A DNA stretch of 61,741 nt from Syntrophomonadaceae bacterium. GTDB taxonomy: Bacteria; Bacillota; Ch66; Ch109. Shown piece by piece: positions 1 to 61,741 of the stretch; within the stretch, counting starts at the first letter, position 1; each line of letters opens with the position of its first letter. The stretch spans positions 1 to 61,741 of the forward strand of contig JAAYQE010000140.1 in the NCBI GenBank assembly GCA_012519455.1, given 5' to 3'. The translations under genes and the position numbers were made by a program. The notes under the pieces were generated by a model that made no database searches, had not been told where the DNA came from, and worked only from the letters and a program-made list of their open reading frames with translations.

Positions 1-512
1 ACCGATACGAACAAAGATGCTTTGGACATTTTCCCAACCTCTGAGTCGAAAAAGGCAATTTTGGTGCCGGCCCAATCTACTTCCAACGATAGGGCTGGTT
101 TGTGCTCCAACCGGATAGTCGCCTTGTGAACTCTGGCGAACTTGTGGTAATAGCGCCGGAACTGCGTCTCCATGTAGAACTGATAGCCGCTGTTCCGACA
201 TTTCTGGGCGTATTCCTCCCAGAGCAGTTTTAATGTAACATGTGGTTTCGCCAGTTCGGCATGGACATGCTCGTAATTAGGCATCTTAAATGTCGCATCC
301 CGGGAGGGGCTAGTGGGCTTCATCAGGGCCTTTGAGAAAGTAGCGTTGTCCAGGTGGTTTAGGTCTTCCAGGGTAAGCCATCCCTGAGCCTCGGCATGCC
401 GAAGGAGAAGCGCTACGGTATTTCGGGACACATGATGCGTAGCCGCCGCCTGTCGTTGGCTAAGACCGCTGTAAACGGCTCGAACAATGGTTAGGTTGTC
501 GGTCACTTTCAT
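1..512 (-). CDS. istA: IS21-family transposase IstA, N-terminal part (runs off window; not in ORF track)
   Basis: Hand translation from ATG at 512 with AGGAGGA RBS: MKVTDNLTIVRAVYSGLSQRQAAATHHVSRNTV (HTH)...PNYEHVHAEL..VTLKLLWEEY...FRRYY...RLEHKPALSLEVDWAG, which matches IstA motifs (LLWEEY, H.PG/A...VDWAG). Confidence 0.9.
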   Translation of the reverse strand, partial: MKVTDNLTIVRAVYSGLSQRQAAATHHVSRNTVALLLRHAEAQGWLTLEDLNHLDNATFSKALMKPTSPSRDATFKMPNYEHVHAELAKPHVTLKLLWEEYAQKCRNSGYQFYMETQFRRYYHKFARVHKATIRLEHKPALSLEVDWAGTKIAFFDSEVGKMSKASLFVS

Positions 513-573
513 TCCTCCTAAAAATGAATTCTGCTATGCTGCAGTTACTTCATTTTACAGGAGTTTTATGATG

Positions 574-648
574 GTGGCTCTCCACTAGCGCGTTATGTGG
601 CTCTAAAGCCGCGCGCGAGTGGCTCTAAGACTCCGCGCGGGTGGCTCT
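574..648. repeat. IS21 subterminal direct repeats (4x GTGGCTCT)
   Basis: GTGGCTCT at 574, 597, 619 and 641 (spacing 23/22/22 bp). Confidence 0.85.
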
Positions 649-666
649 AATTCGCCGTGTTTCCCA

Positions 667-965
667 AGGGACATTGGGATCAGGCCGAAAAGATGGTAAC
701 GGATAACCTATGGTATGAGATGAAAGGATTAGGTCTAGTGGAGGCCCTAAATGAAAAAGGAAAAGATTACCAATACTCTCCTCGCCTTACTTTTAATGTA
801 AAAGATTTTGCCGATAACCCTTCTGAAGCGTGGGTAGCTGGCCAGGTTACCTGGACGGTAAATTTACCGCCGGCCACTACTGAGGTGGCGGTTAAAGTAG
901 TTAATCAGGGAAATGGTCAGTGGAAAATAGCAAAAATTAATGGCAAATGGCTTTTATCGAAGTAG
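667..965 (+). pseudogene. 3' remnant of a gene interrupted by the IS21 (unknown protein)
   Basis: The ORF-track start (GTG 657) lies inside the IS end and has no RBS. The frame is open from the IS junction to TAG 965 and is followed by a terminator. Confidence 0.65.
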
Positions 966-987
966 CCGACCTAAATAGGCCGGCTAC
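962..987. terminator. Hairpin between convergent genes, probable terminator
   Basis: GTAGCCG..CGGCTAC inverted repeat; no strong U-tract. Confidence 0.5.
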
Positions 988-1027
988 CCAAACGTATCCT
1001 TCAATCCATGATCTATCAGTGCTTAAA

Positions 1028-1429
1028 TCAATCTTGCTGTAAAGCAATTCCCAGCATGCCGCCGCAAGCGCCGGCAAACACGATTAGGCCCAGTTTAATC
1101 AGGGCCGTGGACCAGGAGAACAAACCAGGTCGGAAGACTAGGGTAATAACTAGGACCAGGACGATAAAAAGCAAACTAATTACTAAGCCGTTGATCAAAC
1201 CCTTAGCACCGGCTAAGCGCGCGGCTTTAAAACCGCCCATAAATACGCTGATGGTCAAAATCAATAAGACAATTAAGGGAGTTAATGTTTCTGGAATACG
1301 AGTGAGATACAGTAGAAAGCCCATAATCAGACCCAAGATAATTAAGCTTAATAAGCCATAAAGGAATCCTCGTAAAACCGGGTGGGTAAAAATAAACATG
1401 CCATCACCTCCGCTCAGGAGCATATTCAT
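1028..1429 (-). CDS. TIGR04086/YrzE-like membrane protein (true start probably ATG ~1399)
   Basis: Four hydrophobic helices and a 'AARLAGAKGLINGL' motif; GGAGGTG RBS precedes the internal ATG. Confidence 0.7.
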   Translation of the reverse strand: MNMLLSGGDGMFIFTHPVLRGFLYGLLSLIILGLIMGFLLYLTRIPETLTPLIVLLILTISVFMGGFKAARLAGAKGLINGLVISLLFIVLVLVITLVFRPGLFSWSTALIKLGLIVFAGACGGMLGIALQQD

Positions 1430-1526
1430 TAATCTTTATGCGGAACTGGCTCAGTTATGCTATGGAGAATAGAATTAGGCTAAGGAATGACTGGGATGTG
1501 CTAGGCATATTTTAGGCAAAGGAGGA

Positions 1527-2276
1527 ATGTTTTTTCGCGGGGGAGGAGAAGCCTTGCTTACCATCCTGGGCTATAGTTTAATCGCCGGGTTAGCCACTAG
1601 CTTAGGCGCCATAGTCGTATTGTTTTGGGGTCGACCGGAAAGACGGGGGATGGCTTTATTTCTAGGGATGGCTGCCGGGGTCATGCTAGCGGTAGTCGGG
1701 TTGGACCTTTTACCTTCAGCCTTGGCCTGGGGTGGAGGTAGGGATATTATTTTAGGGTTTAGCTTGGGGGGGTGTTTATTATGGGGAATGGATCGTTTGC
1801 TTTCCTTTTCTTTTCAACGTTCGCTGCATCCTAACTTATTGTATCGACATTTGGGGTTTTTAATTGCTCTAGGGATATCTATTCATGACTTACCTGAAGG
1901 GATGGCCATTGCCCTAGGTTATACTGCGGCTCAACAATTAGGTCCGCTGATTGCCCTAGCCATAGGGATCCATAATATTCCGGAAGGAATGGCCATTGCG
2001 GCCCCCTTGTCAATGGGTGGGTTAGAGACTTTCAAAATCATCTTGATCACTTTGCTAGTGAGTATAATAACTCCCATAGGTACGGCCCTAGGTATGGTAA
2101 TGACTTATATTGCCCCCGGTTATTTCGCCTTTTTGCTAGCCCTAGCCGCCGGGTGTATGTTATATTTAGTCTTTTTTGAATTAATTCCTGAAGCCCGCAT
2201 GCATCACCGTCCATTAGCGGTATGGGGTTTGATCCTTGGCTTTTCTGTCATTGTCCTGACCAACTTAGCTATGTAG
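1527..2276 (+). CDS. ZIP-family divalent metal transporter (ZupT-like; start possibly TTG 1554)
   Basis: Motifs IHDLPEGMAI and IGIHNIPEGMAIA, plus multiple TM helices. Confidence 0.9.
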   Translation: MFFRGGGEALLTILGYSLIAGLATSLGAIVVLFWGRPERRGMALFLGMAAGVMLAVVGLDLLPSALAWGGGRDIILGFSLGGCLLWGMDRLLSFSFQRSLHPNLLYRHLGFLIALGISIHDLPEGMAIALGYTAAQQLGPLIALAIGIHNIPEGMAIAAPLSMGGLETFKIILITLLVSIITPIGTALGMVMTYIAPGYFAFLLALAAGCMLYLVFFELIPEARMHHRPLAVWGLILGFSVIVLTNLAM

Positions 2277-2347
2277 TTCAGGGATAATTGCTTACTTTTA
2301 AGGCTATCCTAAAGCAGGACTAAATCGAGATTGAAAGGCGGTTATAC

Positions 2348-2791
2348 ATGGGGGGCAAGCTTTTGTTTCTATTAATTGCGGGGATAGCGGGGACTACTAT
2401 GGCACTTCAAGGAACTTTAAATGCCGCTTTGGGTAAAGTGATTGGTCAATGGGAATCAACTTTTGTGGTTCATCTCGTTGGTACAATTGTGGTTACCCTT
2501 CTTTTATTTGGTTTGGGTTTAGGCAGTGGTAACTGGAACTTAATGGGCCAAGCTCCCTGGTACAGTTACCTAGGTGGTTTATTAAATGTTCTAATCATTT
2601 TTGGGGTAATCTTTAGCATACCACGGGTTGGGGTAGGGAATGCCACGACTATGATCGTTGTGTTTCAAACCCTTACGGCGGTGATAATTGATAATTTTGG
2701 TGTTTTTGGGATGGAAAAAATACCTTGTCGTTGGTGGGATCTCCTAGGTATTGCCTTTTTGGGAATTGGGGCCAAGCTACTATTACGTTAA
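2348..2791 (+). CDS. DMT-superfamily small transporter (YdcZ/DUF606)
   Basis: QGTLNAALGK, PWYSYLGGLL and IIDNFG motifs. Confidence 0.85.
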   Translation: MGGKLLFLLIAGIAGTTMALQGTLNAALGKVIGQWESTFVVHLVGTIVVTLLLFGLGLGSGNWNLMGQAPWYSYLGGLLNVLIIFGVIFSIPRVGVGNATTMIVVFQTLTAVIIDNFGVFGMEKIPCRWWDLLGIAFLGIGAKLLLR

Positions 2792-2923
2792 GTTTATTCC
2801 AAAAAAATTGTCTAAAGGATAGATTTACTGTTGGATAAATTCTAATTATTTAGGAAGGAATTTACAGTTTAACCCCGAAATATTAAATGGTAAAATCTTG
2901 GTAATGGTAAGGAGGGTTAAGCT

Positions 2924-4153
2924 ATGCCGGCTCCTACAGCATGGTGGCAAACTGTAAGAGAGAAAGGCATTAATCTTTGGGCTTTGTTTCAGGCTTACTA
3001 CTTAATTCGCAGAAATAACCGTACAGATAATAATCATTTAGACTTGAAAGGCAAGCATTCCTATCCAGCCTTATATTTGGCGCTAGGTAAACATTATTTT
3101 AAGACTCAACAATATGAAGAAGCAAAATATTATTTTGCCAAAGCCTTATCTCTAACTACCCGTAAAAATGAAAAGATTAGGAGCTTAAGGGGTTTAAGTA
3201 GGGTGTACAAGCAAACGCAGAACTGGGAAGAAACTTTCAATGTAGGATGTGAATTAGCCAAGTGTATCCCTAATTCAGTAGAATCATGGAATCTAAAAGG
3301 GGAGGCTTTGTTAAATTTAGGACAGATAAAAAAGGCAGAGCGTTGCTTTAATAAAGCTTTGGCCATAAATCCGCAAAACGGGATTACCTTAAATAATTTA
3401 GGAACTTGTATGCTTTTACAAAAAAGGCCCTTGGAAGCCTGGCATTTTTTTCAACTTGGTTTAACCCAATTTCCCCGTGATCCGGTTGTTTTAGGTAATG
3501 CCGGACTAGCTCTTAGTCAAGCGGGGGATCTACCTCAAGCCATAAAATATTTTGGGGAAGCCGTAAAACGTGGTTTAAGAGAACCTTTTATACTTAATAA
3601 CTACGGGGTATGCCTGGCTGAATTAGGGAATTACCGAGAAGCGGTTCTTTTTTATCAGCAGGTATTACCGGAGCTAGATCTAGATAATTTAGAGATCTTA
3701 TCTAATTTAGCCAGTGTTTTTGCTAAAGCAGGGTTTCAGGAGGAAGCCTTGCAATATTATCGTTTAGCCTTGAAAAAGAACACTAACGATGCGGCGCTTT
3801 TTAATAATTATGCTTTAACTTTAGAAAGTGTGGGCCGCGTGAATGAAGCTTTGCATTATTATAACTTGGCTTTAGGCCTCCAACCCGATAACCTAAGGTT
3901 TTTACAAAATAAAACCGTTTGTCTAGAACGATTACAGCAGGAAGATGAGGTAATGCGTTGTTTAGATCGAATTTTATGTTTGGAGCCCCTTAATCGTTTT
4001 GCCTGGGGACGGAAAGGAGCTTATTATCAGCGGCAGGGGGATCAGAAACAGGCCGTAGATTGTTATAATTTAGCCTGGGGATTAAGCAAACTCCCGTTAG
4101 AGGAGTTATTTTTACCAAAATCACCCGGTTTTCGCAAAGAACTAAGTGTTTAA
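2924..4153 (+). CDS. Tetratricopeptide-repeat protein
   Basis: About 9-10 TPR-like units (WNLKGEALLNLG, LNNLGTC, LNNYGVCL, LFNNYAL). Confidence 0.85.
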   Translation: MPAPTAWWQTVREKGINLWALFQAYYLIRRNNRTDNNHLDLKGKHSYPALYLALGKHYFKTQQYEEAKYYFAKALSLTTRKNEKIRSLRGLSRVYKQTQNWEETFNVGCELAKCIPNSVESWNLKGEALLNLGQIKKAERCFNKALAINPQNGITLNNLGTCMLLQKRPLEAWHFFQLGLTQFPRDPVVLGNAGLALSQAGDLPQAIKYFGEAVKRGLREPFILNNYGVCLAELGNYREAVLFYQQVLPELDLDNLEILSNLASVFAKAGFQEEALQYYRLALKKNTNDAALFNNYALTLESVGRVNEALHYYNLALGLQPDNLRFLQNKTVCLERLQQEDEVMRCLDRILCLEPLNRFAWGRKGAYYQRQGDQKQAVDCYNLAWGLSKLPLEELFLPKSPGFRKELSV

Positions 4154-4261
4154 TCTCGTATAGTAGTTTGTTATTTTTTGATTTAGTGGTAATATTTTAG
4201 ATATGTCGATATTCGTAGTATAATTATTAAGGCAGGTGAACCCGGTTAAACCGGTAAAGAT

Positions 4262-4822
4262 TTGGATTTACAAAAGATTAAAGAAGGCGTTCGACTCTTG
4301 CTTGAGGGAATTGGAGAGGATCCTAACCGAGAAGGATTAAAGGCAACCCCAGACCGGGTAGCCCAAATGTATGCCGAGGTGTTTAGTGGTTTAGAAAAGG
4401 ATCCCCACAGTCATTTAGAAGTTTTTTTTACGGAACCTCATGAAGAAATGGTAATGCTTAAGGATATCCCTATTTATTCGATGTGTGAACATCATTTATT
4501 ACCTTTTTATGGCGTGGCCCATGTAGCCTATATACCTCGTAAAGGGAAAATAACGGGATTGAGTAAACTGGCTAGAGTAGTTGAAGGATATGCGAAACGG
4601 CCCCAACTACAGGAACGGCTAACTTCTCAGATCGCGGATACTATTTTGGAGGTGCTACAACCTCGGGGAGTAATTGTTGTCATTGAAGCAGAACATATGT
4701 GTATGTCTTTACGGGGGGTTAAAAAACCCGGTACTCGGACTTTGACCTCTGCGGTAAGAGGGGTATTTCAAACGAATGAAGCTACACGGGCGGAGGCTTT
4801 TGCCTTAATTCGAAAGGAGTAA
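4262..4822 (+). CDS. folE: GTP cyclohydrolase I
   Basis: [26 protein letters not shown] and EAEHMCM motifs. Confidence 0.97.
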
Positions 4823-4827
4823 ATAGG

Positions 4828-5034
4828 TTGGAAAAACAAGAGGGATCACCATTATCCTTGGCCCCGGCCGCGGGGAAATTGCAACTATTAGCTACTAGAA
4901 CCCTGAATAATAATGAAGAATTATATAAAGTGGTTGACTTTTTAAATAAAACCCTTAAAGAATATCAGTTAATGTTTGGGTTGACCAAAAATACTCGGGA
5001 AGGTACGATGACGATTTCAATTTATGAAGTATAA
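4828..5034 (+). CDS. YpmA/DUF4264 family protein
   Basis: LYKVVDFLNKTLK..LMFGLT motif. Confidence 0.8.
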   Translation: MEKQEGSPLSLAPAAGKLQLLATRTLNNNEELYKVVDFLNKTLKEYQLMFGLTKNTREGTMTISIYEV

Positions 5035-5058
5035 ATTGATGAATTTACTGAGGTTGAG

Positions 5059-5646
5059 GTGATAGGGAAGAACATGTTGCAGACTAAGGAGGATTTAAAT
5101 CAAACTGACGAAGGTTCTACGATCAAGGGTTTTGGGGGATTTATTAAGGAAACTCTAAGTATACTGGTAATCGCTTTTATTTTATCCATGATCTTAAAGG
5201 CTTTTGTGGTTGAAGCTCGGGTTATACCGAGCGGTTCTATGTTACCGACGATTCAGATTGACGATCGGGTCCTGGTTAATAAGTTCATTTACCGTTTTCA
5301 AACGCCAAAGCGTTTAGAAGTGATTGTATTTGAACCGCCACCGGAAACCGGTCACCACGAGGATTTTATTAAAAGGGTTATTGGCTTGCCCGGAGAGACG
5401 GTCGAAGTCCGTAATGGTAAGGTATTTATTGATGGAGAATCCTTAGAAGAGAATTATCTGCAGGAAGCGCCTGATTATAACTTTGGGCCGGTGGTTGTCC
5501 CCCCTAATTGCCTTTTCGTGATGGGTGACAATCGAAACAAAAGTTTTGACAGTCATATGTGGAATGGATGGCTTACACTGGATAACGTAAAAGGGAAGGC
5601 TTTTTTTACTTATTGGCCCTTTAATCGAATGGGTACTATGAAATAG
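5059..5646 (+). CDS. lepB: Signal peptidase I
   Basis: IPSGSMLPT (catalytic Ser), FIKRVIGLPGE (catalytic Lys), MGDNRNKSFDS. Confidence 0.95.
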   Translation: MIGKNMLQTKEDLNQTDEGSTIKGFGGFIKETLSILVIAFILSMILKAFVVEARVIPSGSMLPTIQIDDRVLVNKFIYRFQTPKRLEVIVFEPPPETGHHEDFIKRVIGLPGETVEVRNGKVFIDGESLEENYLQEAPDYNFGPVVVPPNCLFVMGDNRNKSFDSHMWNGWLTLDNVKGKAFFTYWPFNRMGTMK

Positions 5647-5656
5647 GAGGGGACTA

Positions 5657-6427
5657 ATGCGAATCCTGTTGACCAATGATGATGGAATTCAAGCCCCGGG
5701 CCTGGATACGTTACGTCGTGCCTTGGAAGAAATTGCGGTGGTCACCGTGGTAGCCCCGGATCGAGAAAGAAGTGCTACCGGTCACGGAATTACCGTAGAC
5801 TACCCTATTCGTGTGGCTGAGTATATTTTTCCTGATTCCCCTACTCAGGGGTGGGTAATTGATGGTACCCCCACGGATTGCGTTAAATTAGCAGTTTGTG
5901 CCTTATTAGAGGAACCACCGGATTTAGTGGTTTCAGGGATTAATCGGGGAGGTAATTTAGGTACCGACGTTTTATATTCGGGTACGGTTTCTGCAGCCAT
6001 TGAAGGCATTATTCTGGGTATTCCCTCAATTGCCGTTTCCTTAAATAGCTTTGACTTTCAGGCTGATTATCGGTACGCAGCCTCGCTTACCCAACGCCTA
6101 TGTAAAGAATTTAAGGAATGGAATTTACCACCGGATGCTATGCTTAACGTTAACGTACCCGCCGTACCGGAAGCAGAGATACAAGGTATTCAGGTCACTA
6201 AACTAGGAATTCGGCGCTATGAAGACGTATTTCAAAAACGCATGGACCCCCGGGGCCGGATCTATTTTTGGCTAGCCGGGAACATTGTCGATAACGATGA
6301 AGATCAAGATACGGACGTTATGTTCATTAAAAATAATTATGTAACCATAACTCCGGTCCACTTTGACCTGACTAATTATCAACTATTACCAGATGTAAAG
6401 GAGAAATTAAAGCCAATACTACGGTAG
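5657..6427 (+). CDS. surE: 5'/3'-nucleotidase SurE
   Basis: ILLTNDDG, GTPTDCV, SGINRG and YSGTVSAA motifs. Confidence 0.97.
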   Translation: MRILLTNDDGIQAPGLDTLRRALEEIAVVTVVAPDRERSATGHGITVDYPIRVAEYIFPDSPTQGWVIDGTPTDCVKLAVCALLEEPPDLVVSGINRGGNLGTDVLYSGTVSAAIEGIILGIPSIAVSLNSFDFQADYRYAASLTQRLCKEFKEWNLPPDAMLNVNVPAVPEAEIQGIQVTKLGIRRYEDVFQKRMDPRGRIYFWLAGNIVDNDEDQDTDVMFIKNNYVTITPVHFDLTNYQLLPDVKEKLKPILR

Positions 6428-6449
6428 AGAGTAAAGGTGGCAGGTATTT

Positions 6450-6710
6450 TTGTTTTGGTTTAACTGGGTTTTAAATTCCCTAGTGTTTCTACTTGTTTTT
6501 AATTTTACGCCAATAATTAACTGGTATCATACCCGTACCTGGGAATGGCGTAATCCCTATTTCTCTCTGCTTTTACCCCTGGGTCTAGCCTTGGTTTTGA
6601 CCGTAGTTGATAGTCTCAGGCTTTATTTTGTTTACCAAGTACTTATTTTGGTAATTGCTGCCGGAGCATTGTACTGGCTGTTCGGATTTTTAAATAGGCC
6701 ACGGCGTTAA
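6450..6710 (+). CDS. Small hypothetical membrane protein (3 TM)
   Basis: ORF within the operon, RBS-like AAAGGTGG, hydrophobic. Confidence 0.65.
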   Translation: MFWFNWVLNSLVFLLVFNFTPIINWYHTRTWEWRNPYFSLLLPLGLALVLTVVDSLRLYFVYQVLILVIAAGALYWLFGFLNRPRR

Positions 6711-6758
6711 TAAAGTAAAAGTGGATACACCTTAGCTAGAGAAGGGGGTGAAAACCGG

Positions 6759-7802
6759 GTGATAAAGAAAAAATTAACCGAATTAGTTAAAGCTTCAGGA
6801 TGAGCGGCTAAAGTGGGTCCGGGGACCCTGGAAGGAATTTTAGAAAAGTTACCGGTTTTCGATTGTCCTCAGGTATTAGTTGGACTGAATCAACCCGATG
6901 ATGCCGGGGTTTATCAATTGAATGCCGAGACCGCTTTAATTCAGACCGTAGATTTCTTTACCCCAGTCGTAGATAATCCCTATCTTTTTGGCCAGATAGC
7001 TGCAACGAATGCTTTAAGTGATGTCTACGCTATGGGCGGTCAACCTTTGACGGCCCTAAATATCGTTTGTTTTCCGACCGATTGTCTGGACCTCGAGGTA
7101 CTAGCTCAGATCCTGGCCGGCGGGGCAGAAATAGTGCAAAGGGCCGGAGCGGTAATCCTGGGGGGACATACCGTAGAAGATGCCGAGCCCAAATATGGCT
7201 TGGCCGTGACCGGTATAGCTCATCCTGAACGGATTATTACTAACCAGGGAGCGCGGCCAGGAGACTTATTGGTATTAACTAAACCCCTAGGGACCGGAGT
7301 GATAATTACCGCGGTTAAAGGGGAAGTTCTAACCGAAGCAGAGATTAGCCCGGCTTTAGCATCGATGCTTACACTTAACCAAAGCGCCAGTGAGGCAATG
7401 CAAGCGTGGGGTGTACGCGGGGCTACGGATATAACCGGTTTTGGATTATTAGGACATGCTTTGGAAATGGCGCAGGCTAGTCGTTGTACGATAGAGCTGT
7501 GGATAGATAAAATCCCCTGGCTGCCTGGGGCTCGGGAGATGGCTGGTATGGGTTTAGTGCCGGCCGGGGCGTATGCTAATCAACACTACCTTAATGGCAA
7601 GTTGGAGTTTCTTGGGAGCCTCTCAGAAGCAGAGAAAGATTTATTGTTTGATCCGCAAACTTCCGGGGGTCTGCTCATCGCCATTGCGGAAGCTAAAGTA
7701 GAAGGTTTAGTTGACCACTTAAAGCTTAGAGGAGAAACCGCCTGGATTATTGGGAGGGTTTGTCAACCGGGTGATTATTCAATCCGCGTACATGGAGTTT
7801 AA
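6759..7802 (+). CDS. selD: Selenide, water dikinase (selenophosphate synthetase); selenoprotein with Sec at UGA 6801-6803
   Basis: GTG 6759 after RBS GAAGGGGGTG is in frame: MIKKKLTELVKASG-U-AAKVGPG. UGA sits at the catalytic Cys position (SGxAAK). Also QTVDFFTP, GGHT and DPQTSGGLL motifs. Confidence 0.95.
6815..6828 (+). promoter_or_regulatory. Bacterial SECIS hairpin for selD Sec codon
   Basis: GGGTC-CGGG-GACCC stem-loop with a G-rich apical loop, starting 12 nt after the UGA. Confidence 0.7.
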
Positions 7803-7880
7803 GGGAACGATTTAGTTTTACAAACCTTAAAGTGATCCTTCTCTCTAATTTTATTCCTATGTTTAATTGCTAAGGACTTA

Positions 7881-7910
7881 AAACCAACGGTTAGAACGCC
7901 GTTGGTTTTT
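7881..7910 (+). terminator. Intrinsic terminator after selD operon
   Basis: AAACCAACGG / CCGTTGGTTT stem followed by T-run. Confidence 0.75.
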
Positions 7911-7967
7911 ATTAAGTTATAGGACAAAACTTTTGTAGCATAAGAATAAAAAAAAGGGGGGGTATAC

Positions 7968-8105
7968 GTGAAAGCGAAGAATAGAAAGACAATTAGGAAA
8001 AAACCTTTAAAAATAAACCTAGAAATTATTTATGCGGGAGGCCAGGGTTTGCAACTGGCATATCGTTTAGTGGCCAAGAAAGTATTAGCCTTGGAGAAAA
8101 AATAA
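7968..8105 (+). CDS. Small basic protein (45 aa), not in ORF track
   Basis: GTG after AAAAGGGGGGG RBS: MKAKNRKTIRKKPLKINLEIIYAGGQGLQLAYRLVAKKVLALEKK; followed by a terminator. Confidence 0.55.
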   Translation: MKAKNRKTIRKKPLKINLEIIYAGGQGLQLAYRLVAKKVLALEKK

Positions 8106-8156
8106 TTTAAGTTAAAAAGATAACCAGTCAGGAGAAAGCTATTTTTCCTAAAAAAA

Positions 8157-8198
8157 GAGTCCCTTGACCGGCAGATCATGGTCAGGGACTCAATTTTT
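8157..8198. terminator. Bidirectional terminator
   Basis: GAGTCCCTTGACC / GGTCAGGGACTC stem flanked by an A-run and a T-run. Confidence 0.8.
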
Positions 8199-8214
8199 TA
8201 AAAGATTATTTAAA

Positions 8215-8322
8215 TTAGCAGGTGAATCGACGACCTATACAGCATTGAATAACTAAGAGAATGGCAATACAATAAGCTAGATTAGGGAAGCAACTTTGTA
8301 AGCCATATTCCAGATTATCCAT
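8215..8322 (-). CDS. Small Cys-rich hydrophobic peptide (35 aa), not in ORF track
   Basis: Strong RBS AAGGAGGGAG then MDNLEYGLQSCFPNLAYCIAILLVIQCCIGRRFTC; upstream GCATAGAAT resembles a sigmaE/K -10. Confidence 0.6.
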   Translation of the reverse strand: MDNLEYGLQSCFPNLAYCIAILLVIQCCIGRRFTC

Positions 8323-8469
8323 TAATCTCCCTCCTTTTTATTTAACCGAAATTATGCATGGTGGAGTTTTCCGTACATTCTATGCAGCTACTGTAAACTG
8401 GGTGAGGAATATAATAAAAGTATGAACTAGGAAATGCCTGACAATTAAAGTTAGTCGGGCCGGGGAAAT

Positions 8470-10059
8470 TCAATTTTTGGAAATAGTTATTAACCAAATA
8501 TGATGTATTTCTTGTAATGCCTTACCTTTATACAGGATGATTAGGTAGCAAAGCATACCAACGATAAAAGATAGCATAAGCAGCATTAATGGGTGCTGAT
8601 TAAAACCATAGATTATTGGCCACGTTTGTGAGATAGTTAAGCCCATCGCTAGGGCCGCGAGCAGGGGTACGATAAGATCTCGTTGGAGATTAATGGCTAA
8701 GAATTGTCGTATCAAAGGAAATAAATTCAGCGCTGCACCGGATACATAGCTTAAAAGATAAGCTAAGGCTACGGAACTTAAACTATCGTTTCCCGAAATG
8801 GTTAAGGTATAGATAGCGCCAAGTCGTACCCCAGCTAAGATCAGAGAATTGCCCAATACCCGTCTAGCTTGCCCTAAACCATAGAGTATCCCATTAGTAG
8901 TTTGAATTATATATAAAAATACTCCGCCTATCGTTAAGATGCGTATCGGTTTAACGGCCCCTGAAAGGTTAAAAATAAAACGAGTTATATCATCCGGCCG
9001 GACCCAAAGGATCACCAGCAAAGGTAGACCTGCTAAAACTGTGTAGCGGAGAGAACGAGGAAGGGAGTGCTTTAACCAGATTAAATCCTTTCTAGCCCAA
9101 GCCGCGGAAACTACCGGTAGCAGGTTGGTGCTGATGGCTGAGGTTAGGACATTAGGAATGGAAATTAGGGTTAAAGCTACTCCAGTGAACAAGCCGTATA
9201 GGGCGGTAGCCTCAGGAAGGCTATGCCCCAGGGCTTGCAGACGATGCGGAATAAGGATCGCCTCAAAATTTAACAGGAGAACCGTAGAAATGCGAGTAAA
9301 AGTTACCGGACCGGCGATATCCCAGATGCGACCAGTAAGGTTGGTCAGGGAATCAGGTCCGGTTACTGGGTAAAAGGTTTTTCCCTGGGTGGCGCGAAGA
9401 GGGGTTTTAAGACCTTTTACATAGCAACCGAGTAGGAGCAAAAAACCGGTCGCTTCCCCGATAAGTACACCCGCTGCATAGCCCATAACCGCCCAGGTTA
9501 GCCCTCGGGGAGCTAGCTGGGTTGCCAGATATAAGCCAGTAAAAACTCGGACCATTTGTTCTATCATTTGGGCTATGGCCGGAATCGTCATCTGATGCAT
9601 GCCTTGAAAATACCCTCTAAGGATCGAAGAGATGGCAGCTAAGGGGAGCGCTGGAATCAGGATCAGGAGGCACCAGACCGCACGCGGATCAGCCATAATC
9701 TTACTTCCTAAAAAGGGGAGCAGCAAACCAATTAAAAGGGTAAATAGCAGGCCGGTTGTGGCTAGACGTACAGCGGACCAGCGTACAAGTTGATACGCAG
9801 CCGGTAAGTTTCCGCTGGCTCTTTCCTCAGCTACCATTTTAACTACAGCTACGGGAATACCGGTGGTAGTTAATACCAAAGCTAGTAAATAAATAGGAAT
9901 AGCTAATTGATATAAACCATATCCCTCGGTACCCATAATGCGTAAAGCTAAAACTTGGTTGATTAGGCCGATTAGGCGATTAAATAAATTAGCGGTAGTA
10001 AGTACTAGGGTGCCTTTAAGCAAATAGCGGTCGGACATTATTGGTGCCCCCTTTGCCAA
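8470..10059 (-). CDS. SpoVB-like MOP-superfamily polysaccharide/lipid II flippase
   Basis: GTEGYGLYQLA, LRGYFQG, QMIEQMVRV and QTTNGILYGLG motifs; about 14 TM. Confidence 0.85.
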   Translation of the reverse strand: MAKGAPIMSDRYLLKGTLVLTTANLFNRLIGLINQVLALRIMGTEGYGLYQLAIPIYLLALVLTTTGIPVAVVKMVAEERASGNLPAAYQLVRWSAVRLATTGLLFTLLIGLLLPFLGSKIMADPRAVWCLLILIPALPLAAISSILRGYFQGMHQMTIPAIAQMIEQMVRVFTGLYLATQLAPRGLTWAVMGYAAGVLIGEATGFLLLLGCYVKGLKTPLRATQGKTFYPVTGPDSLTNLTGRIWDIAGPVTFTRISTVLLLNFEAILIPHRLQALGHSLPEATALYGLFTGVALTLISIPNVLTSAISTNLLPVVSAAWARKDLIWLKHSLPRSLRYTVLAGLPLLVILWVRPDDITRFIFNLSGAVKPIRILTIGGVFLYIIQTTNGILYGLGQARRVLGNSLILAGVRLGAIYTLTISGNDSLSSVALAYLLSYVSGAALNLFPLIRQFLAINLQRDLIVPLLAALAMGLTISQTWPIIYGFNQHPLMLLMLSFIVGMLCYLIILYKGKALQEIHHIWLITISKN

Positions 10060-10252
10060 TTATTATGAAAAAGGCGGCGTGGATAGAAGCACCAAAACAG
10101 GGAGAGAGTGTTGGCAAAATTATAGGCTACCCTTGACTTGCACTTTCACTATCTGGTAAAGTATTATAGGATTTTAACCGTTTCTAGAGCTAAAGACTAT
10201 CCGCGAAACGGATGCGATTTGAGTGGATTAGTTAAAAAGGAGGAGATATCTG

Positions 10253-12292
10253 TTGAAAGTATACCCAACCGGCAAGATCCGTAATGTGGCGTTCGTAGGT
10301 CACGTCGGGGCCGGCAAGACTTCTTTAGTAGAAGCAATGCTTTTTAATGCGGGCCATACTACCCGTTTAGGCAAAGTAGATGATGGAACTACCGTAACGG
10401 ATTTTCACCCCGAAGAAACTAAACGTAAAATAACGATTAACGCTACCCTGGCTCCTGTGGAATGGAAAGACCACAAGATTAATGTTGTTGATGCCCCCGG
10501 GTTTGTTGATTTTTATGGAGAAGTGAAGGGGGCTTTACGGGCTGTAGATAGTATCGTACTTGTACTGGATGGAGTTGGTGGGGTAGAAGTTCAAACGGAG
10601 ATCGTTTGGGATGATGCAGAAAAAAGAGGTCTTCCGCGGATAGCATTTATTAATAAAATGGATAGAGAAAACGCCAACTTTTTCCAAGTAGTGGATCAGA
10701 TGAAAGAGGCTTTTGAAAGCAACCTTGTACCGATTCAACTGCCCATTGGGAGTGAAGCTAGTTTTACCGGGGTAGTTGATCTTCTAAAAATGAAAGCTTA
10801 TGAATGGGAAGCCGGTAAATTTAAAGAAATGGATATTCCGGCTGAGTTTACCGAGGAGGCAGCTGCTTATCGTGAACAAATAACAGAAGCTGCGGCCGAG
10901 GCTGATGATGATTTGCTTAATAAATATTTAGAAGGCGAGGAACTGTCCCCGGAAGAGATTTATATGGGTTTTAGAACAGCCGTACGTAAAGGACTGGTCG
11001 TACCCGTACTTTGTGGTTCAGCGACGAAAAATGTAGGTATCCAGCTACTACTTGATCTGATTGTGGAAGGGCTGCCCTCTCCGGAGGAAACGCCGGAGGC
11101 AGAAGGCAAAAATTTAGCAAATGAACCAATGACCGCTATAGTTTTTAAGACTGTAGCCGATCCCTATGTAGGTAAACTGAATTTTTTCCGGGTATTTACC
11201 GGATCAATTAAAGCCGATAGTTTTGTATATAATGCTAATAAAGAAAAGGAAGAAAAAATTAGCCAGATCTTAATCATGCGCGGTAAGAATCAAGATAATG
11301 TACCGGAGCTTAATGCGGGTGATATGGGGGCAGTGGCTAAATTAACGGAAACGACCACCGGAGATACTTTTTGTCAAAAAGCTAATCCCGTTATTCTGGA
11401 AGGCGTTGAATCCCCAGAACCTAAATTATCGGTAGCTGTGGAACCTAAAAGTAAAGGTGATGAAGACAAGCTAGGGACCGCTATCTCACGTTTAATTGAA
11501 GAAGACCCCACTATTCGGTTTTATAAGGATACCGAAACCAAGCAAACGTTACTTACAGGTATGGGTGAAACCCATTTGGATATCGTTTTAGAACGCTTGC
11601 AGCGAAAATTTGGGGTAGAAGTTAATACTAAAGAACCTAAAGTTCCTTATCGGGAAACGATTAAGGGGACCGTTAAAGTTGAAGGAAAACACAAGAAACA
11701 AACGGGGGGCCACGGTCAATACGGGCACGTTTGGCTGGAAATTGGTCCTTGTCACGAATCAGAATTAGAATTTAAGGAATCTCTCTTTGGGGGCTCAGTA
11801 CCTAAACAGTACGTTCCGGCGGTAGAAAAAGGAATTAGGGAAGGTATTCAGGAAGGAGTATTGGCTGGCTTTCCGGTTACAGGGATTAAGGTTAATCTTT
11901 ATGATGGATCTTATCACACCGTAGATTCTAATGAGCTTTCCTTTAAACTTGCCGCTATTCTTGCCTTACGAAAAGGTTTAGAACAAGCTAAACCGGTACT
12001 GCTAGAACCGATAGCTCAAGTAGAAGTTACGGTTCCGGAGCAATTCATGGGGGATATTATTGGCGATTTAAATACGAAACGGGGACGTATTTTAGGCATG
12101 GAGCCGGAGGGTAAAAATCAAGTGATTAAAGCCCAAGTGCCAGCTTCTGAAATGCAGCGTTATGCTATTGATTTAAAATCGATTACCCAGGGACGGGGTT
12201 CGTATACTATGGAGATAATCGGTTACGAAGAAGTTCCCGCTAATTCGGCTGAAAAGATTATTGCCGCCCGAAAAGCGGAAAAGGAAGCTTAA
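10253..12292 (+). CDS. Elongation factor G paralogue (EF-G2 type)
   Basis: GHVGAGKT, DAPGFVDF, NKMD, KQTGGHGQYGH; five-domain EF-G length; not in an str operon. Confidence 0.92.
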   Translation: MKVYPTGKIRNVAFVGHVGAGKTSLVEAMLFNAGHTTRLGKVDDGTTVTDFHPEETKRKITINATLAPVEWKDHKINVVDAPGFVDFYGEVKGALRAVDSIVLVLDGVGGVEVQTEIVWDDAEKRGLPRIAFINKMDRENANFFQVVDQMKEAFESNLVPIQLPIGSEASFTGVVDLLKMKAYEWEAGKFKEMDIPAEFTEEAAAYREQITEAAAEADDDLLNKYLEGEELSPEEIYMGFRTAVRKGLVVPVLCGSATKNVGIQLLLDLIVEGLPSPEETPEAEGKNLANEPMTAIVFKTVADPYVGKLNFFRVFTGSIKADSFVYNANKEKEEKISQILIMRGKNQDNVPELNAGDMGAVAKLTETTTGDTFCQKANPVILEGVESPEPKLSVAVEPKSKGDEDKLGTAISRLIEEDPTIRFYKDTETKQTLLTGMGETHLDIVLERLQRKFGVEVNTKEPKVPYRETIKGTVKVEGKHKKQTGGHGQYGHVWLEIGPCHESELEFKESLFGGSVPKQYVPAVEKGIREGIQEGVLAGFPVTGIKVNLYDGSYHTVDSNELSFKLAAILALRKGLEQAKPVLLEPIAQVEVTVPEQFMGDIIGDLNTKRGRILGMEPEGKNQVIKAQVPASEMQRYAIDLKSITQGRGSYTMEIIGYEEVPANSAEKIIAARKAEKEA

Positions 12293-12327
12293 AATTAGGG
12301 GTAACGGATTAAATTAAAAGGTAAACT

Positions 12328-12360
12328 AAAAGGAGTCCTTATTCAAGGGACTCCTTTTTT
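12328..12360 (+). terminator. Intrinsic terminator
   Basis: AAAGGAGTCCTT / AAGGGACTCCTTT stem plus T-run. Confidence 0.85.
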
Positions 12361-12580
12361 AGTAGGATCGAAACGACAGACAGCATAAGTATCTACGACT
12401 TGGGAGAAACTTGTTTCTTCAGGTGTTATTTCGATCTTATTATGATTATGTCCTACTTCCCCCCGGCTTATTCTTTAGGCTTAGGATTATTTCCGCAGCT
12501 CTTTCTCTCGGTTAGGTAACTTTCTATAGCCTAATTAATATTATTGATAATAAGCAGGAATAAACTAAGGGGGAAAGGGT

Positions 12581-13408
12581 ATGGTCTACGCCAGTCGTTT
12601 CTTACGAGTTACATCACCTTTTATGAGTGGACCTGATGTAAGTCAGGTTCAGCAACAACTTCGTGAACTGGGAATTTACCAGGGAGAGGTGGACGGAGTA
12701 TATACCCCGGCCGTAGAAGTTGCGGTTCGGGAGTTCCAACAACGCAATGGCTTAGACGTGGACGGGATTGTAGGGCCTAATACTTATCAAGCTCTTTTTC
12801 CAGGCTATAAGGGTAGTTGGGGGCCTCTACAACTTACGGTAGATGTAGACAACCGAACGTTACAGGTAAGAAGAGAGAACAAAGTCATAAAGACTTATCC
12901 GGTAGCGGTAGGAAAACCGGAAACTCCTACTCCGCTAGGAGATTGGAGTATCGTAGAAAAAACCGTTAATCCAGGGGGACCTTTTGGGGCTAGATGGATG
13001 CGACTTAGTGTTCCGTGGGGTGGCTATGGTATCCATGGCACTAACAATCCCAATTCAATAGGTAAAGCGGCTAGCCACGGATGTGTTCGGATGTTTAATG
13101 AAGATGTTATTGAATTATACGATATGGTAACCATTGGTACCCCGGTGAAAATTACCGGGACCGCATATACCGGCCGTATCCTTAAGCTTGGTGCCGAAGG
13201 AAATGACGTTGGTGATATCCAACAAAAATTAAAGGTATTGGGTTATTATACCGGCGATGTTGATGGTGTGTATGGCACGTTAACCGAGCAGGCGGTTTCG
13301 GCTTTTCAAAAGGACCAGGGATTAGACCCAGACGGAATTGTTGGAGTCTTAACGTATAACGCTTTACAAAAAATATGGGATATTATTCAAGGGGATATTC
13401 AACCTTAA
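12581..13408 (+). CDS. L,D-transpeptidase (YkuD) flanked by two peptidoglycan-binding domains
   Basis: YGIHGTN...ASHGCVRM catalytic motif; two 'Q..L..LG..G.VDG.YG..T..AV..FQ...GL..DGIVG' repeats. Confidence 0.92.
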   Translation: MVYASRFLRVTSPFMSGPDVSQVQQQLRELGIYQGEVDGVYTPAVEVAVREFQQRNGLDVDGIVGPNTYQALFPGYKGSWGPLQLTVDVDNRTLQVRRENKVIKTYPVAVGKPETPTPLGDWSIVEKTVNPGGPFGARWMRLSVPWGGYGIHGTNNPNSIGKAASHGCVRMFNEDVIELYDMVTIGTPVKITGTAYTGRILKLGAEGNDVGDIQQKLKVLGYYTGDVDGVYGTLTEQAVSAFQKDQGLDPDGIVGVLTYNALQKIWDIIQGDIQP

Positions 13409-13441
13409 AATAAGGAAGGGATCACTTTGCTAGAAGTGATC

Positions 13442-13630
13442 CTATACTTCTTTTATGGCTTCGGTGGGACAGCTTTCGACTGCTTCTTGACAGGTTGATT
13501 CAACCTCCGTAGGGACTTCTTTAACCATAACGTGAGCCTTACCTTCATCATCCCAATCAAATACCTCAGGACAAGTATCAATACAGGCACCACACTCAAT
13601 ACAAAGATCGGGATCTACCAAGACTTGCAA
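13442..13630 (-). CDS. Single-cluster ferredoxin
   Basis: CIECGACIDTCP...ESCPTEAI, 62 aa, AGGAGG RBS. Confidence 0.92.
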   Translation of the reverse strand: MQVLVDPDLCIECGACIDTCPEVFDWDDEGKAHVMVKEVPTEVESTCQEAVESCPTEAIKEV

Positions 13631-13857
13631 TACTTTTTACCTCCTTTACTAGATGAAAAACTATTAAATTAAGTTTACTCATTTTTTTACAAACTATGTA
13701 GGTATACGGATAAAATCTAAATATTGAATATATTAAGTAAACCCTTGGTAATAAAGTAACATTATGTTAAAATGAATACGTTAATCAGGATACCTTGCAA
13801 AAAACGTAATTTATTTTTAAGGGAGGGGTAAAGGCCTGACTTCAGTTAGGTAAAACC

Positions 13858-14319
13858 ATGCGCCTTACAACGAAAGGAAAATATGGCCTACGGGCTATGG
13901 TAGATCTCGCCCAGCATCATGGCAAAGGACCAATTTCCCTGAAGAGTATTGCGGAACGACAGGACATTTCTGAAGCATATTTGGAACAGCTTTTTGCAAC
14001 GCTTCGACGTGCCCATTTAATACAGAGTGTTCGGGGCGCTACTGGTGGATATATACTGGCTCAGGATCCCTGGGATATCACCGTAGGAGATATAATACGG
14101 GTCCTAGATGGACCCGTTGTTCCCGTTAATTGTTTAGAAGAATATAGTACCGAACTCTGTCCTCGTATTTCTCATTGCCCGTCAAGACAGGTCTGGTTAC
14201 TGCTTCAAGAAGTAATAAATACCACTTTAGATAAATTTAATTTGGGAAAATTATCTCAATCATTCAGCGATTCCGAATTCACGGCTTGTATCTTAAGCGT
14301 CACTGATGATAAAGAATAA
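13858..14319 (+). CDS. Rrf2-family regulator (IscR/CymR-like, 3 Cys)
   Basis: MRLTTKGKYGLRAM, YLEQLFATLR, SVRGATGGY; C-x8-C-x5-C. Confidence 0.9.
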   Translation: MRLTTKGKYGLRAMVDLAQHHGKGPISLKSIAERQDISEAYLEQLFATLRRAHLIQSVRGATGGYILAQDPWDITVGDIIRVLDGPVVPVNCLEEYSTELCPRISHCPSRQVWLLLQEVINTTLDKFNLGKLSQSFSDSEFTACILSVTDDKE

Positions 14320-14336
14320 AGCTTAGTGAAAAGAAC

Positions 14337-14585
14337 TTAATGAATGTGTTTTTTGCCCAGGCGGAAGACTAATTCTGCCATCATTCTTTTTTCCTCATCG
14401 GTAGATATTTTCCAAATTTCCGTCATTAAGGCTTCTTCTGGGGTATCTGGTTTAACGAATCTACTCATTAAATTACCTAGGCTAACCATGCCTTTAATCA
14501 TTTGTTCATCCGTAACTCCATGTTTAAGCCCATCTTTTATATTTTCTGCAAGCTCTTGCGGGAATTGGATATTATTTTCGACCAT
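14337..14585 (-). CDS. DUF3243/YmfJ-like protein
   Basis: GNLMSRFVKPDTPEEALMTEIWKISTDEEK motif. Confidence 0.75.
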   Translation of the reverse strand: MVENNIQFPQELAENIKDGLKHGVTDEQMIKGMVSLGNLMSRFVKPDTPEEALMTEIWKISTDEEKRMMAELVFRLGKKHIH

Positions 14586-14717
14586 TATGCGCTGCTCCTT
14601 TCTGCAGGATAGGTATAAGGATCATTATGTATATAAAGTATGCCCTAAAAAAAAATCATCTATTACGTAATAGATGATTTTTAAAATTTTCAACTAAACC
14701 TGATGGTCATAAAAGAT

Positions 14718-15605
14718 CTAGGGTTGACCAAATTGAATCGGCTCCGTAGTTGACGTAATCGGGGCAAAAGTAAATCCCATCTCCTGTAGACCTTCGATAA
14801 TGGCCGGTAGCGCTTCCGCAGTATTGTGCATGTTAGGTGAATCATGAAGTAATACCATTATGCGATCCTTTCCCTGAGCTTGTTTTAAAACATTATCGAT
14901 TAAAGTCTGGGTTGGTTTGGGTTTTCCAACGGAGTCTCCGGGGCAAACGTTCCAGTCATAATACTGATAACCGGCGGTAGTTAGTTGTTCAATGAATTCA
15001 GGACTTAAAAACGGTCTGGAACCTCCGGGGGCCCGGAATATTGTCGGTCGGAAACCAATCGTTGCTTCTAAGATTTCGGCACATTGATTAATTTCAGACA
15101 TCAAGTTCTCGGCTGATTTATAGATCGTTCGGTAGTGGTGCGAATAACTGTGATTTCCGATAGTATGACCTTCACTAACGGCCCGTTGCACGATTTCTGG
15201 TTTTTTTTCTACCTTACTGCCTAATACAAAGAAAGTTAATTTAATCTGGTATGCTTTAGCGGTATCCAGGATTTTTAAAGTAACTGCTTCGGATGGGCCA
15301 TCGTCAAAGGTTAGATAAGCAATTTTATGGGCCGTACTTACATCCTCATTAGCTGGTTCGTAGGCTAGCGCTTGGTCGGTAAATAAAGTAGGGGTAGTAT
15401 TTACATTTAATGTAGCATCAGTACTTAATAAGGATAGATTATCGTTACTGGGGGCAAGTAAGTCGTTGGTCGGGGTTAAATTATCTGGATATTGAACATG
15501 GGAGGCGATAAAATTATTAATCATACCGGTATCTACCAGGCCAATGGCTAATAAAAGAAGTCCCGCTAAAATTCCGGTTAGAAAAAAACGAAGCAAGTTA
15601 GGCAT
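14718..15605 (-). CDS. Polysaccharide deacetylase (CE4) with N-terminal anchor
   Basis: YLTFDDGPS, GNHSYSH, FRAPGG and VLLHD motifs. Confidence 0.92.
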   Translation of the reverse strand: MPNLLRFFLTGILAGLLLLAIGLVDTGMINNFIASHVQYPDNLTPTNDLLAPSNDNLSLLSTDATLNVNTTPTLFTDQALAYEPANEDVSTAHKIAYLTFDDGPSEAVTLKILDTAKAYQIKLTFFVLGSKVEKKPEIVQRAVSEGHTIGNHSYSHHYRTIYKSAENLMSEINQCAEILEATIGFRPTIFRAPGGSRPFLSPEFIEQLTTAGYQYYDWNVCPGDSVGKPKPTQTLIDNVLKQAQGKDRIMVLLHDSPNMHNTAEALPAIIEGLQEMGFTFAPITSTTEPIQFGQP

Positions 15606-15937
15606 ATATTTTTACCCCCCCGAAAGGATATTCTAGCAACAAACGTTTAAATTAAGATGAACAAAATTCTTATGCTTGTTTCGACAGAGGAAGATTAAAA
15701 CCTGCAAACTACTTCCTCAAATTTACAAGTTGTCGGCTTGTCAGTAGTTAGTGAGCTAAAAGAATCAGGCCAGCCGGTAATATTCGTAAAAAAGGTCCGC
15801 AAATAATGGAACAAAAGTAAGATTTTAATTTTTTTTACGAAACTATGAAGGAAATAACGAATAAATAGCGAAATAAAGCTGATTAATTTGAAAAAATGGT
15901 ATCCTCTATAATATAAACGTTAAGGAGATGGAATAAG

Positions 15938-17005
15938 ATGTTGGATATCAAAATGGAAAAAACAAACCATCCGAAACCAAAACCCGATCAGGACCAGCTC
16001 GGCTTTGGTCTCTATTTCACTGATCACATGTTTATCATGGATTATATTGAAGGCCAGGGATGGCATGATCCGAGAATCGTACCTTATGCTCCCTTAATAC
16101 TCGACCCCTCTACTATGGTTTTCCATTATGGGCAGGCAATCTTTGAAGGTTTAAAAGCGTATAAAACTAAACATGGTCGCATTTTATTGTTTAGACCGCA
16201 AAAAAACATGGAAAGAATTAACCTTTCTAATGATCGTATCTGTATTCCTCCGATAGACACCGGGTTAGCGGTGGAAGCGATTAAAGCGATTGTTGAGGTG
16301 GATAAAGATTGGATTCCGGAGGCTGAAGGTACTTCCTTATATATAAGGCCATTTATTATTGCAACCGATCCCTTCCTGGGAGTAAGGCCTTCCTATACCT
16401 ATAAGTTTATCATTATTCTCTCGCCCGTGGGTGCCTATTATCCTGAAGGGATTGATCCGGTTAAAATATTTGTAGAAAATAAGTATGTTCGCGCCGTAAA
16501 GGGAGGAACGGGATTTGCAAAAACGCCCGGTAATTACGCCGCCAGCTTGAAAGCTCAAGTAGAAGCTAAAGAGAAGGGTTATACCCAAGTTCTATGGTTA
16601 GATGGGGTAGAACGAAAATATATAGAAGAAGTAGGGACCATGAATGTTTTCTTTAAGATCAACGGAAAGGTAATAACCCCCATGCTTGAAGGAAGTATCT
16701 TGCCGGGCATTACCCGAGACTCCACTATTAGTTTATTAAAGGATTGGGGAGTAGAAGTTATCGAAAGGAAAATTTCTATTCAGGAGTTGTATGAAGCACA
16801 CGCTCAAGGACGCTTAGAGGAGGCCTTTGGGACTGGAACCGCAGCAGTGATTTCACCCATAGGCGAATTAAACTGGGAAGGTAATAAGATTGTGATAAAC
16901 GAAGGAAAAACTGGCGATTTATCCGCTAAAATTTATAACACCATAACCGGTATACAAAAAGGGGATATCGAGGATAAGTATGGATGGACCGTGGAAGTAA
17001 ATTGA
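15938..17005 (+). CDS. ilvE: Branched-chain amino acid aminotransferase
   Basis: HYGQAIFEGLKAY, LYIRPF, KTPGNYA, EEVGTMN and LPGITR motifs. Confidence 0.96.
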   Translation: MLDIKMEKTNHPKPKPDQDQLGFGLYFTDHMFIMDYIEGQGWHDPRIVPYAPLILDPSTMVFHYGQAIFEGLKAYKTKHGRILLFRPQKNMERINLSNDRICIPPIDTGLAVEAIKAIVEVDKDWIPEAEGTSLYIRPFIIATDPFLGVRPSYTYKFIIILSPVGAYYPEGIDPVKIFVENKYVRAVKGGTGFAKTPGNYAASLKAQVEAKEKGYTQVLWLDGVERKYIEEVGTMNVFFKINGKVITPMLEGSILPGITRDSTISLLKDWGVEVIERKISIQELYEAHAQGRLEEAFGTGTAAVISPIGELNWEGNKIVINEGKTGDLSAKIYNTITGIQKGDIEDKYGWTVEVN

Positions 17006-17204
17006 TTAAAGATCGGGATAACCCTAGATTTATACTCCCACGTTATGGAGGGACTAGGGATATAAGCAGCGGAAAAAAATGAACGAAATACTGACTGTGA
17101 AGAATAAAGTAAAAACATTTTTTCAAAATTTCCTCAAAAACCGCTTATTAGAACAGTAATGGCAAGAGCTTCTAGACTTGAAAGCCTTGCCATACTTAAT
17201 TTTC

Positions 17205-17280
17205 TGGCAGGGGCGGCAGGAATCGAACCCGCAACCAATGGATTTGGAGTCCACTACTCTACCAATTGAGCTACACCCCT
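17205..17280 (-). tRNA. tRNA-Trp (CCA)
   Basis: 76-nt cloverleaf AGGGGTGTAGCTCAATTGGTAGAG...GTGGA-CTCCAAA-TCCAT...GGTTCGATTCC...GCCA with encoded CCA end. Confidence 0.96.
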
Positions 17281-17567
17281 GCGAAAAACAATATTTAAAT
17301 ATCTTACGGATGTTATTTTATCAGGACCACTGCATAAATGCAAGGGAAATCATATAGAATCAAAAGATGATACCGAAAAAGTATTGCATATGGGGAAAGA
17401 AATAAGGTAGTTTATATAAAGCAAAATTGATTAGCCAAGGGAATAGTATTGTTATAACGAAAGTTAAAAGTAAAAGTAAAGAGTAAGGATTTAGAAAGGA
17501 GGCAGATGGCGCAGGCTTAACCCCTGAAGTTTGAGCGGGGGGGAAGTTTATTTGCGCCATCAAAATT

Positions 17568-18503
17568 ATGAAAAAAGTAGCCGTACTATTAGGAGGTTCT
17601 TCCTCTGAAAGAGAGGTTTCTCTGCGTAGTGGGGAAGCTGTTTATCAGGCTCTGTTAAAGATCGGGTACCCGGCCGTTAAAATTGATGCTGGCGCCCACC
17701 TGGTCGAACAACTCTTGCAAGAACGGCCCCAGGTTGCCTTTATCGCTTTACATGGTAAACTAGGAGAGGATGGGACCCTACAAGGATTGCTGGATATATT
17801 GCAGATTCCCTATACTGGGCCTGGAGTTTTAGCCAGTGCCATTGGAATGAACAAACTGATTACCAAAAAGATTTTACTGGCCGAAGGGATACCCACACCC
17901 CCTTTTGAATCGGTGCATAAAGAAGAGATTAAGACTAAAGGAATCGTTTCGATAATAACTAAAGTTAAAGAAAAACTTGCTTTACCCCTGGTGGTAAAGG
18001 CAATCACTCAAGGTTCTACGATCGGGATTTTTTTTGTTCACCGGGAAGAAGATTTGGTCGAAGCGATAAATGGTGCTTTGAATTATGATGATGAAATTTT
18101 AATCGAAAAGATGATTCAGGGTACGGAGTTGACGGCTTCTATCCTGGGGGATAATCCGGCCCAGGTGTTGCCCTTAATTGAAATAACCTCAACCACCGGG
18201 GTATACGATTATCAATCTAAATACACGCCGGGAATGAGCAGCCACTTAATTCCGCCGCGTCTGCCGCAGACTACTCAAGCCAAAGTAAGGGAAGCTTGTT
18301 TAAGGACTTATCAAGCGATTGGTTGTCGGGGTTATGCTCGGGTTGATTGTATGGTCGATAATGAGGGGAATCCCTATATATTAGAGGTTAATACCGCGCC
18401 AGGCATGACCGATACCAGTTTATTCCCGGATGCTGCCAAGGCTGCCGGTTTAGAATTTCCGGAACTAATTCGTCAACTAGTAGAAAGGGCCCGGTGTGAC
18501 TAA
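17568..18503 (+). CDS. ddl: D-alanine--D-alanine ligase
   Basis: GGSSSEREVS, LHGKLGEDG, YDYQSKY, GYARVD and EVNTAPG motifs. Confidence 0.96.
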   Translation: MKKVAVLLGGSSSEREVSLRSGEAVYQALLKIGYPAVKIDAGAHLVEQLLQERPQVAFIALHGKLGEDGTLQGLLDILQIPYTGPGVLASAIGMNKLITKKILLAEGIPTPPFESVHKEEIKTKGIVSIITKVKEKLALPLVVKAITQGSTIGIFFVHREEDLVEAINGALNYDDEILIEKMIQGTELTASILGDNPAQVLPLIEITSTTGVYDYQSKYTPGMSSHLIPPRLPQTTQAKVREACLRTYQAIGCRGYARVDCMVDNEGNPYILEVNTAPGMTDTSLFPDAAKAAGLEFPELIRQLVERARCD

Positions 18504-18703
18504 GCACTAGGTATAACGGCAAAAGGCCGTTGATTGGGTGAAAACATAGGGTTACGATCAGAAAGTGATGCTGGAAATCTCGATTTGTGCAGGATTTAGA
18601 GGAAAGATCGCGAATTTTCTAATATAAAGGAGTAAATTGTAGTTGATGAATCGAATCTTAATGATAATTACCCGTTAATATATCGCGGAAGGAGCAGCAC
18701 TGC

Positions 18704-19792
18704 ATGTCCTCAGGACAATTTTTAAAAGATATACAAGGGAAAATAGCCAATCAAGAGCGTTTAAGTCGGGAAGACGGATTAGCCCTTATGTGCCATCCTG
18801 ATCTTTTAAGTATAGGAAAGTTGGCTCGGCAGGTAAAAATACAAAAAACCGGTAAACAAGTATTTTTTAATCTAAATTTTCATATAAACTTGACCAATGT
18901 TTGCGCCTCCCGTTGTAAATTTTGTGCTTTTGGTCGTGATCAGGCAGATGAAGGATCCTATACAATGACTTTAGAAGAGGTGTTAAAGGAAGCCGAATAC
19001 GGGGTGGCCACCGGAGCTACCGAGCTGCATATTGTTAGTGCCTTACATCCGGCTTTGCCTTTTGATTATTATGTAGAAATAATCCAGGGCTGTAGAGATA
19101 AATTTCCCTCGGTGCACCTTAAGGCCTTTACCGCCGTAGAAATTGATTACTTTAGCCGTATTTCGGGACTTTCCCTGTCTCAAGTCTTAACCCGCTTAAA
19201 AGAAGCTGGTTTAGGTTCCTTACCTGGGGGAGGAGCGGAAGTATTTAGTTCTCGGGTACGCAGTCAGCTATGTCCCAATAAAGCGACCGGGGAACGATGG
19301 TTGGAAGTAATGCGTACGGCCCATGGTTTAGGCTTAAAAAGTAATTCGACTATGCTCTACGGGCAGATTGAAACGGTTGAAGAAAGGATTGATCATCTAC
19401 TGACTTTACGTCAACTGCAAGATGAAACTGGTGGTTTTCAATCGTTTATCCCCTTGCCGTTCCATCCGGAAAACACGCAGATTCCCCATCTTAAGCGAAC
19501 GACTGCTTATGAGGATTTAAAAGTGATGGCCGTATCCCGTCTGCTTTTAGATAACTTTGACCATATTAAAGCTTATTGGATTATGTTAGGTATCCCGGTA
19601 GCCCAACTTTCTTTAGCGTTTGGAGCGGATGATTTAGACGGGACTGTGGTCCAAGAAAAAATAACCCATGCGGCCGGCGCACGTACAGCCGAGGGGATAA
19701 CGCAAAAAGAACTCCTCCCCTTAATTCGCGAGGCGGGTTATATCCCAGTAGAACGAGATACTCTGTATAATACGCTTAAGGTCTATGCTTAA
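18704..19792 (+). CDS. mqnE: Aminofutalosine synthase (radical SAM)
   Basis: CxxxCxxC (CASRCKFC), HLKAFTAVEI, HIKAYWIMLG, GADDLDGT. Confidence 0.9.
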   Translation: MSSGQFLKDIQGKIANQERLSREDGLALMCHPDLLSIGKLARQVKIQKTGKQVFFNLNFHINLTNVCASRCKFCAFGRDQADEGSYTMTLEEVLKEAEYGVATGATELHIVSALHPALPFDYYVEIIQGCRDKFPSVHLKAFTAVEIDYFSRISGLSLSQVLTRLKEAGLGSLPGGGAEVFSSRVRSQLCPNKATGERWLEVMRTAHGLGLKSNSTMLYGQIETVEERIDHLLTLRQLQDETGGFQSFIPLPFHPENTQIPHLKRTTAYEDLKVMAVSRLLLDNFDHIKAYWIMLGIPVAQLSLAFGADDLDGTVVQEKITHAAGARTAEGITQKELLPLIREAGYIPVERDTLYNTLKVYA

Positions 19793-19850
19793 GTATCGCA
19801 TAACTTATTCAACTATTTTAACACTATATTAAAGGAAGGAGTCAAGCAAT

Positions 19851-20681
19851 GTGCGTCCTCGAGTTGGCCATATCCAGTTTATAAACTGCTTACCTTTATA
19901 TTACGGTTTGGTAAAAAAAGGGGTGCTTTTAGATGTTGAACTAACTAAAGGTACGCCTACCGAATTAAATCAGTATTTGATCCGGGGTGAACTAGATATT
20001 AGCCCTATATCCTCGATTGAATACGGGCGGCATGCGGATGAGTTGTTGCTTATGCCGGATTTAACCGTTAGTGCGGACGGTGAGGTCCGCAGTATTTTAC
20101 TTTTAAGTAAAGTACCGATAGAAGAATTGGAAGGAAGAACGATTGCCTTAACTAATACTTCAGCTACTTCTCAGGCCCTTTTACAGATTTTGTTACAAGA
20201 AAGGTTTGGCTTAAAATGCCACTTTTTTGTTAGTCCCCCGGAATTAGGCTCCATGCTCTTGGAGGCTGATGCCGCTTTATTAATCGGGGACCCTGCATTA
20301 CGCGCGTTTTATCAACCGCGTCAAGGTCTGTATAGTTATGATCTAGGGACGGTTTGGAAAGAGTTTACCGGGTTGCCAATGGTCTTTGCCGTATGGGCCG
20401 TACGGCGTGAATATGTGCATAAACATAAAGATTTGGCGATGGAAGTTTACCATGCCTTCCACCAATCGATGCAGTTTAGTTTAGAACACCTGGATGAAGT
20501 AACGACTAATGCCTCTCGCTGGGAAACGCTCGATAAGGAACTGCTTCGTCAGTATTTTGCCTGTCTACAATTTACCTTTGATGAACAAAAAAAGGCCGGC
20601 TTAGAAAAGTTTTATTTTTATGCCCATCGTTATGGATTTTTAAGTAAAATCCCGGCTATAAAATTTATGAACCACGATTAG
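19851..20681 (+). CDS. mqnA: Chorismate dehydratase
   Basis: HIQFINCLPLY, TSATS, LLIGDPAL, DLG..W..FTGLPMVFAVW. Confidence 0.9.
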   Translation: MRPRVGHIQFINCLPLYYGLVKKGVLLDVELTKGTPTELNQYLIRGELDISPISSIEYGRHADELLLMPDLTVSADGEVRSILLLSKVPIEELEGRTIALTNTSATSQALLQILLQERFGLKCHFFVSPPELGSMLLEADAALLIGDPALRAFYQPRQGLYSYDLGTVWKEFTGLPMVFAVWAVRREYVHKHKDLAMEVYHAFHQSMQFSLEHLDEVTTNASRWETLDKELLRQYFACLQFTFDEQKKAGLEKFYFYAHRYGFLSKIPAIKFMNHD

Positions 20682-20732
20682 CAATTACTAAATTACTATT
20701 AGAGATAACTTAGAAGGGGCGGTATACTATTT

Positions 20733-21800
20733 ATGAATGGTTTGCAAAACCTGCTACAGGAAACCGTAGATGGTCGGCGTTTATCATCTTCTGAAGCGCT
20801 TGAACTAATGGAAAAAGGCGATTTGCTTGATCTGGGGCAGGCTGCTAATCAGATTGTACAAAAAAAACATCCAGCTAACCAGGTTACTTTTGTGATTGAT
20901 CGTAATATTAACTATACTAATATTTGTATTAGCCGTTGCCGTTTTTGCGCCTTCTATCGGGAAAGGCATGATCAGGAAGCTTATGTATTAACCCAGCGCG
21001 AGATATTTGAAAAAATTGAAGAGGCCATAGCACAAGGCGCGACGCAAGTGATGCTCCAGGGAGGGCTGCACCCGGATTTGGGTTTAGATTATGTCGTTCA
21101 GATGGTAAATGATATTAAAGCCCGGTATAATATTACCATTCACTCTTTTTCACCACCGGAGATTTTTCATTTCGCGACCATTTCCAATGTTTCCATTCGT
21201 ACGGTACTACAAAAATTATCCGAGGCGGGTTTAGATTCCTTACCTGGTGGGGGAGCTGAAATACTTGTGGACCGGGTAAGAGACATAATTAGTCCTCACA
21301 AAATAACCGCGAGTCAGTGGCTAGAGGTGATGGAAACCGCTCACTATGTCGGATTAGCTTCTACGGCGACCATGATGATTGGAACGGTGGAAACGAGAGA
21401 GGAACGAATCGATCATTTAGAAAAAATACGCAGTTTACAAGAGCGAACCGGCGGTTTTAGAGGGTTTATACCCTGGACTTTTTGCCCGGAGAATACCGAT
21501 TTAGGCGGCAGTCATGTTTCGGCTCTTGAGTATTTACGGATGCTGGCGATAGCTCGGTTGTATCTAGATAATGTTAATCACATTCAGGGTTCTTGGGTTA
21601 CGCAAAGTCCAGCGATAGGCCAATTATCTCTTCTTTTCGGCGCCGACGATCTGGGAAGTATTATGTTAGAGGAAAATGTAGTCCGGGCGGCCGGTTGCGA
21701 GTATCGATTAAACCGAGACGAAATGATTCGTTTAATTCGCGAAACGGGTAAAATTCCGGCTCAAAGGGATACTACTTATTCTATTTTAAAAGTATTTTAA
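20733..21800 (+). CDS. mqnC: Cyclic dehypoxanthinyl futalosine synthase (radical SAM)
   Basis: DRNINYTNIC..RCRFC, QGGLHP, HSFSPPE, SIMLEENVV. Confidence 0.92.
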   Translation: MNGLQNLLQETVDGRRLSSSEALELMEKGDLLDLGQAANQIVQKKHPANQVTFVIDRNINYTNICISRCRFCAFYRERHDQEAYVLTQREIFEKIEEAIAQGATQVMLQGGLHPDLGLDYVVQMVNDIKARYNITIHSFSPPEIFHFATISNVSIRTVLQKLSEAGLDSLPGGGAEILVDRVRDIISPHKITASQWLEVMETAHYVGLASTATMMIGTVETREERIDHLEKIRSLQERTGGFRGFIPWTFCPENTDLGGSHVSALEYLRMLAIARLYLDNVNHIQGSWVTQSPAIGQLSLLFGADDLGSIMLEENVVRAAGCEYRLNRDEMIRLIRETGKIPAQRDTTYSILKVF

Positions 21801-21816
21801 AAAAGGAGGTGTTGAT

Positions 21817-24663
21817 TTGGGTGTAAATCCCAGGGCTAAAATCTTGGTATTCCTCCTAGTGATTGTCATAATCGCTTTAGGAGCCTTAATTACTGACTTT
21901 TATGTGAACTGGATGTGGTTTAAATCGATAAACCTCCAATCCGTTTTTCTAACTATGCTTTTATCTAAAGTTTTATTAAGAATAGTCGTGGGGCTAGGCT
22001 TTTTCTTGATTTTTTTAATTAATTTTCTAGTGACGCGTAGAACGCTAATCGATCTGGTACAAAATCCCCAAGATATCAAAGTAATTCGTTTGCAAAAACC
22101 TTTTTGGGAAACTTTTTTAGAAGGACGCGGGTTAATTCTCTTTTTTATTGGGTTAAGCTTTTTACTGGCGTATATTTTTAGCGCGGTGGCTTCCGATAAC
22201 TGGATGATTGTCCAGCAATATTTACACGCTGGTTCTTTTGGAGTTATTGATCCGATTTATAAACAGGACGTTGGTTTTTATGTTTTTAAGTTGCCGTTTT
22301 ATCAGTTAATTTATAATTACTTGATGGCCGGTATTATTGTATCAGCGATTCTTACCTTTTTAATCTATCTAATAAGCAGTCCTAAAACTTTTTATAAACC
22401 GCTGGGAGCGTTTACGAGACCCAAAGTACATATATCGGTTTTAATTGCCTTGTTTTTCATAATCAAAGCTTGGGGTTATAAGCTTAGTACTTATGGGTTG
22501 CTATATTCGGCAAATGATGTCCTTTTTGGGGCTGGTTATACAGATATTCATGCCCGGTTGCTAGCTTATCAGACCCTTTTTATTGTAGCTCTGATTTGTT
22601 CGGCCGTTATCTTAGTTAACCTATTTGTGCGGCGCTTACAGTGGGTCGGCATTAGTATTGCGCTGTTAGTGAGTACTTCCTTAGTTTTCGGGTTATTTTA
22701 TCCGGCCTTCATTCAAAAATTTCGGGTACTCCCCAACCAATTCGTTATGGAAGAACCGTATATTGCCTATAATATTGCTTATACCCAGAAGGCCTATGGC
22801 TTAGATAACCTGAAACGGCAGAATTTCCCGGCCGAAAACACTTTAACTACAGCGGATATTAAGGATAATAGTGATACCATAAAAAACATACGTCTTTGGG
22901 ACTGGAAGCCGCTACAGCAGACTTATTCCCAATTGCAAGAAATGCGGCCTTATTATACGTTTAAAGATATAGATATTGATCGTTATGTAATTAATGGTGA
23001 ATATCGTCAGATGATGCTGGGTGTACGTGAATTAGTTCAAGCCAAGTTACCTCCCCAGGCCCAAACCTGGATAAACCAAACTTTAAAGTATACCCATGGC
23101 TACGGGATCGCCATGAATCCGGTAAATGAAATTTCTAACGAAGGACTGCCGGTTTTCCATTTACAAAATATTCCACCCGAAACCTCGGTAGAGAATCTCC
23201 ATTTGACCCGCCCTGAGATTTATTATGGGGAAGAAACTAATAATTATGTCATTGTAAATACCGAGGCTTTAGAGTTTGATTATCCAATGGGGGATCAAAA
23301 CGTAGAATCGACTTACCAGGGGGTAAGTGGAGTCCAGCTTTCATCTTTGTTTCGTCGTGTTATGTTTGCTACCGCTTTTGGCGACTATAAATTATTATTA
23401 TCGAAGGACTTAACTGAAAATAGTCAAATTTTATATAACCGAAACATCCATGAACGGATACGTAAAGCAGTTCCTTTTTTGCATTATGATTACGATCCCT
23501 ATCCCGTAATCAGCAACGGTAAGATTTATTGGATTCAGGATGCCTATACTACTAGTAACTGGTATCCCTATTCGGAACCGACCGAAGGTTGGGGTAATTA
23601 CGTTCGGAACTCCGTGAAAGTGGTGATCGATGCTTATGACGGGAGTATGAATTTTTATGTATCCGATAGTCAGGATCCGATTATCCAGTGTTATCAACTA
23701 ATTTTTCCTCAGTTATTTAAATCAATCGAAACCATGCCCCTAGATCTACGTTTACACTTAAGGTATCCTGAAGATTTATTCTTGGTACAGGCTAAATTAT
23801 ATACTACTTACCACATGCAAAATACGCGTATCTTTTATAATAAAGAAGATAAATGGAGCTTGCCGGAAGAAATCTACGGCGGACAAAAAGAAACAATCAA
23901 ACCTTATTATACGATTATGCGTTTGCCCGGGGAGGAACAACCGGAATTCCTGTTGATGATTCCTTTCACGCCAGATAAGCGGACGAATATGGTCGCTTGG
24001 ATGGCGGCTCGTTCTGACGGAGAGCATTACGGTCAACTCCTGGTTTATAATTTCCCGAAACAAAAATTGATTTACGGTCCCATGCAGATTGAATCTAGAA
24101 TTGATCAGGACGGTGAAATCTCCAAAGAGTTGACTTTATGGAATCAACGAGGATCGAATATTTTTCGGGGTAACCTGCTGGTTATCCCGGTAGAAGAATC
24201 CCTGATCTATGTGGAACCACTTTATCTACAAGCGGAACAAAGTAGAATGCCGGAACTGCGCCGGGTAATTGTGGTGTACGGAGATCGGGTGGTTATGGAG
24301 CGTAATTTAGAGGAAGCCTTGAAAAAAGCCTTCCGTCCCGGTGCGGCGCCACCTCCTGAAGTCGAGGTGCCGAATTCGAATTTTGGAGGCAGCACTGAAC
24401 TAACGATTAACGAATTGTCCCTCCGATCCTATCAGACTTTTCAGGAGGCACAACGGCTTTTACGTGAAGGAGATTGGGCAGGCTATGGTGAGAGCATGAA
24501 GGAACTAGAGGCCATTTTGCTAGAATTACAAAAAGCCGCTGGATACCCCGAAGGGTATACAGCCCAAAACACGACGACGCCAATACTACCCACCAACCCT
24601 ACTCCTTTAGAAGTTCTGACCGCTCCGGCTGAAGAAGCGGTACAAGAGGAGGTAGAACAGTGA
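21817..24663 (+). CDS. UPF0182 family membrane protein
   Basis: N-terminal TMs; NIRLWD, YTHGYG, DPYPV, YVRNSVK, GNLLVIP and YVEPLY motifs. Confidence 0.92.
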   Translation: MGVNPRAKILVFLLVIVIIALGALITDFYVNWMWFKSINLQSVFLTMLLSKVLLRIVVGLGFFLIFLINFLVTRRTLIDLVQNPQDIKVIRLQKPFWETFLEGRGLILFFIGLSFLLAYIFSAVASDNWMIVQQYLHAGSFGVIDPIYKQDVGFYVFKLPFYQLIYNYLMAGIIVSAILTFLIYLISSPKTFYKPLGAFTRPKVHISVLIALFFIIKAWGYKLSTYGLLYSANDVLFGAGYTDIHARLLAYQTLFIVALICSAVILVNLFVRRLQWVGISIALLVSTSLVFGLFYPAFIQKFRVLPNQFVMEEPYIAYNIAYTQKAYGLDNLKRQNFPAENTLTTADIKDNSDTIKNIRLWDWKPLQQTYSQLQEMRPYYTFKDIDIDRYVINGEYRQMMLGVRELVQAKLPPQAQTWINQTLKYTHGYGIAMNPVNEISNEGLPVFHLQNIPPETSVENLHLTRPEIYYGEETNNYVIVNTEALEFDYPMGDQNVESTYQGVSGVQLSSLFRRVMFATAFGDYKLLLSKDLTENSQILYNRNIHERIRKAVPFLHYDYDPYPVISNGKIYWIQDAYTTSNWYPYSEPTEGWGNYVRNSVKVVIDAYDGSMNFYVSDSQDPIIQCYQLIFPQLFKSIETMPLDLRLHLRYPEDLFLVQAKLYTTYHMQNTRIFYNKEDKWSLPEEIYGGQKETIKPYYTIMRLPGEEQPEFLLMIPFTPDKRTNMVAWMAARSDGEHYGQLLVYNFPKQKLIYGPMQIESRIDQDGEISKELTLWNQRGSNIFRGNLLVIPVEESLIYVEPLYLQAEQSRMPELRRVIVVYGDRVVMERNLEEALKKAFRPGAAPPPEVEVPNSNFGGSTELTINELSLRSYQTFQEAQRLLREGDWAGYGESMKELEAILLELQKAAGYPEGYTAQNTTTPILPTNPTPLEVLTAPAEEAVQEEVEQ

Positions 24664-24727
24664 CGCAATATGGATATGTTCCTGTTAATGGAAGTGAAGG
24701 TGGAGTAAATAACGAGGTGGATAACTT

Positions 24728-25303
24728 ATGTCAAAGCAAACGGTTATCGCTTGCCTGGGAGATAGTTTAACCTGGGGATTCCCTTACGGTACCCAGTATT
24801 CTTGGGTAAACCTGGTTAGCCAGCGTACGGGTTTAAAAATGATTAACCTTGGAATTAACGGAAACACTACGGAAGATATGTTACATCGTTTCCCTTTTCA
24901 AGTGCTACCGGCCAAGCCTACCCATGTAGTGCTTATGGGGGGTACTAATGATATCATTATGCGGGAAACTTTTCCCCGGATTACCTTAAATTTGCAGAAT
25001 TTAGTTGAAGTGGCCCAAAAACATAAGATCATTCCAATCCTCGGCTTGCCGATTCCCCTGGGTTGGAAGGAAGCCGAAGTAAGATTAGAGCGGATCCGGG
25101 CCTGGATGCGCGATTTAGCTTGTACCCAAAACTTAAAGGTCATCGATTTTAACCGGGCATTTTTCCAGGTTAATTCCGAGGGGGAATGGATACCGCGTTG
25201 GGAATTAATGCTTGACGGTTCCCATCCCGCAATCGAAGGGTATATCGCAATGGCGGACCAGTTTGACCCGGCAGCCTTGGGCTTATTACCCGACCAAGAG
25301 TAA
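24728..25303 (+). CDS. SGNH/GDSL lipase/esterase
   Basis: GDSLT, GINGNTT, GGTND and DGSHP blocks. Confidence 0.9.
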   Translation: MSKQTVIACLGDSLTWGFPYGTQYSWVNLVSQRTGLKMINLGINGNTTEDMLHRFPFQVLPAKPTHVVLMGGTNDIIMRETFPRITLNLQNLVEVAQKHKIIPILGLPIPLGWKEAEVRLERIRAWMRDLACTQNLKVIDFNRAFFQVNSEGEWIPRWELMLDGSHPAIEGYIAMADQFDPAALGLLPDQE

Positions 25304-25330
25304 CCATATAAAGACCTGGAATTACCGGAA

Positions 25331-26323
25331 TTATTTCTGTAATATTTGATCTAACTGGGACGGATCCAGCGGTGGTACTTCTATGGTGTTGGGGGTTTGC
25401 GTTGGGACCCAGTATTTAATTTCTACCAGGGGAAGGTCCCGGGCATCACTATAACGGGCGGTAATTCCTCCAGCCAGTCGAAGGTGATCTTCCGACTCGA
25501 TACCGGCCAGATTTTGTAAGACCGACAGTGGCCCCGGGTGGGTTGCGGCTTTTAACAATATTTTATGCATACCGACTTGTTCTTGGAGGAATTCGTTTTC
25601 GCTTTTTTTACGGCCTACGATCAGGTAAAAACCATCCGGACCAAAAAAGTGCCTTCCTACTTTGAGCAGCTCAAAGTCATTATACGTGGCGTTTGGCTTA
25701 CGCTCCAGTAAGATTTTCAAGCGTTCAGCAAAACTGGGCACGGTTAAGAGACACCCACCAGCCGGAGAAGGATAATCCTTTAAACCATATAATTCGGCTA
25801 ATTTTAATTGGGGTTTGCGTGACCGGCCCGAGAGAGCTAGAAGCTTTTCCCGGTCTACCCAACCTCGAATTTCCGGTATGGTAGGAGGAAGCAGTCGTGC
25901 GGAAAGGGGGCGTAAAACTAGTCCAGGGTAACCGGAAAGTTTCTCTACAATGTGTAAAGCGTCCAATCTTTGAGATTTGGGGCGTTGTTTTAAAACTTCT
26001 CCAGTAATTAAAAATTGAGCGTTGATCTGTTCCATGTATTGTCCTGCCAATTTTAACATCAAACCGTGGCAATCAATACACGGATTTAAGTTTTTACCAA
26101 AACCGTAGCGGGGATTTTTCAAAATCGCTAAATATTCTTCTCCAAAGGTGATCGTATGTAATTTAATGCCTAGGTTTTGGGACGCCTTAGTAACCCAAGG
26201 GGATTCACTAAAAAAGGGACTATTAAAGAAAACCCCGATGACTTCAATGCCTTGCTCCTGAATAAGACGAATAGCTAGTTGACTATCTAGTCCCCCGGAC
26301 AAGAGGGCTACGGCTTTATGCAT
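25331..26323 (-). CDS. ThiI/MnmA-like PP-loop tRNA thiouridylase-like protein with C-terminal DUF814-like region
   Basis: LLSGGLDS PP-loop, NPCIDC, TGEVLKQRPKSQ, PAGGCLLT. Confidence 0.75.
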   Translation of the reverse strand: MHKAVALLSGGLDSQLAIRLIQEQGIEVIGVFFNSPFFSESPWVTKASQNLGIKLHTITFGEEYLAILKNPRYGFGKNLNPCIDCHGLMLKLAGQYMEQINAQFLITGEVLKQRPKSQRLDALHIVEKLSGYPGLVLRPLSARLLPPTIPEIRGWVDREKLLALSGRSRKPQLKLAELYGLKDYPSPAGGCLLTVPSFAERLKILLERKPNATYNDFELLKVGRHFFGPDGFYLIVGRKKSENEFLQEQVGMHKILLKAATHPGPLSVLQNLAGIESEDHLRLAGGITARYSDARDLPLVEIKYWVPTQTPNTIEVPPLDPSQLDQILQK

Positions 26324-26348
26324 AATTAATCCTCCCGTTAGAATATAC

Positions 26349-26861
26349 TTATTTTAGTTTGGTAATTATTTGATTGAGAAATTCGGGGGTTATATGTTCT
26401 TCGGTGAAAACATTAATCCCTATTTTTTTAAGTAGGGCGGCAGTGACGCCATCGCCGGCTTTAAGCTGACCGGAAAAGGAGCCGTTATAAATTTGACCAC
26501 ACCCACAAGAGGGGCTGCGGGCCTTTAAGATAGCGGTATGAGCACCAACCTTTTGGGCTAAATCTGCTACCTCTTTAGCCCCCATTAGAAAAGCACTAGT
26601 TCGATCTTTCCCGGCTTGATCAAGCACCCGAACTTTACTCGGTTGGCTTAAATCTACTTCAGGACCTTGAGCGAATAGGTCTTCGCCACTTCCACCTTGA
26701 ATTTCCGCCGGGATGCGGGGGGTGGGGAGTCCGCCTAGTTGTTCAGGACAAATCGGCAGTAAATGACCAGAAACTAACGCTTGAACTAATAGGGGGTGCA
26801 GGTTATTTCTGCCATCATAACGGCAGTTTATTCCCACCAAACATGCACTAACTAGGATCAT
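26349..26861 (-). CDS. DUF523 / TudS-like 2-thiouracil desulfidase
   Basis: ILVSACLVGINCRYDG, ICPEQLGGLPTPR, LKARSPSCG, GDGVTAALL. Confidence 0.88.
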   Translation of the reverse strand: MILVSACLVGINCRYDGRNNLHPLLVQALVSGHLLPICPEQLGGLPTPRIPAEIQGGSGEDLFAQGPEVDLSQPSKVRVLDQAGKDRTSAFLMGAKEVADLAQKVGAHTAILKARSPSCGCGQIYNGSFSGQLKAGDGVTAALLKKIGINVFTEEHITPEFLNQIITKLK

Positions 26862-26972
26862 TTACTAAATACCTCCAGCGTATTACGACATATTATTATA
26901 CTACTCCAAGCAGGAAATTACCAACTTGGGGCGAATAGTAGAGCAGAGTAATAAATGAATGGGTAATTTAGA

Positions 26973-28268
26973 ATGAAGGGAATAAGATTGAAACAGCAAT
27001 ATTATTATTTTCTTAAGTTTTTTTTTATTTTAACCCTTATTTTGGTGGTTACGACTTCTAAAGCTTATGCGCTTGAAGAACCTAAATTAGAAGACTCCGT
27101 ATCCGCTGCTATTTTAATGGATGCCAAATCGGGTCAAATTTTATACGCTTATAACCCTAATGTCGGCTTACCTATAGCGAGTACTACGAAGATAATGACC
27201 GGTTTGCTAGTTTTGGAACACGCTAACCTGGACGCTTCAGTGGTAGTATCTGAGAACGCCGCCCGCATCGAAGGGAGCAAAATTTATTTAGAACCGGGAG
27301 AAGTTCATCGGGTAGAAGATTTACTTTATGCCATGCTCCTTAATTCGGCCAATGATGTAGCTACTTGTTTAGCTGAATATGTCGGTGGAGGTTCGCTTAA
27401 CGTTTTTATCGAGATGATGAACCAGCGGGCTTTAAGCCTAGGCGCTCTTAACACCCACTTTAATAATCCTACCGGCTTAACGGAGGACGGGCATTATTCT
27501 ACGGCTTATGATTTAGCGCTTATAACCCGCGAAGCTTTACAAAATCCGCAGTTTCGTAAAATCGTAGCTACGCGTACTCGTCCCTGGGTAGGGAAAAATC
27601 ATCAAGGGACCCTGTTAAATCTTAATCGTTTACTCGGAAAGTATCCCGGTCTAACCGGAGTAAAAACCGGATATACGGTAGCAGCGCAGAAATGTTTAGT
27701 CGCCTCCGCTGAACGAGAAGGGCAAGAATTAATCTCGGTTATCCTGGGAAGTGGGAATGCGATTTGGCAACAATCAGAAGCCTTATTGGATTACGGTTTT
27801 GCCAGCTATAAGCCGAGTCTTTTGGTAGAAGCAAACCAGGTTATTAGTCACTTGGACCTAAGCAAAAAACGGTCTGTAAATTTATTGGCTTCCCGGTCCC
27901 TACAAGTATCTTTACCACGGAATCGTGATCTAACTTTAGTACCTCAGATCCAGGTTGAATCAGGGTTGACCCCTCCCTTGTCCGCTGGAATGGTAGCTGG
28001 TTACCTTATTTATGAAATAGAAGGCCAGCCTTTAGAACCAATACCCCTACTTATTGCCGAAGATGTGCCTAAAGAGGGATTATTTCAATCGGCAGTGGTT
28101 ACTCGCACCACTCCCATCGTTTTAACCGCCGGAGGATTGCTGGTTTTTAGTCGGCTAATAGGACGCCGGCGTGCACTGAAACGGAGACGGTTACGTAGAA
28201 GGTCTTCCTCTCAGTACCGTCGAAGATATAGTCGGAGAGATGATCGTGATTACTACTACCGTCCCTAG
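26973..28268 (+). CDS. D-alanyl-D-alanine carboxypeptidase (S11) with C-terminal TM and Arg-rich tail
   Basis: ASTTK (SxxK), LNSAND (SxN), KTG motifs. Confidence 0.92.
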   Translation: MKGIRLKQQYYYFLKFFFILTLILVVTTSKAYALEEPKLEDSVSAAILMDAKSGQILYAYNPNVGLPIASTTKIMTGLLVLEHANLDASVVVSENAARIEGSKIYLEPGEVHRVEDLLYAMLLNSANDVATCLAEYVGGGSLNVFIEMMNQRALSLGALNTHFNNPTGLTEDGHYSTAYDLALITREALQNPQFRKIVATRTRPWVGKNHQGTLLNLNRLLGKYPGLTGVKTGYTVAAQKCLVASAEREGQELISVILGSGNAIWQQSEALLDYGFASYKPSLLVEANQVISHLDLSKKRSVNLLASRSLQVSLPRNRDLTLVPQIQVESGLTPPLSAGMVAGYLIYEIEGQPLEPIPLLIAEDVPKEGLFQSAVVTRTTPIVLTAGGLLVFSRLIGRRRALKRRRLRRRSSSQYRRRYSRRDDRDYYYRP

Positions 28269-28364
28269 GAGCGACCGGGCAAGTAATTTTTGTCACAAGT
28301 AATCTTGGTCATTAGTAGACATTTGTTGATGCACGTGCTAGAATATTTTAGGATATTTCAGTGA

Positions 28365-29564
28365 TTGGAGGGATATAAGGTGCATAAAATAGGGAGGATT
28401 TCGATTTATTTAGTAGTTTTATTAGTCGCTTTTTGTCTAGGGGGAGTGATGGTTGCCGGTGGTTTGCCTATAGATATACCTGGTCTCTCCATTATCAAGT
28501 CTAGTCCGGATGCACACAATCAAGATAAGACTACTTATCCTACGGCCCGGGCCATCGGTCTTACGGAGGGAGTAAATATCGGCCCTACCACCATTGCCGA
28601 TATGGTGGAAAAAATTGGTCCAGCGGTAGTCAATATAAATACGACTTTTAAGACTAGAGTGCAAGTGATTGATCCCTTTTTCAATGATCCTTTCTTTGAA
28701 CAATTTTTTGGCGATTCCTTGCGGCGGCAGAGTACGGAGGTACAGCATGGAATTGGGAGCGGTTTTGTAATCTCACCGGATGGTTATGTGGTAACCAATG
28801 AACACGTGATCCAGGGGGCGAGTGAAATTACTGTAACCGTTACGGGATTCCGTGAGCCGATTCCCGCCCGCGTAGTGGGAGCCGACCGAGAGCTGGATCT
28901 GGCGGTATTAAAGCTACAAATTGATCGAGAACTACCCGCAATTACCTTGGGCGATTCATCTACTTTACGGGCTGGAGATTGGGTAGTAGCGATCGGTAAT
29001 CCATATGGTCTTGATCATACGGTAACGGCGGGGGTTATCAGTGCCCTGGGGAGACCGATTCAGATAGAGGATCGAACCTACCGGAACTTAATCCAAACTG
29101 ACGCTGCGATTAATCCCGGCAACAGTGGAGGGCCGTTACTTAATCTAGCCGGTCAAGTAATAGGGATTAATACGGCGGTTAATGCCCAAGCTCAGGGTAT
29201 TGGCTTTGCAATTCCCATTAATACCGCTAAAGAAGTTCTAGAAGATTTGATCAATAAAGGTAAAGTAGTTCGTCCCTATTTAGGGGTATATATGCAAACC
29301 ATAACGCCAGAGATCGCTAATTACCTTGGTTTACCAGACCGGCAGGGCGCCTTAGTTGCGGAGATCATAGCCAATAGTCCTGCTAAAAAGGCTGGGTTAC
29401 TTTCTAAGGATGTAATTCGTAAGCTAGAAAATAAAAATATCAATGATCCGGAAGACCTACGGCAAAAACTAAGAGAGCATCAAGCTGGAGATAAAGTAAC
29501 CCTGGAAGTAATACGTAATCAGCAGACTGTACAAATAACGGTTACACTAGAAGAACAGCCTTAA
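28365..29564 (+). CDS. htrA: HtrA/DegP serine protease with PDZ domain
   Basis: TNEHV, DLAVLK, INPGNSGGPL; C-terminal PDZ; N-terminal TM. Confidence 0.95.
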   Translation: MEGYKVHKIGRISIYLVVLLVAFCLGGVMVAGGLPIDIPGLSIIKSSPDAHNQDKTTYPTARAIGLTEGVNIGPTTIADMVEKIGPAVVNINTTFKTRVQVIDPFFNDPFFEQFFGDSLRRQSTEVQHGIGSGFVISPDGYVVTNEHVIQGASEITVTVTGFREPIPARVVGADRELDLAVLKLQIDRELPAITLGDSSTLRAGDWVVAIGNPYGLDHTVTAGVISALGRPIQIEDRTYRNLIQTDAAINPGNSGGPLLNLAGQVIGINTAVNAQAQGIGFAIPINTAKEVLEDLINKGKVVRPYLGVYMQTITPEIANYLGLPDRQGALVAEIIANSPAKKAGLLSKDVIRKLENKNINDPEDLRQKLREHQAGDKVTLEVIRNQQTVQITVTLEEQP

Positions 29565-29648
29565 TATGGTTAACTAAATCTAGAATATCTGAATTAATTA
29601 AGGAGAAAGGGGGCAGGCTGGCTTCCCCACAAGCAGCCAGCCGTATAT

Positions 29649-30515
29649 ATGGAAAAATACAGGCCAGTGCCTACTTTAGGAGGAATTTTGGGGTTTGGAA
29701 TATTTATTATCCTTACTTCAGCTTTGGCGTGGGGATTATCTTATGCCTTAGCGGGGTCCAGTGCCTTAATTAAAGCAATGCTTTTTATTCCCTTTGGGAT
29801 ATTTGCTTTAATTGGTCTATACGTGGTACTGGCTTTCTTTAATATAAAGTATGTAATAACCGATACCGCTTTAGAGATTACCTGGGGTCTTTTTCGTAAA
29901 GTTATACCCTGGACTTCCATTAAAACAATCGAAAAGGTAGAGGGGATGCCCAAGGTCTGGGGAGTATTTGGTGCTTCCTGGCCGGGCTATTATGCGGGTG
30001 TATTTAATATTACTGGCATGGGAGTTATGTCTATTTTTGGCACCCAGTTAGAGGACCATTTAGTGGTCATACGCACCGAGAAAGGGGTTTTTGGTATTAC
30101 CCCGGTACTTGGCCAATGTTTTTTAGATATTATCCAACGTAAGGCACACTTAGTCGCACGAATTACGGATTTGGATGAAAACGAGGAGTCACTACTTCAG
30201 CCAATCCCCGGAGAAGATAATATTTATTTAGCTTTAGCCGGCTTGAATATTCTCTGTTTACTTGCTTTAGTTGCATATATGGTTGCATTTTTCCCGAGCG
30301 CAGTACTGGCTGCGGCTGCCCTAGGCACTATGCCACCACCGCGAGAATTAATTCTTTTGCCGGTTATTGCTCTAGCCGTGTTCTTAATAAGTTTGAGCTC
30401 TGCGCCTAAAATGTATCAAAACGCGCCGGCTGGTGGTTATATAATGTGGGGTCTTGGAATTATTATATCGCTGTCGTTTTTAACCCTATCCGTATACATT
30501 CTGGGGCTTGGTTGA
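29649..30515 (+). CDS. Membrane protein with bacterial PH-like domain
   Basis: Two TMs, then 'Y.IT...LEI.WG.F...IP...I' bPH-like segment, then three TMs. Confidence 0.65.
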   Translation: MEKYRPVPTLGGILGFGIFIILTSALAWGLSYALAGSSALIKAMLFIPFGIFALIGLYVVLAFFNIKYVITDTALEITWGLFRKVIPWTSIKTIEKVEGMPKVWGVFGASWPGYYAGVFNITGMGVMSIFGTQLEDHLVVIRTEKGVFGITPVLGQCFLDIIQRKAHLVARITDLDENEESLLQPIPGEDNIYLALAGLNILCLLALVAYMVAFFPSAVLAAAALGTMPPPRELILLPVIALAVFLISLSSAPKMYQNAPAGGYIMWGLGIIISLSFLTLSVYILGLG

Positions 30516-30569
30516 AGATTTATTTAAGGCAAGTTTTAAGAAAGGATTTACACTTTTTTAACTTCGTTA

Positions 30570-30692
30570 GCCTGATCTGTAGACTTAAATTCGTGAGTAA
30601 ACAGTTTTAAGCCTGATCTGTAGACTTAAATTCGTGAGTAAACAGTTTTAAGCCTGATCTGTAGACTTAAATGCGTAGGTAAATAGTTTTAG
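30570..30692. repeat. Three tandem 41-bp repeats (third degenerate)
   Basis: GCCTGATCTGTAGACTTAAATTCGTGAGTAAACAGTTTTAA at 30570 and 30611; variant copy at 30652. Confidence 0.92.
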
Positions 30693-30735
30693 TAGCGTGT
30701 CATTCTGAGCGAAGCGAAGAATCTTTCCCACGCTA
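30693..30735. repeat. REP-like palindromic element
   Basis: GTCATTCTGAGCGAAGCGAAGAATCT core enclosed by the TAGCGTG / CACGCTA inverted repeat. Confidence 0.6.
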
Positions 30736-30744
30736 AAAGTAAGT

Positions 30745-30778
30745 GCCGGGGTTGAAAATAACCCCGGCTTTATTGTTT
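30745..30778 (+). terminator. Intrinsic terminator
   Basis: GCCGGGGTT / AACCCCGGC stem plus T-rich tail. Confidence 0.75.
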
Positions 30779-30868
30779 CTAAATATTTCTAATAACTTTC
30801 TAACCATGAACCAAAACCGGTTAAGCCTAATATGATAGATTAAAGAATGGGCAAACGGAGGTAATTAT

Positions 30869-31405
30869 ATGCCTGTACAATTTGGTGATGTAGTTTTAGT
30901 TCATGGAGAAGAGTTTCTTTCTAACTTAATTCGGGTAGTAACCCGAAGTTATTGGTCCCATGCCATGCTAGCCTTGGAAGGCGGTTGGTTTGCGCAAATG
31001 GGTCAATCTGGTTTTACCATCAGTCGGGTTCCTTTGAATCGTCCAATTGCGGTTTTAAGGCATCCATCCTTGCTGAATCCCTATACCCGGGAAGCCCAGC
31101 AAATTATGAATCGGATACGAGCTACGATTGATTATTTAAGGAAGAACCCGCCGCAGTTTGATTATTATAACTTTTTTAGATTAGGCGTTAAATTAGTCCA
31201 AGAGCAGATGGCAGTTTCGGTTGCCGGAAAGAAAATGGGGCCCTTTGTCTGCTCCGCTCTAGTTGACTATGTCTATGAGCAAGCAGGAATAGATCTACAA
31301 CCTGATCAAGACCCCCGTGACACCACACCGGCTAATTTAGCGGAATTAGGTTTTGGAGATAATCCGGTTTTTAAAGTCGTTTATGCGAGCAAAAAGTCCC
31401 GATAA
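30869..31405 (+). CDS. Permuted papain-like NlpC/P60 (YiiX/YebB-like) protein
   Basis: N-terminal GDVVL..WSHA (His) and C-terminal FVCSALV (Cys), followed by TPANL. Confidence 0.8.
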   Translation: MPVQFGDVVLVHGEEFLSNLIRVVTRSYWSHAMLALEGGWFAQMGQSGFTISRVPLNRPIAVLRHPSLLNPYTREAQQIMNRIRATIDYLRKNPPQFDYYNFFRLGVKLVQEQMAVSVAGKKMGPFVCSALVDYVYEQAGIDLQPDQDPRDTTPANLAELGFGDNPVFKVVYASKKSR

Positions 31406-31423
31406 GGCTTATAATATAAGTTT

Positions 31424-32665
31424 TTACCGCTTATAGAGCCCCTGATGTAAAAGTTGAATTGGGTGCAGGACGGGATAATTCAAACCGCTTTCACGCAGTC
31501 CGTAGCTTAATTGCGTTATACAACTAGGACAACAGGTCGCTACGGCCTGGGCTTCGGTTTGTCGTATATTATTAATTTTTGCCTCTAATATTTTCATGGA
31601 TACCTCGTAGTGCGTTAAACCAAAAGTTCCAGAACCTCCACAGCAAGTATCTGCTCCCGCCATTTCTTTCAATTCTACCCCCGGGATACTCTTTAGGAGT
31701 TGACGGGGTTGATCTTTAATTTTCTGCGCTTTTACTAAATGGCAAGGGTCATGATAAGTAACCGTCAAAGGATGAGGCAGGGCTCGTATTTCCGAAGGTA
31801 TTCCCAAAACCTCCACGATAAAAACCGAAAGATCAAATACTTTAACCTTTAACCAATCCTTATAAAGATGACCTTTAAGGGTAGAAGTGCAAGAGGCGCA
31901 ATCACTAATTACCGCATCTACGCCTAACTTATGCAATATATTAACGTTATGCTGCACCAGTTCTTCAGCGATCTTTTTCTGTCCATTAGCCAGGTGAGGG
32001 ACCCCACAACATTTTAGATTTGGCGAAACCACTACTTCACACCCCAGATGATTGAGGACTTCTACGGTAGCTAGTGCCACCTTCGGTTGTAAGAGGTCCG
32101 TGCCACATCCAAGGAAGTAGGCTACCCGAGTTTTACGGGTACCTTTGGCTGGGGAAACGGTTTTTATTCGAGTGCGGGCTGAGGCACGGGGAATTTTACC
32201 CAGAATTTTTTCCGCTTGGGGTAAATCTCCGGGAAGGATACTGGTCATACCCAGGGCCCGGGCTATATTACGAAAGCCCAGGCTATCCGCGAGGCCAGCG
32301 GCGGCTACCGCTTTACGTAGCAATCTTGGATTCGTCCATAGTTTGCCAAAGATAAGGTCTTTACCGGCCGAGGGACGTTGCTCTCCAATATAGGCCCTGG
32401 CCGCAGCTACTAGTTCCGGAACCGGAATACCCGAGGGACAGGTGCTGGAACAGGATTCACACATCAGGCAGTCACTAGCTTTAGCCGCTACTTTTTCAGA
32501 AACTTCAAGTTCTCCGTCCCGTAACATTTGGACTAAAAATACCTGGCCACTAGGAGAGTAATTTTCGGTTTGGTAAACCTGGAATATAGGACAGACACTA
32601 CGACATTTACCACAACGAACGCATTTTTTAATTTGCTCTCGTACTACCGGTGTATCCTTAAACAC
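31424..32665 (-). CDS. GlcF-like Fe-S subunit (2x[4Fe-4S] + CCG domains)
   Basis: CVRCGKCRSVCP, CLMCESCSSTCP, CCG and YHDPCHL motifs. Confidence 0.9.
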   Translation of the reverse strand: MFKDTPVVREQIKKCVRCGKCRSVCPIFQVYQTENYSPSGQVFLVQMLRDGELEVSEKVAAKASDCLMCESCSSTCPSGIPVPELVAAARAYIGEQRPSAGKDLIFGKLWTNPRLLRKAVAAAGLADSLGFRNIARALGMTSILPGDLPQAEKILGKIPRASARTRIKTVSPAKGTRKTRVAYFLGCGTDLLQPKVALATVEVLNHLGCEVVVSPNLKCCGVPHLANGQKKIAEELVQHNVNILHKLGVDAVISDCASCTSTLKGHLYKDWLKVKVFDLSVFIVEVLGIPSEIRALPHPLTVTYHDPCHLVKAQKIKDQPRQLLKSIPGVELKEMAGADTCCGGSGTFGLTHYEVSMKILEAKINNIRQTEAQAVATCCPSCITQLSYGLRESGLNYPVLHPIQLLHQGLYKR

Positions 32666-32668
32666 TAA

Positions 32669-34108
32669 TTATTCCTCCTCTGGGCCAAAGACTTTGCCTG
32701 GATTCATGATTCCTTTCGGATCAAGGGTTTGTTTGATACTTCGCATAATCTTAACCGCAGCTCCGTGTTCTAATTCGGCATACATGGCCCTTACGGCCCC
32801 TACCCCATGCTCCCCGGTGGTGGTTCCACCTAATCTCACCGCTAAACGATGGATATCATCAACCAGACGCTGGGCTGCTTCTACTTCCTGTGGTTGTTCC
32901 GGATCAATCACTGGGGCTGTGTGTACGTTTCCATCACCAATATGCCCATAGTTTACAACCTTAATGTGGTGTTTTTTCCCTAAAGCGCGAATTTCTCGTA
33001 GGGTTTCGGCCACCTTGGAAAGCGGGACACTAATATCTTCGCCAGCAAAAACCCGACTCCCGTCTGGACGTACTCGAGCCGCGGCGGTAGCGACCACGCT
33101 ACGACCTTCCCAAAGGTCCGCCATCCGTTTCGGGTCTGTAGCCCACTCGACCTGGGTTGCCCGTTGAGAAGCAATCTCTTTTATTTTTAATCCTTCCCAT
33201 TCGACGCTAGCCGGATTGCCATCAACTTCAAAAAGCAGGATAGCTTCAGCATTAGGTAAGTTAATTTCTGCTCGGTACATATTAACGGCTTGAATCGCCG
33301 ATTGGTCCAGAATCTCAATTCCCGACGGAAGTATTCCTGCCTTATACACCTCCAATACCGAGGCCGGCGCATCATCCAGAGAAGGATAAACCGCCATTAC
33401 AATACCTCGTCCTTTAGGTTTAGGCCATACTCGTAATCTTATTTGCGTAATGACCCCTAGAATACCCTCAGATCCGACAAATAGTTTAGTTAGATTTAGG
33501 CCGGAAACACTTTTTACCGCTCGAGATTGCATACCGCCGGTGATAATTATTTCTCCGTTCGGTAATACCACTTCCAGTCCAAGAATATATTGTTCTGTAC
33601 AGCCGTATTTAACTGCGCGTAGGCCGCTAGCGTTATTGGCAACCATTCCTCCAATAGTACACATCAGAGAACTGCCTGGATCTGGAGGAAAAAACATACC
33701 ATTTTCAGCCAGGCGTTGGTTAAGTTTAGCATGAATCACGCCGGGACGTACAAAAACTTGCATGTTAGCCACATCAACTTCTTCGATAGTATCCCAGGGA
33801 GATAAGTCCATCACGATTCCCCCTTGAATAGCTACCGAGCCACAGGTTTCACCCGTACCAGCACCTCGGGGGGTAACTGGAATATTATGGGTATATGCTA
33901 GTTTCATTACCTCCGAAACTTCTTCCGTAGAGCGAGGCGTTACTACGACGTCTGGCATAAATCGATTTAAACGAGCATGAAAAGAGCTATCGTAAGAATA
34001 ATACATAAGATCTACTTTATCCGAAATAACTTTTTCTTGACCTAGTTTTTTCTCTAATTCTTGGATAAGGAGGGTACGATCCATAATTATACTCTGCACC
34101 TCTTTCAA
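32669..34108 (-). CDS. GlcD/D-lactate dehydrogenase-like FAD-linked oxidase
   Basis: PRGAGTG, IGGMVANNASG, GSEGILG, GHIGDGNVH, GEHGVG and MNPGK motifs. Confidence 0.92.
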   Translation of the reverse strand: MKEVQSIIMDRTLLIQELEKKLGQEKVISDKVDLMYYSYDSSFHARLNRFMPDVVVTPRSTEEVSEVMKLAYTHNIPVTPRGAGTGETCGSVAIQGGIVMDLSPWDTIEEVDVANMQVFVRPGVIHAKLNQRLAENGMFFPPDPGSSLMCTIGGMVANNASGLRAVKYGCTEQYILGLEVVLPNGEIIITGGMQSRAVKSVSGLNLTKLFVGSEGILGVITQIRLRVWPKPKGRGIVMAVYPSLDDAPASVLEVYKAGILPSGIEILDQSAIQAVNMYRAEINLPNAEAILLFEVDGNPASVEWEGLKIKEIASQRATQVEWATDPKRMADLWEGRSVVATAAARVRPDGSRVFAGEDISVPLSKVAETLREIRALGKKHHIKVVNYGHIGDGNVHTAPVIDPEQPQEVEAAQRLVDDIHRLAVRLGGTTTGEHGVGAVRAMYAELEHGAAVKIMRSIKQTLDPKGIMNPGKVFGPEEE

Positions 34109-34287
34109 TTTATTTAATTGATTCTAATATATATATTTAAATTATTTAATTACAAATTTAGGTATCCTTTTGGGAAGCTTGCTGATCCGTATTCGTAGTG
34201 GTAAAATATTGTTCTGGTGCTGATTGAACATATGCGGGTAGATGCGTATCTGATCACGATTATATCACACCCCGGGAGGCAAAGTAT

Positions 34288-35229
34288 ATGGAAATTAAGT
34301 TAGTAACCTCTCCAGAATTGAGGGCTGGGTTAAGAGATTTGCCGCAGGTAATTGCAGAAGCGAGAATTGCCTGGAATGAACCTATGAGCAGCTATACCTC
34401 TTTTCAGATTGGCGGACCAGTTGATGCTTTAGTTAGACCGGTTGACGAAAATGAATTACGTCGGGTACTAATGTACTGCCGAGAACGAGAATTGCCGGTT
34501 TTTATAATGGGTAAAGGGACGAATATTTTAGTAAGGGATAAAGGCATTCGTGGCGTAGTAATTAAGGTAGATCATCCCATGGATAGGCTGGAATTTTTGG
34601 AAGGGGGGCAGGTTAAGGCCGGAGCTGGCCTGACTTTAAAAGAGCTTTCACAAGCTGTTGCTGCCCGGGGATTGAAGGGGTTAGAATTTGCCATAGGGAT
34701 ACCTGGCTCACTGGGGGGAGCCGTGGTCATGAATGCGGGGGCCTATAATGGAGAAATGAAAGAGGTAATTACCCAGGTGCGGGTATTAGATTATCAAGGG
34801 CAAATTAGGAATATGTCGGCCGCGGAACTCGGCTTCGGATACCGTTACTCTATTCTACAAGCAATGGAGTTAGTGTTACTTGAAGCTACTTTACAGTTAA
34901 GCCCGGGGGACCCGAAAGAAATTTATGCGCGGATGGAGGACTATACCGTACGTAGGGAAGCCAGGCAACCCCTTAATCTGCCTAGTGCTGGCAGTGTATT
35001 TCGTCGGCCGGCCGGGCATTACGTGGGACCTATGATTGAAGAACTCGGTTTAAAGGGCTTTCGGGTGAATGATGCGCAAGTTTCAGAGATGCATGCCGGA
35101 TTTATCGTTAATCGTGGTCAGGCCACTGCAGCAGATATTTTAGCATTAATCCGTCTCATTCAAGAAAGGGTTCGGGAAAGATTCGGGGTGGAATTAATAC
35201 CGGAGATTAAAATTATTGGTGAGGCATAG
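34288..35229 (+). CDS. murB: UDP-N-acetylenolpyruvoylglucosamine reductase
   Basis: GIPGSLGGAVVMNAGAY, QP..LPSAGSVF, HAGFIVN. Confidence 0.96.
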   Translation: MEIKLVTSPELRAGLRDLPQVIAEARIAWNEPMSSYTSFQIGGPVDALVRPVDENELRRVLMYCRERELPVFIMGKGTNILVRDKGIRGVVIKVDHPMDRLEFLEGGQVKAGAGLTLKELSQAVAARGLKGLEFAIGIPGSLGGAVVMNAGAYNGEMKEVITQVRVLDYQGQIRNMSAAELGFGYRYSILQAMELVLLEATLQLSPGDPKEIYARMEDYTVRREARQPLNLPSAGSVFRRPAGHYVGPMIEELGLKGFRVNDAQVSEMHAGFIVNRGQATAADILALIRLIQERVRERFGVELIPEIKIIGEA

Positions 35230-35285
35230 GGGAAAAAATTAATCTATATTTGCTTGAGGGCCAGACCACACTGCTTGTTTGCTAA

Positions 35286-35456
35286 TTATTCGTCTAATAT
35301 CCATCCCGGAAAAAATAGAAGGAACCAGAAAACAAGCAGAATTATAACGATTAAATTAATCATTTTATCTTCTCCCGGTTTTGCTTTTTCCCGCTCTCGC
35401 TTTTTTAGATAGGCTAAACGCTGTAACCGTAGTTGATCGTAACAACAACCTAGCAC
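35286..35456 (-). CDS. Small single-TM protein (56 aa), not in ORF track
   Basis: RBS AAAAAGGGGGGG, then GTG: MLGCCYDQLRLQRLAYLKKREREKAKPGEDKMINLIVIILLVFWFLLFFPGWILDE; upstream CATATAAT. Confidence 0.5.
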   Translation of the reverse strand: MLGCCYDQLRLQRLAYLKKREREKAKPGEDKMINLIVIILLVFWFLLFFPGWILDE

Positions 35457-35679
35457 CGGAATCCCCCCCTTTTTGATTGACCAATAAATCTATCAATGCA
35501 TTATATGGTTATAGAGGGTATGGGGTTCCATTTAGCTGGGTTCTAATCATCTTTCGCTTCCATTAAGATTACAGTAAAAAGTAGCCACCACATTAGACAG
35601 TATTTTGGCCGAAAATAACAAGTAATTTTTTTTCACTGCAACACAATTGTAACATTTGCGCAAAAATAGATATTGCCCG

Positions 35680-35711
35680 AAAAAGCAAAAACCGCGCTAA
35701 CCTGCGCGGTT
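35680..35711 (-). terminator. Terminator after tRNA-Ala
   Basis: AACCGCGC / GCGCGGTT stem followed by a T-rich tail on the minus strand. Confidence 0.7.
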
Positions 35712-35725
35712 ACTTACTTTGTCTA

Positions 35726-35801
35726 TGGTGGAGATAGGGGGATTCGAACCCCCGGCCTTCTGAATGCGAACCAGACGCTCTCCCAACTGAGCTATACCCC
35801 C
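35726..35801 (-). tRNA. tRNA-Ala (CGC)
   Basis: 76 nt, GGGGGTATAGCTCAG...TCTGG-TTCGCAT-TCAGA...GTTCGAAT...CCACCA; G3:U70 Ala identity pair. Confidence 0.96.
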
Positions 35802-36060
35802 ATATACGTTGTAAATTATAGCATTTTGTTTTAAGATGTCAATAGTAGAACGGGATAGAATTTTATAGCCGGCTGTTTTTGGTCTTTAGCATCGATAGGG
35901 GAGAAAAGTGTTTGAAAACAGATGTAAACTAGGGATAAACCATAACCAGATCCATTGTCAGTGGGTAGATAATATACTATGATTAAGAAAAGATTAAATT
36001 GCATGATTTGTTTAATTTATTCAGACTTTTAGATAACTTTGGGTTATAGAGGGGGATGGA

Positions 36061-38205
36061 ATGAAAAAGAAGCTTGGTGAAATATTGTCGTCTCGGAATA
36101 TTGTTTTACATTCCAACCAAACCATAAATGAGGGGCGAGAAATACTAATTGCCAATCAACTAATCGCCGCTCCGGTTGTAGATGACCAGAAAGAAATCGT
36201 AGGGGTTGTAACCGAGGGAGAGCTTATTCAAGCCAAAAATGTCGATCCGGATGAGCCGATCACGTTATTGATGAATAAGGATTGGAGTGCGGTTTCTATT
36301 AACGTTAATCTGGAAGTAGCCTTAAAAGCTGGGGGCTTTTGGATTGTAGCGGTTGATGAGCATAAAACACCTATTGGTGTTCTCTCTAAGTATGAATTAG
36401 TAGACGCGGTGATCGAGGTTTTTGATACCACTTTAAAACGTCTGCATACGGTTATGGACTCCGCTCATAATGGGATTATCGCCTTAGATAAGGATGGGCT
36501 TATTACCCATTATAATTCAGCCGCGGAGGTTATGTTTGGCTTTCCCCAGGATAAAGCGATTGGAAGGCATATTAAAGAGGTTGACCCGGAAAGTACCTTA
36601 ATGGACGTGGTGCAGACCGGGCAGGCCCAAATGGTACAAAAAAGAAAGCTGCCCCAAGCGATAATTCTTACTAACCGGCGTCCGATCTTGCGCAATGGTG
36701 AAATCATTGGGGTAGTGGCAGTATTCCAGGACTTATCCGAAGTAGAAGCTGCGCATAATGAATTACGCTCAGTTCAAGCCTTAAATCATGAGTTGGAAAG
36801 TATCCTAAAGTTTTCTCACGATGGACTGGCCATCTGTGATGGACAAGGAAGGTTTTTAAGAGTAAGTCCTAGTTTTAGTAAATTATTGGGTATACCTGAT
36901 GAAGAATTGACTGGTCGGGCTGTTTCCTCTTTATCCGAAGAAGGTCAATTAATCCTTTCCGTTATTCAGGCGGTGATAAATCGTCGGGCTCCGGTTTCCA
37001 TGACCCAAAATACTTCTAGTGGACAGCAAATTTTAGCTACCAGTGTTCCGGTTTTTGATGAACTGGGTCAATTAGTACGCGTAGTAACCAATTTACGCGA
37101 TATGACCGAACTGAATGATTTGCGTGAACAGGTACAACAAACTAGTGAATTAAGCCGGCGTTACCTACACGAATTAGAAGAATGGCGGGCCCGTTTTGTC
37201 GCTACTTCAGAAGTAATTGCTTCTAGTGAGACTATGCAACGCGCAGTGGAGTTAGCTTTACATGTGGCCAAAGTCGACTCTACGGTATTAATCACCGGAG
37301 AATCCGGGGTAGGCAAACAGGTTATTGCCAAAATGATTCACCGGGTAAGTCCCCGACGGGATGGACCATTTATTGAAATAAACTGTGGGGCTATTCCCGA
37401 GACTTTATTGGAGTCAGAATTATTTGGATACGAGCGAGGAGCTTTTACCGGAGCGGCCCGGGAAGGCAGAACGGGAATTTTTGAATTAGCCAATAACGGC
37501 ACCTTGTTACTAGATGAAATCGGGGAAATTCCCCTTAATTTACAAGTAAAACTGCTCCGAGCTATTCAAGAACAGGAAATATACCGGGTAGGAGGAAGTC
37601 AAGCGATTAAGCTAAATGTTCGTATCATCGCCGCTACCAATAAAAACCTTTGGCAGATGGTACAGAATCGCCAATTTCGTGAAGATCTATACTATCGCCT
37701 CAATGTAGTTCCCATGGAAATCCCACCCCTGCGTAAACGTAGAGATGATATCATTCCGCTTACGAATCATTTTTTAAAATTATGCAATGATAAGTACGGC
37801 TTTAACCGGCATTTAGAGCCGGAAGTATATCAGGTTTTTGAAAGATACAATTGGCCAGGCAATGCACGGGAATTACAGAATTTAGTGGAAAGGTTGGTAG
37901 TTACTTGTAACGCCGATATTATCACCGAAAAACATTTGCCTGCTTCCATGTCGAAAAAGAACTTGGGAAGTCCACAGCCGGTAAAAGTTTTCGGGTTAAC
38001 CACGCTTAAAGAAGCGGGAGAAATTGTCGAAAAGGAACTGGTGACCCGAGCGTTGCGGGCCGGGAAAAGTACTCGCCGCGCCGCTGAATTATTAGGCGTA
38101 ACGCATTCCACGGTTATTCGTAAATTGAAGCAGTATAACATCACTCCTGGAACTCAATCATACCAGAATGGAACAGAAGTATACCAAGCCGTTAAAGACG
38201 ACTAA
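36061..38205 (+). CDS. Sigma54-dependent transcriptional activator (CBS pair-PAS-PAS-AAA+-HTH)
   Basis: GESGVGK, ESELFGY, GAFTGA, LLLDEIGE, REDLYYRLNV, WPGNARELQN; TyrR-like C-terminal HTH; CBS-like and PAS-like N-terminal segments. Confidence 0.93.
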   Translation: MKKKLGEILSSRNIVLHSNQTINEGREILIANQLIAAPVVDDQKEIVGVVTEGELIQAKNVDPDEPITLLMNKDWSAVSINVNLEVALKAGGFWIVAVDEHKTPIGVLSKYELVDAVIEVFDTTLKRLHTVMDSAHNGIIALDKDGLITHYNSAAEVMFGFPQDKAIGRHIKEVDPESTLMDVVQTGQAQMVQKRKLPQAIILTNRRPILRNGEIIGVVAVFQDLSEVEAAHNELRSVQALNHELESILKFSHDGLAICDGQGRFLRVSPSFSKLLGIPDEELTGRAVSSLSEEGQLILSVIQAVINRRAPVSMTQNTSSGQQILATSVPVFDELGQLVRVVTNLRDMTELNDLREQVQQTSELSRRYLHELEEWRARFVATSEVIASSETMQRAVELALHVAKVDSTVLITGESGVGKQVIAKMIHRVSPRRDGPFIEINCGAIPETLLESELFGYERGAFTGAAREGRTGIFELANNGTLLLDEIGEIPLNLQVKLLRAIQEQEIYRVGGSQAIKLNVRIIAATNKNLWQMVQNRQFREDLYYRLNVVPMEIPPLRKRRDDIIPLTNHFLKLCNDKYGFNRHLEPEVYQVFERYNWPGNARELQNLVERLVVTCNADIITEKHLPASMSKKNLGSPQPVKVFGLTTLKEAGEIVEKELVTRALRAGKSTRRAAELLGVTHSTVIRKLKQYNITPGTQSYQNGTEVYQAVKDD
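38148..38186. promoter_or_regulatory. Putative enhancer (UAS) pair for promoter 1
   Basis: TGGAAC-N6-ATACCA at 38148 and 38169 (21 bp apart), inside the activator's 3' end. Confidence 0.6.
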
Positions 38206-38300
38206 TTCATCTAAACCCTTGGTATTATTGAACAATTTTAATCAGAATGCATATTTATTGGAATATTTATGTTCCAGGTGAGAACGTGAATATTTGAACA

Positions 38301-38340
38301 AAAATCTCTTTCCCTGTTTTTAGGGAGAGATTTTTTTATT
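38301..38340 (+). terminator. Terminator of the activator gene
   Basis: AAAATCTCTTTCCCT / AGGGAGAGATTTT stem plus T-run. Confidence 0.75.
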
Positions 38341-38482
38341 TTTAGCCTGGTCTTAAGGGCCTAGAATTAACTTATTAATGCGGCTAAAGCTTAATTTTAA
38401 AGGGTTTAGCGCTTTTTATGGGTCGTTATTTTATTTTATCATCATCCTTGCTTAGCTTAAAAGAAGATTTTTTACTGAATTT

Positions 38483-38498
38483 TGGCAAGGATCTTGCA
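38483..38498 (+). promoter_or_regulatory. Sigma54 -24/-12 promoter 1
   Basis: TGGCAAGGATCTTGCA: GG-N10-GC, near consensus TGGCAC-N5-TTGC. Confidence 0.8.
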
Positions 38499-38574
38499 TA
38501 TAAGATAGGTAAAGTTATGATCTATAATATTATGGAACTTATATGATGTTTAATAATAAAGGGGGTAGGGGACC

Positions 38575-38823
38575 GTGCCTATAAAAACTCTTTTTTGGAT
38601 TTTCGTTGGTTTTTACGTGACAGTAAAAATATGCTATTTTGTTGGGGTATATCTAATTACTAAAGCTATTGAACGTAAAGCCTTAGCCGAAAAGAAGAAA
38701 CGATTAGAACATAATCGTCTAGTAGAGTTAGAAGGAATTGTGGAAATGTATGAAAAAAGAGAAAAAGCCTTTAGAAAGGATAAAGAAATCTACGGCGCGC
38801 GCCATGGTAAATTTATCGCATAA
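38575..38823 (+). CDS. Small membrane protein A (82 aa; TM + charged helix), unknown function
   Basis: RBS AAAGGGGG; 45% identical (37/82, gapless, by hand) to the 39239-39490 product. Confidence 0.85.
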   Translation: MPIKTLFWIFVGFYVTVKICYFVGVYLITKAIERKALAEKKKRLEHNRLVELEGIVEMYEKREKAFRKDKEIYGARHGKFIA

Positions 38824-38851
38824 AAGACAACGGAATGATATTAAACCAAGC

Positions 38852-38970
38852 TGGTTTATGAACAAACCGGGTGGTACATTTATGTACCGGTGGCAAAAAT
38901 GCTTAGTTATCAAGGGTTACAGAGATTAACCTAGTTTTACAATGTTCTTTTGTGGAACGGATTTGTACCA
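38852..38970. promoter_or_regulatory. Putative enhancer sites for promoter 2
   Basis: TGGTTT-N6-AAACCG (38852), TGGTAC-N6-GTACCG (38872), TGGAAC-N6-GTACCA (38953). Confidence 0.6.
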
Positions 38971-39147
38971 CTAAAGATTGTTTTAGCGAGAACAAGCCTA
39001 CTAGTCTACTTTAGTTTGGGGCTTCTTTGTTCGCAGCTTAAGGTTGCAAAAAAAGGCTTAAACCTTGATTTAGAGCGGTTTTTCTTCCGTTCTCTATAAG
39101 TATACCCTCTCTAACTTCCGGACGATGACGAGGTAAAGCAACAAACA

Positions 39148-39163
39148 TGGCATGTATCTTGCT
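39148..39163 (+). promoter_or_regulatory. Sigma54 -24/-12 promoter 2
   Basis: TGGCATGTATCTTGCT: GG-N10-GC. Confidence 0.82.
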
Positions 39164-39238
39164 TGTAATTATAGTTGGAAGCATACGAAGACGATGCGAA
39201 GACAATTCATAAGTTTAGATAGAAGGAGGTTGAGGGAT

Positions 39239-39490
39239 ATGTTATTTTCGATCAGTGCGTTCATGGTCTTTATAGGTTTTTACGTAATAGCTAAAGTATG
39301 TTTTTTTGTCGGAGTATACGTTATTACTAAATCTATCGAAAAACGTGCTTTGCGGGAAAAACGTAAACGCTTAGAAAGCTATCGACTTAATGAAATTGAA
39401 GTGTTACTGCAGCAAAGAAATCGATGCCAAGAAAATGCCAAGAAAGACAAAGAGCTTTTCGGCATCAGACGAAATCGTTTTGTGAGCTAG
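39239..39490 (+). CDS. Small membrane protein B (83 aa), paralogue of protein A
   Basis: ATG 39239 follows AGAAGGAGG. The ORF-track start 39152 overlaps the sigma54 promoter and extends beyond the paralogue alignment. Confidence 0.85.
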   Translation: MLFSISAFMVFIGFYVIAKVCFFVGVYVITKSIEKRALREKRKRLESYRLNEIEVLLQQRNRCQENAKKDKELFGIRRNRFVS

Positions 39491-39521
39491 GTAATATTTT
39501 AAACATATAATATGGACTTAT

Positions 39522-39557
39522 AAACAGAGGATCACCTGATTCTCTGTTTGTTTTTTT
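39522..39557 (+). terminator. Terminator after protein B
   Basis: AAACAGAG / CTCTGTTT stem plus T-run. Confidence 0.75.
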
Positions 39558-39722
39558 AAGATATTTATTAAGCAGAAGGAGGAATATTTTACCCTTTATA
39601 GAAGTAAAAGCTTTAGCTAAAAATATAAAAATAGGGTGAAACGTAAACGTAAGGGGGTGCAAATAAGTAGATTCCCTCAAGGTAGCTTTGTGATTATTGA
39701 TTATCAGAGAATTACATAATTC

Positions 39723-40436
39723 ATGGTACTGGAGGTATTAATTTTGGGAGAGCAAGTTATTTTAAAATATCACGGTCATGGGTGTCTTCAATTAACTAAA
39801 GGTGCGGCTTCTTTAATTGTAGACCCGTTTTTAGCGGGAAATAATCCTTTAGCCCAAACTAAAGCAGCGGATATCAAGTGTCAATACGTTTTAGTTACCC
39901 ATTGCCATTTCGATCACATGATTGATGCGCCGGAAATCGTCGATAACAACCAAGCAATGTTGATCGGAACCCCTGAGGTTGCTAATGAAGTGGGTAAGTC
40001 ATGTGCTGCTGGAGCGTTAATCGATACTCCCGGGATTGGCGGGAAAAAGGATTATGATTTTGGCTTCATTCGAGTAACGCCGGCCTTTCATGGCTCCGGG
40101 GTCGCTGGGGGACATGCCTGTGGTTTTATCGTTAATTTTTATGGCCAAGTAGTCTATTTTGCCGGAGATACTAGTTTGTTTGGGGATATGAAACTGCTAA
40201 GCCAGTTGGAGAAAATAGATTATGCAGTCTTACCTATTGGCGGCTATTTTACTATGGGGCCGGAGGACGCGGCCTTGGCCGTTGAATTCCTTAAGCCCCG
40301 AGCTGTAATTCCGATGCATTATAACACCTGGCCTCCTATCGAACAAGATCCAGTAGTCTTCAAAAAACTAGTCGAGGAAAAAACCGGTATCCCGGTTATG
40401 GTAGTGGAACCCAATACAGAAATAGCTTTAAGCTAA
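39723..40436 (+). CDS. Metallo-beta-lactamase-fold hydrolase (YtkL/UPF0173-like)
   Basis: HGHGC, THCHFDH, YFAGDT and IPMHYNTW motifs. Confidence 0.9.
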   Translation: MVLEVLILGEQVILKYHGHGCLQLTKGAASLIVDPFLAGNNPLAQTKAADIKCQYVLVTHCHFDHMIDAPEIVDNNQAMLIGTPEVANEVGKSCAAGALIDTPGIGGKKDYDFGFIRVTPAFHGSGVAGGHACGFIVNFYGQVVYFAGDTSLFGDMKLLSQLEKIDYAVLPIGGYFTMGPEDAALAVEFLKPRAVIPMHYNTWPPIEQDPVVFKKLVEEKTGIPVMVVEPNTEIALS

Positions 40437-40484
40437 TAAAGAATTGAGGGGCTGCAGGTGTTTTGCCTTTTACCTGTGGCCTTT

Positions 40485-41276
40485 TTACCAATTTCGGCTA
40501 CTGCCGCCACCGCCTCCGGAACCGCCACCCCCGGAAAAACCGCCGCCACCCCTACCGCCACCGCCACCACGAAAGAGCATGGGTAAAAGCATAGCAAAAA
40601 TAAATCCATTAAAAAAGCGGCGATCTACGATATAAAGCAGGAGTAAACCAATAATAATTAATAAGAGTTGTCCCGTAGAAAGCTCCTTAGCGGCCCCACT
40701 CCCTTCGGGTCGGTACGTTGTTGGCGTTTGTGTATTCAGCGCCACTTGGTATTCTTTAGCTACTTCTTGGGCTAAAACCAGAAATCCATTTAAGATCCCC
40801 TGGTCAAAGTTACCTTCTTTAAAAAAAGGGATCATGTATTCATCCTGGATGCGGCCGGTTTTGCCATCCGGGAGGGCCCCCTCCAATCCATACCCCACCT
40901 CAATTCGGGAGCTGCGTTCTTCGGGGATGACTAGCATGACTAACCCGTTATTCAGTTGTTTATCCCCGACCCCCCATTCTCGGAGGATGCCTAATCCTAA
41001 GTCTTCTAGGGTTAATTCTCGTGCGTCTTTTAAAGTAACCACGACGATTTGGGCTTTGGTTTTAGTATTTAGTTCCTGATTAATGGCCAGTATCTGGTTC
41101 TCTACTTCAGGGCTAATTACCTGAGCCTCATCTAAAACATAAAAAGAACTCGTAGGTCGAGGCAGGGTTGGGGTGGCTATACTCGAACTATAAGTCGTCG
41201 TTAGTAAACAACCAACTACTACTGAAGTAATTAATAAAACAACGGCTATAAGGGGGTACCTGAACCTTTTATTCAT
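40485..41276 (-). CDS. TPM-domain protein (YgcG-like) with Gly-rich tail
   Basis: WGVGDKQLNNG, RIEVGYGLEGALPDG; GGGFSGGGGSGGGG tail. Confidence 0.92.
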   Translation of the reverse strand: MNKRFRYPLIAVVLLITSVVVGCLLTTTYSSSIATPTLPRPTSSFYVLDEAQVISPEVENQILAINQELNTKTKAQIVVVTLKDARELTLEDLGLGILREWGVGDKQLNNGLVMLVIPEERSSRIEVGYGLEGALPDGKTGRIQDEYMIPFFKEGNFDQGILNGFLVLAQEVAKEYQVALNTQTPTTYRPEGSGAAKELSTGQLLLIIIGLLLLYIVDRRFFNGFIFAMLLPMLFRGGGGGRGGGGFSGGGGSGGGGGSSRNW

Positions 41277-41325
41277 ACGGTCCTCCCGGTTAGGTTTTGG
41301 GTAAAAGCCAAAAACAAGCTAGAAA

Positions 41326-41886
41326 CTATTTAACAAAATCAACCTGGGGTACTGCTTTGGTGCCTTCTTCAGCTCTAAAGTATTCACGCGCATCAAAGCC
41401 AAACATACTAGCATAAATATTATTCGGAAACCTTTTGATTTTAGTATTATAGTATCGGACCGAATCGTTATAATCTTTACGGGCCGTAGCCAGACGATTT
41501 TCTGTTCCGGCTAGTTCATCTTGTAATTGCCGGAAATTAGCATCAGCTTTGAGGTCCGGGTAGTTTTCGACGATGGCTAGGAGACGGGCCAGCGCGGAAC
41601 TCATTTCCCGATCCGCGGCTGCAGCTTCGTCCACGGTCTGGGCCCCACCGATTTTAGCTCGGGCCTCAGCCAATTGGGTAAAAATCCCTTGTTCATGGGC
41701 TGCATAACCTTTTACGGTGTTTACCAGGTTAGGAATTAAATCAGCTCGTCGCTGCAGTTGGTTTTCTACTTGACCCCAATAACTATCTACACTTTCATTT
41801 AGGGTTACCATCCCGTTATAGCCGGAGATTAAAAGGATAACCAATACAGCCACAATCCCTAGAGTAATCCATAATCCCTTGGGCAT
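41326..41886 (-). CDS. lemA: LemA family protein
   Basis: QLQRRADLIPNLV, ENYPDLKAD, ENRLATARKDYN. Confidence 0.95.
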   Translation of the reverse strand: MPKGLWITLGIVAVLVILLISGYNGMVTLNESVDSYWGQVENQLQRRADLIPNLVNTVKGYAAHEQGIFTQLAEARAKIGGAQTVDEAAAADREMSSALARLLAIVENYPDLKADANFRQLQDELAGTENRLATARKDYNDSVRYYNTKIKRFPNNIYASMFGFDAREYFRAEEGTKAVPQVDFVK

Positions 41887-42087
41887 GTTTCCAACCTCCT
41901 GAAAAATACTTTTTTCTTTAGTCTAAGGAAATTTATTAGAATTGTCTACACCGAATTGTCTATACAGTTCTTTTCGGAAAAGGAAAATTTAACGCTATTG
42001 GTTGTTTCATAAACTGAAAAAGTTAAGCAGTAGAGTACTTTTTTTCCAGCTACAGCGTTATTATAAGGGAAAGGGGGAAGCAATTAA

Positions 42088-44139
42088 ATGAAAATTAAAG
42101 AATTTGGAAAAAGAAACTTTACTTTAATTTCCTTAAGTACCTTAACCTTACTTTTGGTGCTGCTTAGTTTTAGTACCGGCAGTGCGTTCAGTGACTTACG
42201 GATTATCGTTAATGGTCAGAAGGTCTCATCTGAAGAAACGCCTCTAGATAATTTATTGGATTTGCCTTCAATTGGTTCGTATGAAAACCTGAAGGTGCTT
42301 CTTCAAGAGGCAGAACCATCCTTTGGTTATCATTATCGTGAGCAACTGGGTGCATTAAGGGCAGGGGCCGCGGTGCAAAGTGCGGATGCAGTACCTGAAG
42401 CGAGAAAAGAGATGGCTAATGTAGCCAATGAAAATAGTTTTTCCGATACTAATGTGCAGGTAGAAGGGGTAGATGAAGCGGATATTGTTAAAACCGATGG
42501 CCAATATATTTATCAAGCTAATGAGCGGGAAATCGTGGTCGTCAAAGCTTACCCTCCAGAGGAAATGAAAGTACATAAAACGATTCAATGGTCGGATCCC
42601 TTTAATCCCCGAGAACTTTATCTAGATGAACAGTACCTGGTGGTTATTGGAACCGTTGCGGCTGAATCGAATTTTTACTATCCAGATCGTCCCGAAGTAA
42701 CGCCCAAACGGTGGGGACCTGAAATTTATCCGCCGCCAGTTTATTATCCACCAGTTGTTAAGGCTAAAGTATATAATATTAAAGATAAGGAGAATTTCAC
42801 GTTACAAAGAGAAATAGAACTAGAAGGCGATTATGTTTCCTCCCGTAAAATTGGCTCCGCGCTTTATCTGGTCTCTGATCGGCGCTTAGATTGGGTGCGT
42901 ATCCAACAACAACCGGAGAAGCCCTTTTATCGGGATTCAGCCGCAGCGGCGGAGGGGGTTTCGGTAGATTATGCGGATATTAAGTATTTTCCCGGTTGCG
43001 TACAGCCTAGTTACTTAATGGTAGCTGGTTTGGATCTAGCTCAGCCACAAGCTGAAATAAAAGTTTCCACCTATTTAGGTTCTGCGGAAAATGTTTATGT
43101 CTCACCGGAGAACCTGTACGTAGCAGCAACGAAGAACCAGGTGGTTCCGTTGAACAGTGCCCCCATTCATTACGCTCCAGAAACGCAGGTGTTTAAGTTT
43201 GCGCTCCAGAAGGGGGCCGTCCAATTTACGGGAAAAACCGCGGTGCCGGGTCGGATCTTAAATCAGTTTTCTATGGATGAGGATCAGGGGTATTTTCGTA
43301 TAGCTACTACTAGCGGTGATATCTGGCGTAACGACGCGTATACTTCGCAAAACAACGTTTATGTCCTAGATAATAAACTTAATTTGGTGGGCAGGCTTGA
43401 AAATATTGCCCCCGGGGAAAAAATCTACGCTACCCGGTTTATAGGTAACCGAATCTATATGGTTACTTTCAAAACTACAGATCCCTTTTTCGTAATTGAC
43501 CTAAGTGATCCTAAGCAACCAGCGGTTTTAGGGGCCTTAAAGATACCTGGTTATAGTGACTACCTGCACCCTTACGATGAAAACCATATTATTGGTTTCG
43601 GTAAAGAGGCTGTAGAGGTGATCGAAAAAGATCCGCAGGGTAGAGAAGTAGGCCGTTCAGCTTATTACCAGGGAATGAAAATAGCTCTCTTTGACGTCCG
43701 TGATGTTCATAATCCGGTACAGTTGTTTACGGAAACGATTGGAGATCGGGGTACGGACTCCGAACTTTTACGTAATCACAAAGCTTTATTGTTTGATCGC
43801 GAGAAAAACTTACTGGCATTTCCGGTAACCGTCATGGAGGTAAAAAATCAGCCGACCAATAATGAGCGCAGGGCCGCGACTCAGTTCGGCAGCTTTACTT
43901 TTCAGGGTGCTTACCTGTATCATTTAGATTTAACTCAAGGGTTCACGTTGCAAACCCGCATTACCCATCTATCACCGGAGGATTACCTAAAAGCGGGAAG
44001 TCGTTGGTACCGTAGTGATAAAAATGTCGAAAGAATATTGTATATAAATGACGCTATTTATACCCTGTCCCCGAAATTTATTCAGGCGCACGACTTAAGG
44101 GATTTTCATCTACGAGGAAATCTCGAAGTCCCTTACTAA
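42088..44139 (+). CDS. Secreted beta-propeller domain protein
   Basis: TNVQVEGVDEADIVKTDG, LNQFSMDE, GEKIYATRF, DPFFVIDL, LKIPGYSDYLHP; signal peptide. Confidence 0.88.
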   Translation: MKIKEFGKRNFTLISLSTLTLLLVLLSFSTGSAFSDLRIIVNGQKVSSEETPLDNLLDLPSIGSYENLKVLLQEAEPSFGYHYREQLGALRAGAAVQSADAVPEARKEMANVANENSFSDTNVQVEGVDEADIVKTDGQYIYQANEREIVVVKAYPPEEMKVHKTIQWSDPFNPRELYLDEQYLVVIGTVAAESNFYYPDRPEVTPKRWGPEIYPPPVYYPPVVKAKVYNIKDKENFTLQREIELEGDYVSSRKIGSALYLVSDRRLDWVRIQQQPEKPFYRDSAAAAEGVSVDYADIKYFPGCVQPSYLMVAGLDLAQPQAEIKVSTYLGSAENVYVSPENLYVAATKNQVVPLNSAPIHYAPETQVFKFALQKGAVQFTGKTAVPGRILNQFSMDEDQGYFRIATTSGDIWRNDAYTSQNNVYVLDNKLNLVGRLENIAPGEKIYATRFIGNRIYMVTFKTTDPFFVIDLSDPKQPAVLGALKIPGYSDYLHPYDENHIIGFGKEAVEVIEKDPQGREVGRSAYYQGMKIALFDVRDVHNPVQLFTETIGDRGTDSELLRNHKALLFDREKNLLAFPVTVMEVKNQPTNNERRAATQFGSFTFQGAYLYHLDLTQGFTLQTRITHLSPEDYLKAGSRWYRSDKNVERILYINDAIYTLSPKFIQAHDLRDFHLRGNLEVPY

Positions 44140-44586
44140 ATATAGCATTCTTTCTTCGTGGTTCTCTTTTTGAAAACCACACTTGGTCCAGAAAGGAACT
44201 ACTTCGGGCCGCGCATACAGGCAGATAAAGTCTATGGCATCCTGTGAATTTATCCAGGCTTTGATTAACTCTACCAGCTTGCGGCCCCAACCCTGACGCC
44301 GAAACGGTGGAGACAATACGAAATAATCAACTTTAGCCCACCCTGTTCCCCTTTCGGTCTTCCGGGGATCCCACCATAAGCGTAAACGCAGATAGAGAAT
44401 TGGTGAGTTATCTGTGGCTTCGCTGTTTTTTTCACTGCAGATTATGTATCGATTATCTACCTCAATCCTTGCTACCAATTTTATACCCAGGATCAGCTCC
44501 ATCTGGTCCGCCAGTTGTTTTAAGGCGCTCCGGTCCGGAAAATAGGGGTTAAGGGAGGACCTCGGTTGTACCGAGTCCTTACCCAT
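44110..44586 (-). CDS. GNAT-family N-acetyltransferase
   Basis: RRQGWGRKL acetyl-CoA motif, FWTKCGF; 30-bp convergent overlap with the propeller gene. Confidence 0.75.
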   Translation of the reverse strand: MGKDSVQPRSSLNPYFPDRSALKQLADQMELILGIKLVARIEVDNRYIICSEKNSEATDNSPILYLRLRLWWDPRKTERGTGWAKVDYFVLSPPFRRQGWGRKLVELIKAWINSQDAIDFICLYARPEVVPFWTKCGFQKENHEERMLYLVRDFEISS

Positions 44587-44810
44587 AACTGCTTCACCCC
44601 CACTTTAATATTAACATAATCGGGAATTTTCCTCTAGAAAAAGGAAAACATTGTTGAAGATTTTTTTGATTTTAGGTGTCGGGCTGGAGGTTAGAATGAA
44701 ACCGGTTTCGACAATATTCGTCGTTTAAAACCTTGCATTAATTTCACAACCAGTTTATTCTATAATTAGGACAAAAATCCTGGATTACAATAGGACGTCC
44801 TGGATGGCGA

Positions 44811-44903
44811 TACCCCCGATAATGGCAAATCTAGTGAAAGCTAGAGACGCAAAGCTGCGGGCCTAACGCAACTTAGCAATGGCAGCCGAGCTACCGAAGG
44901 GTA
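44811..44903 (+). ncRNA. c-di-GMP-I (GEMM) riboswitch
   Basis: GGCAAA-TCTAG-TGAAAG-CTAGA-GACGCAAAGC-TGCGGGCCTAA...ATGGCAGCCGAGCTACC matches the GEMM consensus; upstream of a GGDEF gene. Confidence 0.9.
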
Positions 44904-44944
44904 ATTAACGTTTAGCTTTACAGGTTCCCCTTCGGGGGATTATT

Positions 44945-46348
44945 TTGTTATTAAGCAGAACGGGGGTGGGGTGGATGACGGGTATTTCATTATTACCAAA
45001 AACTTACCAGTATGAAAAATCTTTAATCCTGCTGGTGATAAAAAATTCTTCAGCGGGCTATCAATTAGCTAAAAAGATGGCTAAAGATAACTTCGAGGTT
45101 TTAAGTACCGAGGATTACGCTCAGGCCCAGTCCTTTTATCTAAACGATTCCCCGAATCTCGTCCTAATAAGCATTAAAAAACCGGAAAAGGACACCTTTA
45201 CTTTTTGCGCTTCTTTAAGAAAACTAACGGATGGGTGGACCACCCCGATCATACTTTTAACTGCCGCCGTAAATGCGGTTACCCTGGAACAGGCTTTCGC
45301 AGCTGGCCTTTCGGCTATTTTACCTGAAACGATAAACTGGAAAGTGTTGAGGCAGCGGGTACAGCAATATATACAATTCCGCACCTCATTTTTACGTTTA
45401 CGAGAAAGCGAAGCTTGTTATCGAAGTCTTATTCAAATTTTACCTAGTGCTATTGCGCTTACGGATTTAGACGGTAATATTATCATGGCCAATCAAAAAA
45501 CAGCGGCGTTAATTGGTTACGATCAGGTTGACCAATTAATCGGGAAGAATGCTTTCGATTTTATTGTCTCCACGGATCATCATCGGGTTAATTATAACTT
45601 CATGCAAACCTTGCTGTACGGTAAAAGAGAAAAAAGCGAATATAGCTTTTTACATAGAAATAGATCTCTAATACCTATTGAGGTAAATGCATCGCCAGTT
45701 TTAGATGAAAAGGGTTATCCCTATGCTTTTATCGTAGTGATTGACGATCTCACGGAGCGTAAATTAACGGAGGAGAAGTTAAGGTACCTTAGTTTGCATG
45801 ACCCATTGACCGGTCTATACAATCGGGCTTTTTTTGAAGAAGAAATGCTCGGTCAGCAAAATAGTTATCAGAATCCGGTCTGTGTGGTAGTTTGTGATAT
45901 TAACGGCCAAAAACTAGTGAATGATACCTTAGGGCATGCGGCCGGGGATACTTTAATCGTAGAAGTGGCTCGATTACTCCAAGGTTGTTTTCGAGAAAGC
46001 GATATCGTGGCCCGCATTGGGGGCGATGAATTTGGGATTATCTGTCCCGGTACGGATCAATTAACTGCCGAAAAAATCAGTCAACGGATAAATGACGCGG
46101 TTAATCAATATAACGCCGAACACCCGGGACTACCCATAAGCATTTCCACTGGTTTAGCTGTGGGTAAAGTATTTAACTTTGAGGATATGCAAGCCTTATT
46201 TATGGAAGCGGATTGTAATATGTACAAGGAAAAATTAAACGTAAAGCATACCAATGGTGCTTTATGGCTGAATAAATTGTTTGTGTCTTTAGCGGCCCGA
46301 GGGTTAATCACCACCGAACAAAAAGAAATTATAAAAAATATGCTATAA
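44945..46348 (+). CDS. Diguanylate cyclase (pseudo-REC - PAS - GGDEF)
   Basis: HDPLTGLYNR, RESD I-site, RIGGDEF active site; PAS segment; REC-like N-terminus. Start codon uncertain. Confidence 0.9.
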   Translation: MLLSRTGVGWMTGISLLPKTYQYEKSLILLVIKNSSAGYQLAKKMAKDNFEVLSTEDYAQAQSFYLNDSPNLVLISIKKPEKDTFTFCASLRKLTDGWTTPIILLTAAVNAVTLEQAFAAGLSAILPETINWKVLRQRVQQYIQFRTSFLRLRESEACYRSLIQILPSAIALTDLDGNIIMANQKTAALIGYDQVDQLIGKNAFDFIVSTDHHRVNYNFMQTLLYGKREKSEYSFLHRNRSLIPIEVNASPVLDEKGYPYAFIVVIDDLTERKLTEEKLRYLSLHDPLTGLYNRAFFEEEMLGQQNSYQNPVCVVVCDINGQKLVNDTLGHAAGDTLIVEVARLLQGCFRESDIVARIGGDEFGIICPGTDQLTAEKISQRINDAVNQYNAEHPGLPISISTGLAVGKVFNFEDMQALFMEADCNMYKEKLNVKHTNGALWLNKLFVSLAARGLITTEQKEIIKNML

Positions 46349-46400
46349 TTGTTATAAATACTAGATGCGTAAATAATTACCATGCAGATGGAGGGTAGTA

Positions 46401-46814
46401 ATGATTAGCTTGGAACTAGCCCAAAAACTTAAAGCCGCCGGTTTAAAATGGTTACCCCAAAAAGGCGATTATTTTACTTTTGAACCAGAAATAGTCCCGA
46501 AAAGTCCCGGTAAATCCATGACTATCACTATTACTTCAGGCACGCATTGCTTAAATAATATGTGTAAAGTAGGACGGTATACGCGCTTTAACCCCCCTAA
46601 TTCCATCTGGTTGCCGGATTTAGAACAGTTGCAAACAGAGATCGCGACCAGAGGGGGACAAGTAAGGCTAGAACCGATTACCGGGAGAGAGCCGGTCAAA
46701 TATCAATGTACCTTACGGTATGAAAATCAAGAAAAAGACCATTTTACCGGGCTTGAACCGGAAGAAGCGGTGGGGCAGGCCCTATTATGGCTTCTCCAAC
46801 AAGAATGTAATTAG
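46401..46814 (+). CDS. Hypothetical protein
   Basis: GGAGGG RBS; MISLELAQKLKAAGL.W.P..GD.F N-terminus and .PEEAVGQALLWLL C-terminus. Confidence 0.7.
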   Translation: MISLELAQKLKAAGLKWLPQKGDYFTFEPEIVPKSPGKSMTITITSGTHCLNNMCKVGRYTRFNPPNSIWLPDLEQLQTEIATRGGQVRLEPITGREPVKYQCTLRYENQEKDHFTGLEPEEAVGQALLWLLQQECN

Positions 46815-46935
46815 TTTTGAAGAAAGTATGTTTAAAGCATATTTGAGTATTTTGCTCAAATTCTTAGCTTAGCTTTAGAGTTTGGGCTATTTTTATTAAC
46901 CATAATGATTTATTTTAGGTTAGGAGTGAATCGAC

Positions 46936-48156
46936 TTGCTGGTAATCACCAAGAACCGTATACCCATCAAGAGTTGGGCGAAAGATTTGGAAAAAGAGGC
47001 CTTAGAACAGGCGAACAACTTAGCAAACTTACCTTTTGCTTTTAAACATATCGCCTTAATGCCGGATTGCCATGTGGGGTACGGTATGCCTATCGGTGGA
47101 GTAATGGCCACGGAGGGGGTTATCGTTCCGAACGCCGTAGGGGTTGATATTGGTTGCGGGGTGGCTTTTTTTCAAACGAATATTCCGGCGGACCTGTTGC
47201 GAAACACAAATACTGGTTCTGGTAATTTACTGCAAAGCCTGATTGGGGATATCAGTAGAAATATTCCATCTGGTTTTAAACATCATAAAAAGCCCCAGCC
47301 GTGTAAAGCCCTGGATAGCCTCCATATTGATGACCATTTTCGTCGGGCTAAGGCCCTGTTGAAGGAAATTGATCGAGGTTATTATCAAGTTGGTACCCTG
47401 GGGGGAGGTAACCATTTTATCGAAATCCAAGCCAACGAAGCGGATTTAATTGGGGTAATGATTCATTCCGGCTCCCGTAATTTTGGTTATAAAATTTGTC
47501 AACACTTTAACCAAGTTGCCCGTAAACGGAATAAGCAGGAGAACTCCCCGGTACCCAGTAACTGGCAATTAGCTTATCTGCCGGTAGATTCCCCAGAGGG
47601 TCGGGCTTATATCCAGTGGATGAACTTAGCTTTAGACTTTGCGCGAGAAAACCGGGAAGCTATGATTAGTAAAGTAAAAGAGATCGTCTGGGACCGGGTA
47701 ATGCATTATACCGGGTTTAAAGAAATAGAGATTGCGATGGAGGTCAATGCGCATCACAATTACGCCGCCCTGGAGAAACATTTTAAACGCAAGGTCTGGG
47801 TACACCGTAAAGGAGCGATCCGCGCCGGCGCGGGGGAATTAGGCATTGTTCCCGGTTCCATGGGGGCAGATAGCTATCTGGTACGGGGGCTAGGTAATGA
47901 AGACTCCTTTATGTCTTGCAGCCATGGCGCCGGGAGAGTAATGGGTCGCAAACAAGCTAAACGGGAACTTAATCCGCATCAGGTCGCGACTCTACTTAAG
48001 GAGCGCGGGGTTGTTTTTAGTGGGAAAATATCCGATATTATTGATGAAGCGCCCCAAGCTTATAAGGATATTCAAGCGGTTATGGCGGCCCAGGCTGATT
48101 TAGTGGAACCGGTGGTACGGTTAAGAGGCCTGGCGGTAGTAAAAGCGGCGGACTAA
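46936..48156 (+). CDS. rtcB: RNA 3'-phosphate/5'-OH ligase RtcB
   Basis: MPDCHVG, VGVDIGCG, GTLGGGNHF, HSGSR, HNY, HRKGA, SHGAGR, DEAPQAYK. Confidence 0.95.
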   Translation: MLVITKNRIPIKSWAKDLEKEALEQANNLANLPFAFKHIALMPDCHVGYGMPIGGVMATEGVIVPNAVGVDIGCGVAFFQTNIPADLLRNTNTGSGNLLQSLIGDISRNIPSGFKHHKKPQPCKALDSLHIDDHFRRAKALLKEIDRGYYQVGTLGGGNHFIEIQANEADLIGVMIHSGSRNFGYKICQHFNQVARKRNKQENSPVPSNWQLAYLPVDSPEGRAYIQWMNLALDFARENREAMISKVKEIVWDRVMHYTGFKEIEIAMEVNAHHNYAALEKHFKRKVWVHRKGAIRAGAGELGIVPGSMGADSYLVRGLGNEDSFMSCSHGAGRVMGRKQAKRELNPHQVATLLKERGVVFSGKISDIIDEAPQAYKDIQAVMAAQADLVEPVVRLRGLAVVKAAD

Positions 48157-48213
48157 AAAAGGCAATTTTTCAACCCTAACCGTGATTTTTATTACGAGGA
48201 GAACCCAGTTTTT

Positions 48214-50412
48214 ATGGATACAATTTATGGTTATCTAGAGCGAATTACTTACCAGCATGAGGAAACTAACTTTATGGTCGCCCGGATCAAAGAAAAAGGG
48301 AAAAAAGATTTAACCACGATTATAGGGAATCTGACCGGTATCAATCCCGGTGAATCCTTAAAACTCGATGGTAAATGGGTGACTAATAAAAAGTATGGGC
48401 CTCAGTTTCAAGTGGAAAAATATGAAACCATAATTCCGGCTACGGTACATGGGATCGAAAAATACTTGGGTTCAGGACTAATCAAAGGCATTGGCCCAGG
48501 CATGGCCCGGCGCATGGTCAAAAAATTTCAGCTAGATACCCTGGAAGTGATTGAACACGCCCCGGAACGTTTATTAGAAGTGGAAGGTATTGGTCCCAAA
48601 CGAGTGGAGATGATTACCCGCGCTTGGGAAGACCAGAAAGAAATCAAGGAAATTATGGTCTTTTTACAAAGTCATGGGGTAACCGCTACTTATGCCGCTA
48701 AAATATATAAACAATACGGTGAAGAATCAATCCAAATCGTCCAGGCCAATCCCTATCGTCTGGCCGCGGATATACGGGGAATTGGTTTCCTTACTGCGGA
48801 CCGGATTGCTCGTTGCCTGGGTATCAGCAGTGATTCGATTATGCGCGCAGAAGAAGGGGTTTTATATGTTTTATATGCATTAATGGACGAAGGCCATGTG
48901 TATTATCCTTATCAACCCTTAATAGATCGGGCCGTAGAAATGCTACAGGTAAGCTCGGAGCTGATCGAATCCGCCCTAAATAATTTATTAACGGCCCAGC
49001 GTATTGCGATAGAGGAAGAATTAGAAAACGAAGGGGAACCAAATCCTCTCGTCTACTTGAAACCTTTTTATATAGCTGAAACGAATTTGGCCCGGCGCCT
49101 AACCGCTTTAAAACAAGTACCGGCTCAGGTACGTTCTTTTGCGGTAGAAAAAGCCGTGACCTGGGCCGAAGAAAAACTAAAAATTCAGCTAGCCGCCCGA
49201 CAAAAAGAAGCCGTTCGCTTAGCCGTGACCCAAAAAGTAACGGTGATTACCGGGGGACCCGGTACCGGTAAAACCACGATTATTAAGGCAATAATTAAAA
49301 TTCTTAAAGCTTTAAAATTAAAGGTTTTACTAGCGGCTCCTACCGGACGGGCCGCGAAACGAATGCAGGAAGCTACGGGGCAGGAAGCGAAAACGCTTCA
49401 CCGCCTCCTGGAGTATGCCCCTCAAAAAGGCGGCTTTCAACGGAATCAAAACCATCCTTTAGTGGCGGAGGCGATAATTGTTGACGAGGCCTCCATGATA
49501 GATCTGATTCTCATGCATAATTTAGTGAAAGCGGTTCCCCCGCACGCTATGTTGATTTTAGTAGGAGACGTAAACCAGTTACCGTCGGTGGGGCCGGGTT
49601 CGGTATTAAATGATCTGATTGATTCCGGGCAATTCCCGGTAGTTACCTTGACCGATATTTTCCGTCAATCAGAGAAGAGCCGTATTGTAATCAATGCCCA
49701 CCGCATTAACCGAGGTGAGTTCCCAGATTTGCGTAAAGTAGGTGGTTTGACCGACTTTTATTTTATACAAGAGGACGACCCGGATAAAGTGGTACAGAAA
49801 ATAATTGAAATGTGTAAAAATCGTATTCCTCGGCGATTCGGTTACCATCCCCTGCGGGAAGTCCAGGTAATAACGCCCATGCATAAGACTTCTACCGGAG
49901 CTAACGCGCTTAATTTGGAACTTCAAAAAGCCCTTAACCCAAATAAAAAAGGAGTGTCCAGGGCCAGTACCCAATTTAACCCCGGGGATAAAGTAATGCA
50001 AGTAGCTAATAACTATGAAAAAGAAGTGTATAATGGGGATATTGGTTGGATAAAAAAGATTGATTTTGAAGGACAGGAGATCCTGGTAGACTTCGAAGAT
50101 CGCCTGGTCGTTTATGATTTTACCGATCTAGATGAATTAGTCTTAGCTTATGCGGTGTCCGTGCATAAAGCCCAAGGTAGTGAATACCCGGTAGTAGTGA
50201 TGCCCTTACTTACCCAACACTACATCCTGCTCCAAAGAAACCTGCTTTATACCGGTATAACCCGGGGTAAACACTTAGTAGTCCTAATCGGGACCAAAAA
50301 GGCCCTGGCGATCGCTATCCGGAACAATAAAACGCAAAAAAGATACAGTCAGTTGAACAAAAGATTACGACGAAATTTAAATGACGAAGTTAAAACCAAT
50401 AAAGAAATTTAG
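48214..50412 (+). CDS. recD2: RecD2-like SF1B helicase
   Basis: YLGSGLIKGIG HhH region, GGPGTGKT, IVDEASM, GDVNQLPSV, HKAQGSEY. Confidence 0.93.
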   Translation: MDTIYGYLERITYQHEETNFMVARIKEKGKKDLTTIIGNLTGINPGESLKLDGKWVTNKKYGPQFQVEKYETIIPATVHGIEKYLGSGLIKGIGPGMARRMVKKFQLDTLEVIEHAPERLLEVEGIGPKRVEMITRAWEDQKEIKEIMVFLQSHGVTATYAAKIYKQYGEESIQIVQANPYRLAADIRGIGFLTADRIARCLGISSDSIMRAEEGVLYVLYALMDEGHVYYPYQPLIDRAVEMLQVSSELIESALNNLLTAQRIAIEEELENEGEPNPLVYLKPFYIAETNLARRLTALKQVPAQVRSFAVEKAVTWAEEKLKIQLAARQKEAVRLAVTQKVTVITGGPGTGKTTIIKAIIKILKALKLKVLLAAPTGRAAKRMQEATGQEAKTLHRLLEYAPQKGGFQRNQNHPLVAEAIIVDEASMIDLILMHNLVKAVPPHAMLILVGDVNQLPSVGPGSVLNDLIDSGQFPVVTLTDIFRQSEKSRIVINAHRINRGEFPDLRKVGGLTDFYFIQEDDPDKVVQKIIEMCKNRIPRRFGYHPLREVQVITPMHKTSTGANALNLELQKALNPNKKGVSRASTQFNPGDKVMQVANNYEKEVYNGDIGWIKKIDFEGQEILVDFEDRLVVYDFTDLDELVLAYAVSVHKAQGSEYPVVVMPLLTQHYILLQRNLLYTGITRGKHLVVLIGTKKALAIAIRNNKTQKRYSQLNKRLRRNLNDEVKTNKEI

Positions 50413-50462
50413 AAAAGGAGTGGGTCTATATAACCGATATTTTACAACGCATAGCCAATGAA

Positions 50463-52568
50463 ATGAAACTTCCCTATGAGCAAATTCAAAATACCGTAAA
50501 ACTGTTAGACGAGGGCATGACCATCCCTTTTATCGCCCGCTACCGCAAGGAAAAAACGGGGGAACTGGACGAGACCCAAATTCGGGGGATCGACGAACGC
50601 TTGAAACATTACCGTTCTTTGGAGCAAAAGAAAGCTGAGATTCTCCGACTGATTACCGAACAGGGTAAAATGACCGTGGAATTACAGGCGAAAATTCAGG
50701 CGGCCACCAAATTGACCGAACTGGACGACTTATACCGACCTTATCGACCTAAAAGGAAAACCCGGGCCAGTGTTGCTCGAGAAAGGGGTTTAGAACCTCT
50801 AGCCAGCTACCTGCTGACTTTTCCCCGGGAAAGTTCCCCGGAAATGGAAGCCGAGCCGTATCTTTCTGAAGCGGTTCCTAGTATTCAGGAAGCCCTGCAG
50901 GGCGCTAAAGATATTATAGCGGAGCAGATAACGGATGATTCTGAGGTTCGGGCGTGGGTTCGCGCCTATACTTTTGACCGTGGTTTTTTGGTGGTCAAAG
51001 CCCGAGAAGAGGAAAAGCAATCGGTCTACTCAATGTATTACGATTATCGGGAACCCCTAAAGCGGATCGTTCCGCATCGAATTTTAGCCATAAATCGAGG
51101 TGTACGCGAAGAATATCTAAAAGTAGCCATCGAAGTGGAAGTAGACCCGCTTATGAACTGGTTGTTTCGGCGAGAGGTAAAAGAGGAAAGCACTACGGCC
51201 TCACTAGTTAAGGAAGCGATCATGGATGGTTATAAACGCCTGTTGGAACCAGCGGTAGAACGGGATTTGCGTAATCACTTAACCGAAAAAGCGGAAGCGC
51301 AGGCCATCACCATCTTTTCCCGCAATTTACGCAGTTTATTGTTACAGCCGCCGGTAAAAGGAAAAATATGCTTAGCCATTGATCCGGCCTACCGTACTGG
51401 CTGTAAGTTTGCGGTGGTTAATGCGACCGGAAAACTTCTGGAAACCGGGGTTATTTATCCAACGCCGCCCCAGAAAAAAATAGCGGAAGCGGAAAAAGAA
51501 CTAGAACGACTGGTGAAGCAATACCAGATCCAATCTATAATCTTAGGCAACGGTACGGCCTCGCGTGAAACCGAGCAGTTTATCGTCGATTTTTTACAGA
51601 AGTATAATTATTCAGATTTGGCTTACACCATTGTAAACGAAGCCGGGGCTTCGGTTTATTCGGCCTCGGAATTAGCCGCCAAAGAGTTTCCGCACCTAGA
51701 TGTCTCTCACCGGAGTGCGGTATCTTTAGCTCGGAGAATTCAGGACCCTTTAGCTGAACTAGTTAAAATTGATCCCAAAAGCGTGGGGGTAGGACAATAC
51801 CAGCACGATATAGCCCCCAAAAAACTAGATGCCAGCCTATCGGCGGTGGTGGAGTCGGTGGTGAATTACGTGGGGGTCAATTTAAATACCGCCAGCCCTT
51901 CTTTATTAAAATATGTCGCTGGAATCAATGCCACAGTGGCCGAGAATATTGTCCAATATCGCGAGACCACCGGTCCTTTTCATTCGCGGCGAGAATTAAA
52001 GAAAGTCGCCAAATTAGGGCCCAAAGCTTTTGAGCAGTGTGCGGGTTTTTTACGCATCCCGGAAGGTAATAATCCCCTAGATAATACGGCGGTCCATCCG
52101 GAGTCTTACGCCTTAACGGAACGCCTTTTGGAATCCTTAGACGCTACACCGGCGGATATTGGCAGCTCTAAACTGAATGAAAAATTAAAAGCTATCGAAT
52201 TGGAGAGTACGGCCGAAAAGCTCGGGGCCGGATTACCGACTTTAAGGGATATTATTGAAAGCCTGATGCGGCCTGGACGCGACCCACGGGAGGATCTTCC
52301 TTTGCCGGTTTTCCGTAAAGACGTACTCAGCATGGAAGATTTACGCGTCGGCATGGAGTTTCAAGGTGTGGTGCGAAATGTAGTAGATTTCGGTGTTTTT
52401 GTCGATATTGGCGTCAAGCAAGACGGACTGGTGCATATTTCCGAAATTTCCGAAAAACGGATCCAGCACCCGTTGGATGTGGTAGCCGTAGGTCATATTA
52501 TTAAAGTGCGCGTATTATCGGTCGACCCGGAGAAAAACCGGATTGCTTTAACGATGAAAGTAGATTAA
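50463..52568 (+). CDS. tex: Tex/YhgF RNA-binding protein (S1 domain)
   Basis: PFIARYRKE, IDPAYRTGCK, VNEAGASVYSAS, GVGQYQHD; C-terminal S1 domain. Confidence 0.95.
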   Translation: MKLPYEQIQNTVKLLDEGMTIPFIARYRKEKTGELDETQIRGIDERLKHYRSLEQKKAEILRLITEQGKMTVELQAKIQAATKLTELDDLYRPYRPKRKTRASVARERGLEPLASYLLTFPRESSPEMEAEPYLSEAVPSIQEALQGAKDIIAEQITDDSEVRAWVRAYTFDRGFLVVKAREEEKQSVYSMYYDYREPLKRIVPHRILAINRGVREEYLKVAIEVEVDPLMNWLFRREVKEESTTASLVKEAIMDGYKRLLEPAVERDLRNHLTEKAEAQAITIFSRNLRSLLLQPPVKGKICLAIDPAYRTGCKFAVVNATGKLLETGVIYPTPPQKKIAEAEKELERLVKQYQIQSIILGNGTASRETEQFIVDFLQKYNYSDLAYTIVNEAGASVYSASELAAKEFPHLDVSHRSAVSLARRIQDPLAELVKIDPKSVGVGQYQHDIAPKKLDASLSAVVESVVNYVGVNLNTASPSLLKYVAGINATVAENIVQYRETTGPFHSRRELKKVAKLGPKAFEQCAGFLRIPEGNNPLDNTAVHPESYALTERLLESLDATPADIGSSKLNEKLKAIELESTAEKLGAGLPTLRDIIESLMRPGRDPREDLPLPVFRKDVLSMEDLRVGMEFQGVVRNVVDFGVFVDIGVKQDGLVHISEISEKRIQHPLDVVAVGHIIKVRVLSVDPEKNRIALTMKVD

Positions 52569-52651
52569 GTAGATTAAATTAATAAGATTAAAGTAGATGG
52601 ATGAATAAAATCGGGTTGATTACTGCTTTGCTTGTCTGTTTCAGGTTAACT

Positions 52652-52683
52652 AATCCGGGGTTTGGTACCCCGGGTTTTTATTT
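52652..52683 (+). terminator. Terminator after tex
   Basis: AATCCGGGG / CCCCGGGTT stem plus T-run. Confidence 0.7.
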
Positions 52684-52687
52684 CCTC

Positions 52688-52737
52688 TTGCTCCGAATAG
52701 CTGTTTGGGCTAAAATAGAAACAGGAACAAATGTTTG
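52688..52737 (+). promoter_or_regulatory. SigmaA promoter with two LexA (Cheo-type) boxes
   Basis: TTGCTC-17bp-TAAAAT; CGAATAGCTGTTTG (52694) and GGAACAAATGTTTG (52724) resemble CGAACRNRYGTTYG. Confidence 0.7.
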
Positions 52738-52765
52738 AACAATCCGGGGAAAAGGAAGGTTAATT

Positions 52766-53950
52766 ATGTCTCGTGTAATTCTTTTAGCGGATATGAATTC
52801 ATTTTTTGCCAGTGTCCATCAAGCTTTAAAGCCTGAGCTTAGGGGGAAACCGGTTATTGTAACCGGTGATCCCGAAAAACGAAGAGGGATCGTGATCGCG
52901 GCCAGTTATGAAGCTAAAACCTTGGGAGTGAAAACCGGCATGCTGGTCGGGGAGGCTCGTGTTTTGTGTCCCCAGGGGGTGTTTATTACTTCCCAATACC
53001 ATCATTACGTTCGTTTTTCCAGCCGTATTTTGGCTATTATGCGTAATTTTACCCCTTTAGTAGAACCTTTTTCTATAGATGAAGCTTTTCTAGATGTTAC
53101 CGGCTGCGAAAATTTATGGGGTCCGCCTCAGGAAATCGCCCGGAAATTGAAACAAGAGATTTATCAAGAGTTGAAAATAAAGTGCAGCGTGGGGGTGGGT
53201 CCCAATAAGCTCCTGGCTAAAATGGCCGCTGGTCTCCAAAAACCGGATGGCCTTACGGTACTTACTTATGCGGATGTGCCGAAACGGCTTTGGCCTTTGC
53301 CAGTAAGAAAACTGTTTGGCGTAGGCCGGCGCTATGAACAGCATTTGTCGCGCATCGGTATTTGGACCATCGGTGGTTTAGCCCAGTGCTCGGTAGAAAG
53401 GTTAAGAAAGCGTTTTGGGGTAATCGGGGAAGTTTTAAGGCAATGTGCCAATGGAATCGATCCTAGTCCGGTAGATCCACATTCCCTGGACGAATACAAA
53501 AGTATGGGTCACCAGATTACCTTACCTCGAGATTATGTAGGTGAAGAAGTAAAGGTGGTCCTACTGGAACTAGCCGACATGGTGGGCCAGCGAGTACGTG
53601 ACAAGGGGTATAAAGGCAAAACGGTTACCCTGGTATTAAGAGATGCAGATTTGACCTGGCTGTCACGTATGAAAACCTTATCTTTTTATACGGATCTCAG
53701 CCTGGATCTTTATCAGGCTGCAGTTGAATTATGGAAGCAACACTGGTCCCCCGTTTGGCCGGTAAGATTGGTGGGATTATCCCTTTCTAATCTAGTTACC
53801 GGAGCTGCCGAACAAGGCACCTTATTTATTGACCGAGATAAGATACGAAAAGCGGAAAAAACTTGTGATATACTGCGGCAGCGTTATGGGGAAAGAGCTA
53901 TTTTCCGCGCTGTATCTTTAATGGAAGCTGGTGTTCGATATGTCCCCTAA
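52766..53950 (+). CDS. dinB: Y-family DNA polymerase (DinB/PolY/UvrX-like)
   Basis: DMNSFFAS, AASYEAK, SIDEAF, NKLLAKMA motifs. Confidence 0.92.
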   Translation: MSRVILLADMNSFFASVHQALKPELRGKPVIVTGDPEKRRGIVIAASYEAKTLGVKTGMLVGEARVLCPQGVFITSQYHHYVRFSSRILAIMRNFTPLVEPFSIDEAFLDVTGCENLWGPPQEIARKLKQEIYQELKIKCSVGVGPNKLLAKMAAGLQKPDGLTVLTYADVPKRLWPLPVRKLFGVGRRYEQHLSRIGIWTIGGLAQCSVERLRKRFGVIGEVLRQCANGIDPSPVDPHSLDEYKSMGHQITLPRDYVGEEVKVVLLELADMVGQRVRDKGYKGKTVTLVLRDADLTWLSRMKTLSFYTDLSLDLYQAAVELWKQHWSPVWPVRLVGLSLSNLVTGAAEQGTLFIDRDKIRKAEKTCDILRQRYGERAIFRAVSLMEAGVRYVP

Positions 53951-54245
53951 ATTACCGGATAATAAGTTGTGGGAAAGCCACCGGATAATCCTGCCGGAAA
54001 TGCGGGAAAAGTCCGTACACACCTGTAAAGACTGTCGTTTTTTTACCGAGATCGAAGGCCAGGAGGAAAACCGATGGGGCTGTGTGGTAGGTGTTCCGAT
54101 TTATCGCTCCTTGGAGCGAAGGGTCCCAGCTAAAATAACCGCGAGAAGATTATTAGAAATGGTGGGGAAGGAGAAGCTGCGGCAAATCGTTTCGCAAAGT
54201 AATTCAGAGGCTCAGGCCTGCGGTTGGTTCCGGAATCGGCTGTAG
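53931..54245 (+). CDS. YolD-like N-terminal motif fused to a Cys-rich domain
   Basis: NKLWESHRIILPE, then CKDC...WGC...ACGWF; overlaps the dinB stop. Confidence 0.7.
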   Translation: MFDMSPKLPDNKLWESHRIILPEMREKSVHTCKDCRFFTEIEGQEENRWGCVVGVPIYRSLERRVPAKITARRLLEMVGKEKLRQIVSQSNSEAQACGWFRNRL

Positions 54246-54514
54246 TTATTTTATTTATTTACCTATGATAATTAATCCAATACGAATGAGAAAAGAGGGC
54301 CATAAAAAGTTCAAGAAAAAAAGTAGTTAGGTTAAAAAACATGCTATAATAAACTAGGTAAACTAAGCTAGGGGCAAAAGTATACTTACTAAAAGTAAAC
54401 ACCTTTGCATCTAGCGGAATAGGCTCTTTTTTCGGTTTTTTAAGGCTTAACGTCTAACACACTAACATCTTAGCGCTAGACTTGCCGTTAGCTCACACCA
54501 GGGGGGATAGATGA

Positions 54515-55501
54515 ATGCTAAAAAAGAGTTTGGCTGTAATTGGAGCTGCCTTAATCTTATTCAGCGGGACCTACTGGTTGTATCGGGAATATTATGGGCC
54601 GCAAAATTCAGCTTTGATTCAGGCCACAGGCACCATAGAAGCCACCCAAGTAGATTTAAGCGTAAAAACTTACGGCGTAATTGAAAGTTTAACCATCCAA
54701 GAAGGAGATACCTTGAGCGAGGGGCAGCTGGTAGCGCGGTTGTCGCGTCCTGATCTAGTAGCACAGCAGGAGCGAGACGCGATGAGCTTACTTAAAGCCG
54801 AGGCGCAGCTAGCGGATCTAACTTCCGGCGCCCGAGAGCAGGAGATCATAGAAGCTCAAGCTAATGTAGAAATTGCTCGGGCTAATTGGGATAATTCTCT
54901 AGCCGAATTAGCGCGTAAAGAAGCCCTTTTTCAGGCTGATGTAATTGCTCAAGAAGAGCTAGAGCGCTTTCAGTTAAATACAGAATTAAATAAAAATCGC
55001 CTGCAAGCTGCGGAAGCTAGATTGAGTTTACTGCAGTCCGGCCAGCGGCCGCAGTTAATTAAAGCGGCCCGGGCGGAAGTCGAACGCAGTCGGGCCATTT
55101 TAAAAACTACGGAAGCTTTGTTAAGGGATTTACAGGTATATGCGCCTCTTTCCGGGGTGGTGCTTACCAAAAATTATCAAGTGGGCGAATACCTTCCCTT
55201 GGGGGCATCGATCGCAACGATCGCAGATTTAGAGAACCTTTGGATTAAAGTTTATATCCCGACCGATGCTTTACCGTCGATTAAGCTAGGGCAAAAAGCC
55301 CATTTTTCCGTGAGCGGCTGGCCAGATGTGTTTGAGGGAGTAGTGTGTGAAATCGCCTCCAAAGGAGAATTTACCCCGAAAACTATTCAGACCAAAGAAG
55401 AAAGGACCAACGTCGTATTTGGGGTTAAACTTCGTGTCAACTCCGAGGGGGGCCGGCTTAAACCGGGTATGCCTGCAGACGTTACTTTCGAACGAGAGTA
55501 A
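54515..55501 (+). CDS. HlyD/YbhG-like membrane fusion protein
   Basis: TM anchor, lipoyl-like halves, coiled coil, EFTPKTIQT..ER..VF..LKPGMPADV. Confidence 0.92.
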   Translation: MLKKSLAVIGAALILFSGTYWLYREYYGPQNSALIQATGTIEATQVDLSVKTYGVIESLTIQEGDTLSEGQLVARLSRPDLVAQQERDAMSLLKAEAQLADLTSGAREQEIIEAQANVEIARANWDNSLAELARKEALFQADVIAQEELERFQLNTELNKNRLQAAEARLSLLQSGQRPQLIKAARAEVERSRAILKTTEALLRDLQVYAPLSGVVLTKNYQVGEYLPLGASIATIADLENLWIKVYIPTDALPSIKLGQKAHFSVSGWPDVFEGVVCEIASKGEFTPKTIQTKEERTNVVFGVKLRVNSEGGRLKPGMPADVTFERE

Positions 55502-55504
55502 AAT

Positions 55505-56410
55505 TTGGAGGCGAAAAGTATGATTGTAATTAAGGATTTAATTAAAACCTTTAACGGCCGTAGGGCAGTAGATAAAGTCCATTTAGAGATTAAAGCCGGA
55601 ACGATTTTTGGCCTGGTAGGACCCGATGGAGCCGGTAAAACGACCTTGATGCGCATGATTTGCGGCCTGATTACGCCCGATGCCGGGGAGATCATCTTAA
55701 GGGAGGCCCAGCTCGGCTACATGCCCCAGCGTTTTAGTCTGTACGGCGATCTTACGGTAAGTGAAAACATAAACTTTTTTGGGGCTATGTATAAACTAGA
55801 TCGAAAAACCATCCGGCAACGCGCTAAAGAAATACTCCAGTTAACCAATTTAAGCGATTTTGAGCAGCGGTTAGCGGATAATTTATCGGGAGGCATGAAA
55901 CAAAAATTAGCTCTCACCTGCGCCTTAATTACTCGACCTAATTTGCTTATCTTAGACGAACCGACTTACGGAGTTGATCCGGAGTTTCGTAAGGAGTTTT
56001 GGAGGATTTTATATTATTTGAATCAGGAAGGCCGGACCATTATGGTATCTACGCCTTACATGGATGAAGCTGAGCTTTGCCATCAAGTTGCCTTTATTAA
56101 TCAAGGGCGGATTGCGGTCGTAGATTCGCCGGTTAACCTGAAAAAAAGGTTGGAAAAGCGCATTCTAGAAATAAGAGCGGTTACTAAAGACCCGGATCTT
56201 TTAAAGGGAATTGAGGAGGTAGTCGATTTCTCTTTCTATGGCGATAAATATCATGCCATGGTTACGGAGACCGCTCGCGCTAAAGAAGCGGTAGAAAACC
56301 ACCTGTTATCCCAAAATATCCCAATTATCGGTATTGAAGAAATACCTCCTTCCATGGAAGATGTTTTTGTTTACCTGGCTGAAAAAGACGTAAATGAGGT
56401 GGGCGCATGA
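55505..56410 (+). CDS. ABC transporter ATPase (YbhF-like 1)
   Basis: GPDGAGKT, LSGGMKQ, LDEPT. Confidence 0.93.
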   Translation: MEAKSMIVIKDLIKTFNGRRAVDKVHLEIKAGTIFGLVGPDGAGKTTLMRMICGLITPDAGEIILREAQLGYMPQRFSLYGDLTVSENINFFGAMYKLDRKTIRQRAKEILQLTNLSDFEQRLADNLSGGMKQKLALTCALITRPNLLILDEPTYGVDPEFRKEFWRILYYLNQEGRTIMVSTPYMDEAELCHQVAFINQGRIAVVDSPVNLKKRLEKRILEIRAVTKDPDLLKGIEEVVDFSFYGDKYHAMVTETARAKEAVENHLLSQNIPIIGIEEIPPSMEDVFVYLAEKDVNEVGA

Positions 56411-57327
56411 CTTATGCCATTACCACCCAGGAGTTAACTAAAAAATTTGGCAATTTTACCGCCGTTGACCGGCTGACCCTTAAAATCAAGCCTGGTGAAA
56501 TTTGCGGCTTCTTAGGCCCCAACGGGGCCGGAAAAACTACCGCTATCCGAATGCTCTGCGGCATTTTGCAGCCTACCGCCGGTACGGCAACGGTATTAGG
56601 TTACGATCTCTTAAAAGAGAGTGAAACCATAAAAAGACACATTGGTTATATGTCGCAAAAATTTAGTCTCTACGAAGATTTATCTATAAAAGAAAATTTA
56701 AATTTTTATGCCGGGCTTTACAGCCTGCCCCGGAAAGAAAGAAAAAATCAGATCGCAGCCATGCTTGCTTTAGTCCAGCTTACTAGCCGGGAAAAAGAGC
56801 TGGTCGGTAATCTTAGCAGCGGATGGAAACAAAGAGTAGCCCTAGGTTGTGCCCTAATCAGTCAGCCGGCCTTGATCTTCCTGGATGAACCAACAAGTGG
56901 AGTTAGTCCTACCAGCCGAAGAGCTTTTTTTAATTTAATTCAACAATTAGCTAACACCGGCGTAACCGTAATCGTAACTACTCATTTTATGGATGAGGCG
57001 GAACGCTGTAACCAGATTGTCTTTATTAGTGATGGTCAGCTTTTAGCCTTGGATTCGCCTGATAATTTAAAAACCCGGATGATCGAGGGCTTTATGGTCG
57101 AACTGGAGGTACCCCAGGCCATGGAGTGGCTAGAAGACCTGGAAAAGCAACCGTATGTTAAAGAGTGTACCCTGCATGGCTCCCTACTCCACGTCCTTCT
57201 ACACGGTCCTGCACAAATGGAAGAATTGGCCAAGTATACCGGGGTCGGGCCCCGACCGATAAGGCCAACCTTAGAAGATGTGTTTATCACCTTAGCCAAA
57301 AGGAAGCGAAAGCAGGTGGTCGAGTGA
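56407..57327 (+). CDS. ABC transporter ATPase (YbhF-like 2)
   Basis: GPNGAGKT, LSSGWKQ, LDEPTSG, TTHFMDEA. Confidence 0.93.
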   Translation: MTYAITTQELTKKFGNFTAVDRLTLKIKPGEICGFLGPNGAGKTTAIRMLCGILQPTAGTATVLGYDLLKESETIKRHIGYMSQKFSLYEDLSIKENLNFYAGLYSLPRKERKNQIAAMLALVQLTSREKELVGNLSSGWKQRVALGCALISQPALIFLDEPTSGVSPTSRRAFFNLIQQLANTGVTVIVTTHFMDEAERCNQIVFISDGQLLALDSPDNLKTRMIEGFMVELEVPQAMEWLEDLEKQPYVKECTLHGSLLHVLLHGPAQMEELAKYTGVGPRPIRPTLEDVFITLAKRKRKQVVE

Positions 57328-58433
57328 GCCGAATCAGAGCGGTATTGATCAAAGAAATTCTCCAAATGCGCCGGGATCGCCTGACCTTAGCTTTAATTTT
57401 TATGATTCCTTTAATTCAACTTCTTTTATTTGGCTATGCCATTCAAACCGAGGTCAAGCATGTTCCAACGGTCGTCTTTGACCAATCCCTATCCCGGGAA
57501 AGTCGGGATTTACTGGACGCTTTTTCAGCCTCTAGTTATTTTGATGTCAAATATAACGCGAAAAGTTATACCGAAGTTAATCAAATAATTGACAGCGGAA
57601 AAGCCAAAGTCGGCGTTATTTTTCCGCCGGATTTTGCCCACCAGATTCATCGCGGGGTATCTGCTCCGGTCCAGGTTATTGTCGATGCTAGCGATAATAT
57701 GGTAGCCAATCAGGCCCTTGCCATCGCCAATTCTATTGGGTTGATCAAGTCGCAGGAAATGTTAGTGCAAAAGATGCATATTCAAGGGCCTCCGTATGAG
57801 GTAAGGGTGCGGCCGTGGTATAATCCCGACGGCATTACCGCTTATTACATGGTGCCGGCCATTTTAGGCATTGTCGTTACCATGACCATGGTTATCATTA
57901 CCGCGGTGGCCATTGTACGGGAAAGAGAAAGAGGAACTTTAGAACAGCTACTAGTTACCCCGATTAAACCTTATGAATTAATGATCGGAAAAATCTTGCC
58001 TTATATCGTTTTAGGTTATATTCAAATTACGGTAGCCTTATTAGTTGGGGTTTTAGTGTTCCACGTCCCTATAAGAGGCAGTTTGCTGGAATTGTACCTG
58101 CTAACCTTATTTTTTATTACCGCCTCCCTGGGATTAGGTATTTTAATCTCCAATTTAGCGAAAAACCAGATGCAGGCCTTTCAGATGTCCTTTTTTGTTA
58201 TGCTGCCCAGTATTCTTCTTTCCGGATTCATGTTTCCGCGGGATGCCATGCCTAAATTTATCTATTATATAAGTGCTTTAATTCCGCTTACTTATTATTT
58301 GGATATTATTCGTGGCATCATTTTAAAAGGAATCGGTTTTTCTTATTTAATCGGACAAGTTACATCTTTGCTCGTCTTCTCCGTAGTACTCTTGATCGTA
58401 AGTACCCTAAAATTTAAGAAAAAAATAATCTAA
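57324..58433 (+). CDS. ABC-2 permease (YbhS/R-like); true start GTG 57324
   Basis: KEILQMRRDR, YNP, VRERERGTLEQLLVTP, SGFMFP; GTGA overlap with the upstream stop. Confidence 0.92.
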   Translation: MSRIRAVLIKEILQMRRDRLTLALIFMIPLIQLLLFGYAIQTEVKHVPTVVFDQSLSRESRDLLDAFSASSYFDVKYNAKSYTEVNQIIDSGKAKVGVIFPPDFAHQIHRGVSAPVQVIVDASDNMVANQALAIANSIGLIKSQEMLVQKMHIQGPPYEVRVRPWYNPDGITAYYMVPAILGIVVTMTMVIITAVAIVRERERGTLEQLLVTPIKPYELMIGKILPYIVLGYIQITVALLVGVLVFHVPIRGSLLELYLLTLFFITASLGLGILISNLAKNQMQAFQMSFFVMLPSILLSGFMFPRDAMPKFIYYISALIPLTYYLDIIRGIILKGIGFSYLIGQVTSLLVFSVVLLIVSTLKFKKKII

Positions 58434-58532
58434 GCTTAATAAGCATCGAATAGGATAGGCCGCGAAGAAACGGAAGGCAAAGCGTTGGTTGTATAGCGTA
58501 AGGTTGAGGTTATAAAGGTAGGGGTTGTTTAC

Positions 58533-59111
58533 ATGGAAAGTAAAAACGATAAAATGAAGCAGCGCGTTATTTTAGCTTGCCGTGATTTAGTTCAGAACCG
58601 GGGTTTGCATAATTTAACGATGGATAAATTGGCGGCCCATGCTGGTCTTAGTAAACGAACGATTTATCGTCACTTTAAGAGCAAAGAAGAAATAATTGAA
58701 GCCAGTTTGGAATTATTCCTCGCCGACACTATAGAACACCTGGATCAAATTCTAGTTAAGGAGAAAAATCCCACCCAAATCATTTCCAACCTTTTTCCGT
58801 ATATTTACCAGCAGGGTCAGTTTTTATTAAATAAAGAGGGACTCAATGATTTACGGCAGCATTATCCGCAACTGTGGCGGAAAATTAAAACGATCAGAGA
58901 GGAGAGAATCAAAACTCTAACCGCCTTATTAATCGAAAAAAGTGATGAAAACGCGGTAGTGCGGCAAATTAATCCGTGTATCGTAAACGAAGTCATCTTG
59001 GCTTCGATTAATGCCGTCGTAACTCCGGACTTTATCCTAGAAAATAATTTAACTTTTGAAGAAATAACCGAGCAAATGGGGAAGATCCTTACCCGCCTTT
59101 TTTTACCATAA
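58533..59111 (+). CDS. TetR/AcrR-family regulator
   Basis: LTMDKLAAHAGLSKRTIYRHFKSKEE HTH. Confidence 0.92.
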   Translation: MESKNDKMKQRVILACRDLVQNRGLHNLTMDKLAAHAGLSKRTIYRHFKSKEEIIEASLELFLADTIEHLDQILVKEKNPTQIISNLFPYIYQQGQFLLNKEGLNDLRQHYPQLWRKIKTIREERIKTLTALLIEKSDENAVVRQINPCIVNEVILASINAVVTPDFILENNLTFEEITEQMGKILTRLFLP

Positions 59112-59116
59112 CTTTT

Positions 59117-59401
59117 TTACCATAATTGATGCATATGCGGTCCGTAATCTAGGCCTTCTTCTTCGTCCTCCACTTCCTCGATTTCAGCCAATCCGATTTC
59201 TGAACTGGTTTCTTCTATATACATAGGTGATATTGGTTGGGAAGCAGCCGTATAGGCCGGAATAGATATTGAATGTTGGTTTAAAATAAAACGCAAAAAT
59301 TGTTGGACCGTATATAGTTCTCCCTCCGGTACAGCTTCAAGCAAAGGGAAAAGCTCTTCTTGGGCGGTAGGAACGATATCTTTAAAAGTGTGCATAGCCA
59401 C
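59117..59401 (-). CDS. Hypothetical acidic protein
   Basis: AGGAG RBS; acidic C-terminus; no recognisable motif. Confidence 0.55.
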   Translation of the reverse strand: MAMHTFKDIVPTAQEELFPLLEAVPEGELYTVQQFLRFILNQHSISIPAYTAASQPISPMYIEETSSEIGLAEIEEVEDEEEGLDYGPHMHQLW

Positions 59402-59572
59402 TCTCCTTATTTATTATCGTTATTTATTTTCGGCTTTTTAGTATTCTTTACAAGGGGCCTGAGAGGTATTCAGACCTAGGCAGCAAGATTCAAGGTTTAA
59501 AAAGGCATGAAAGGTTAAATTTTAACCGATAATAAAACATGGTTAGTCATTATAAATTAAGGAGAGGTATGC

Positions 59573-59740
59573 ATGGATAGCCACAGAGCACAGGAGATAA
59601 TTGATTCCTTAGGGGTAATTGAAGTGCGGCACCAAGGGGCTTCGGTCTGGATTGAACAGGTAGATAATAATGAAGCAGAAATCCGTTATTTGCATAGTGG
59701 TCGCCAAACCCGGGTACCGGTTCAGGAATTAACCGAGTAG
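59573..59740 (+). CDS. sspH: H-type small acid-soluble spore protein (55 aa), not in ORF track
   Basis: MDSHRAQEIIDSLGVIEVRHQGASVWIEQVD...VPVQELTE matches the SspH pattern (RA.EI..S...I.V.Y.G.PVWI...V...L.E); AAGGAGAGG RBS; upstream CATTATA resembles a sigmaG -10. Confidence 0.82.
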   Translation: MDSHRAQEIIDSLGVIEVRHQGASVWIEQVDNNEAEIRYLHSGRQTRVPVQELTE

Positions 59741-59818
59741 ATCTTTATTTCAAGCTGTTCTCCGGATACGGTATATATCTCCAAACCCCGAATATTTTAG
59801 ATAAGGGGTGAGGAAAAA

Positions 59819-60766
59819 ATGACCCGGGAAGAGTTTTATCGCGTTACCCGTTCTCTAACCGGCCCAGAATATTTGGCGCAAACGCTCTACTCTCTTCGAG
59901 ACCTTTACCGCGCGCGGCCGGGACAAAAGATACCCGTAGTATGGATCGAGGTTGGGGGTTGTGGGGGAAACACCATTTCTTTACTTAATGCCGTGGGTCC
60001 GGATTTGAACCAAATTCTCGGTAATTTAATTGACCTGCGTTTTCAGAATACTTTAATGTGGGCCGAAGATGATGAGGCCTTAAGGATCTTAAAAAGAACT
60101 ACCGAAAATCCGCAGGGTTTTTTACTCCTGGTCGAGGGTGCTATCGCGCGTCGGGATCAGGGTAAATATAATTTTGTAGCTATAGGTAACCGGAAAATTT
60201 TGACCGGAGCCAGCTTGGTGGCCGAAATAGCCCCTCGTGCCTTAAATATTATAGCCGTAGGAACCTGTGCTTCGTTTGGCGGGCCTACGGCGGCCAGTCC
60301 TAATCCCTCTGACAGCGTAGGGGTAGGCAATTTTTTGGGCCGAAAAGTAATCAATGTTTCCGGCTGTCCTGCACATCCTGATTGGATTGTGGGCACTTTA
60401 GCCCATTTATTACTGTTTGGGGAGCCCGAAGTCGATGAATTTGGGCGTCCTTTACTTTTTTACGGGGAAACAGTACATCGGCGTTGTACCCGGCGCTCCT
60501 TTTTTGATCGTCGCCTTTTTGCCCAAAAGTTAGGCGACACCGAATGCATGTTTAAATTGGGCTGTAAAGGCCCTTTAACGCATGCCGATTGCCCGCAGCG
60601 CCAGTGGAACTGCTATGTAAACTGGCCGGTAAAAGCTAATACGCCCTGTATTGGTTGTACAGAACCAATCTACCCGGATGGTATGGAACCCTTTTTCCAA
60701 CCACCTTTTCCCCTAGAAGAAGAAGGTGGATCAGAGGAGGATAAGGAAAGGGGGGGCCGGCCATGA
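59819..60766 (+). CDS. [NiFe]-hydrogenase small subunit (no Tat signal; CGGN proximal motif)
   Basis: WIEVGGCGGNTISL, VGTCASFGG, SGCPAHP, HRRC, CMFKLGCKGP, PCIGC. Confidence 0.9.
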   Translation: MTREEFYRVTRSLTGPEYLAQTLYSLRDLYRARPGQKIPVVWIEVGGCGGNTISLLNAVGPDLNQILGNLIDLRFQNTLMWAEDDEALRILKRTTENPQGFLLLVEGAIARRDQGKYNFVAIGNRKILTGASLVAEIAPRALNIIAVGTCASFGGPTAASPNPSDSVGVGNFLGRKVINVSGCPAHPDWIVGTLAHLLLFGEPEVDEFGRPLLFYGETVHRRCTRRSFFDRRLFAQKLGDTECMFKLGCKGPLTHADCPQRQWNCYVNWPVKANTPCIGCTEPIYPDGMEPFFQPPFPLEEEGGSEEDKERGGRP

Positions 60767-61741
60767 AAACATCGCCACCAGATTCACGATCACCTTCCAC
60801 AACCAACCGAGGGGGACGGAAAATATCCTTAAGCCCGATTACCCGCAGCAGCGGCCCCTTGAGTATTCAGGTAGTAGTAAACCAGGGCCGGGTGGTTAAT
60901 GCCCAGGTGATTGGTGGGCTGTTTCGGGGATACGAGTTGATTATGGTCGGACGCGATCCTTTTGATGCTACATACCTTACGGAAAAAATCTGCGGCATTT
61001 GTTCTACTGCTCACGCTATGGTATCCAGTTTAATGCTAGAAGAACTATATTTCACCGAGGTACCGCCGAACGGGTGGATAATCCGAAATTTGATGCTCGG
61101 GGCGGAATTTTTACAAAATCATTTACGTCATTTTTACTTTTTAGAGTTACCCGATTATCTTCAGGGACCCACCTGCTTTCCTTTTATCAATCCAGGTGGC
61201 CGGGATTATCGTTTCTCTCCTAAAGTAAATGAGCGTCTATTAAATCACTATTATGAAGCGGTAAAAGCGAGCCTTTTAGCTCATGAATTACTCGCCCTTT
61301 TTGGCGCAAAAGTACCGCATGCGCATGGCTTAGTGCCTGGTGGTGCTACGGTAGAACCTCGCGCGGATCTGATTAATAAGTTTGGTGCAGTTTTAGCTCA
61401 GATACGTCACTTTATTGACACCTGCCTGCTGCCCGATACCGAATTACTAGCCGAAACTTATGCGGATTACTTTCAAATTGGCCAGGGTCCGGGTAATTTT
61501 CTTTCTTATGGAGGCTTCTCCAGAGGAAAAGAGGAATACCAGATACCAGCCGGCGTAATTCTAGGTGGAGAATGGCAGCCTTTGGACCTGGATAAGATAA
61601 CGGAATCCGTTGAATATAGCTGGTTTCGGAAGCAACCGGCAAAAAGGGTTACGGACTTAGAGGCTGTAAAGCAACCGGAGTCGAATAAACCAGGAGCCTA
61701 CACCTGGGTGATTGCGCCCCGCTACGCTGGACAAGTGATGG
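60763..61741 (+). CDS. [NiFe]-hydrogenase large subunit-like, N-terminal part (runs off window; not in ORF track)
   Basis: ATG overlaps the small-subunit stop (ATGA). Hand translation gives PITRSSGPL, LFRGYE, GRDP, EKICGICSTAH, LQNHLRHFY, GAKVPHAHG..PGG, ESVEYSWF, AYTWVIAPRY. Confidence 0.88.
   Translation, partial: MKTSPPDSRSPSTTNRGGRKISLSPITRSSGPLSIQVVVNQGRVVNAQVIGGLFRGYELIMVGRDPFDATYLTEKICGICSTAHAMVSSLMLEELYFTEVPPNGWIIRNLMLGAEFLQNHLRHFYFLELPDYLQGPTCFPFINPGGRDYRFSPKVNERLLNHYYEAVKASLLAHELLALFGAKVPHAHGLVPGGATVEPRADLINKFGAVLAQIRHFIDTCLLPDTELLAETYADYFQIGQGPGNFLSYGGFSRGKEEYQIPAGVILGGEWQPLDLDKITESVEYSWFRKQPAKRVTDLEAVKQPESNKPGAYTWVIAPRYAGQVM

Follow-up and report, generated by a model that had tools for sequence, protein, structure and literature searches.

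A predicted sigma-54 module with paralogous small membrane proteins as its visible output in Syntrophomonadaceae-like bacteria

Our analysis of a 61,741-nt stretch of DNA from a Syntrophomonadaceae bacterium (the whole stretch is called the window below) points with good probability to a self-contained sigma-54 module, present in a small Syntrophomonadaceae-like clade, in which an activator drives the expression of small bitopic membrane proteins. The regulatory wiring, consisting of a sigma-54 enhancer-binding protein (bEBP), the predicted promoters PA and PB and a group of palindromes, is well supported by sequence comparison. The initial annotation had described the region as a candidate new system, a description that suits its output, a protein family of very narrow distribution and without annotation, but not its regulation, which follows textbook sigma-54 logic. 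The unusual part is the dedicated small-protein output, the regulation itself being ordinary. The features of the unit are collected in Table 1.

Table 1. Features of the activator unit and their positions in the window.
Feature	Position	Strand	Description
Candidate sigma-70-like promoter of the activator gene (TTGTCA-17-TATGAT)	35955..35983	+	10/12 consensus match only
Activator gene, bEBP (sigma-54 activator), 714 aa	36061..38205	+	CBS, PAS, PAS, AAA+ with GAFTGA, HTH_50 (Pfam)
UAS1 and UAS2, putative tandem: TGGAACTCAATCATACCA then TGGAACAGAAGTATACCA	38148..38186		21-bp period
UAS3, putative palindrome: TGGAATATTTATGTTCCA	38259..38276		Between activator stop codon and terminator
Conserved element, TG-N-GAACGT-N-A-NN-ATT	38279..38294		Invariant columns, alignment A5
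Intrinsic terminator of the activator gene	38300..38341	+	Hairpin 38307-38330 and T-run
Predicted sigma-54 promoter PA: TGGCAAGGATCTTGCA	38483..38498	+	92 nt before gene A start
Small gene A, 82 aa	38575..38823	+	GTG start; predicted bitopic membrane protein
Putative upstream sites for PB: TGGTTTATGAACAAACCG (38852), TGGTACATTTATGTACCG (38872), TGGAACGGATTTGTACCA (38953)	38852..38970		
Predicted sigma-54 promoter PB: TGGCATGTATCTTGCT	39148..39163	+	91 nt before gene B start
Small gene B, 83 aa	39239..39490	+	ATG start; paralog of A
Intrinsic terminator closing the unit, after B	39520..39551	+	14-pair stem, then T-run

The activator is, as predicted from its domains, a cytoplasmic, one-component sigma-54 enhancer-binding protein. 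The AAA+ domain, the GAFTGA loop and the HTH by which membership of the bEBP class is judged are all found in its sequence. The AAA+ domain was matched by PF00158 (Sigma54_activat, E 4.8e-71, residues 386-552) together with AAA_lid_14, the Walker A and B motifs read GESGVGK and LLLDEIGE in the translation, the sigma-54-contacting loop is intact (ERGAFTGAAREG; ERGAFTGA), and the C-terminal HTH was recognized by PF18024 (HTH_50, E 3e-13) and PF02954 (HTH_8, E 7.7e-6). With CBS at residues 6-58 and PAS at residues 127-224 and 252-351, Pfam and the translation agree on the CBS-PAS-PAS-AAA+-HTH architecture that had been read from the sequence initially. A second CBS repeat is degenerate and weak, staying under the threshold (E 0.063), so that a Bateman module, in which paired CBS repeats bind a ligand, is not established. 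The identity of these domains is what suggests that the activator may sense energy or metabolites, by adenylate binding at CBS and by PAS. Scanning the window for the sigma-54 consensus revealed no such promoter upstream of the activator gene, and rpoN was not among the 18 window proteins scanned.

PA and PB were the sole matches to TGGCA-N6-TTGCW on both strands of the 61.7-kb window, compared with 0.12 expected from shuffled sequence, where two matches were reached in 1 of 100 shuffles. In both of them the GG and GC dinucleotides lie exactly 10 nt apart (TGGCAC-N5-TTGCW), as expected of a -24/-12 element, which was also present in front of every A orthologue with an intact upstream region. 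An alignment of 16 promoters, orthologous and paralogous, drawn from 10 sources shows diverged flanks and no invariant parts other than GGC, TTGC, the ribosome-binding site and the start codon. As sole matches in the window that are conserved in relatives, the twin promoters proposed in the initial annotation are borne out. The terminator scan detected no terminator-like site between A and B, so that transcription from PA may extend into B as well. At 39147-39175 there is a weak sigma-70-like match, which overlaps PB.

The palindromes form a local cluster when the motif is suitably refined. TGGWAY-N6-RTWCC has five exact palindromes in the window, all of them at 38148-38970, and palindromic YGG-N12-CCR occurs 6 times at 38100-39240, where the remainder of the window would predict 0.4 (Poisson P ~4e-6). 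The earlier proposal of palindromes upstream of the promoters is upheld in this refined form; the loose form, TGG-N12-CCR, shows no enrichment across the window (58 matches, 49 expected). UAS1 and UAS2 (38148 and 38169) sit inside the activator reading frame, at its 3' end, a placement that the initial annotation did not mention. In every activator orthologue at least one palindrome is kept 3' of the HTH-coding part, while the stop codon falls after, inside or before the palindromes and the peptide tail is unconserved, which argues for selection on the DNA and not on the peptide. Across 9 loci, GGAA and GTTCC do not vary within UAS3, and the conserved element located 21 bp from it is possibly a degenerate fourth activator site. 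In all relatives PB has equivalent sites 150-416 bp ahead of it, and the palindromes as a whole come back at matching positions in every relative. The terminator that had been postulated after the activator gene was found as a hairpin followed by a T-run; in relatives its stem is longer, and a comparison of 9 loci shows 6 compensatory pairs. It is placed between the upstream sites and PA, and the distance of the upstream sites from the promoters is unusually large, with this terminator intervening in the case of PA, a point against the module reading.

The products of A and B are 47% identical (E 6e-29), and both genes are preceded by ribosome-binding sites (GGAGG/GGGGG), so that this part of the unit was found as initially reported; in all copies the ribosome-binding sites are strong. 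Structure prediction by AF2 gave a single helix for A (residues 2-79, pLDDT 77.6), with a Kyte-Doolittle hydropathy of 1.86 and 7 K/R within the 15 residues past the membrane segment; among the small proteins the hydropathy peak is 1.9-2.3. According to the positive-inside rule, the N-terminus is predicted to lie outside and the C-terminus in the cytoplasm. The predicted layout comprises a very short outside N-terminus, an aromatic-rich membrane helix and a charged cytoplasmic helix of ~50 residues, which is continuous with the membrane helix and has its hydrophobic positions in heptad-like spacing. F7 and K18 are invariant and Y14, F22, Y26, T29 and K40 nearly so; an invariant lysine lies mid-membrane, and the C-terminal motif KDKE-x-(Y/F)G is conserved. 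Substitution rates show strong purifying selection on the small genes: dN/dS is 0.035-0.09 for close pairs, and the remaining pairs have a dN of 0.17-0.40 with saturation at synonymous sites. Searches with A and B against Pfam, NCBIfam, PHROG, PADLOC and PDB profiles returned nothing significant, and no Pfam family was matched even at E up to 10. Weak matches to MscL, ATP synthase b and TrpC fell far under the cutoffs and were treated as compositional, among them those of gene B to MscL TM2 and C-terminal helix (E 1.5e-4, 21.8 bits versus a cutoff of 146) and of gene A to the membrane region of ATP synthase subunit b (sub-threshold, E 0.077). An Rfam scan of 35200-39800 detected tRNA only, with no riboswitch or sRNA in leaders or spacers.

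The initial annotation had named a lack of conservation of the motifs and the gene pair in relatives as grounds for abandoning its reading, and upon comparison both were found to be kept. The activator-A-B triad is represented, whole or in part, in 13 independent related contigs, which belong to metagenome-assembled genomes of Syntrophomonadaceae and Bacillota; 12-16 kb of each of these genomes was examined. Activator orthologues with 66-77% identity adjoin A and B in L001, L007-L011, L018 and L020, and L016 contains a partial activator match (80% identical). Downstream of the activator gene follow A and B and then an MBL-fold hydrolase; the neighbour genes differ among the window, L001 and L002, with the triad constant, and the chromosomal neighbourhood of the unit is housekeeping. 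The metagenome scan for the small-protein family was run with a 6-sequence alignment, and the family comprises nine representative clusters among 1.84 billion proteins. The unit is kept across a narrow group of Syntrophomonadaceae-like anaerobes.

A third, unlinked paralog (paralog C) was revealed in contig L012, which belongs to the same genome assembly as L010. It carries TGGCACGTTTTTTGCT and TGGAACATTTTTGTACCA upstream and has no adjacent activator; the same promoter type precedes it in two contigs, with a clear palindrome in one of the two, and it adjoins hypE, in convergent orientation, in two different contigs. All three target promoters detected in the assembly of L010 and L012 drive small-protein paralogs. 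Of the cases of apparent decay of the unit in relatives, the interruption of gene A in L011 is a scaffold gap, as shown by its N-run, and the frameshifts in the activator and A of L006 may be long-read errors, the near-identical L007 being intact. An IS21 insertion directly upstream of A in L002 looks real. Searching with activator residues 1-370 yielded distant proteins only, which were uninformative on A and B; of these distant activator relatives, P0015 is without CBS and precedes a corrinoid methyltransferase operon, and the contig of P0016 stops within the gene.

Taken as a mechanism, the module would operate as follows. The activator would be made from its own sigma-70-type promoter and would bind YGG(W)AY-N6-RT(W)CCR palindromes, which are arranged as a 21-bp-phased tandem pair plus a further site and are located ~150-420 bp upstream of each target promoter. 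An intracellular signal perceived at the sensor domains would cause it to assemble into the active ATPase, and DNA looping would then allow the sigma-54 RNA polymerase complexes to be opened at PA and PB, and likewise at the unlinked PC in genomes with the third paralog. The whole visible regulon would consist of 80-aa bitopic proteins. A and B would most likely oligomerise in the membrane, together or each with itself, and might then either modulate a membrane complex or serve as effectors of stress or energy state.

Alternatively, although we regard this as unlikely, A and B could be a side output of an activator whose main regulon is a metabolic operon elsewhere, as for PrdR-type activators in Clostridia, and could function as accessory subunits or chaperones of a membrane enzyme or transporter. 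PrdR is indeed the best NCBIfam match of the activator, and the reconstructed sigma-54 regulons of Clostridiales are overwhelmingly metabolic (PMC6615313). The location of paralog C beside hypE in two contigs would fit such a role, as would the short stretches (12-16 kb) to which the view of each related genome is restricted. However, the three of three promoters driving small-protein paralogs in the assembly of L010 and L012, the absence of a further sigma-54 site from the 61.7-kb window, the variable neighbours around a constant triad and a palindrome unlike the motif of the PrdR group all argue against it.

It appears improbable that A and B are membrane-permeabilising or depolarising peptides, resembling holins or type I toxins and induced upon energy collapse for dormancy or lysis, even if the very low basal activity for which sigma-54 promoters are known could in principle keep such peptides silent until the sensor reports the collapse. 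Their small size, single hydrophobic helix and mid-membrane lysine would suit such peptides, and gene B has the weak sub-threshold MscL match mentioned above; simple pore-forming toxins are not typically endowed with a conserved cytoplasmic helix of ~50 residues and a KDKE-x-(Y/F)G motif under purifying selection. No significant PHROG holin match and no PADLOC match were obtained, no antitoxin-like partner is present and the neighbourhood is housekeeping. In the window, each of the two stop codons is closely followed on its 3' side by a weak antisense sigma-70-like promoter, but of 16 copies only 6 have one, all weak and at differing positions. The idea of a type I toxin-antitoxin pair was dropped, given that these promoters are unconserved and promoter-like sites are as numerous as expected from shuffling. 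That the promoter and palindrome matches arose by chance or are non-functional, with the small ORFs constitutive or unexpressed, is very hard to believe and appears largely refuted by conservation, for in spite of the 1 in 100 shuffles with two promoter matches and the weak sigma-70-like match over PB, the -24/-12 dinucleotides and their spacing are invariant in 16 diverged promoters, palindrome positions and ribosome-binding sites are conserved and the ORFs are under purifying selection.

A further proposal, to which we give only a slim chance, extends the module reading: the activator would sense energy or redox state (CBS adenylate, PAS), and its regulon would consist solely of a new family of bitopic peptides that dock on and throttle an ion-translocating complex. 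Docking would occur through the mid-membrane lysine and the subunit-b-like cytoplasmic helix, with the carboxylate of the ATP synthase c-ring, Rnf or a membrane hydrogenase as conceivable targets. If true, the unit would act on membrane energetics as a brake or clutch at the transcriptional level in syntrophs living at the thermodynamic limit.

In reconstructed sigma-54 regulons of Firmicutes/Clostridia the targets are almost all catabolic operons (PMC6615313), and for this reason a sensor-activator with only 2-3 tiny paralogous membrane proteins as visible targets is unusual. Owing to the compactness of the module (~3.5 kb, with defined putative sites and promoters), it is directly amenable to heterologous reporter testing. 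Syntrophic fatty-acid oxidisers are genetically hard to study, and the module may offer an entry to small-membrane-protein biology and energy-stress signalling in these organisms. Its importance is limited by the very narrow distribution, as reflected by the nine representative clusters.

Among known regulators, PrdR activates proline reductase genes of Clostridioides difficile through sigma-54 and is, like the activator described here, a one-component cytoplasmic bEBP of Clostridia. The activator is not a PrdR orthologue, since its score against the PrdR model NF041552 was 512 bits versus a cutoff of 795 and the best-scoring stretch (model positions 129-577) covers residues 238-693 only, i.e., PAS2, AAA+ and HTH, without the N-terminal CBS and PAS1. 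Furthermore, the adjacent prd operon (prdABDEF) is absent and the targets are small membrane proteins, and the palindrome here is TGG-N12-CCA, not the TGT-N10-12-ACA motif of the PrdR group (PMC6615313). In size and topology A and B are similar to AcrZ, MgtS, KdpF and CydX, small bitopic regulators of membrane complexes, and they share with ATP synthase subunit b one membrane helix extended by a long charged helix, but there is no significant sequence similarity to any of these proteins. None of them is known to form the entire output of a dedicated sigma-54 activator.

Among known systems, PspF with pspG and PspB comes closest to the module, a likeness that is functional only, and the role of A and B would most likely be analogous to that of PspF-controlled PspB and PspG. 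PspF is the bEBP of the phage-shock (Psp) regulon of Enterobacteria, in which sigma-54 promoters precede pspABCDE and, at an unlinked locus, pspG (PMC3068692). In both systems a dedicated bEBP is encoded beside its targets, several sigma-54 promoters have upstream sites, and an unlinked monocistronic gene encodes a small membrane protein (pspG; compare paralog C). The Psp outputs include proteins of ~75-80 aa, and PspB is bitopic, with the N-terminus outside and a cytoplasmic helical part. PspB (PF06667) and PspG (PF09583) were absent even among the weak Pfam matches of 17 family members, no PspA-like ORF was found in 33000-43000, neither PspA nor PspC is present, and the activator scored well under the cutoffs of the NCBIfam PspF models. 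PspF lacks a sensor domain and is controlled by the binding of PspA, whereas the sensor part of the present activator consists of CBS and two PAS domains. The hosts of Psp are Proteobacteria, in contrast to the Bacillota hosts of the present unit. The module recalls the proteobacterial Psp response, but with a different sensor and unrelated effectors.

The product of the regulatory gene is a sigma-54 enhancer-binding protein (bEBP) with an unbroken GAFTGA motif in its translation (see the table for its domains and for the layout of the unit). Because the protein has CBS and PAS domains and lacks any membrane segment, the signal it responds to is presumably intracellular. A marginal match to a second CBS repeat at residues ~90-120 (E 0.063) makes a CBS pair likely. 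The top named family for this protein was PrdR, with a score of 512 bits where the cutoff is 795, and the best-scoring stretch spanned PAS2, AAA+ and HTH only; by its sequence the activator is best described as a bEBP that resembles PrdR without being its orthologue. Shortly upstream of the activator gene lies a tRNA-Ala gene (anticodon CGC; 35726-35801, minus strand), adjoined by a perfect 8-bp GC-rich hairpin (35690-35711) with a terminator score on both strands.

Features of the activator-A-B unit in the window (domains as residues of the activator; the Pfam values of the two PAS stretches each cover both)
Feature	Position	Strand	Detail
Activator promoter candidate	35955-35983	+	sigma-70-like
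Activator ORF	36061-38205	+	714 aa
CBS	residues 6-58		Pfam E 7.2e-10
PAS	residues 127-224		Pfam E 2.1e-20
PAS (PAS_4 model)	residues 252-351		Pfam E 3.3e-21
Sigma54_activat	residues 386-552		Pfam E 4.8e-71
AAA_lid_14	residues 558-636		Pfam E 1.2e-23
HTH_50	residues 648-694		Pfam E 3e-13
Activator terminator	38307-38330	+
Gene A	38575-38823	+	GTG start, 82 aa
Gene B	39239-39490	+	ATG start, 83 aa
Terminator 3' of B	39520-39551	+

The two small membrane-protein genes that follow, A and B, are paralogs (47% identity, E 6e-29), both with strong ribosome-binding sites. The sigma-54 pattern TGGCA-N6-TTGCW occurred twice in the 61,741 bp on both strands (shuffle expectation 0.12), at 38483 and 39148, which places promoters PA and PB 92 nt before the start codon of A and 91 nt before that of B, respectively; no other consensus sigma-54 promoter was found in the window. 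The RtcB RNA ligase gene at 46936-48156 (plus strand) has no RtcR-type sigma-54 activator adjoining it. A terminator-like site was sought in the A-B spacer and only two modest hairpins were found, so read-through from A to B is possible. In relatives, a -24/-12 element lies 67-118 nt before the start of every A or B gene, or of the further paralog C, that has an intact upstream region. Across 16 aligned promoter regions the only invariant columns were GGC, TTGC, one G of the ribosome-binding site and the start codon, the rest having diverged to a mean column identity of 40%; in this alignment, phylogenetic footprinting picks out sigma-54 promoters cleanly.

The upstream motif TGG-N12-CCR proposed in the initial annotation proved too loose as written (58 matches versus 49 expected), and its refined form, TGGWAY-N6-RTWCC, clusters at the unit, with exact sites at 38148, 38169, 38259, 38872 and 38953 and none elsewhere in the window. 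Palindromic YGG-N12-CCR sites numbered six in 38100-39240 versus 0.4 expected (P about 4e-6). On the PA side, two tandem sites spaced at a 21-bp period immediately follow the HTH-coding segment, and a third site, UAS3, is located ~90 bp beyond them, between the activator stop codon and the terminator, with PA 216 bp farther on; PB has two or three palindromes 187-288 bp upstream. Equivalent sites precede the promoters in every relative, PA and the C promoter PC by 173-369 bp and PB by 153-416 bp, and every activator orthologue carries at least one palindrome past its HTH-coding part. The stop codon of the activator falls after the site in the window and L010, inside it in L007 and before it in L009 and L011 (all related loci), and conservation across orthologues does not extend to the peptide tail, which argues for selection on the DNA motif and not on the protein tail. 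Between UAS3 and the activator terminator, a 16-nt element (38279-38294; TG-N-GAACGT-N-A-NN-ATT) is invariant in nine loci; its GAACGT stands 21 nt after the UAS3 half-site, and the element could represent an additional, degenerate site.

When 5.8 billion proteins were searched through a word index, five relatives of A were recovered; exhaustive comparison of a HMMER profile with 1.84 billion cluster representatives gave nine, and scans of genome and metagenome contigs added 12 further loci (from metagenome-assembled genomes of Syntrophomonadaceae and Bacillota, and from anaerobic-digester metagenomes). Conservation in relatives, on which the initial proposal had been made to depend, was borne out, as gene layout, -24/-12 promoters and palindromes recur. 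The activator-A-B order is complete in seven contigs (L001, L006, L007, L009, L010, L011 and L018) and partial in four where the contigs end (L008, L016, L017 and L020). Flanking genes are unlike among the window, L001 and L002, so the triad itself is the conserved unit. In L002 an IS21-family element (istA, istB; 29-2217 and 2400-2512) immediately upstream of A replaces the A promoter region, and the activator is also gone from the contig; the B promoter is intact. In the 570-kb contig L006 a frameshift divides the activator (5402-7560) into parts of 438 and 262 aa, and a 1-nt insertion near codon 55 shifts the frame of gene A (7961-8210); both are intact in the near-identical L007, and the L006 frameshifts are either errors of sequencing or signs of recent decay.

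C, a third paralog that is not linked to the triad, is found in L012 (6001-6249), a contig that shares its genome assembly with L010, and there it has a sigma-54 promoter and a palindrome of its own; it also occurs in L019 (1825-2082). It is convergent with hypE (hydrogenase maturation) in both contigs, and its other neighbour in L012 is a SpoIIE-like phosphatase gene. Upstream of the C promoter region, L019 has four or five tandem copies of the 11-nt unit GGCAAAACTTC (1450-1500).

Close pairs of the small genes gave dN/dS values of 0.035-0.09, and distant pairs dN of 0.17-0.40 while synonymous sites were saturated; on these values the small ORFs are real genes. Their products matched no family in Pfam, NCBIfam, PHROG, PADLOC or PDB. 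AF2 modelled a single continuous helix (residues 2-79, pLDDT 77.6), with a Kyte-Doolittle peak of 1.9-2.3 (19-residue window) at residues ~8-28. The N-flank holds 0-1 basic residues versus 5-7 in the 15 residues past the membrane segment, and from this asymmetry the N-terminus is predicted outside and the C-terminus inside. Among 17 family members F7 and K18 are invariant and Y14, F22, Y26, T29 and K40 nearly so; the i, i+3/4 spacing of the conserved aromatics in the alignment suggests a conserved helix-packing face. Hydrophobic tail positions (44, 49, 52, 55/56, 59, 66, 73, 80) are heptad-like, compatible with a coiled-coil oligomer. Gene B contains a perfect 11-nt tandem duplication (39424-39445, two copies of ATGCCAAGAAA), located where its cytoplasmic helix is least conserved.

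Several other genes surround the unit. The genes for LemA and for a TPM-domain protein with a long Gly-rich C-terminal tail (GGGGGRGGGGFSGGGGSGGGGGSS) form a pair (40485-41886, minus strand) that is convergent with an MBL-fold hydrolase gene (39723-40436). A few genes downstream of B, 42088-44139 (plus strand) encodes a large secreted beta-propeller protein (PF09826, E 1e-168), and in L002 a Cu_amine_oxidN1 plus Beta_propel gene (3795-4790) directly follows B; shared ancestry is probably a better explanation of this proximity than a functional link. Upstream of murB, 31424-34108 (minus strand) encodes an FAD-linked oxidase and an Fe-S/CCG-domain subunit, which together resemble a glycolate or D-lactate dehydrogenase, and L006 has the same neighbours. 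The gene at 44945-46348 (plus strand) encodes a diguanylate cyclase that combines a response-regulator receiver domain with PAS and GGDEF.

Taken from sequence, the mechanism in which we have high confidence is that the adjacent bEBP would bind the palindromes and switch on A and B, and in trans also C, from their sigma-54 promoters. For the small proteins we prefer, with low confidence, a role like that of PspB/PspG, as membrane-stress or energy-state effectors or as modulators of a membrane complex. It is unlikely that the activator serves a bigger metabolic regulon elsewhere in the genome, slightly less probable still that the products are depolarising toxins or holin-like peptides, and very improbable that the motifs are non-functional.

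The unit is well defined and testable, yet taxonomically narrow. Its regulation follows standard sigma-54/bEBP logic, and its effector family is unannotated. The closest system-level analogue of the unit is PspF with pspA-E and pspG (PMC3068692); all sequence criteria tested placed the unit outside the Psp system. The sigma-54 regulons reconstructed in Clostridiales are metabolic, and the sites of the PrdR group are TGT-N10-12-ACA (PMC6615313). The unit differs from these regulons in its output, which is small membrane proteins, and from the PrdR group in its palindrome.

Follow-up and report, generated by a model that had tools for sequence, protein, structure and literature searches.

The end of the window (the whole 61.7-kb stretch of DNA that was analyzed) carries an operon of only two genes, which encode the small and then the large subunit of a [NiFe]-hydrogenase; the ATG of the second gene shares four nucleotides (ATGA) with the stop codon of the first. 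The pair belongs to a small, metagenome-only subclade of nine members from anaerobic digesters. The following features were assigned to it:

59819..60766, + strand: [NiFe]-hydrogenase small subunit gene, complete, 315 aa (PF01058, 6.7e-27; PF14720, 1.5e-31)
59819..59836, + strand: MTREEF at the small-subunit N-terminus, a probable decayed twin-arginine (Tat) motif, followed by no hydrophobic h-region
59957..59971, + strand: GCGGN, proximal Fe-S motif with the second Cys of CxxC changed to Asn, aligned with GCTGC of 4kl8_S
60260..60658, + strand: other Fe-S ligands, all retained: GTC and GCP (proximal), HxxC..C..C (distal), and C..NWP..CxxC (medial, Pro type)
60763..61741, + strand: [NiFe]-hydrogenase large subunit gene, codons 1-326 of 473, truncated by the window end
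60763..60822, + strand: low-complexity N-terminal extension of 20 aa, MKTSPPDSRSPSTTNRGGRK, with residues 1-14 predicted to be disordered
60832..60861, + strand: SPITRSSGPL in place of DPxTRxEGHL; in the alignment, none of the three canonical proton-relay residues (Asp, Glu, His) is present
60916..60918, + strand: Gly52, the same in every subclade member but Thr or Ile in most relatives; its aligned counterpart in the [NiFeSe] enzyme from D. vulgaris is Gly50
60985..61014, + strand: L1 motif KICGICSTAH, with Cys77 and Cys80 as Ni ligands, Ile79 as a gate residue of the gas channel, and Lys75 where Arg is usual

The small subunit and its Fe-S relay

The small subunit matches that of the [NiFeSe] enzyme from Dm. 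baculatum (4kl8_S) at 1.5e-63, and its dN/dS against the counterpart on an NCBI contig (L083) is 0.08. The N-terminus (MTREEFYRVTRSLTGPEY) contains neither the RR pair nor a hydrophobic stretch. At the site of MTREEF, Tat-bearing relatives have M(L)TRREFLKL and the subclade members have TREEF or NREEF; the motif is probably what remains of a Tat signal. The protein ends in a short acidic tail.

As judged from an alignment with 4kl8_S and 21 relatives, the three-cluster Fe-S relay lacks a single ligand, with Asn standing in for the second Cys of the proximal cluster. The GCGGN motif is conserved in the subclade, and Asn or Asp occupies the second-Cys site in all examined relatives whose large subunit lacks the relay Glu (hereafter Glu-less), while an EGH-type neighbor (P0077) has GSCSGC at the proximal motif. 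There is precedent for the replacement of this Cys by Asn or Asp in groups 1f, 2a, and 1h (PMC5364354). A promoter and terminator scan near sspH and the small-subunit gene yielded nothing informative.

The large subunit and its altered motifs

Translation of 60763-61741 on the forward strand gives a single open frame of 326 codons that matches PF00374 (1e-57; 196.7 bits against the Pfam cut-off of 25.8) and, at 2.7e-70, the [NiFeSe] large subunit from D. vulgaris Hildenborough (2wpn_B). PITRSSGPL (residues 25-33, nt 60835-60861) is aligned by HMMER, without gaps, with PVTRIEGHL of 2wpn_B: Ser30 sits at the position of the Glu, and Pro and Ser additionally replace the His and the Asp, respectively. 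Similarly, KICGIC (residues 75-80, nt 60985-61002) aligns with RICGVC, with Lys for Arg and both L1 Cys residues kept. The structurally solved enzymes have PxTRIEGHL and RICGVC at these two sites. A preliminary description of this DNA had reported a [NiFe]-hydrogenase large subunit with the Glu replaced at 60835-60861, which the Pfam match and the 2wpn_B alignment bear out; the same alignment upholds its reading of KICGIC for RxCGxC with both Ni-binding Cys residues retained. The low-complexity N-terminal extension that it had pointed out (60763-60822) is real as well. In the AF2 model of a 97%-identical ortholog (P0001), residues 1-14 of the extension have pLDDT below 50, and in the subclade relatives its length lies anywhere between 0 and about 40 residues. 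The model as a whole (pLDDT 89.5, TM 0.92 to 5jsk_B) shows a predicted fold of the group 1 type.

The C-terminal L2 motif, which had been placed outside the window, was recovered from full-length genes on two ENA metagenome contigs with an identical small subunit (L001 and L002) and on the NCBI contig (L083, 97% identical). The complete large subunit comprises 473 aa in an uninterrupted frame that ends with DPCLYCATH, containing Cys463 and Cys466, followed by VLQV and the stop codon; in nine of nine subclade members, the tail after the L2 His consists of four residues. The first position of L2 is a Cys codon on all three contigs, which rules out a selenoenzyme. That the organism itself decodes Sec is evident from its SelD gene, which has an in-frame TGA. 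RSSGP and KICGIC are encoded alike on the three contigs, which come from different studies, and the dN/dS values of the large subunit are 0.14 and 0.21. Purifying selection acts on both hydrogenase genes, neither of which is disrupted. The GTDB representatives do not include the species of the window, and the closest large subunit among them has 67% identity. Metatranscriptome contigs match the genes with 0-1 mismatches; these are three short contigs for which DNA carry-over is possible.

The loss of the Glu is real and lineage-wide, and not unique to this gene. To call the Glu motif near-universal, as was done at the outset, is an overstatement here: the Glu is missing in 118 of the 120 best homologs and in 44 of the 129 nearest 50%-identity cluster representatives covering the site. 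Since the replacement is common to hundreds of Bacillota hydrogenases, including HupL of C. acetobutylicum, Ser in place of Glu marks an unstudied enzyme lineage rather than a one-off defect. A known subgroup with the same motif, which the preliminary description had listed among the findings that would refute it, exists in the lineage that includes the long-known C. acetobutylicum HupL (TRISGF). When 71 Glu-type and 120 Ser/Asn-type sequences were compared, D24, E30, and H32 were the only clean column switches; the alignment shows that, throughout a large clade, the Asp, Glu, and His of DPxTRxEGH have been exchanged together. No compensating carboxylate tracks the loss of the Glu in this comparison. 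Conserved residues gained in the Glu-less clade are Y71, S81, N119, R122, H188, and D347, among which Y71, R122, H188, and D347 are clade-specific; E339 and E420 are confined to the subclade. In a NJ tree, the subclade is sister to the TR[IL]SGLL groups. Many members of the Glu-less lineage have no Tat signal, and most Glu-less loci of the Clostridium/Bacillus type have a protease motif about 1.4 kb downstream and hypF/C/D motifs near.

The subclade has diverged to 54% identity but shows no variation at the four metal-binding Cys residues, the L1 His, the RGxE Glu, or the PRG Arg, the last of which lies within EVPRGG in this gene (Arg396). The RSSGP variant is likewise conserved across the subclade, but conservation does not extend to the Lys of L1, which occurs in only four of the nine members; the change from Arg to Lys looks neutral. 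The gas-gate residues (positions V74/L122) are Ile79 and Leu127 in the subclade gene and I/F in the sister TRLSGLL clade. A pair formed by Gly52 and Tyr465 was found in all nine subclade members and nowhere else among the compared sequences. Tyr465 aligns with Gly491 of the D. vulgaris [NiFeSe] enzyme, a residue near the active site and within a hydrophilic channel (PMC7497094); variant structures of the D. vulgaris enzyme at G50/G491 are named in the PDB, and the title of 6rtp gives G50T. More generally, a hydroxyl residue is present at the x2 position of L2 in 54 of 65 Ser-type sequences vs 6 of 71 Glu-type sequences, and position 465 is Ser in most Ser-type relatives. The idea of Tyr465 as a general stand-in for the Glu is weakened because Tyr is also found there in two Glu-containing lineages, both of which have Thr at position 52.

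The GCGGN motif and the lack of a Tat signal in the small subunit, the four-residue tail, and the Gly52/Tyr465 signature had all escaped the first reading of the sequence.

Proton transfer, maturation, and cellular role

In every mechanistically dissected [NiFe]-hydrogenase, a Cys-Glu pair drives proton-coupled electron transfer (PMC11212049), and canonical enzymes lose much of their activity when Gln or Ala takes the place of the Glu (PMC11023054), a point against the explanation favored below. Full-text searches of open-access literature found no paper that notes a natural loss of the Glu and none that characterizes a Glu-less member. The explanation that we favor, with moderate confidence, is a soluble, cytoplasmic [NiFe]-hydrogenase heterodimer, independent of a protease and belonging to a lineage in Bacillota in which the canonical Cys-to-Glu relay has been abandoned and the proton path rerouted. 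Such an enzyme would bind a normal NiFe(CN)2CO site and turn over H2. Protons would exit from the terminal Cys463 by another route, likely a hydrophilic channel of the D. vulgaris Gly50/Gly491 type. At the end of the channel, a hydroxyl group and water might replace the carboxylate, because the channel positions are Gly52 and Tyr465 here and position 465 carries Ser in most Ser-type relatives; a proton route via Tyr465 and Gly52 is what this pair suggests in the sequence alignment. The proximal cluster would be ligated by three Cys residues and Asn. Such an enzyme would probably turn over more slowly than those that contain the Glu.

The other elements of the favored explanation concern maturation and location. 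The tail of only four residues behind the L2 His and the lack of a protease gene in the vicinity make it probable that the large subunit needs no endoproteolysis to mature, by analogy with sensory and Ech hydrogenases, which are exceptions to C-terminal processing (PMC6769069). Since the small subunit appears to have lost its Tat signal, the enzyme would work in the cytoplasm and exchange electrons with a putative soluble partner through its His-ligated distal cluster. Extension of this picture to a whole Glu-less Bacillota class is more tentative, and we lean against accepting it as it stands: protons might take the G50/G491-channel route aided by a Ser or Tyr hydroxyl by the terminal Cys, coupled with an Asn or Asp proximal ligand, and the subclade might represent a minimal protease- and Tat-free cytoplasmic enzyme or H2 sensor.

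Gene neighborhoods bear on the role of the pair. In seven subclade contexts with Pfam annotation, the surrounding 5-10 kb are free of hyp, protease, cytochrome b, and kinase genes; neither a histidine kinase nor a response regulator nor any other conserved signaling gene stands beside the pair, and no genomic partner is shared. Motif and Pfam scans of the 61.7-kb window (about 40 ORFs) detected no hyp, protease, or cytochrome b gene either. An AIR-synthase-like ORF in the window was considered as HypE and was identified as SelD instead.

An unlikely though reasonable reading is that of an H2 sensor or regulatory hydrogenase with slow turnover, in which H2 would bind to a normal NiFe site, proton release would be inefficient, and the protein would serve in signaling; group 2b [NiFe]-hydrogenases and putative sensory [FeFe]-hydrogenases (the proton pathways of which are also of a non-catalytic type) offer analogs. 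The probable cytoplasmic location without a Tat signal would suit a sensor, as would the absence of accessory and respiratory partner genes from the subclade contexts, the Ile at the gas-channel gate within CGIC, the apparently low expression, and the near lack of a C-terminal extension, a trait of sensory hydrogenases (PMC6769069); moreover, sensory [FeFe] enzymes with altered proton paths are very weakly active (PMC11023054), and one subclade locus is surrounded by PAS-GGDEF-HD and HD-GYP genes. However, none of the seven contexts has a conserved signaling gene next to the pair, the second gas-gate residue is Leu127 and not Phe, the acidic tail of the small subunit is not a kinase-docking extension, and the closest relatives belong to group 1 rather than group 2.

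It is doubtful, and less probable than a sensor, that the protein is merely hydrogenase-like and is not matured to a NiFe enzyme, being instead a redox or scaffold protein or a usually silent enzyme dependent on remote maturases. The lack of hyp and protease genes, both around the subclade pairs and in the window, would agree with this, but hyp genes are often unlinked from hydrogenase structural genes. Related enzymes occur in clostridial acetogens that often have an incomplete hyp set (five of eight such acetogens lack a full one; PMC9431212). This also counts against the favored explanation, as do the absence of hyp genes from the window and the case of C. acetobutylicum HupSL, for which three conditions gave neither expression nor detection (PMC4669385). 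Some distant 50%-identity representatives have no Ni-binding Cys at all, so such drift does occur in the superfamily; in the subclade, however, the residues around the metal site remain invariant down to 54% identity, and the dN/dS of 0.14 likewise speaks against a protein that is never matured. Finally, an artefact or decaying pseudogene, with an error at the motif codons or a break downstream of the window, has nothing in its favor and a practically negligible probability, because every recovered assembly encodes RSSGP (excluding a sequencing error at these codons), all of the subclade keeps this variant of the motif, and three independent, agreeing assemblies contain the gene at its full 473 aa, free of frameshifts and with an intact L2, at dN/dS values of 0.14-0.21.

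If the Glu-less enzymes are active, they would constitute a second natural solution for proton transfer at the NiFe site, which bears on both mechanism and enzyme engineering. Automatic annotation routinely labels the lineage, found mostly in Bacillota, 'group 1a periplasmic uptake hydrogenase', and activity would make annotations equating group 1a with periplasmic H2 uptake unreliable in digesters, gut clostridia, and acetogens. The lineage keeps dedicated maturation genes despite the loss of Tat in many members and the non-Cys proximal ligand. As its most stripped-down form, with two genes and no processing tail, the subclade is a convenient candidate for heterologous study.

Relation to known hydrogenases

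The best match in sequence and structure is [NiFeSe] HysAB from D. vulgaris Hildenborough (2wpn, 5jsk) and Dm. baculatum (1cc1, 4kl8), against which the complete large subunit scores 1e-103 to 1e-106, with 38% identity in the structural alignment and TM of 0.92. Both have a compact large subunit of about 480 aa with the same L1/L2 architecture, a PRG Arg, and a Gly at position G50. The large subunit differs from that of HysAB in having Cys rather than Sec at L2, replacements of the Asp, Glu, and His of DPVTRIEGH, and Tyr for Gly491, and it ends in a tail of 4 aa, whereas HysAB has a cleavable extension. In the small subunit, CxxN is found rather than CxxC, together with a medial cluster of the Pro type and no Tat signal. 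The nearest characterized or named relatives, namely the [NiFeSe] enzymes, WP_010890826.1, and Calderihabitans Hyd-1a, are of group 1a (PMC9431212, PMC7306483); the group 1a traits missing here are the Tat signal, an extension at the C-terminus of some 15 aa, and, within 5-10 kb in the seven contexts, genes for a cytochrome or membrane partner and for an endopeptidase dedicated to the enzyme.

Group 2b regulatory hydrogenases are not known to lack the Glu. The probable cytoplasmic location, the lack of a cleavable extension, the Ile between the L1 Cys residues, and the soluble heterodimer core resemble the group 2b HoxBC of Cupriavidus necator, from which the pair differs in having no adjacent histidine kinase or response regulator, Leu and not Phe as the second gate residue, and a distant phylogenetic position. 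The likeness to sensory [FeFe] HydS (Thermotoga maritima, Thermoanaerobacter mathranii) is one of functional analogy only, as family and cofactor are unrelated: this putative sensor has a proton chain unlike that of the catalytic prototype and very low, irreversible activity (PMC11023054), and it carries PAS or other signaling domains, which are absent here.

HupSL/MbhSL of the C. acetobutylicum plasmid pSOL1 (CA_P0141-0142; WP_010890826.1) belongs to the same Glu-less lineage, and its HupL, filed by others as a HydDB group 1a reference (PMC9431212), has 39% identity to the large subunit described here. HupL retains the Asp of DPxTR and a 14-aa C-terminal extension, has Ser instead of Tyr at x2, and does not show the Gly52 signature; downstream of it lie a maturation protease gene and a gene with a cytochrome b5 domain, whereas the subclade lacks the extension and both genes. 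HupL contains DPITRISGF, CGIC, and a hydroxyl residue at the x2 position of L2 (DPCVSC), and its small subunit, like the one at this locus, has an Asn-containing proximal motif (GCSGN) and no Tat signal.

The hydrogenase operon

The large subunit is encoded by one uninterrupted frame of 326 codons (60763-61741, + strand) that continues past the end of the window, and its ATG overlaps, by 4 nt (ATGA), the stop codon that closes the preceding ORF of 315 aa (59819-60766, + strand). The large subunit matches the nickel-dependent hydrogenase family (Pfam PF00374, 1e-57), and the upstream ORF matches both small-subunit families (PF01058 and PF14720). In an ungapped alignment with the [NiFeSe] large subunit of D. 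vulgaris Hildenborough (2wpn_B, 2.7e-70), PITRSSGPL (nt 60835-60861) lies opposite PVTRIEGHL, and KICGIC (nt 60985-61002) opposite RICGVC. The open frame and this alignment bear out the preliminary description, which had given the residues of both altered motifs, the coordinates of the first, the loss of the proton-transfer Glu and a low-complexity N-terminal extension; residues 1-14 are predicted to be disordered in the model of a 97%-identical orthologue.

The remainder of the gene, including the C-terminal Cys motif (L2) noted earlier as lying outside the window, was retrieved. An exact copy of the small-subunit protein occurs on two ENA metagenome contigs (L001 and L002), each with the entire large subunit: 473 aa, unbroken, with an intact L2 at its C-terminus (...SFDPCLYCATH-VLQV-stop). 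A third assembly (contig L083) supplies the 97%-identical orthologue, P0001. Sequencing error is ruled out, as every copy carries both RSSGP and KICGIC. The proposed dN/dS comparison (Nei-Gojobori) gave, for the large subunit, 0.14 (L001 vs L083) and 0.21 (locus L003 vs L004), and for the small subunit 0.08; purifying selection acts on both. The AlphaFold2 model of P0001 (pLDDT 89.5, pTM 0.90) can be superposed on large subunits of [NiFeSe] and [NiFe] enzymes at TM 0.87-0.92. A working metalloprotein is the reading favoured by the conserved metal ligands and Arg, the fold and the purifying selection.

In the long-read MAG L003 (8969-9950), the small subunit is split by a frameshift; ABC-transporter genes are fragmented there as well, and the short-read contigs L090 (6562-7467) and L091 encode the same protein without a break. 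The frameshift is probably an assembly indel error rather than a pseudogene.

Extent of the Glu loss and accompanying changes

When 5.8 billion clustered proteins were searched, 8000 candidates were scored, of which 2414 matched at E <= 1e-20. EGH is present in only two of the 120 best matches; the remainder read TRLSGLL (49), TRxNGFW (24), TRANNSC (13) or similar motifs. HMMER, run exhaustively against 1.84 billion cluster representatives, yielded 299 matches at E <= 1e-30, and the 129 best representatives covering the site contain Glu (85), Ser (16), Asn (11) or another residue (17). In a GTDB scan with one genome per species (548 relatives), the 80 top-scoring loci come from, among others, Clostridium, Bacillus, Heyndrickxia, Sporomusa, Pelosinus, Pelotomaculum, Thermincola, Heliorestis and Tepidanaerobacter; Glu is absent from every one of these 80 loci with a readable motif (about 70). 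At the motif level, most Clostridium/Bacillus-type loci have hypF, hypC and hypD within 7 kb and a protease some 1.4 kb downstream, which argues that the Glu-less lineage makes real NiFe sites. Since the loss is clade-wide and maturation genes stand beside Glu-less relatives, it is a lineage trait of enzymes keeping their own maturation apparatus, and no lesion peculiar to the window gene. The absence of Glu holds across most of the best homologues; its uniqueness to this gene does not. A full-text search of the open-access literature found no paper noting or characterising natural Glu-less [NiFe]-hydrogenases. The anomaly is real, and provocative as to mechanism, but a whole lineage shows it and sequences known for a long time already carry it.

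Calderihabitans-type "group 1a" enzymes (P0042, P0127; loci L009, L013, L032 and L051) read TR(I/V)H(E/Q)P, and in some of them a Glu one position later, preceded by His, may form a shifted relay. Some 50%-identity representatives (P0162, P0169, P0198, P0200, P0241 and P0242) have wholly lost the L1 and/or L2 cysteines and, judged by these ligands, are hydrogenase-like proteins unable to bind NiFe.

Comparison of 71 intact Glu-type with 120 intact Ser/Asn-type large subunits revealed clean switches in only three columns (Asp24 to Ser, Glu30 to Ser/Asn and His32 to Leu/Phe/Gln), which amount to the whole DPxTRxEGH motif. Tyr71, Ser81, Asn119, Arg122, His188 and Asp347 are conserved polar residues proper to the Glu-less group, as is Ile between the L1 cysteines. 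A hydroxyl at the second residue between the L2 cysteines is found in 54/65 Ser-type, 27/55 Asn-type and 6/71 Glu-type sequences. The proximal-cluster site of the window small subunit reads GCGGNT vs GCTGCS in the Dm. baculatum enzyme; the second Cys is Asn or Asp in every Glu-less relative examined, and both Cys are missing from one group (DSGDNN), with the remaining Fe-S ligands all retained. Asn or Asp at this position is known from groups 1f, 2a and 1h (PMC5364354). P0077, the closest neighbour of the Glu type, carries both a Tat signal and the canonical GSCSGCS.

In a neighbour-joining tree, the query and eight other 90%-identity clusters (P0001-P0009, one a fragment; 54-97% identical) are monophyletic, with TR[IL]SGLL groups as sisters. 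Every member was recovered from a metagenome or a MAG labelled Syntrophomonadaceae or Bacillota, and biogas, anaerobic-digester, sludge and landfill runs contain the query sequence. The subclade shares TR(S/G)(S/C)G(Q/P/L) and an L2 of DPCLYCA(T/A)H with a tail of exactly four residues. Its small subunit starts with MTREEF or NREEF, vs MLTRREFLKL in Tat-bearing relatives, has no hydrophobic stretch at the N-terminus and ends in a short acidic tail. Gly52 and Tyr465 are invariant, a pair absent from all other lineages sampled.

The sister clade with TRLSGLL (L019, L023, L027, L031, L033, L049 and L057 from Sporomusa/Pelosinus and relatives; L022 and L028 from Pelotomaculum and Pelosinus) appears to be a still more altered hydrogenase, possibly a sensory one. 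Several of its large subunits terminate exactly at the L2 His, both N-terminal proximal-cluster cysteines are lost in its DSGDNN motif, and no hyp or protease genes adjoin it. Across Ser-type relatives, Ile/Phe is the commonest gas-gate pair, as in H2 sensors.

Genomic context and proposed working

The window contains the following further genes:
6759-7802, + strand, SelD (selenide, water dikinase), with an in-frame TGA at 6801-6803 (KASG*AAK)
18704-21800, + strand, futalosine-pathway menaquinone genes: MqnA-like (PF02621) between two radical-SAM CofH/MqnC-like genes
31424-34108, - strand, FAD-linked oxidase and CCG/4Fe-4S protein, a glycolate/D-lactate dehydrogenase-like pair
36061-38205, + strand, CBS-PAS sigma-54 activator near that pair
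59573-59740, sspH (H-type small acid-soluble spore protein), 78 nt upstream of the hydrogenase operon

The futalosine-pathway genes indicate that the organism makes menaquinone. The two hydrogenase genes stand alone amid unrelated housekeeping genes in all seven independent subclade contexts, among them sspH and UPF0180; ABC transporter, TetR and SIR2; EPSP synthase with glutamate dehydrogenase; CheW with ACPS; and PAS-GGDEF with HD-GYP. The hyp and maturation protease genes that the preliminary description had proposed to seek are linked in none of the seven, nor is a cytochrome b or kinase gene, and the 61.7-kb window contains no hyp gene.

Linkage to sspH was observed only within the window's own species. 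No terminator is predicted between sspH and the operon, and co-transcription is possible: a 239-nt metatranscriptome contig (59712-59950, one mismatch) bridges the 3' end of sspH and the start of the small subunit. Two further metatranscriptomes from one study contain a 172-nt contig identical to 61273-61444. This thin evidence is compatible with low-level transcription or DNA carry-over.

In canonical enzymes, the terminal Cys passes its proton to the Glu carboxylate (PMC11212049), and Glu replacement greatly lowers activity (PMC11023054); Glu-less enzymes, if they turn over, would therefore need another proton exit. Gly52 and Tyr465 align with the D. vulgaris [NiFeSe] residues Gly50 and Gly491, which lie near the active site in a hydrophilic channel reaching the surface (PMC7497094); PDB entries exist for variants at both positions (6rtp, G50T; 6ru9/6ruc, G491A/S). 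By sequence alone, the channel ending at positions 52 and 465 would be the best candidate exit, and we infer a putative proton route there, relayed by a Ser or Tyr hydroxyl and water. Tyr465 also occurs in two Glu-containing lineages. A tail of four residues and the lack of a linked protease gene suggest that the large subunit matures without endoproteolytic cleavage, a processing step from which sensory and Ech hydrogenases are known to be exempt (PMC6769069). Loss of the Tat motif would place the enzyme in the cytoplasm.

A role as H2 sensor is possible: the protein has no C-terminal extension and no partner genes, and its altered proton path recalls sensory [FeFe] enzymes (PMC11023054), but a signalling partner is linked in none of the seven contexts. 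A non-matured hydrogenase-like protein is less likely, even though expression of related clostridial enzymes was lacking in C. acetobutylicum (PMC4669385) and 5/8 acetogens with such enzymes miss a complete hyp set (PMC9431212).

Comparison with known hydrogenases

By neither linkage nor phylogeny does the query belong to the group 2b sensors. Judged by its nearest neighbours, automatic annotation would put it in HydDB group 1a, but three defining group 1a features tested (Tat signal, cytochrome partner, and processing extension with protease) are absent. A model-organism reference for group 1a itself lacks the proton-transfer Glu and the Tat signal:
L092 4096-6844, HupSL (CA_P0141-0142) on pSOL1 of C. 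acetobutylicum ATCC 824

Its HupL (WP_010890826.1) reads DPITRISGFL ... DPCVSCATH plus 14 residues, followed by an annotated hydrogenase maturation protease, and was the group 1a best hit in an independent study (PMC9431212). Its small subunit has GCSGN; from these sequence features, the "periplasmic uptake" annotation appears doubtful.

Among solved structures, the [NiFeSe] hydrogenases come closest. The window SelD is probably selenocysteine-containing (a mechanical ORF list starts it, shortened, at 6813), and from its in-frame TGA the organism would decode Sec, although the hydrogenase uses Cys. The query differs from [NiFeSe] enzymes in having Cys for Sec, Tyr for Gly491 and CxxN, and in lacking the Glu relay, Tat signal and cleavable tail.
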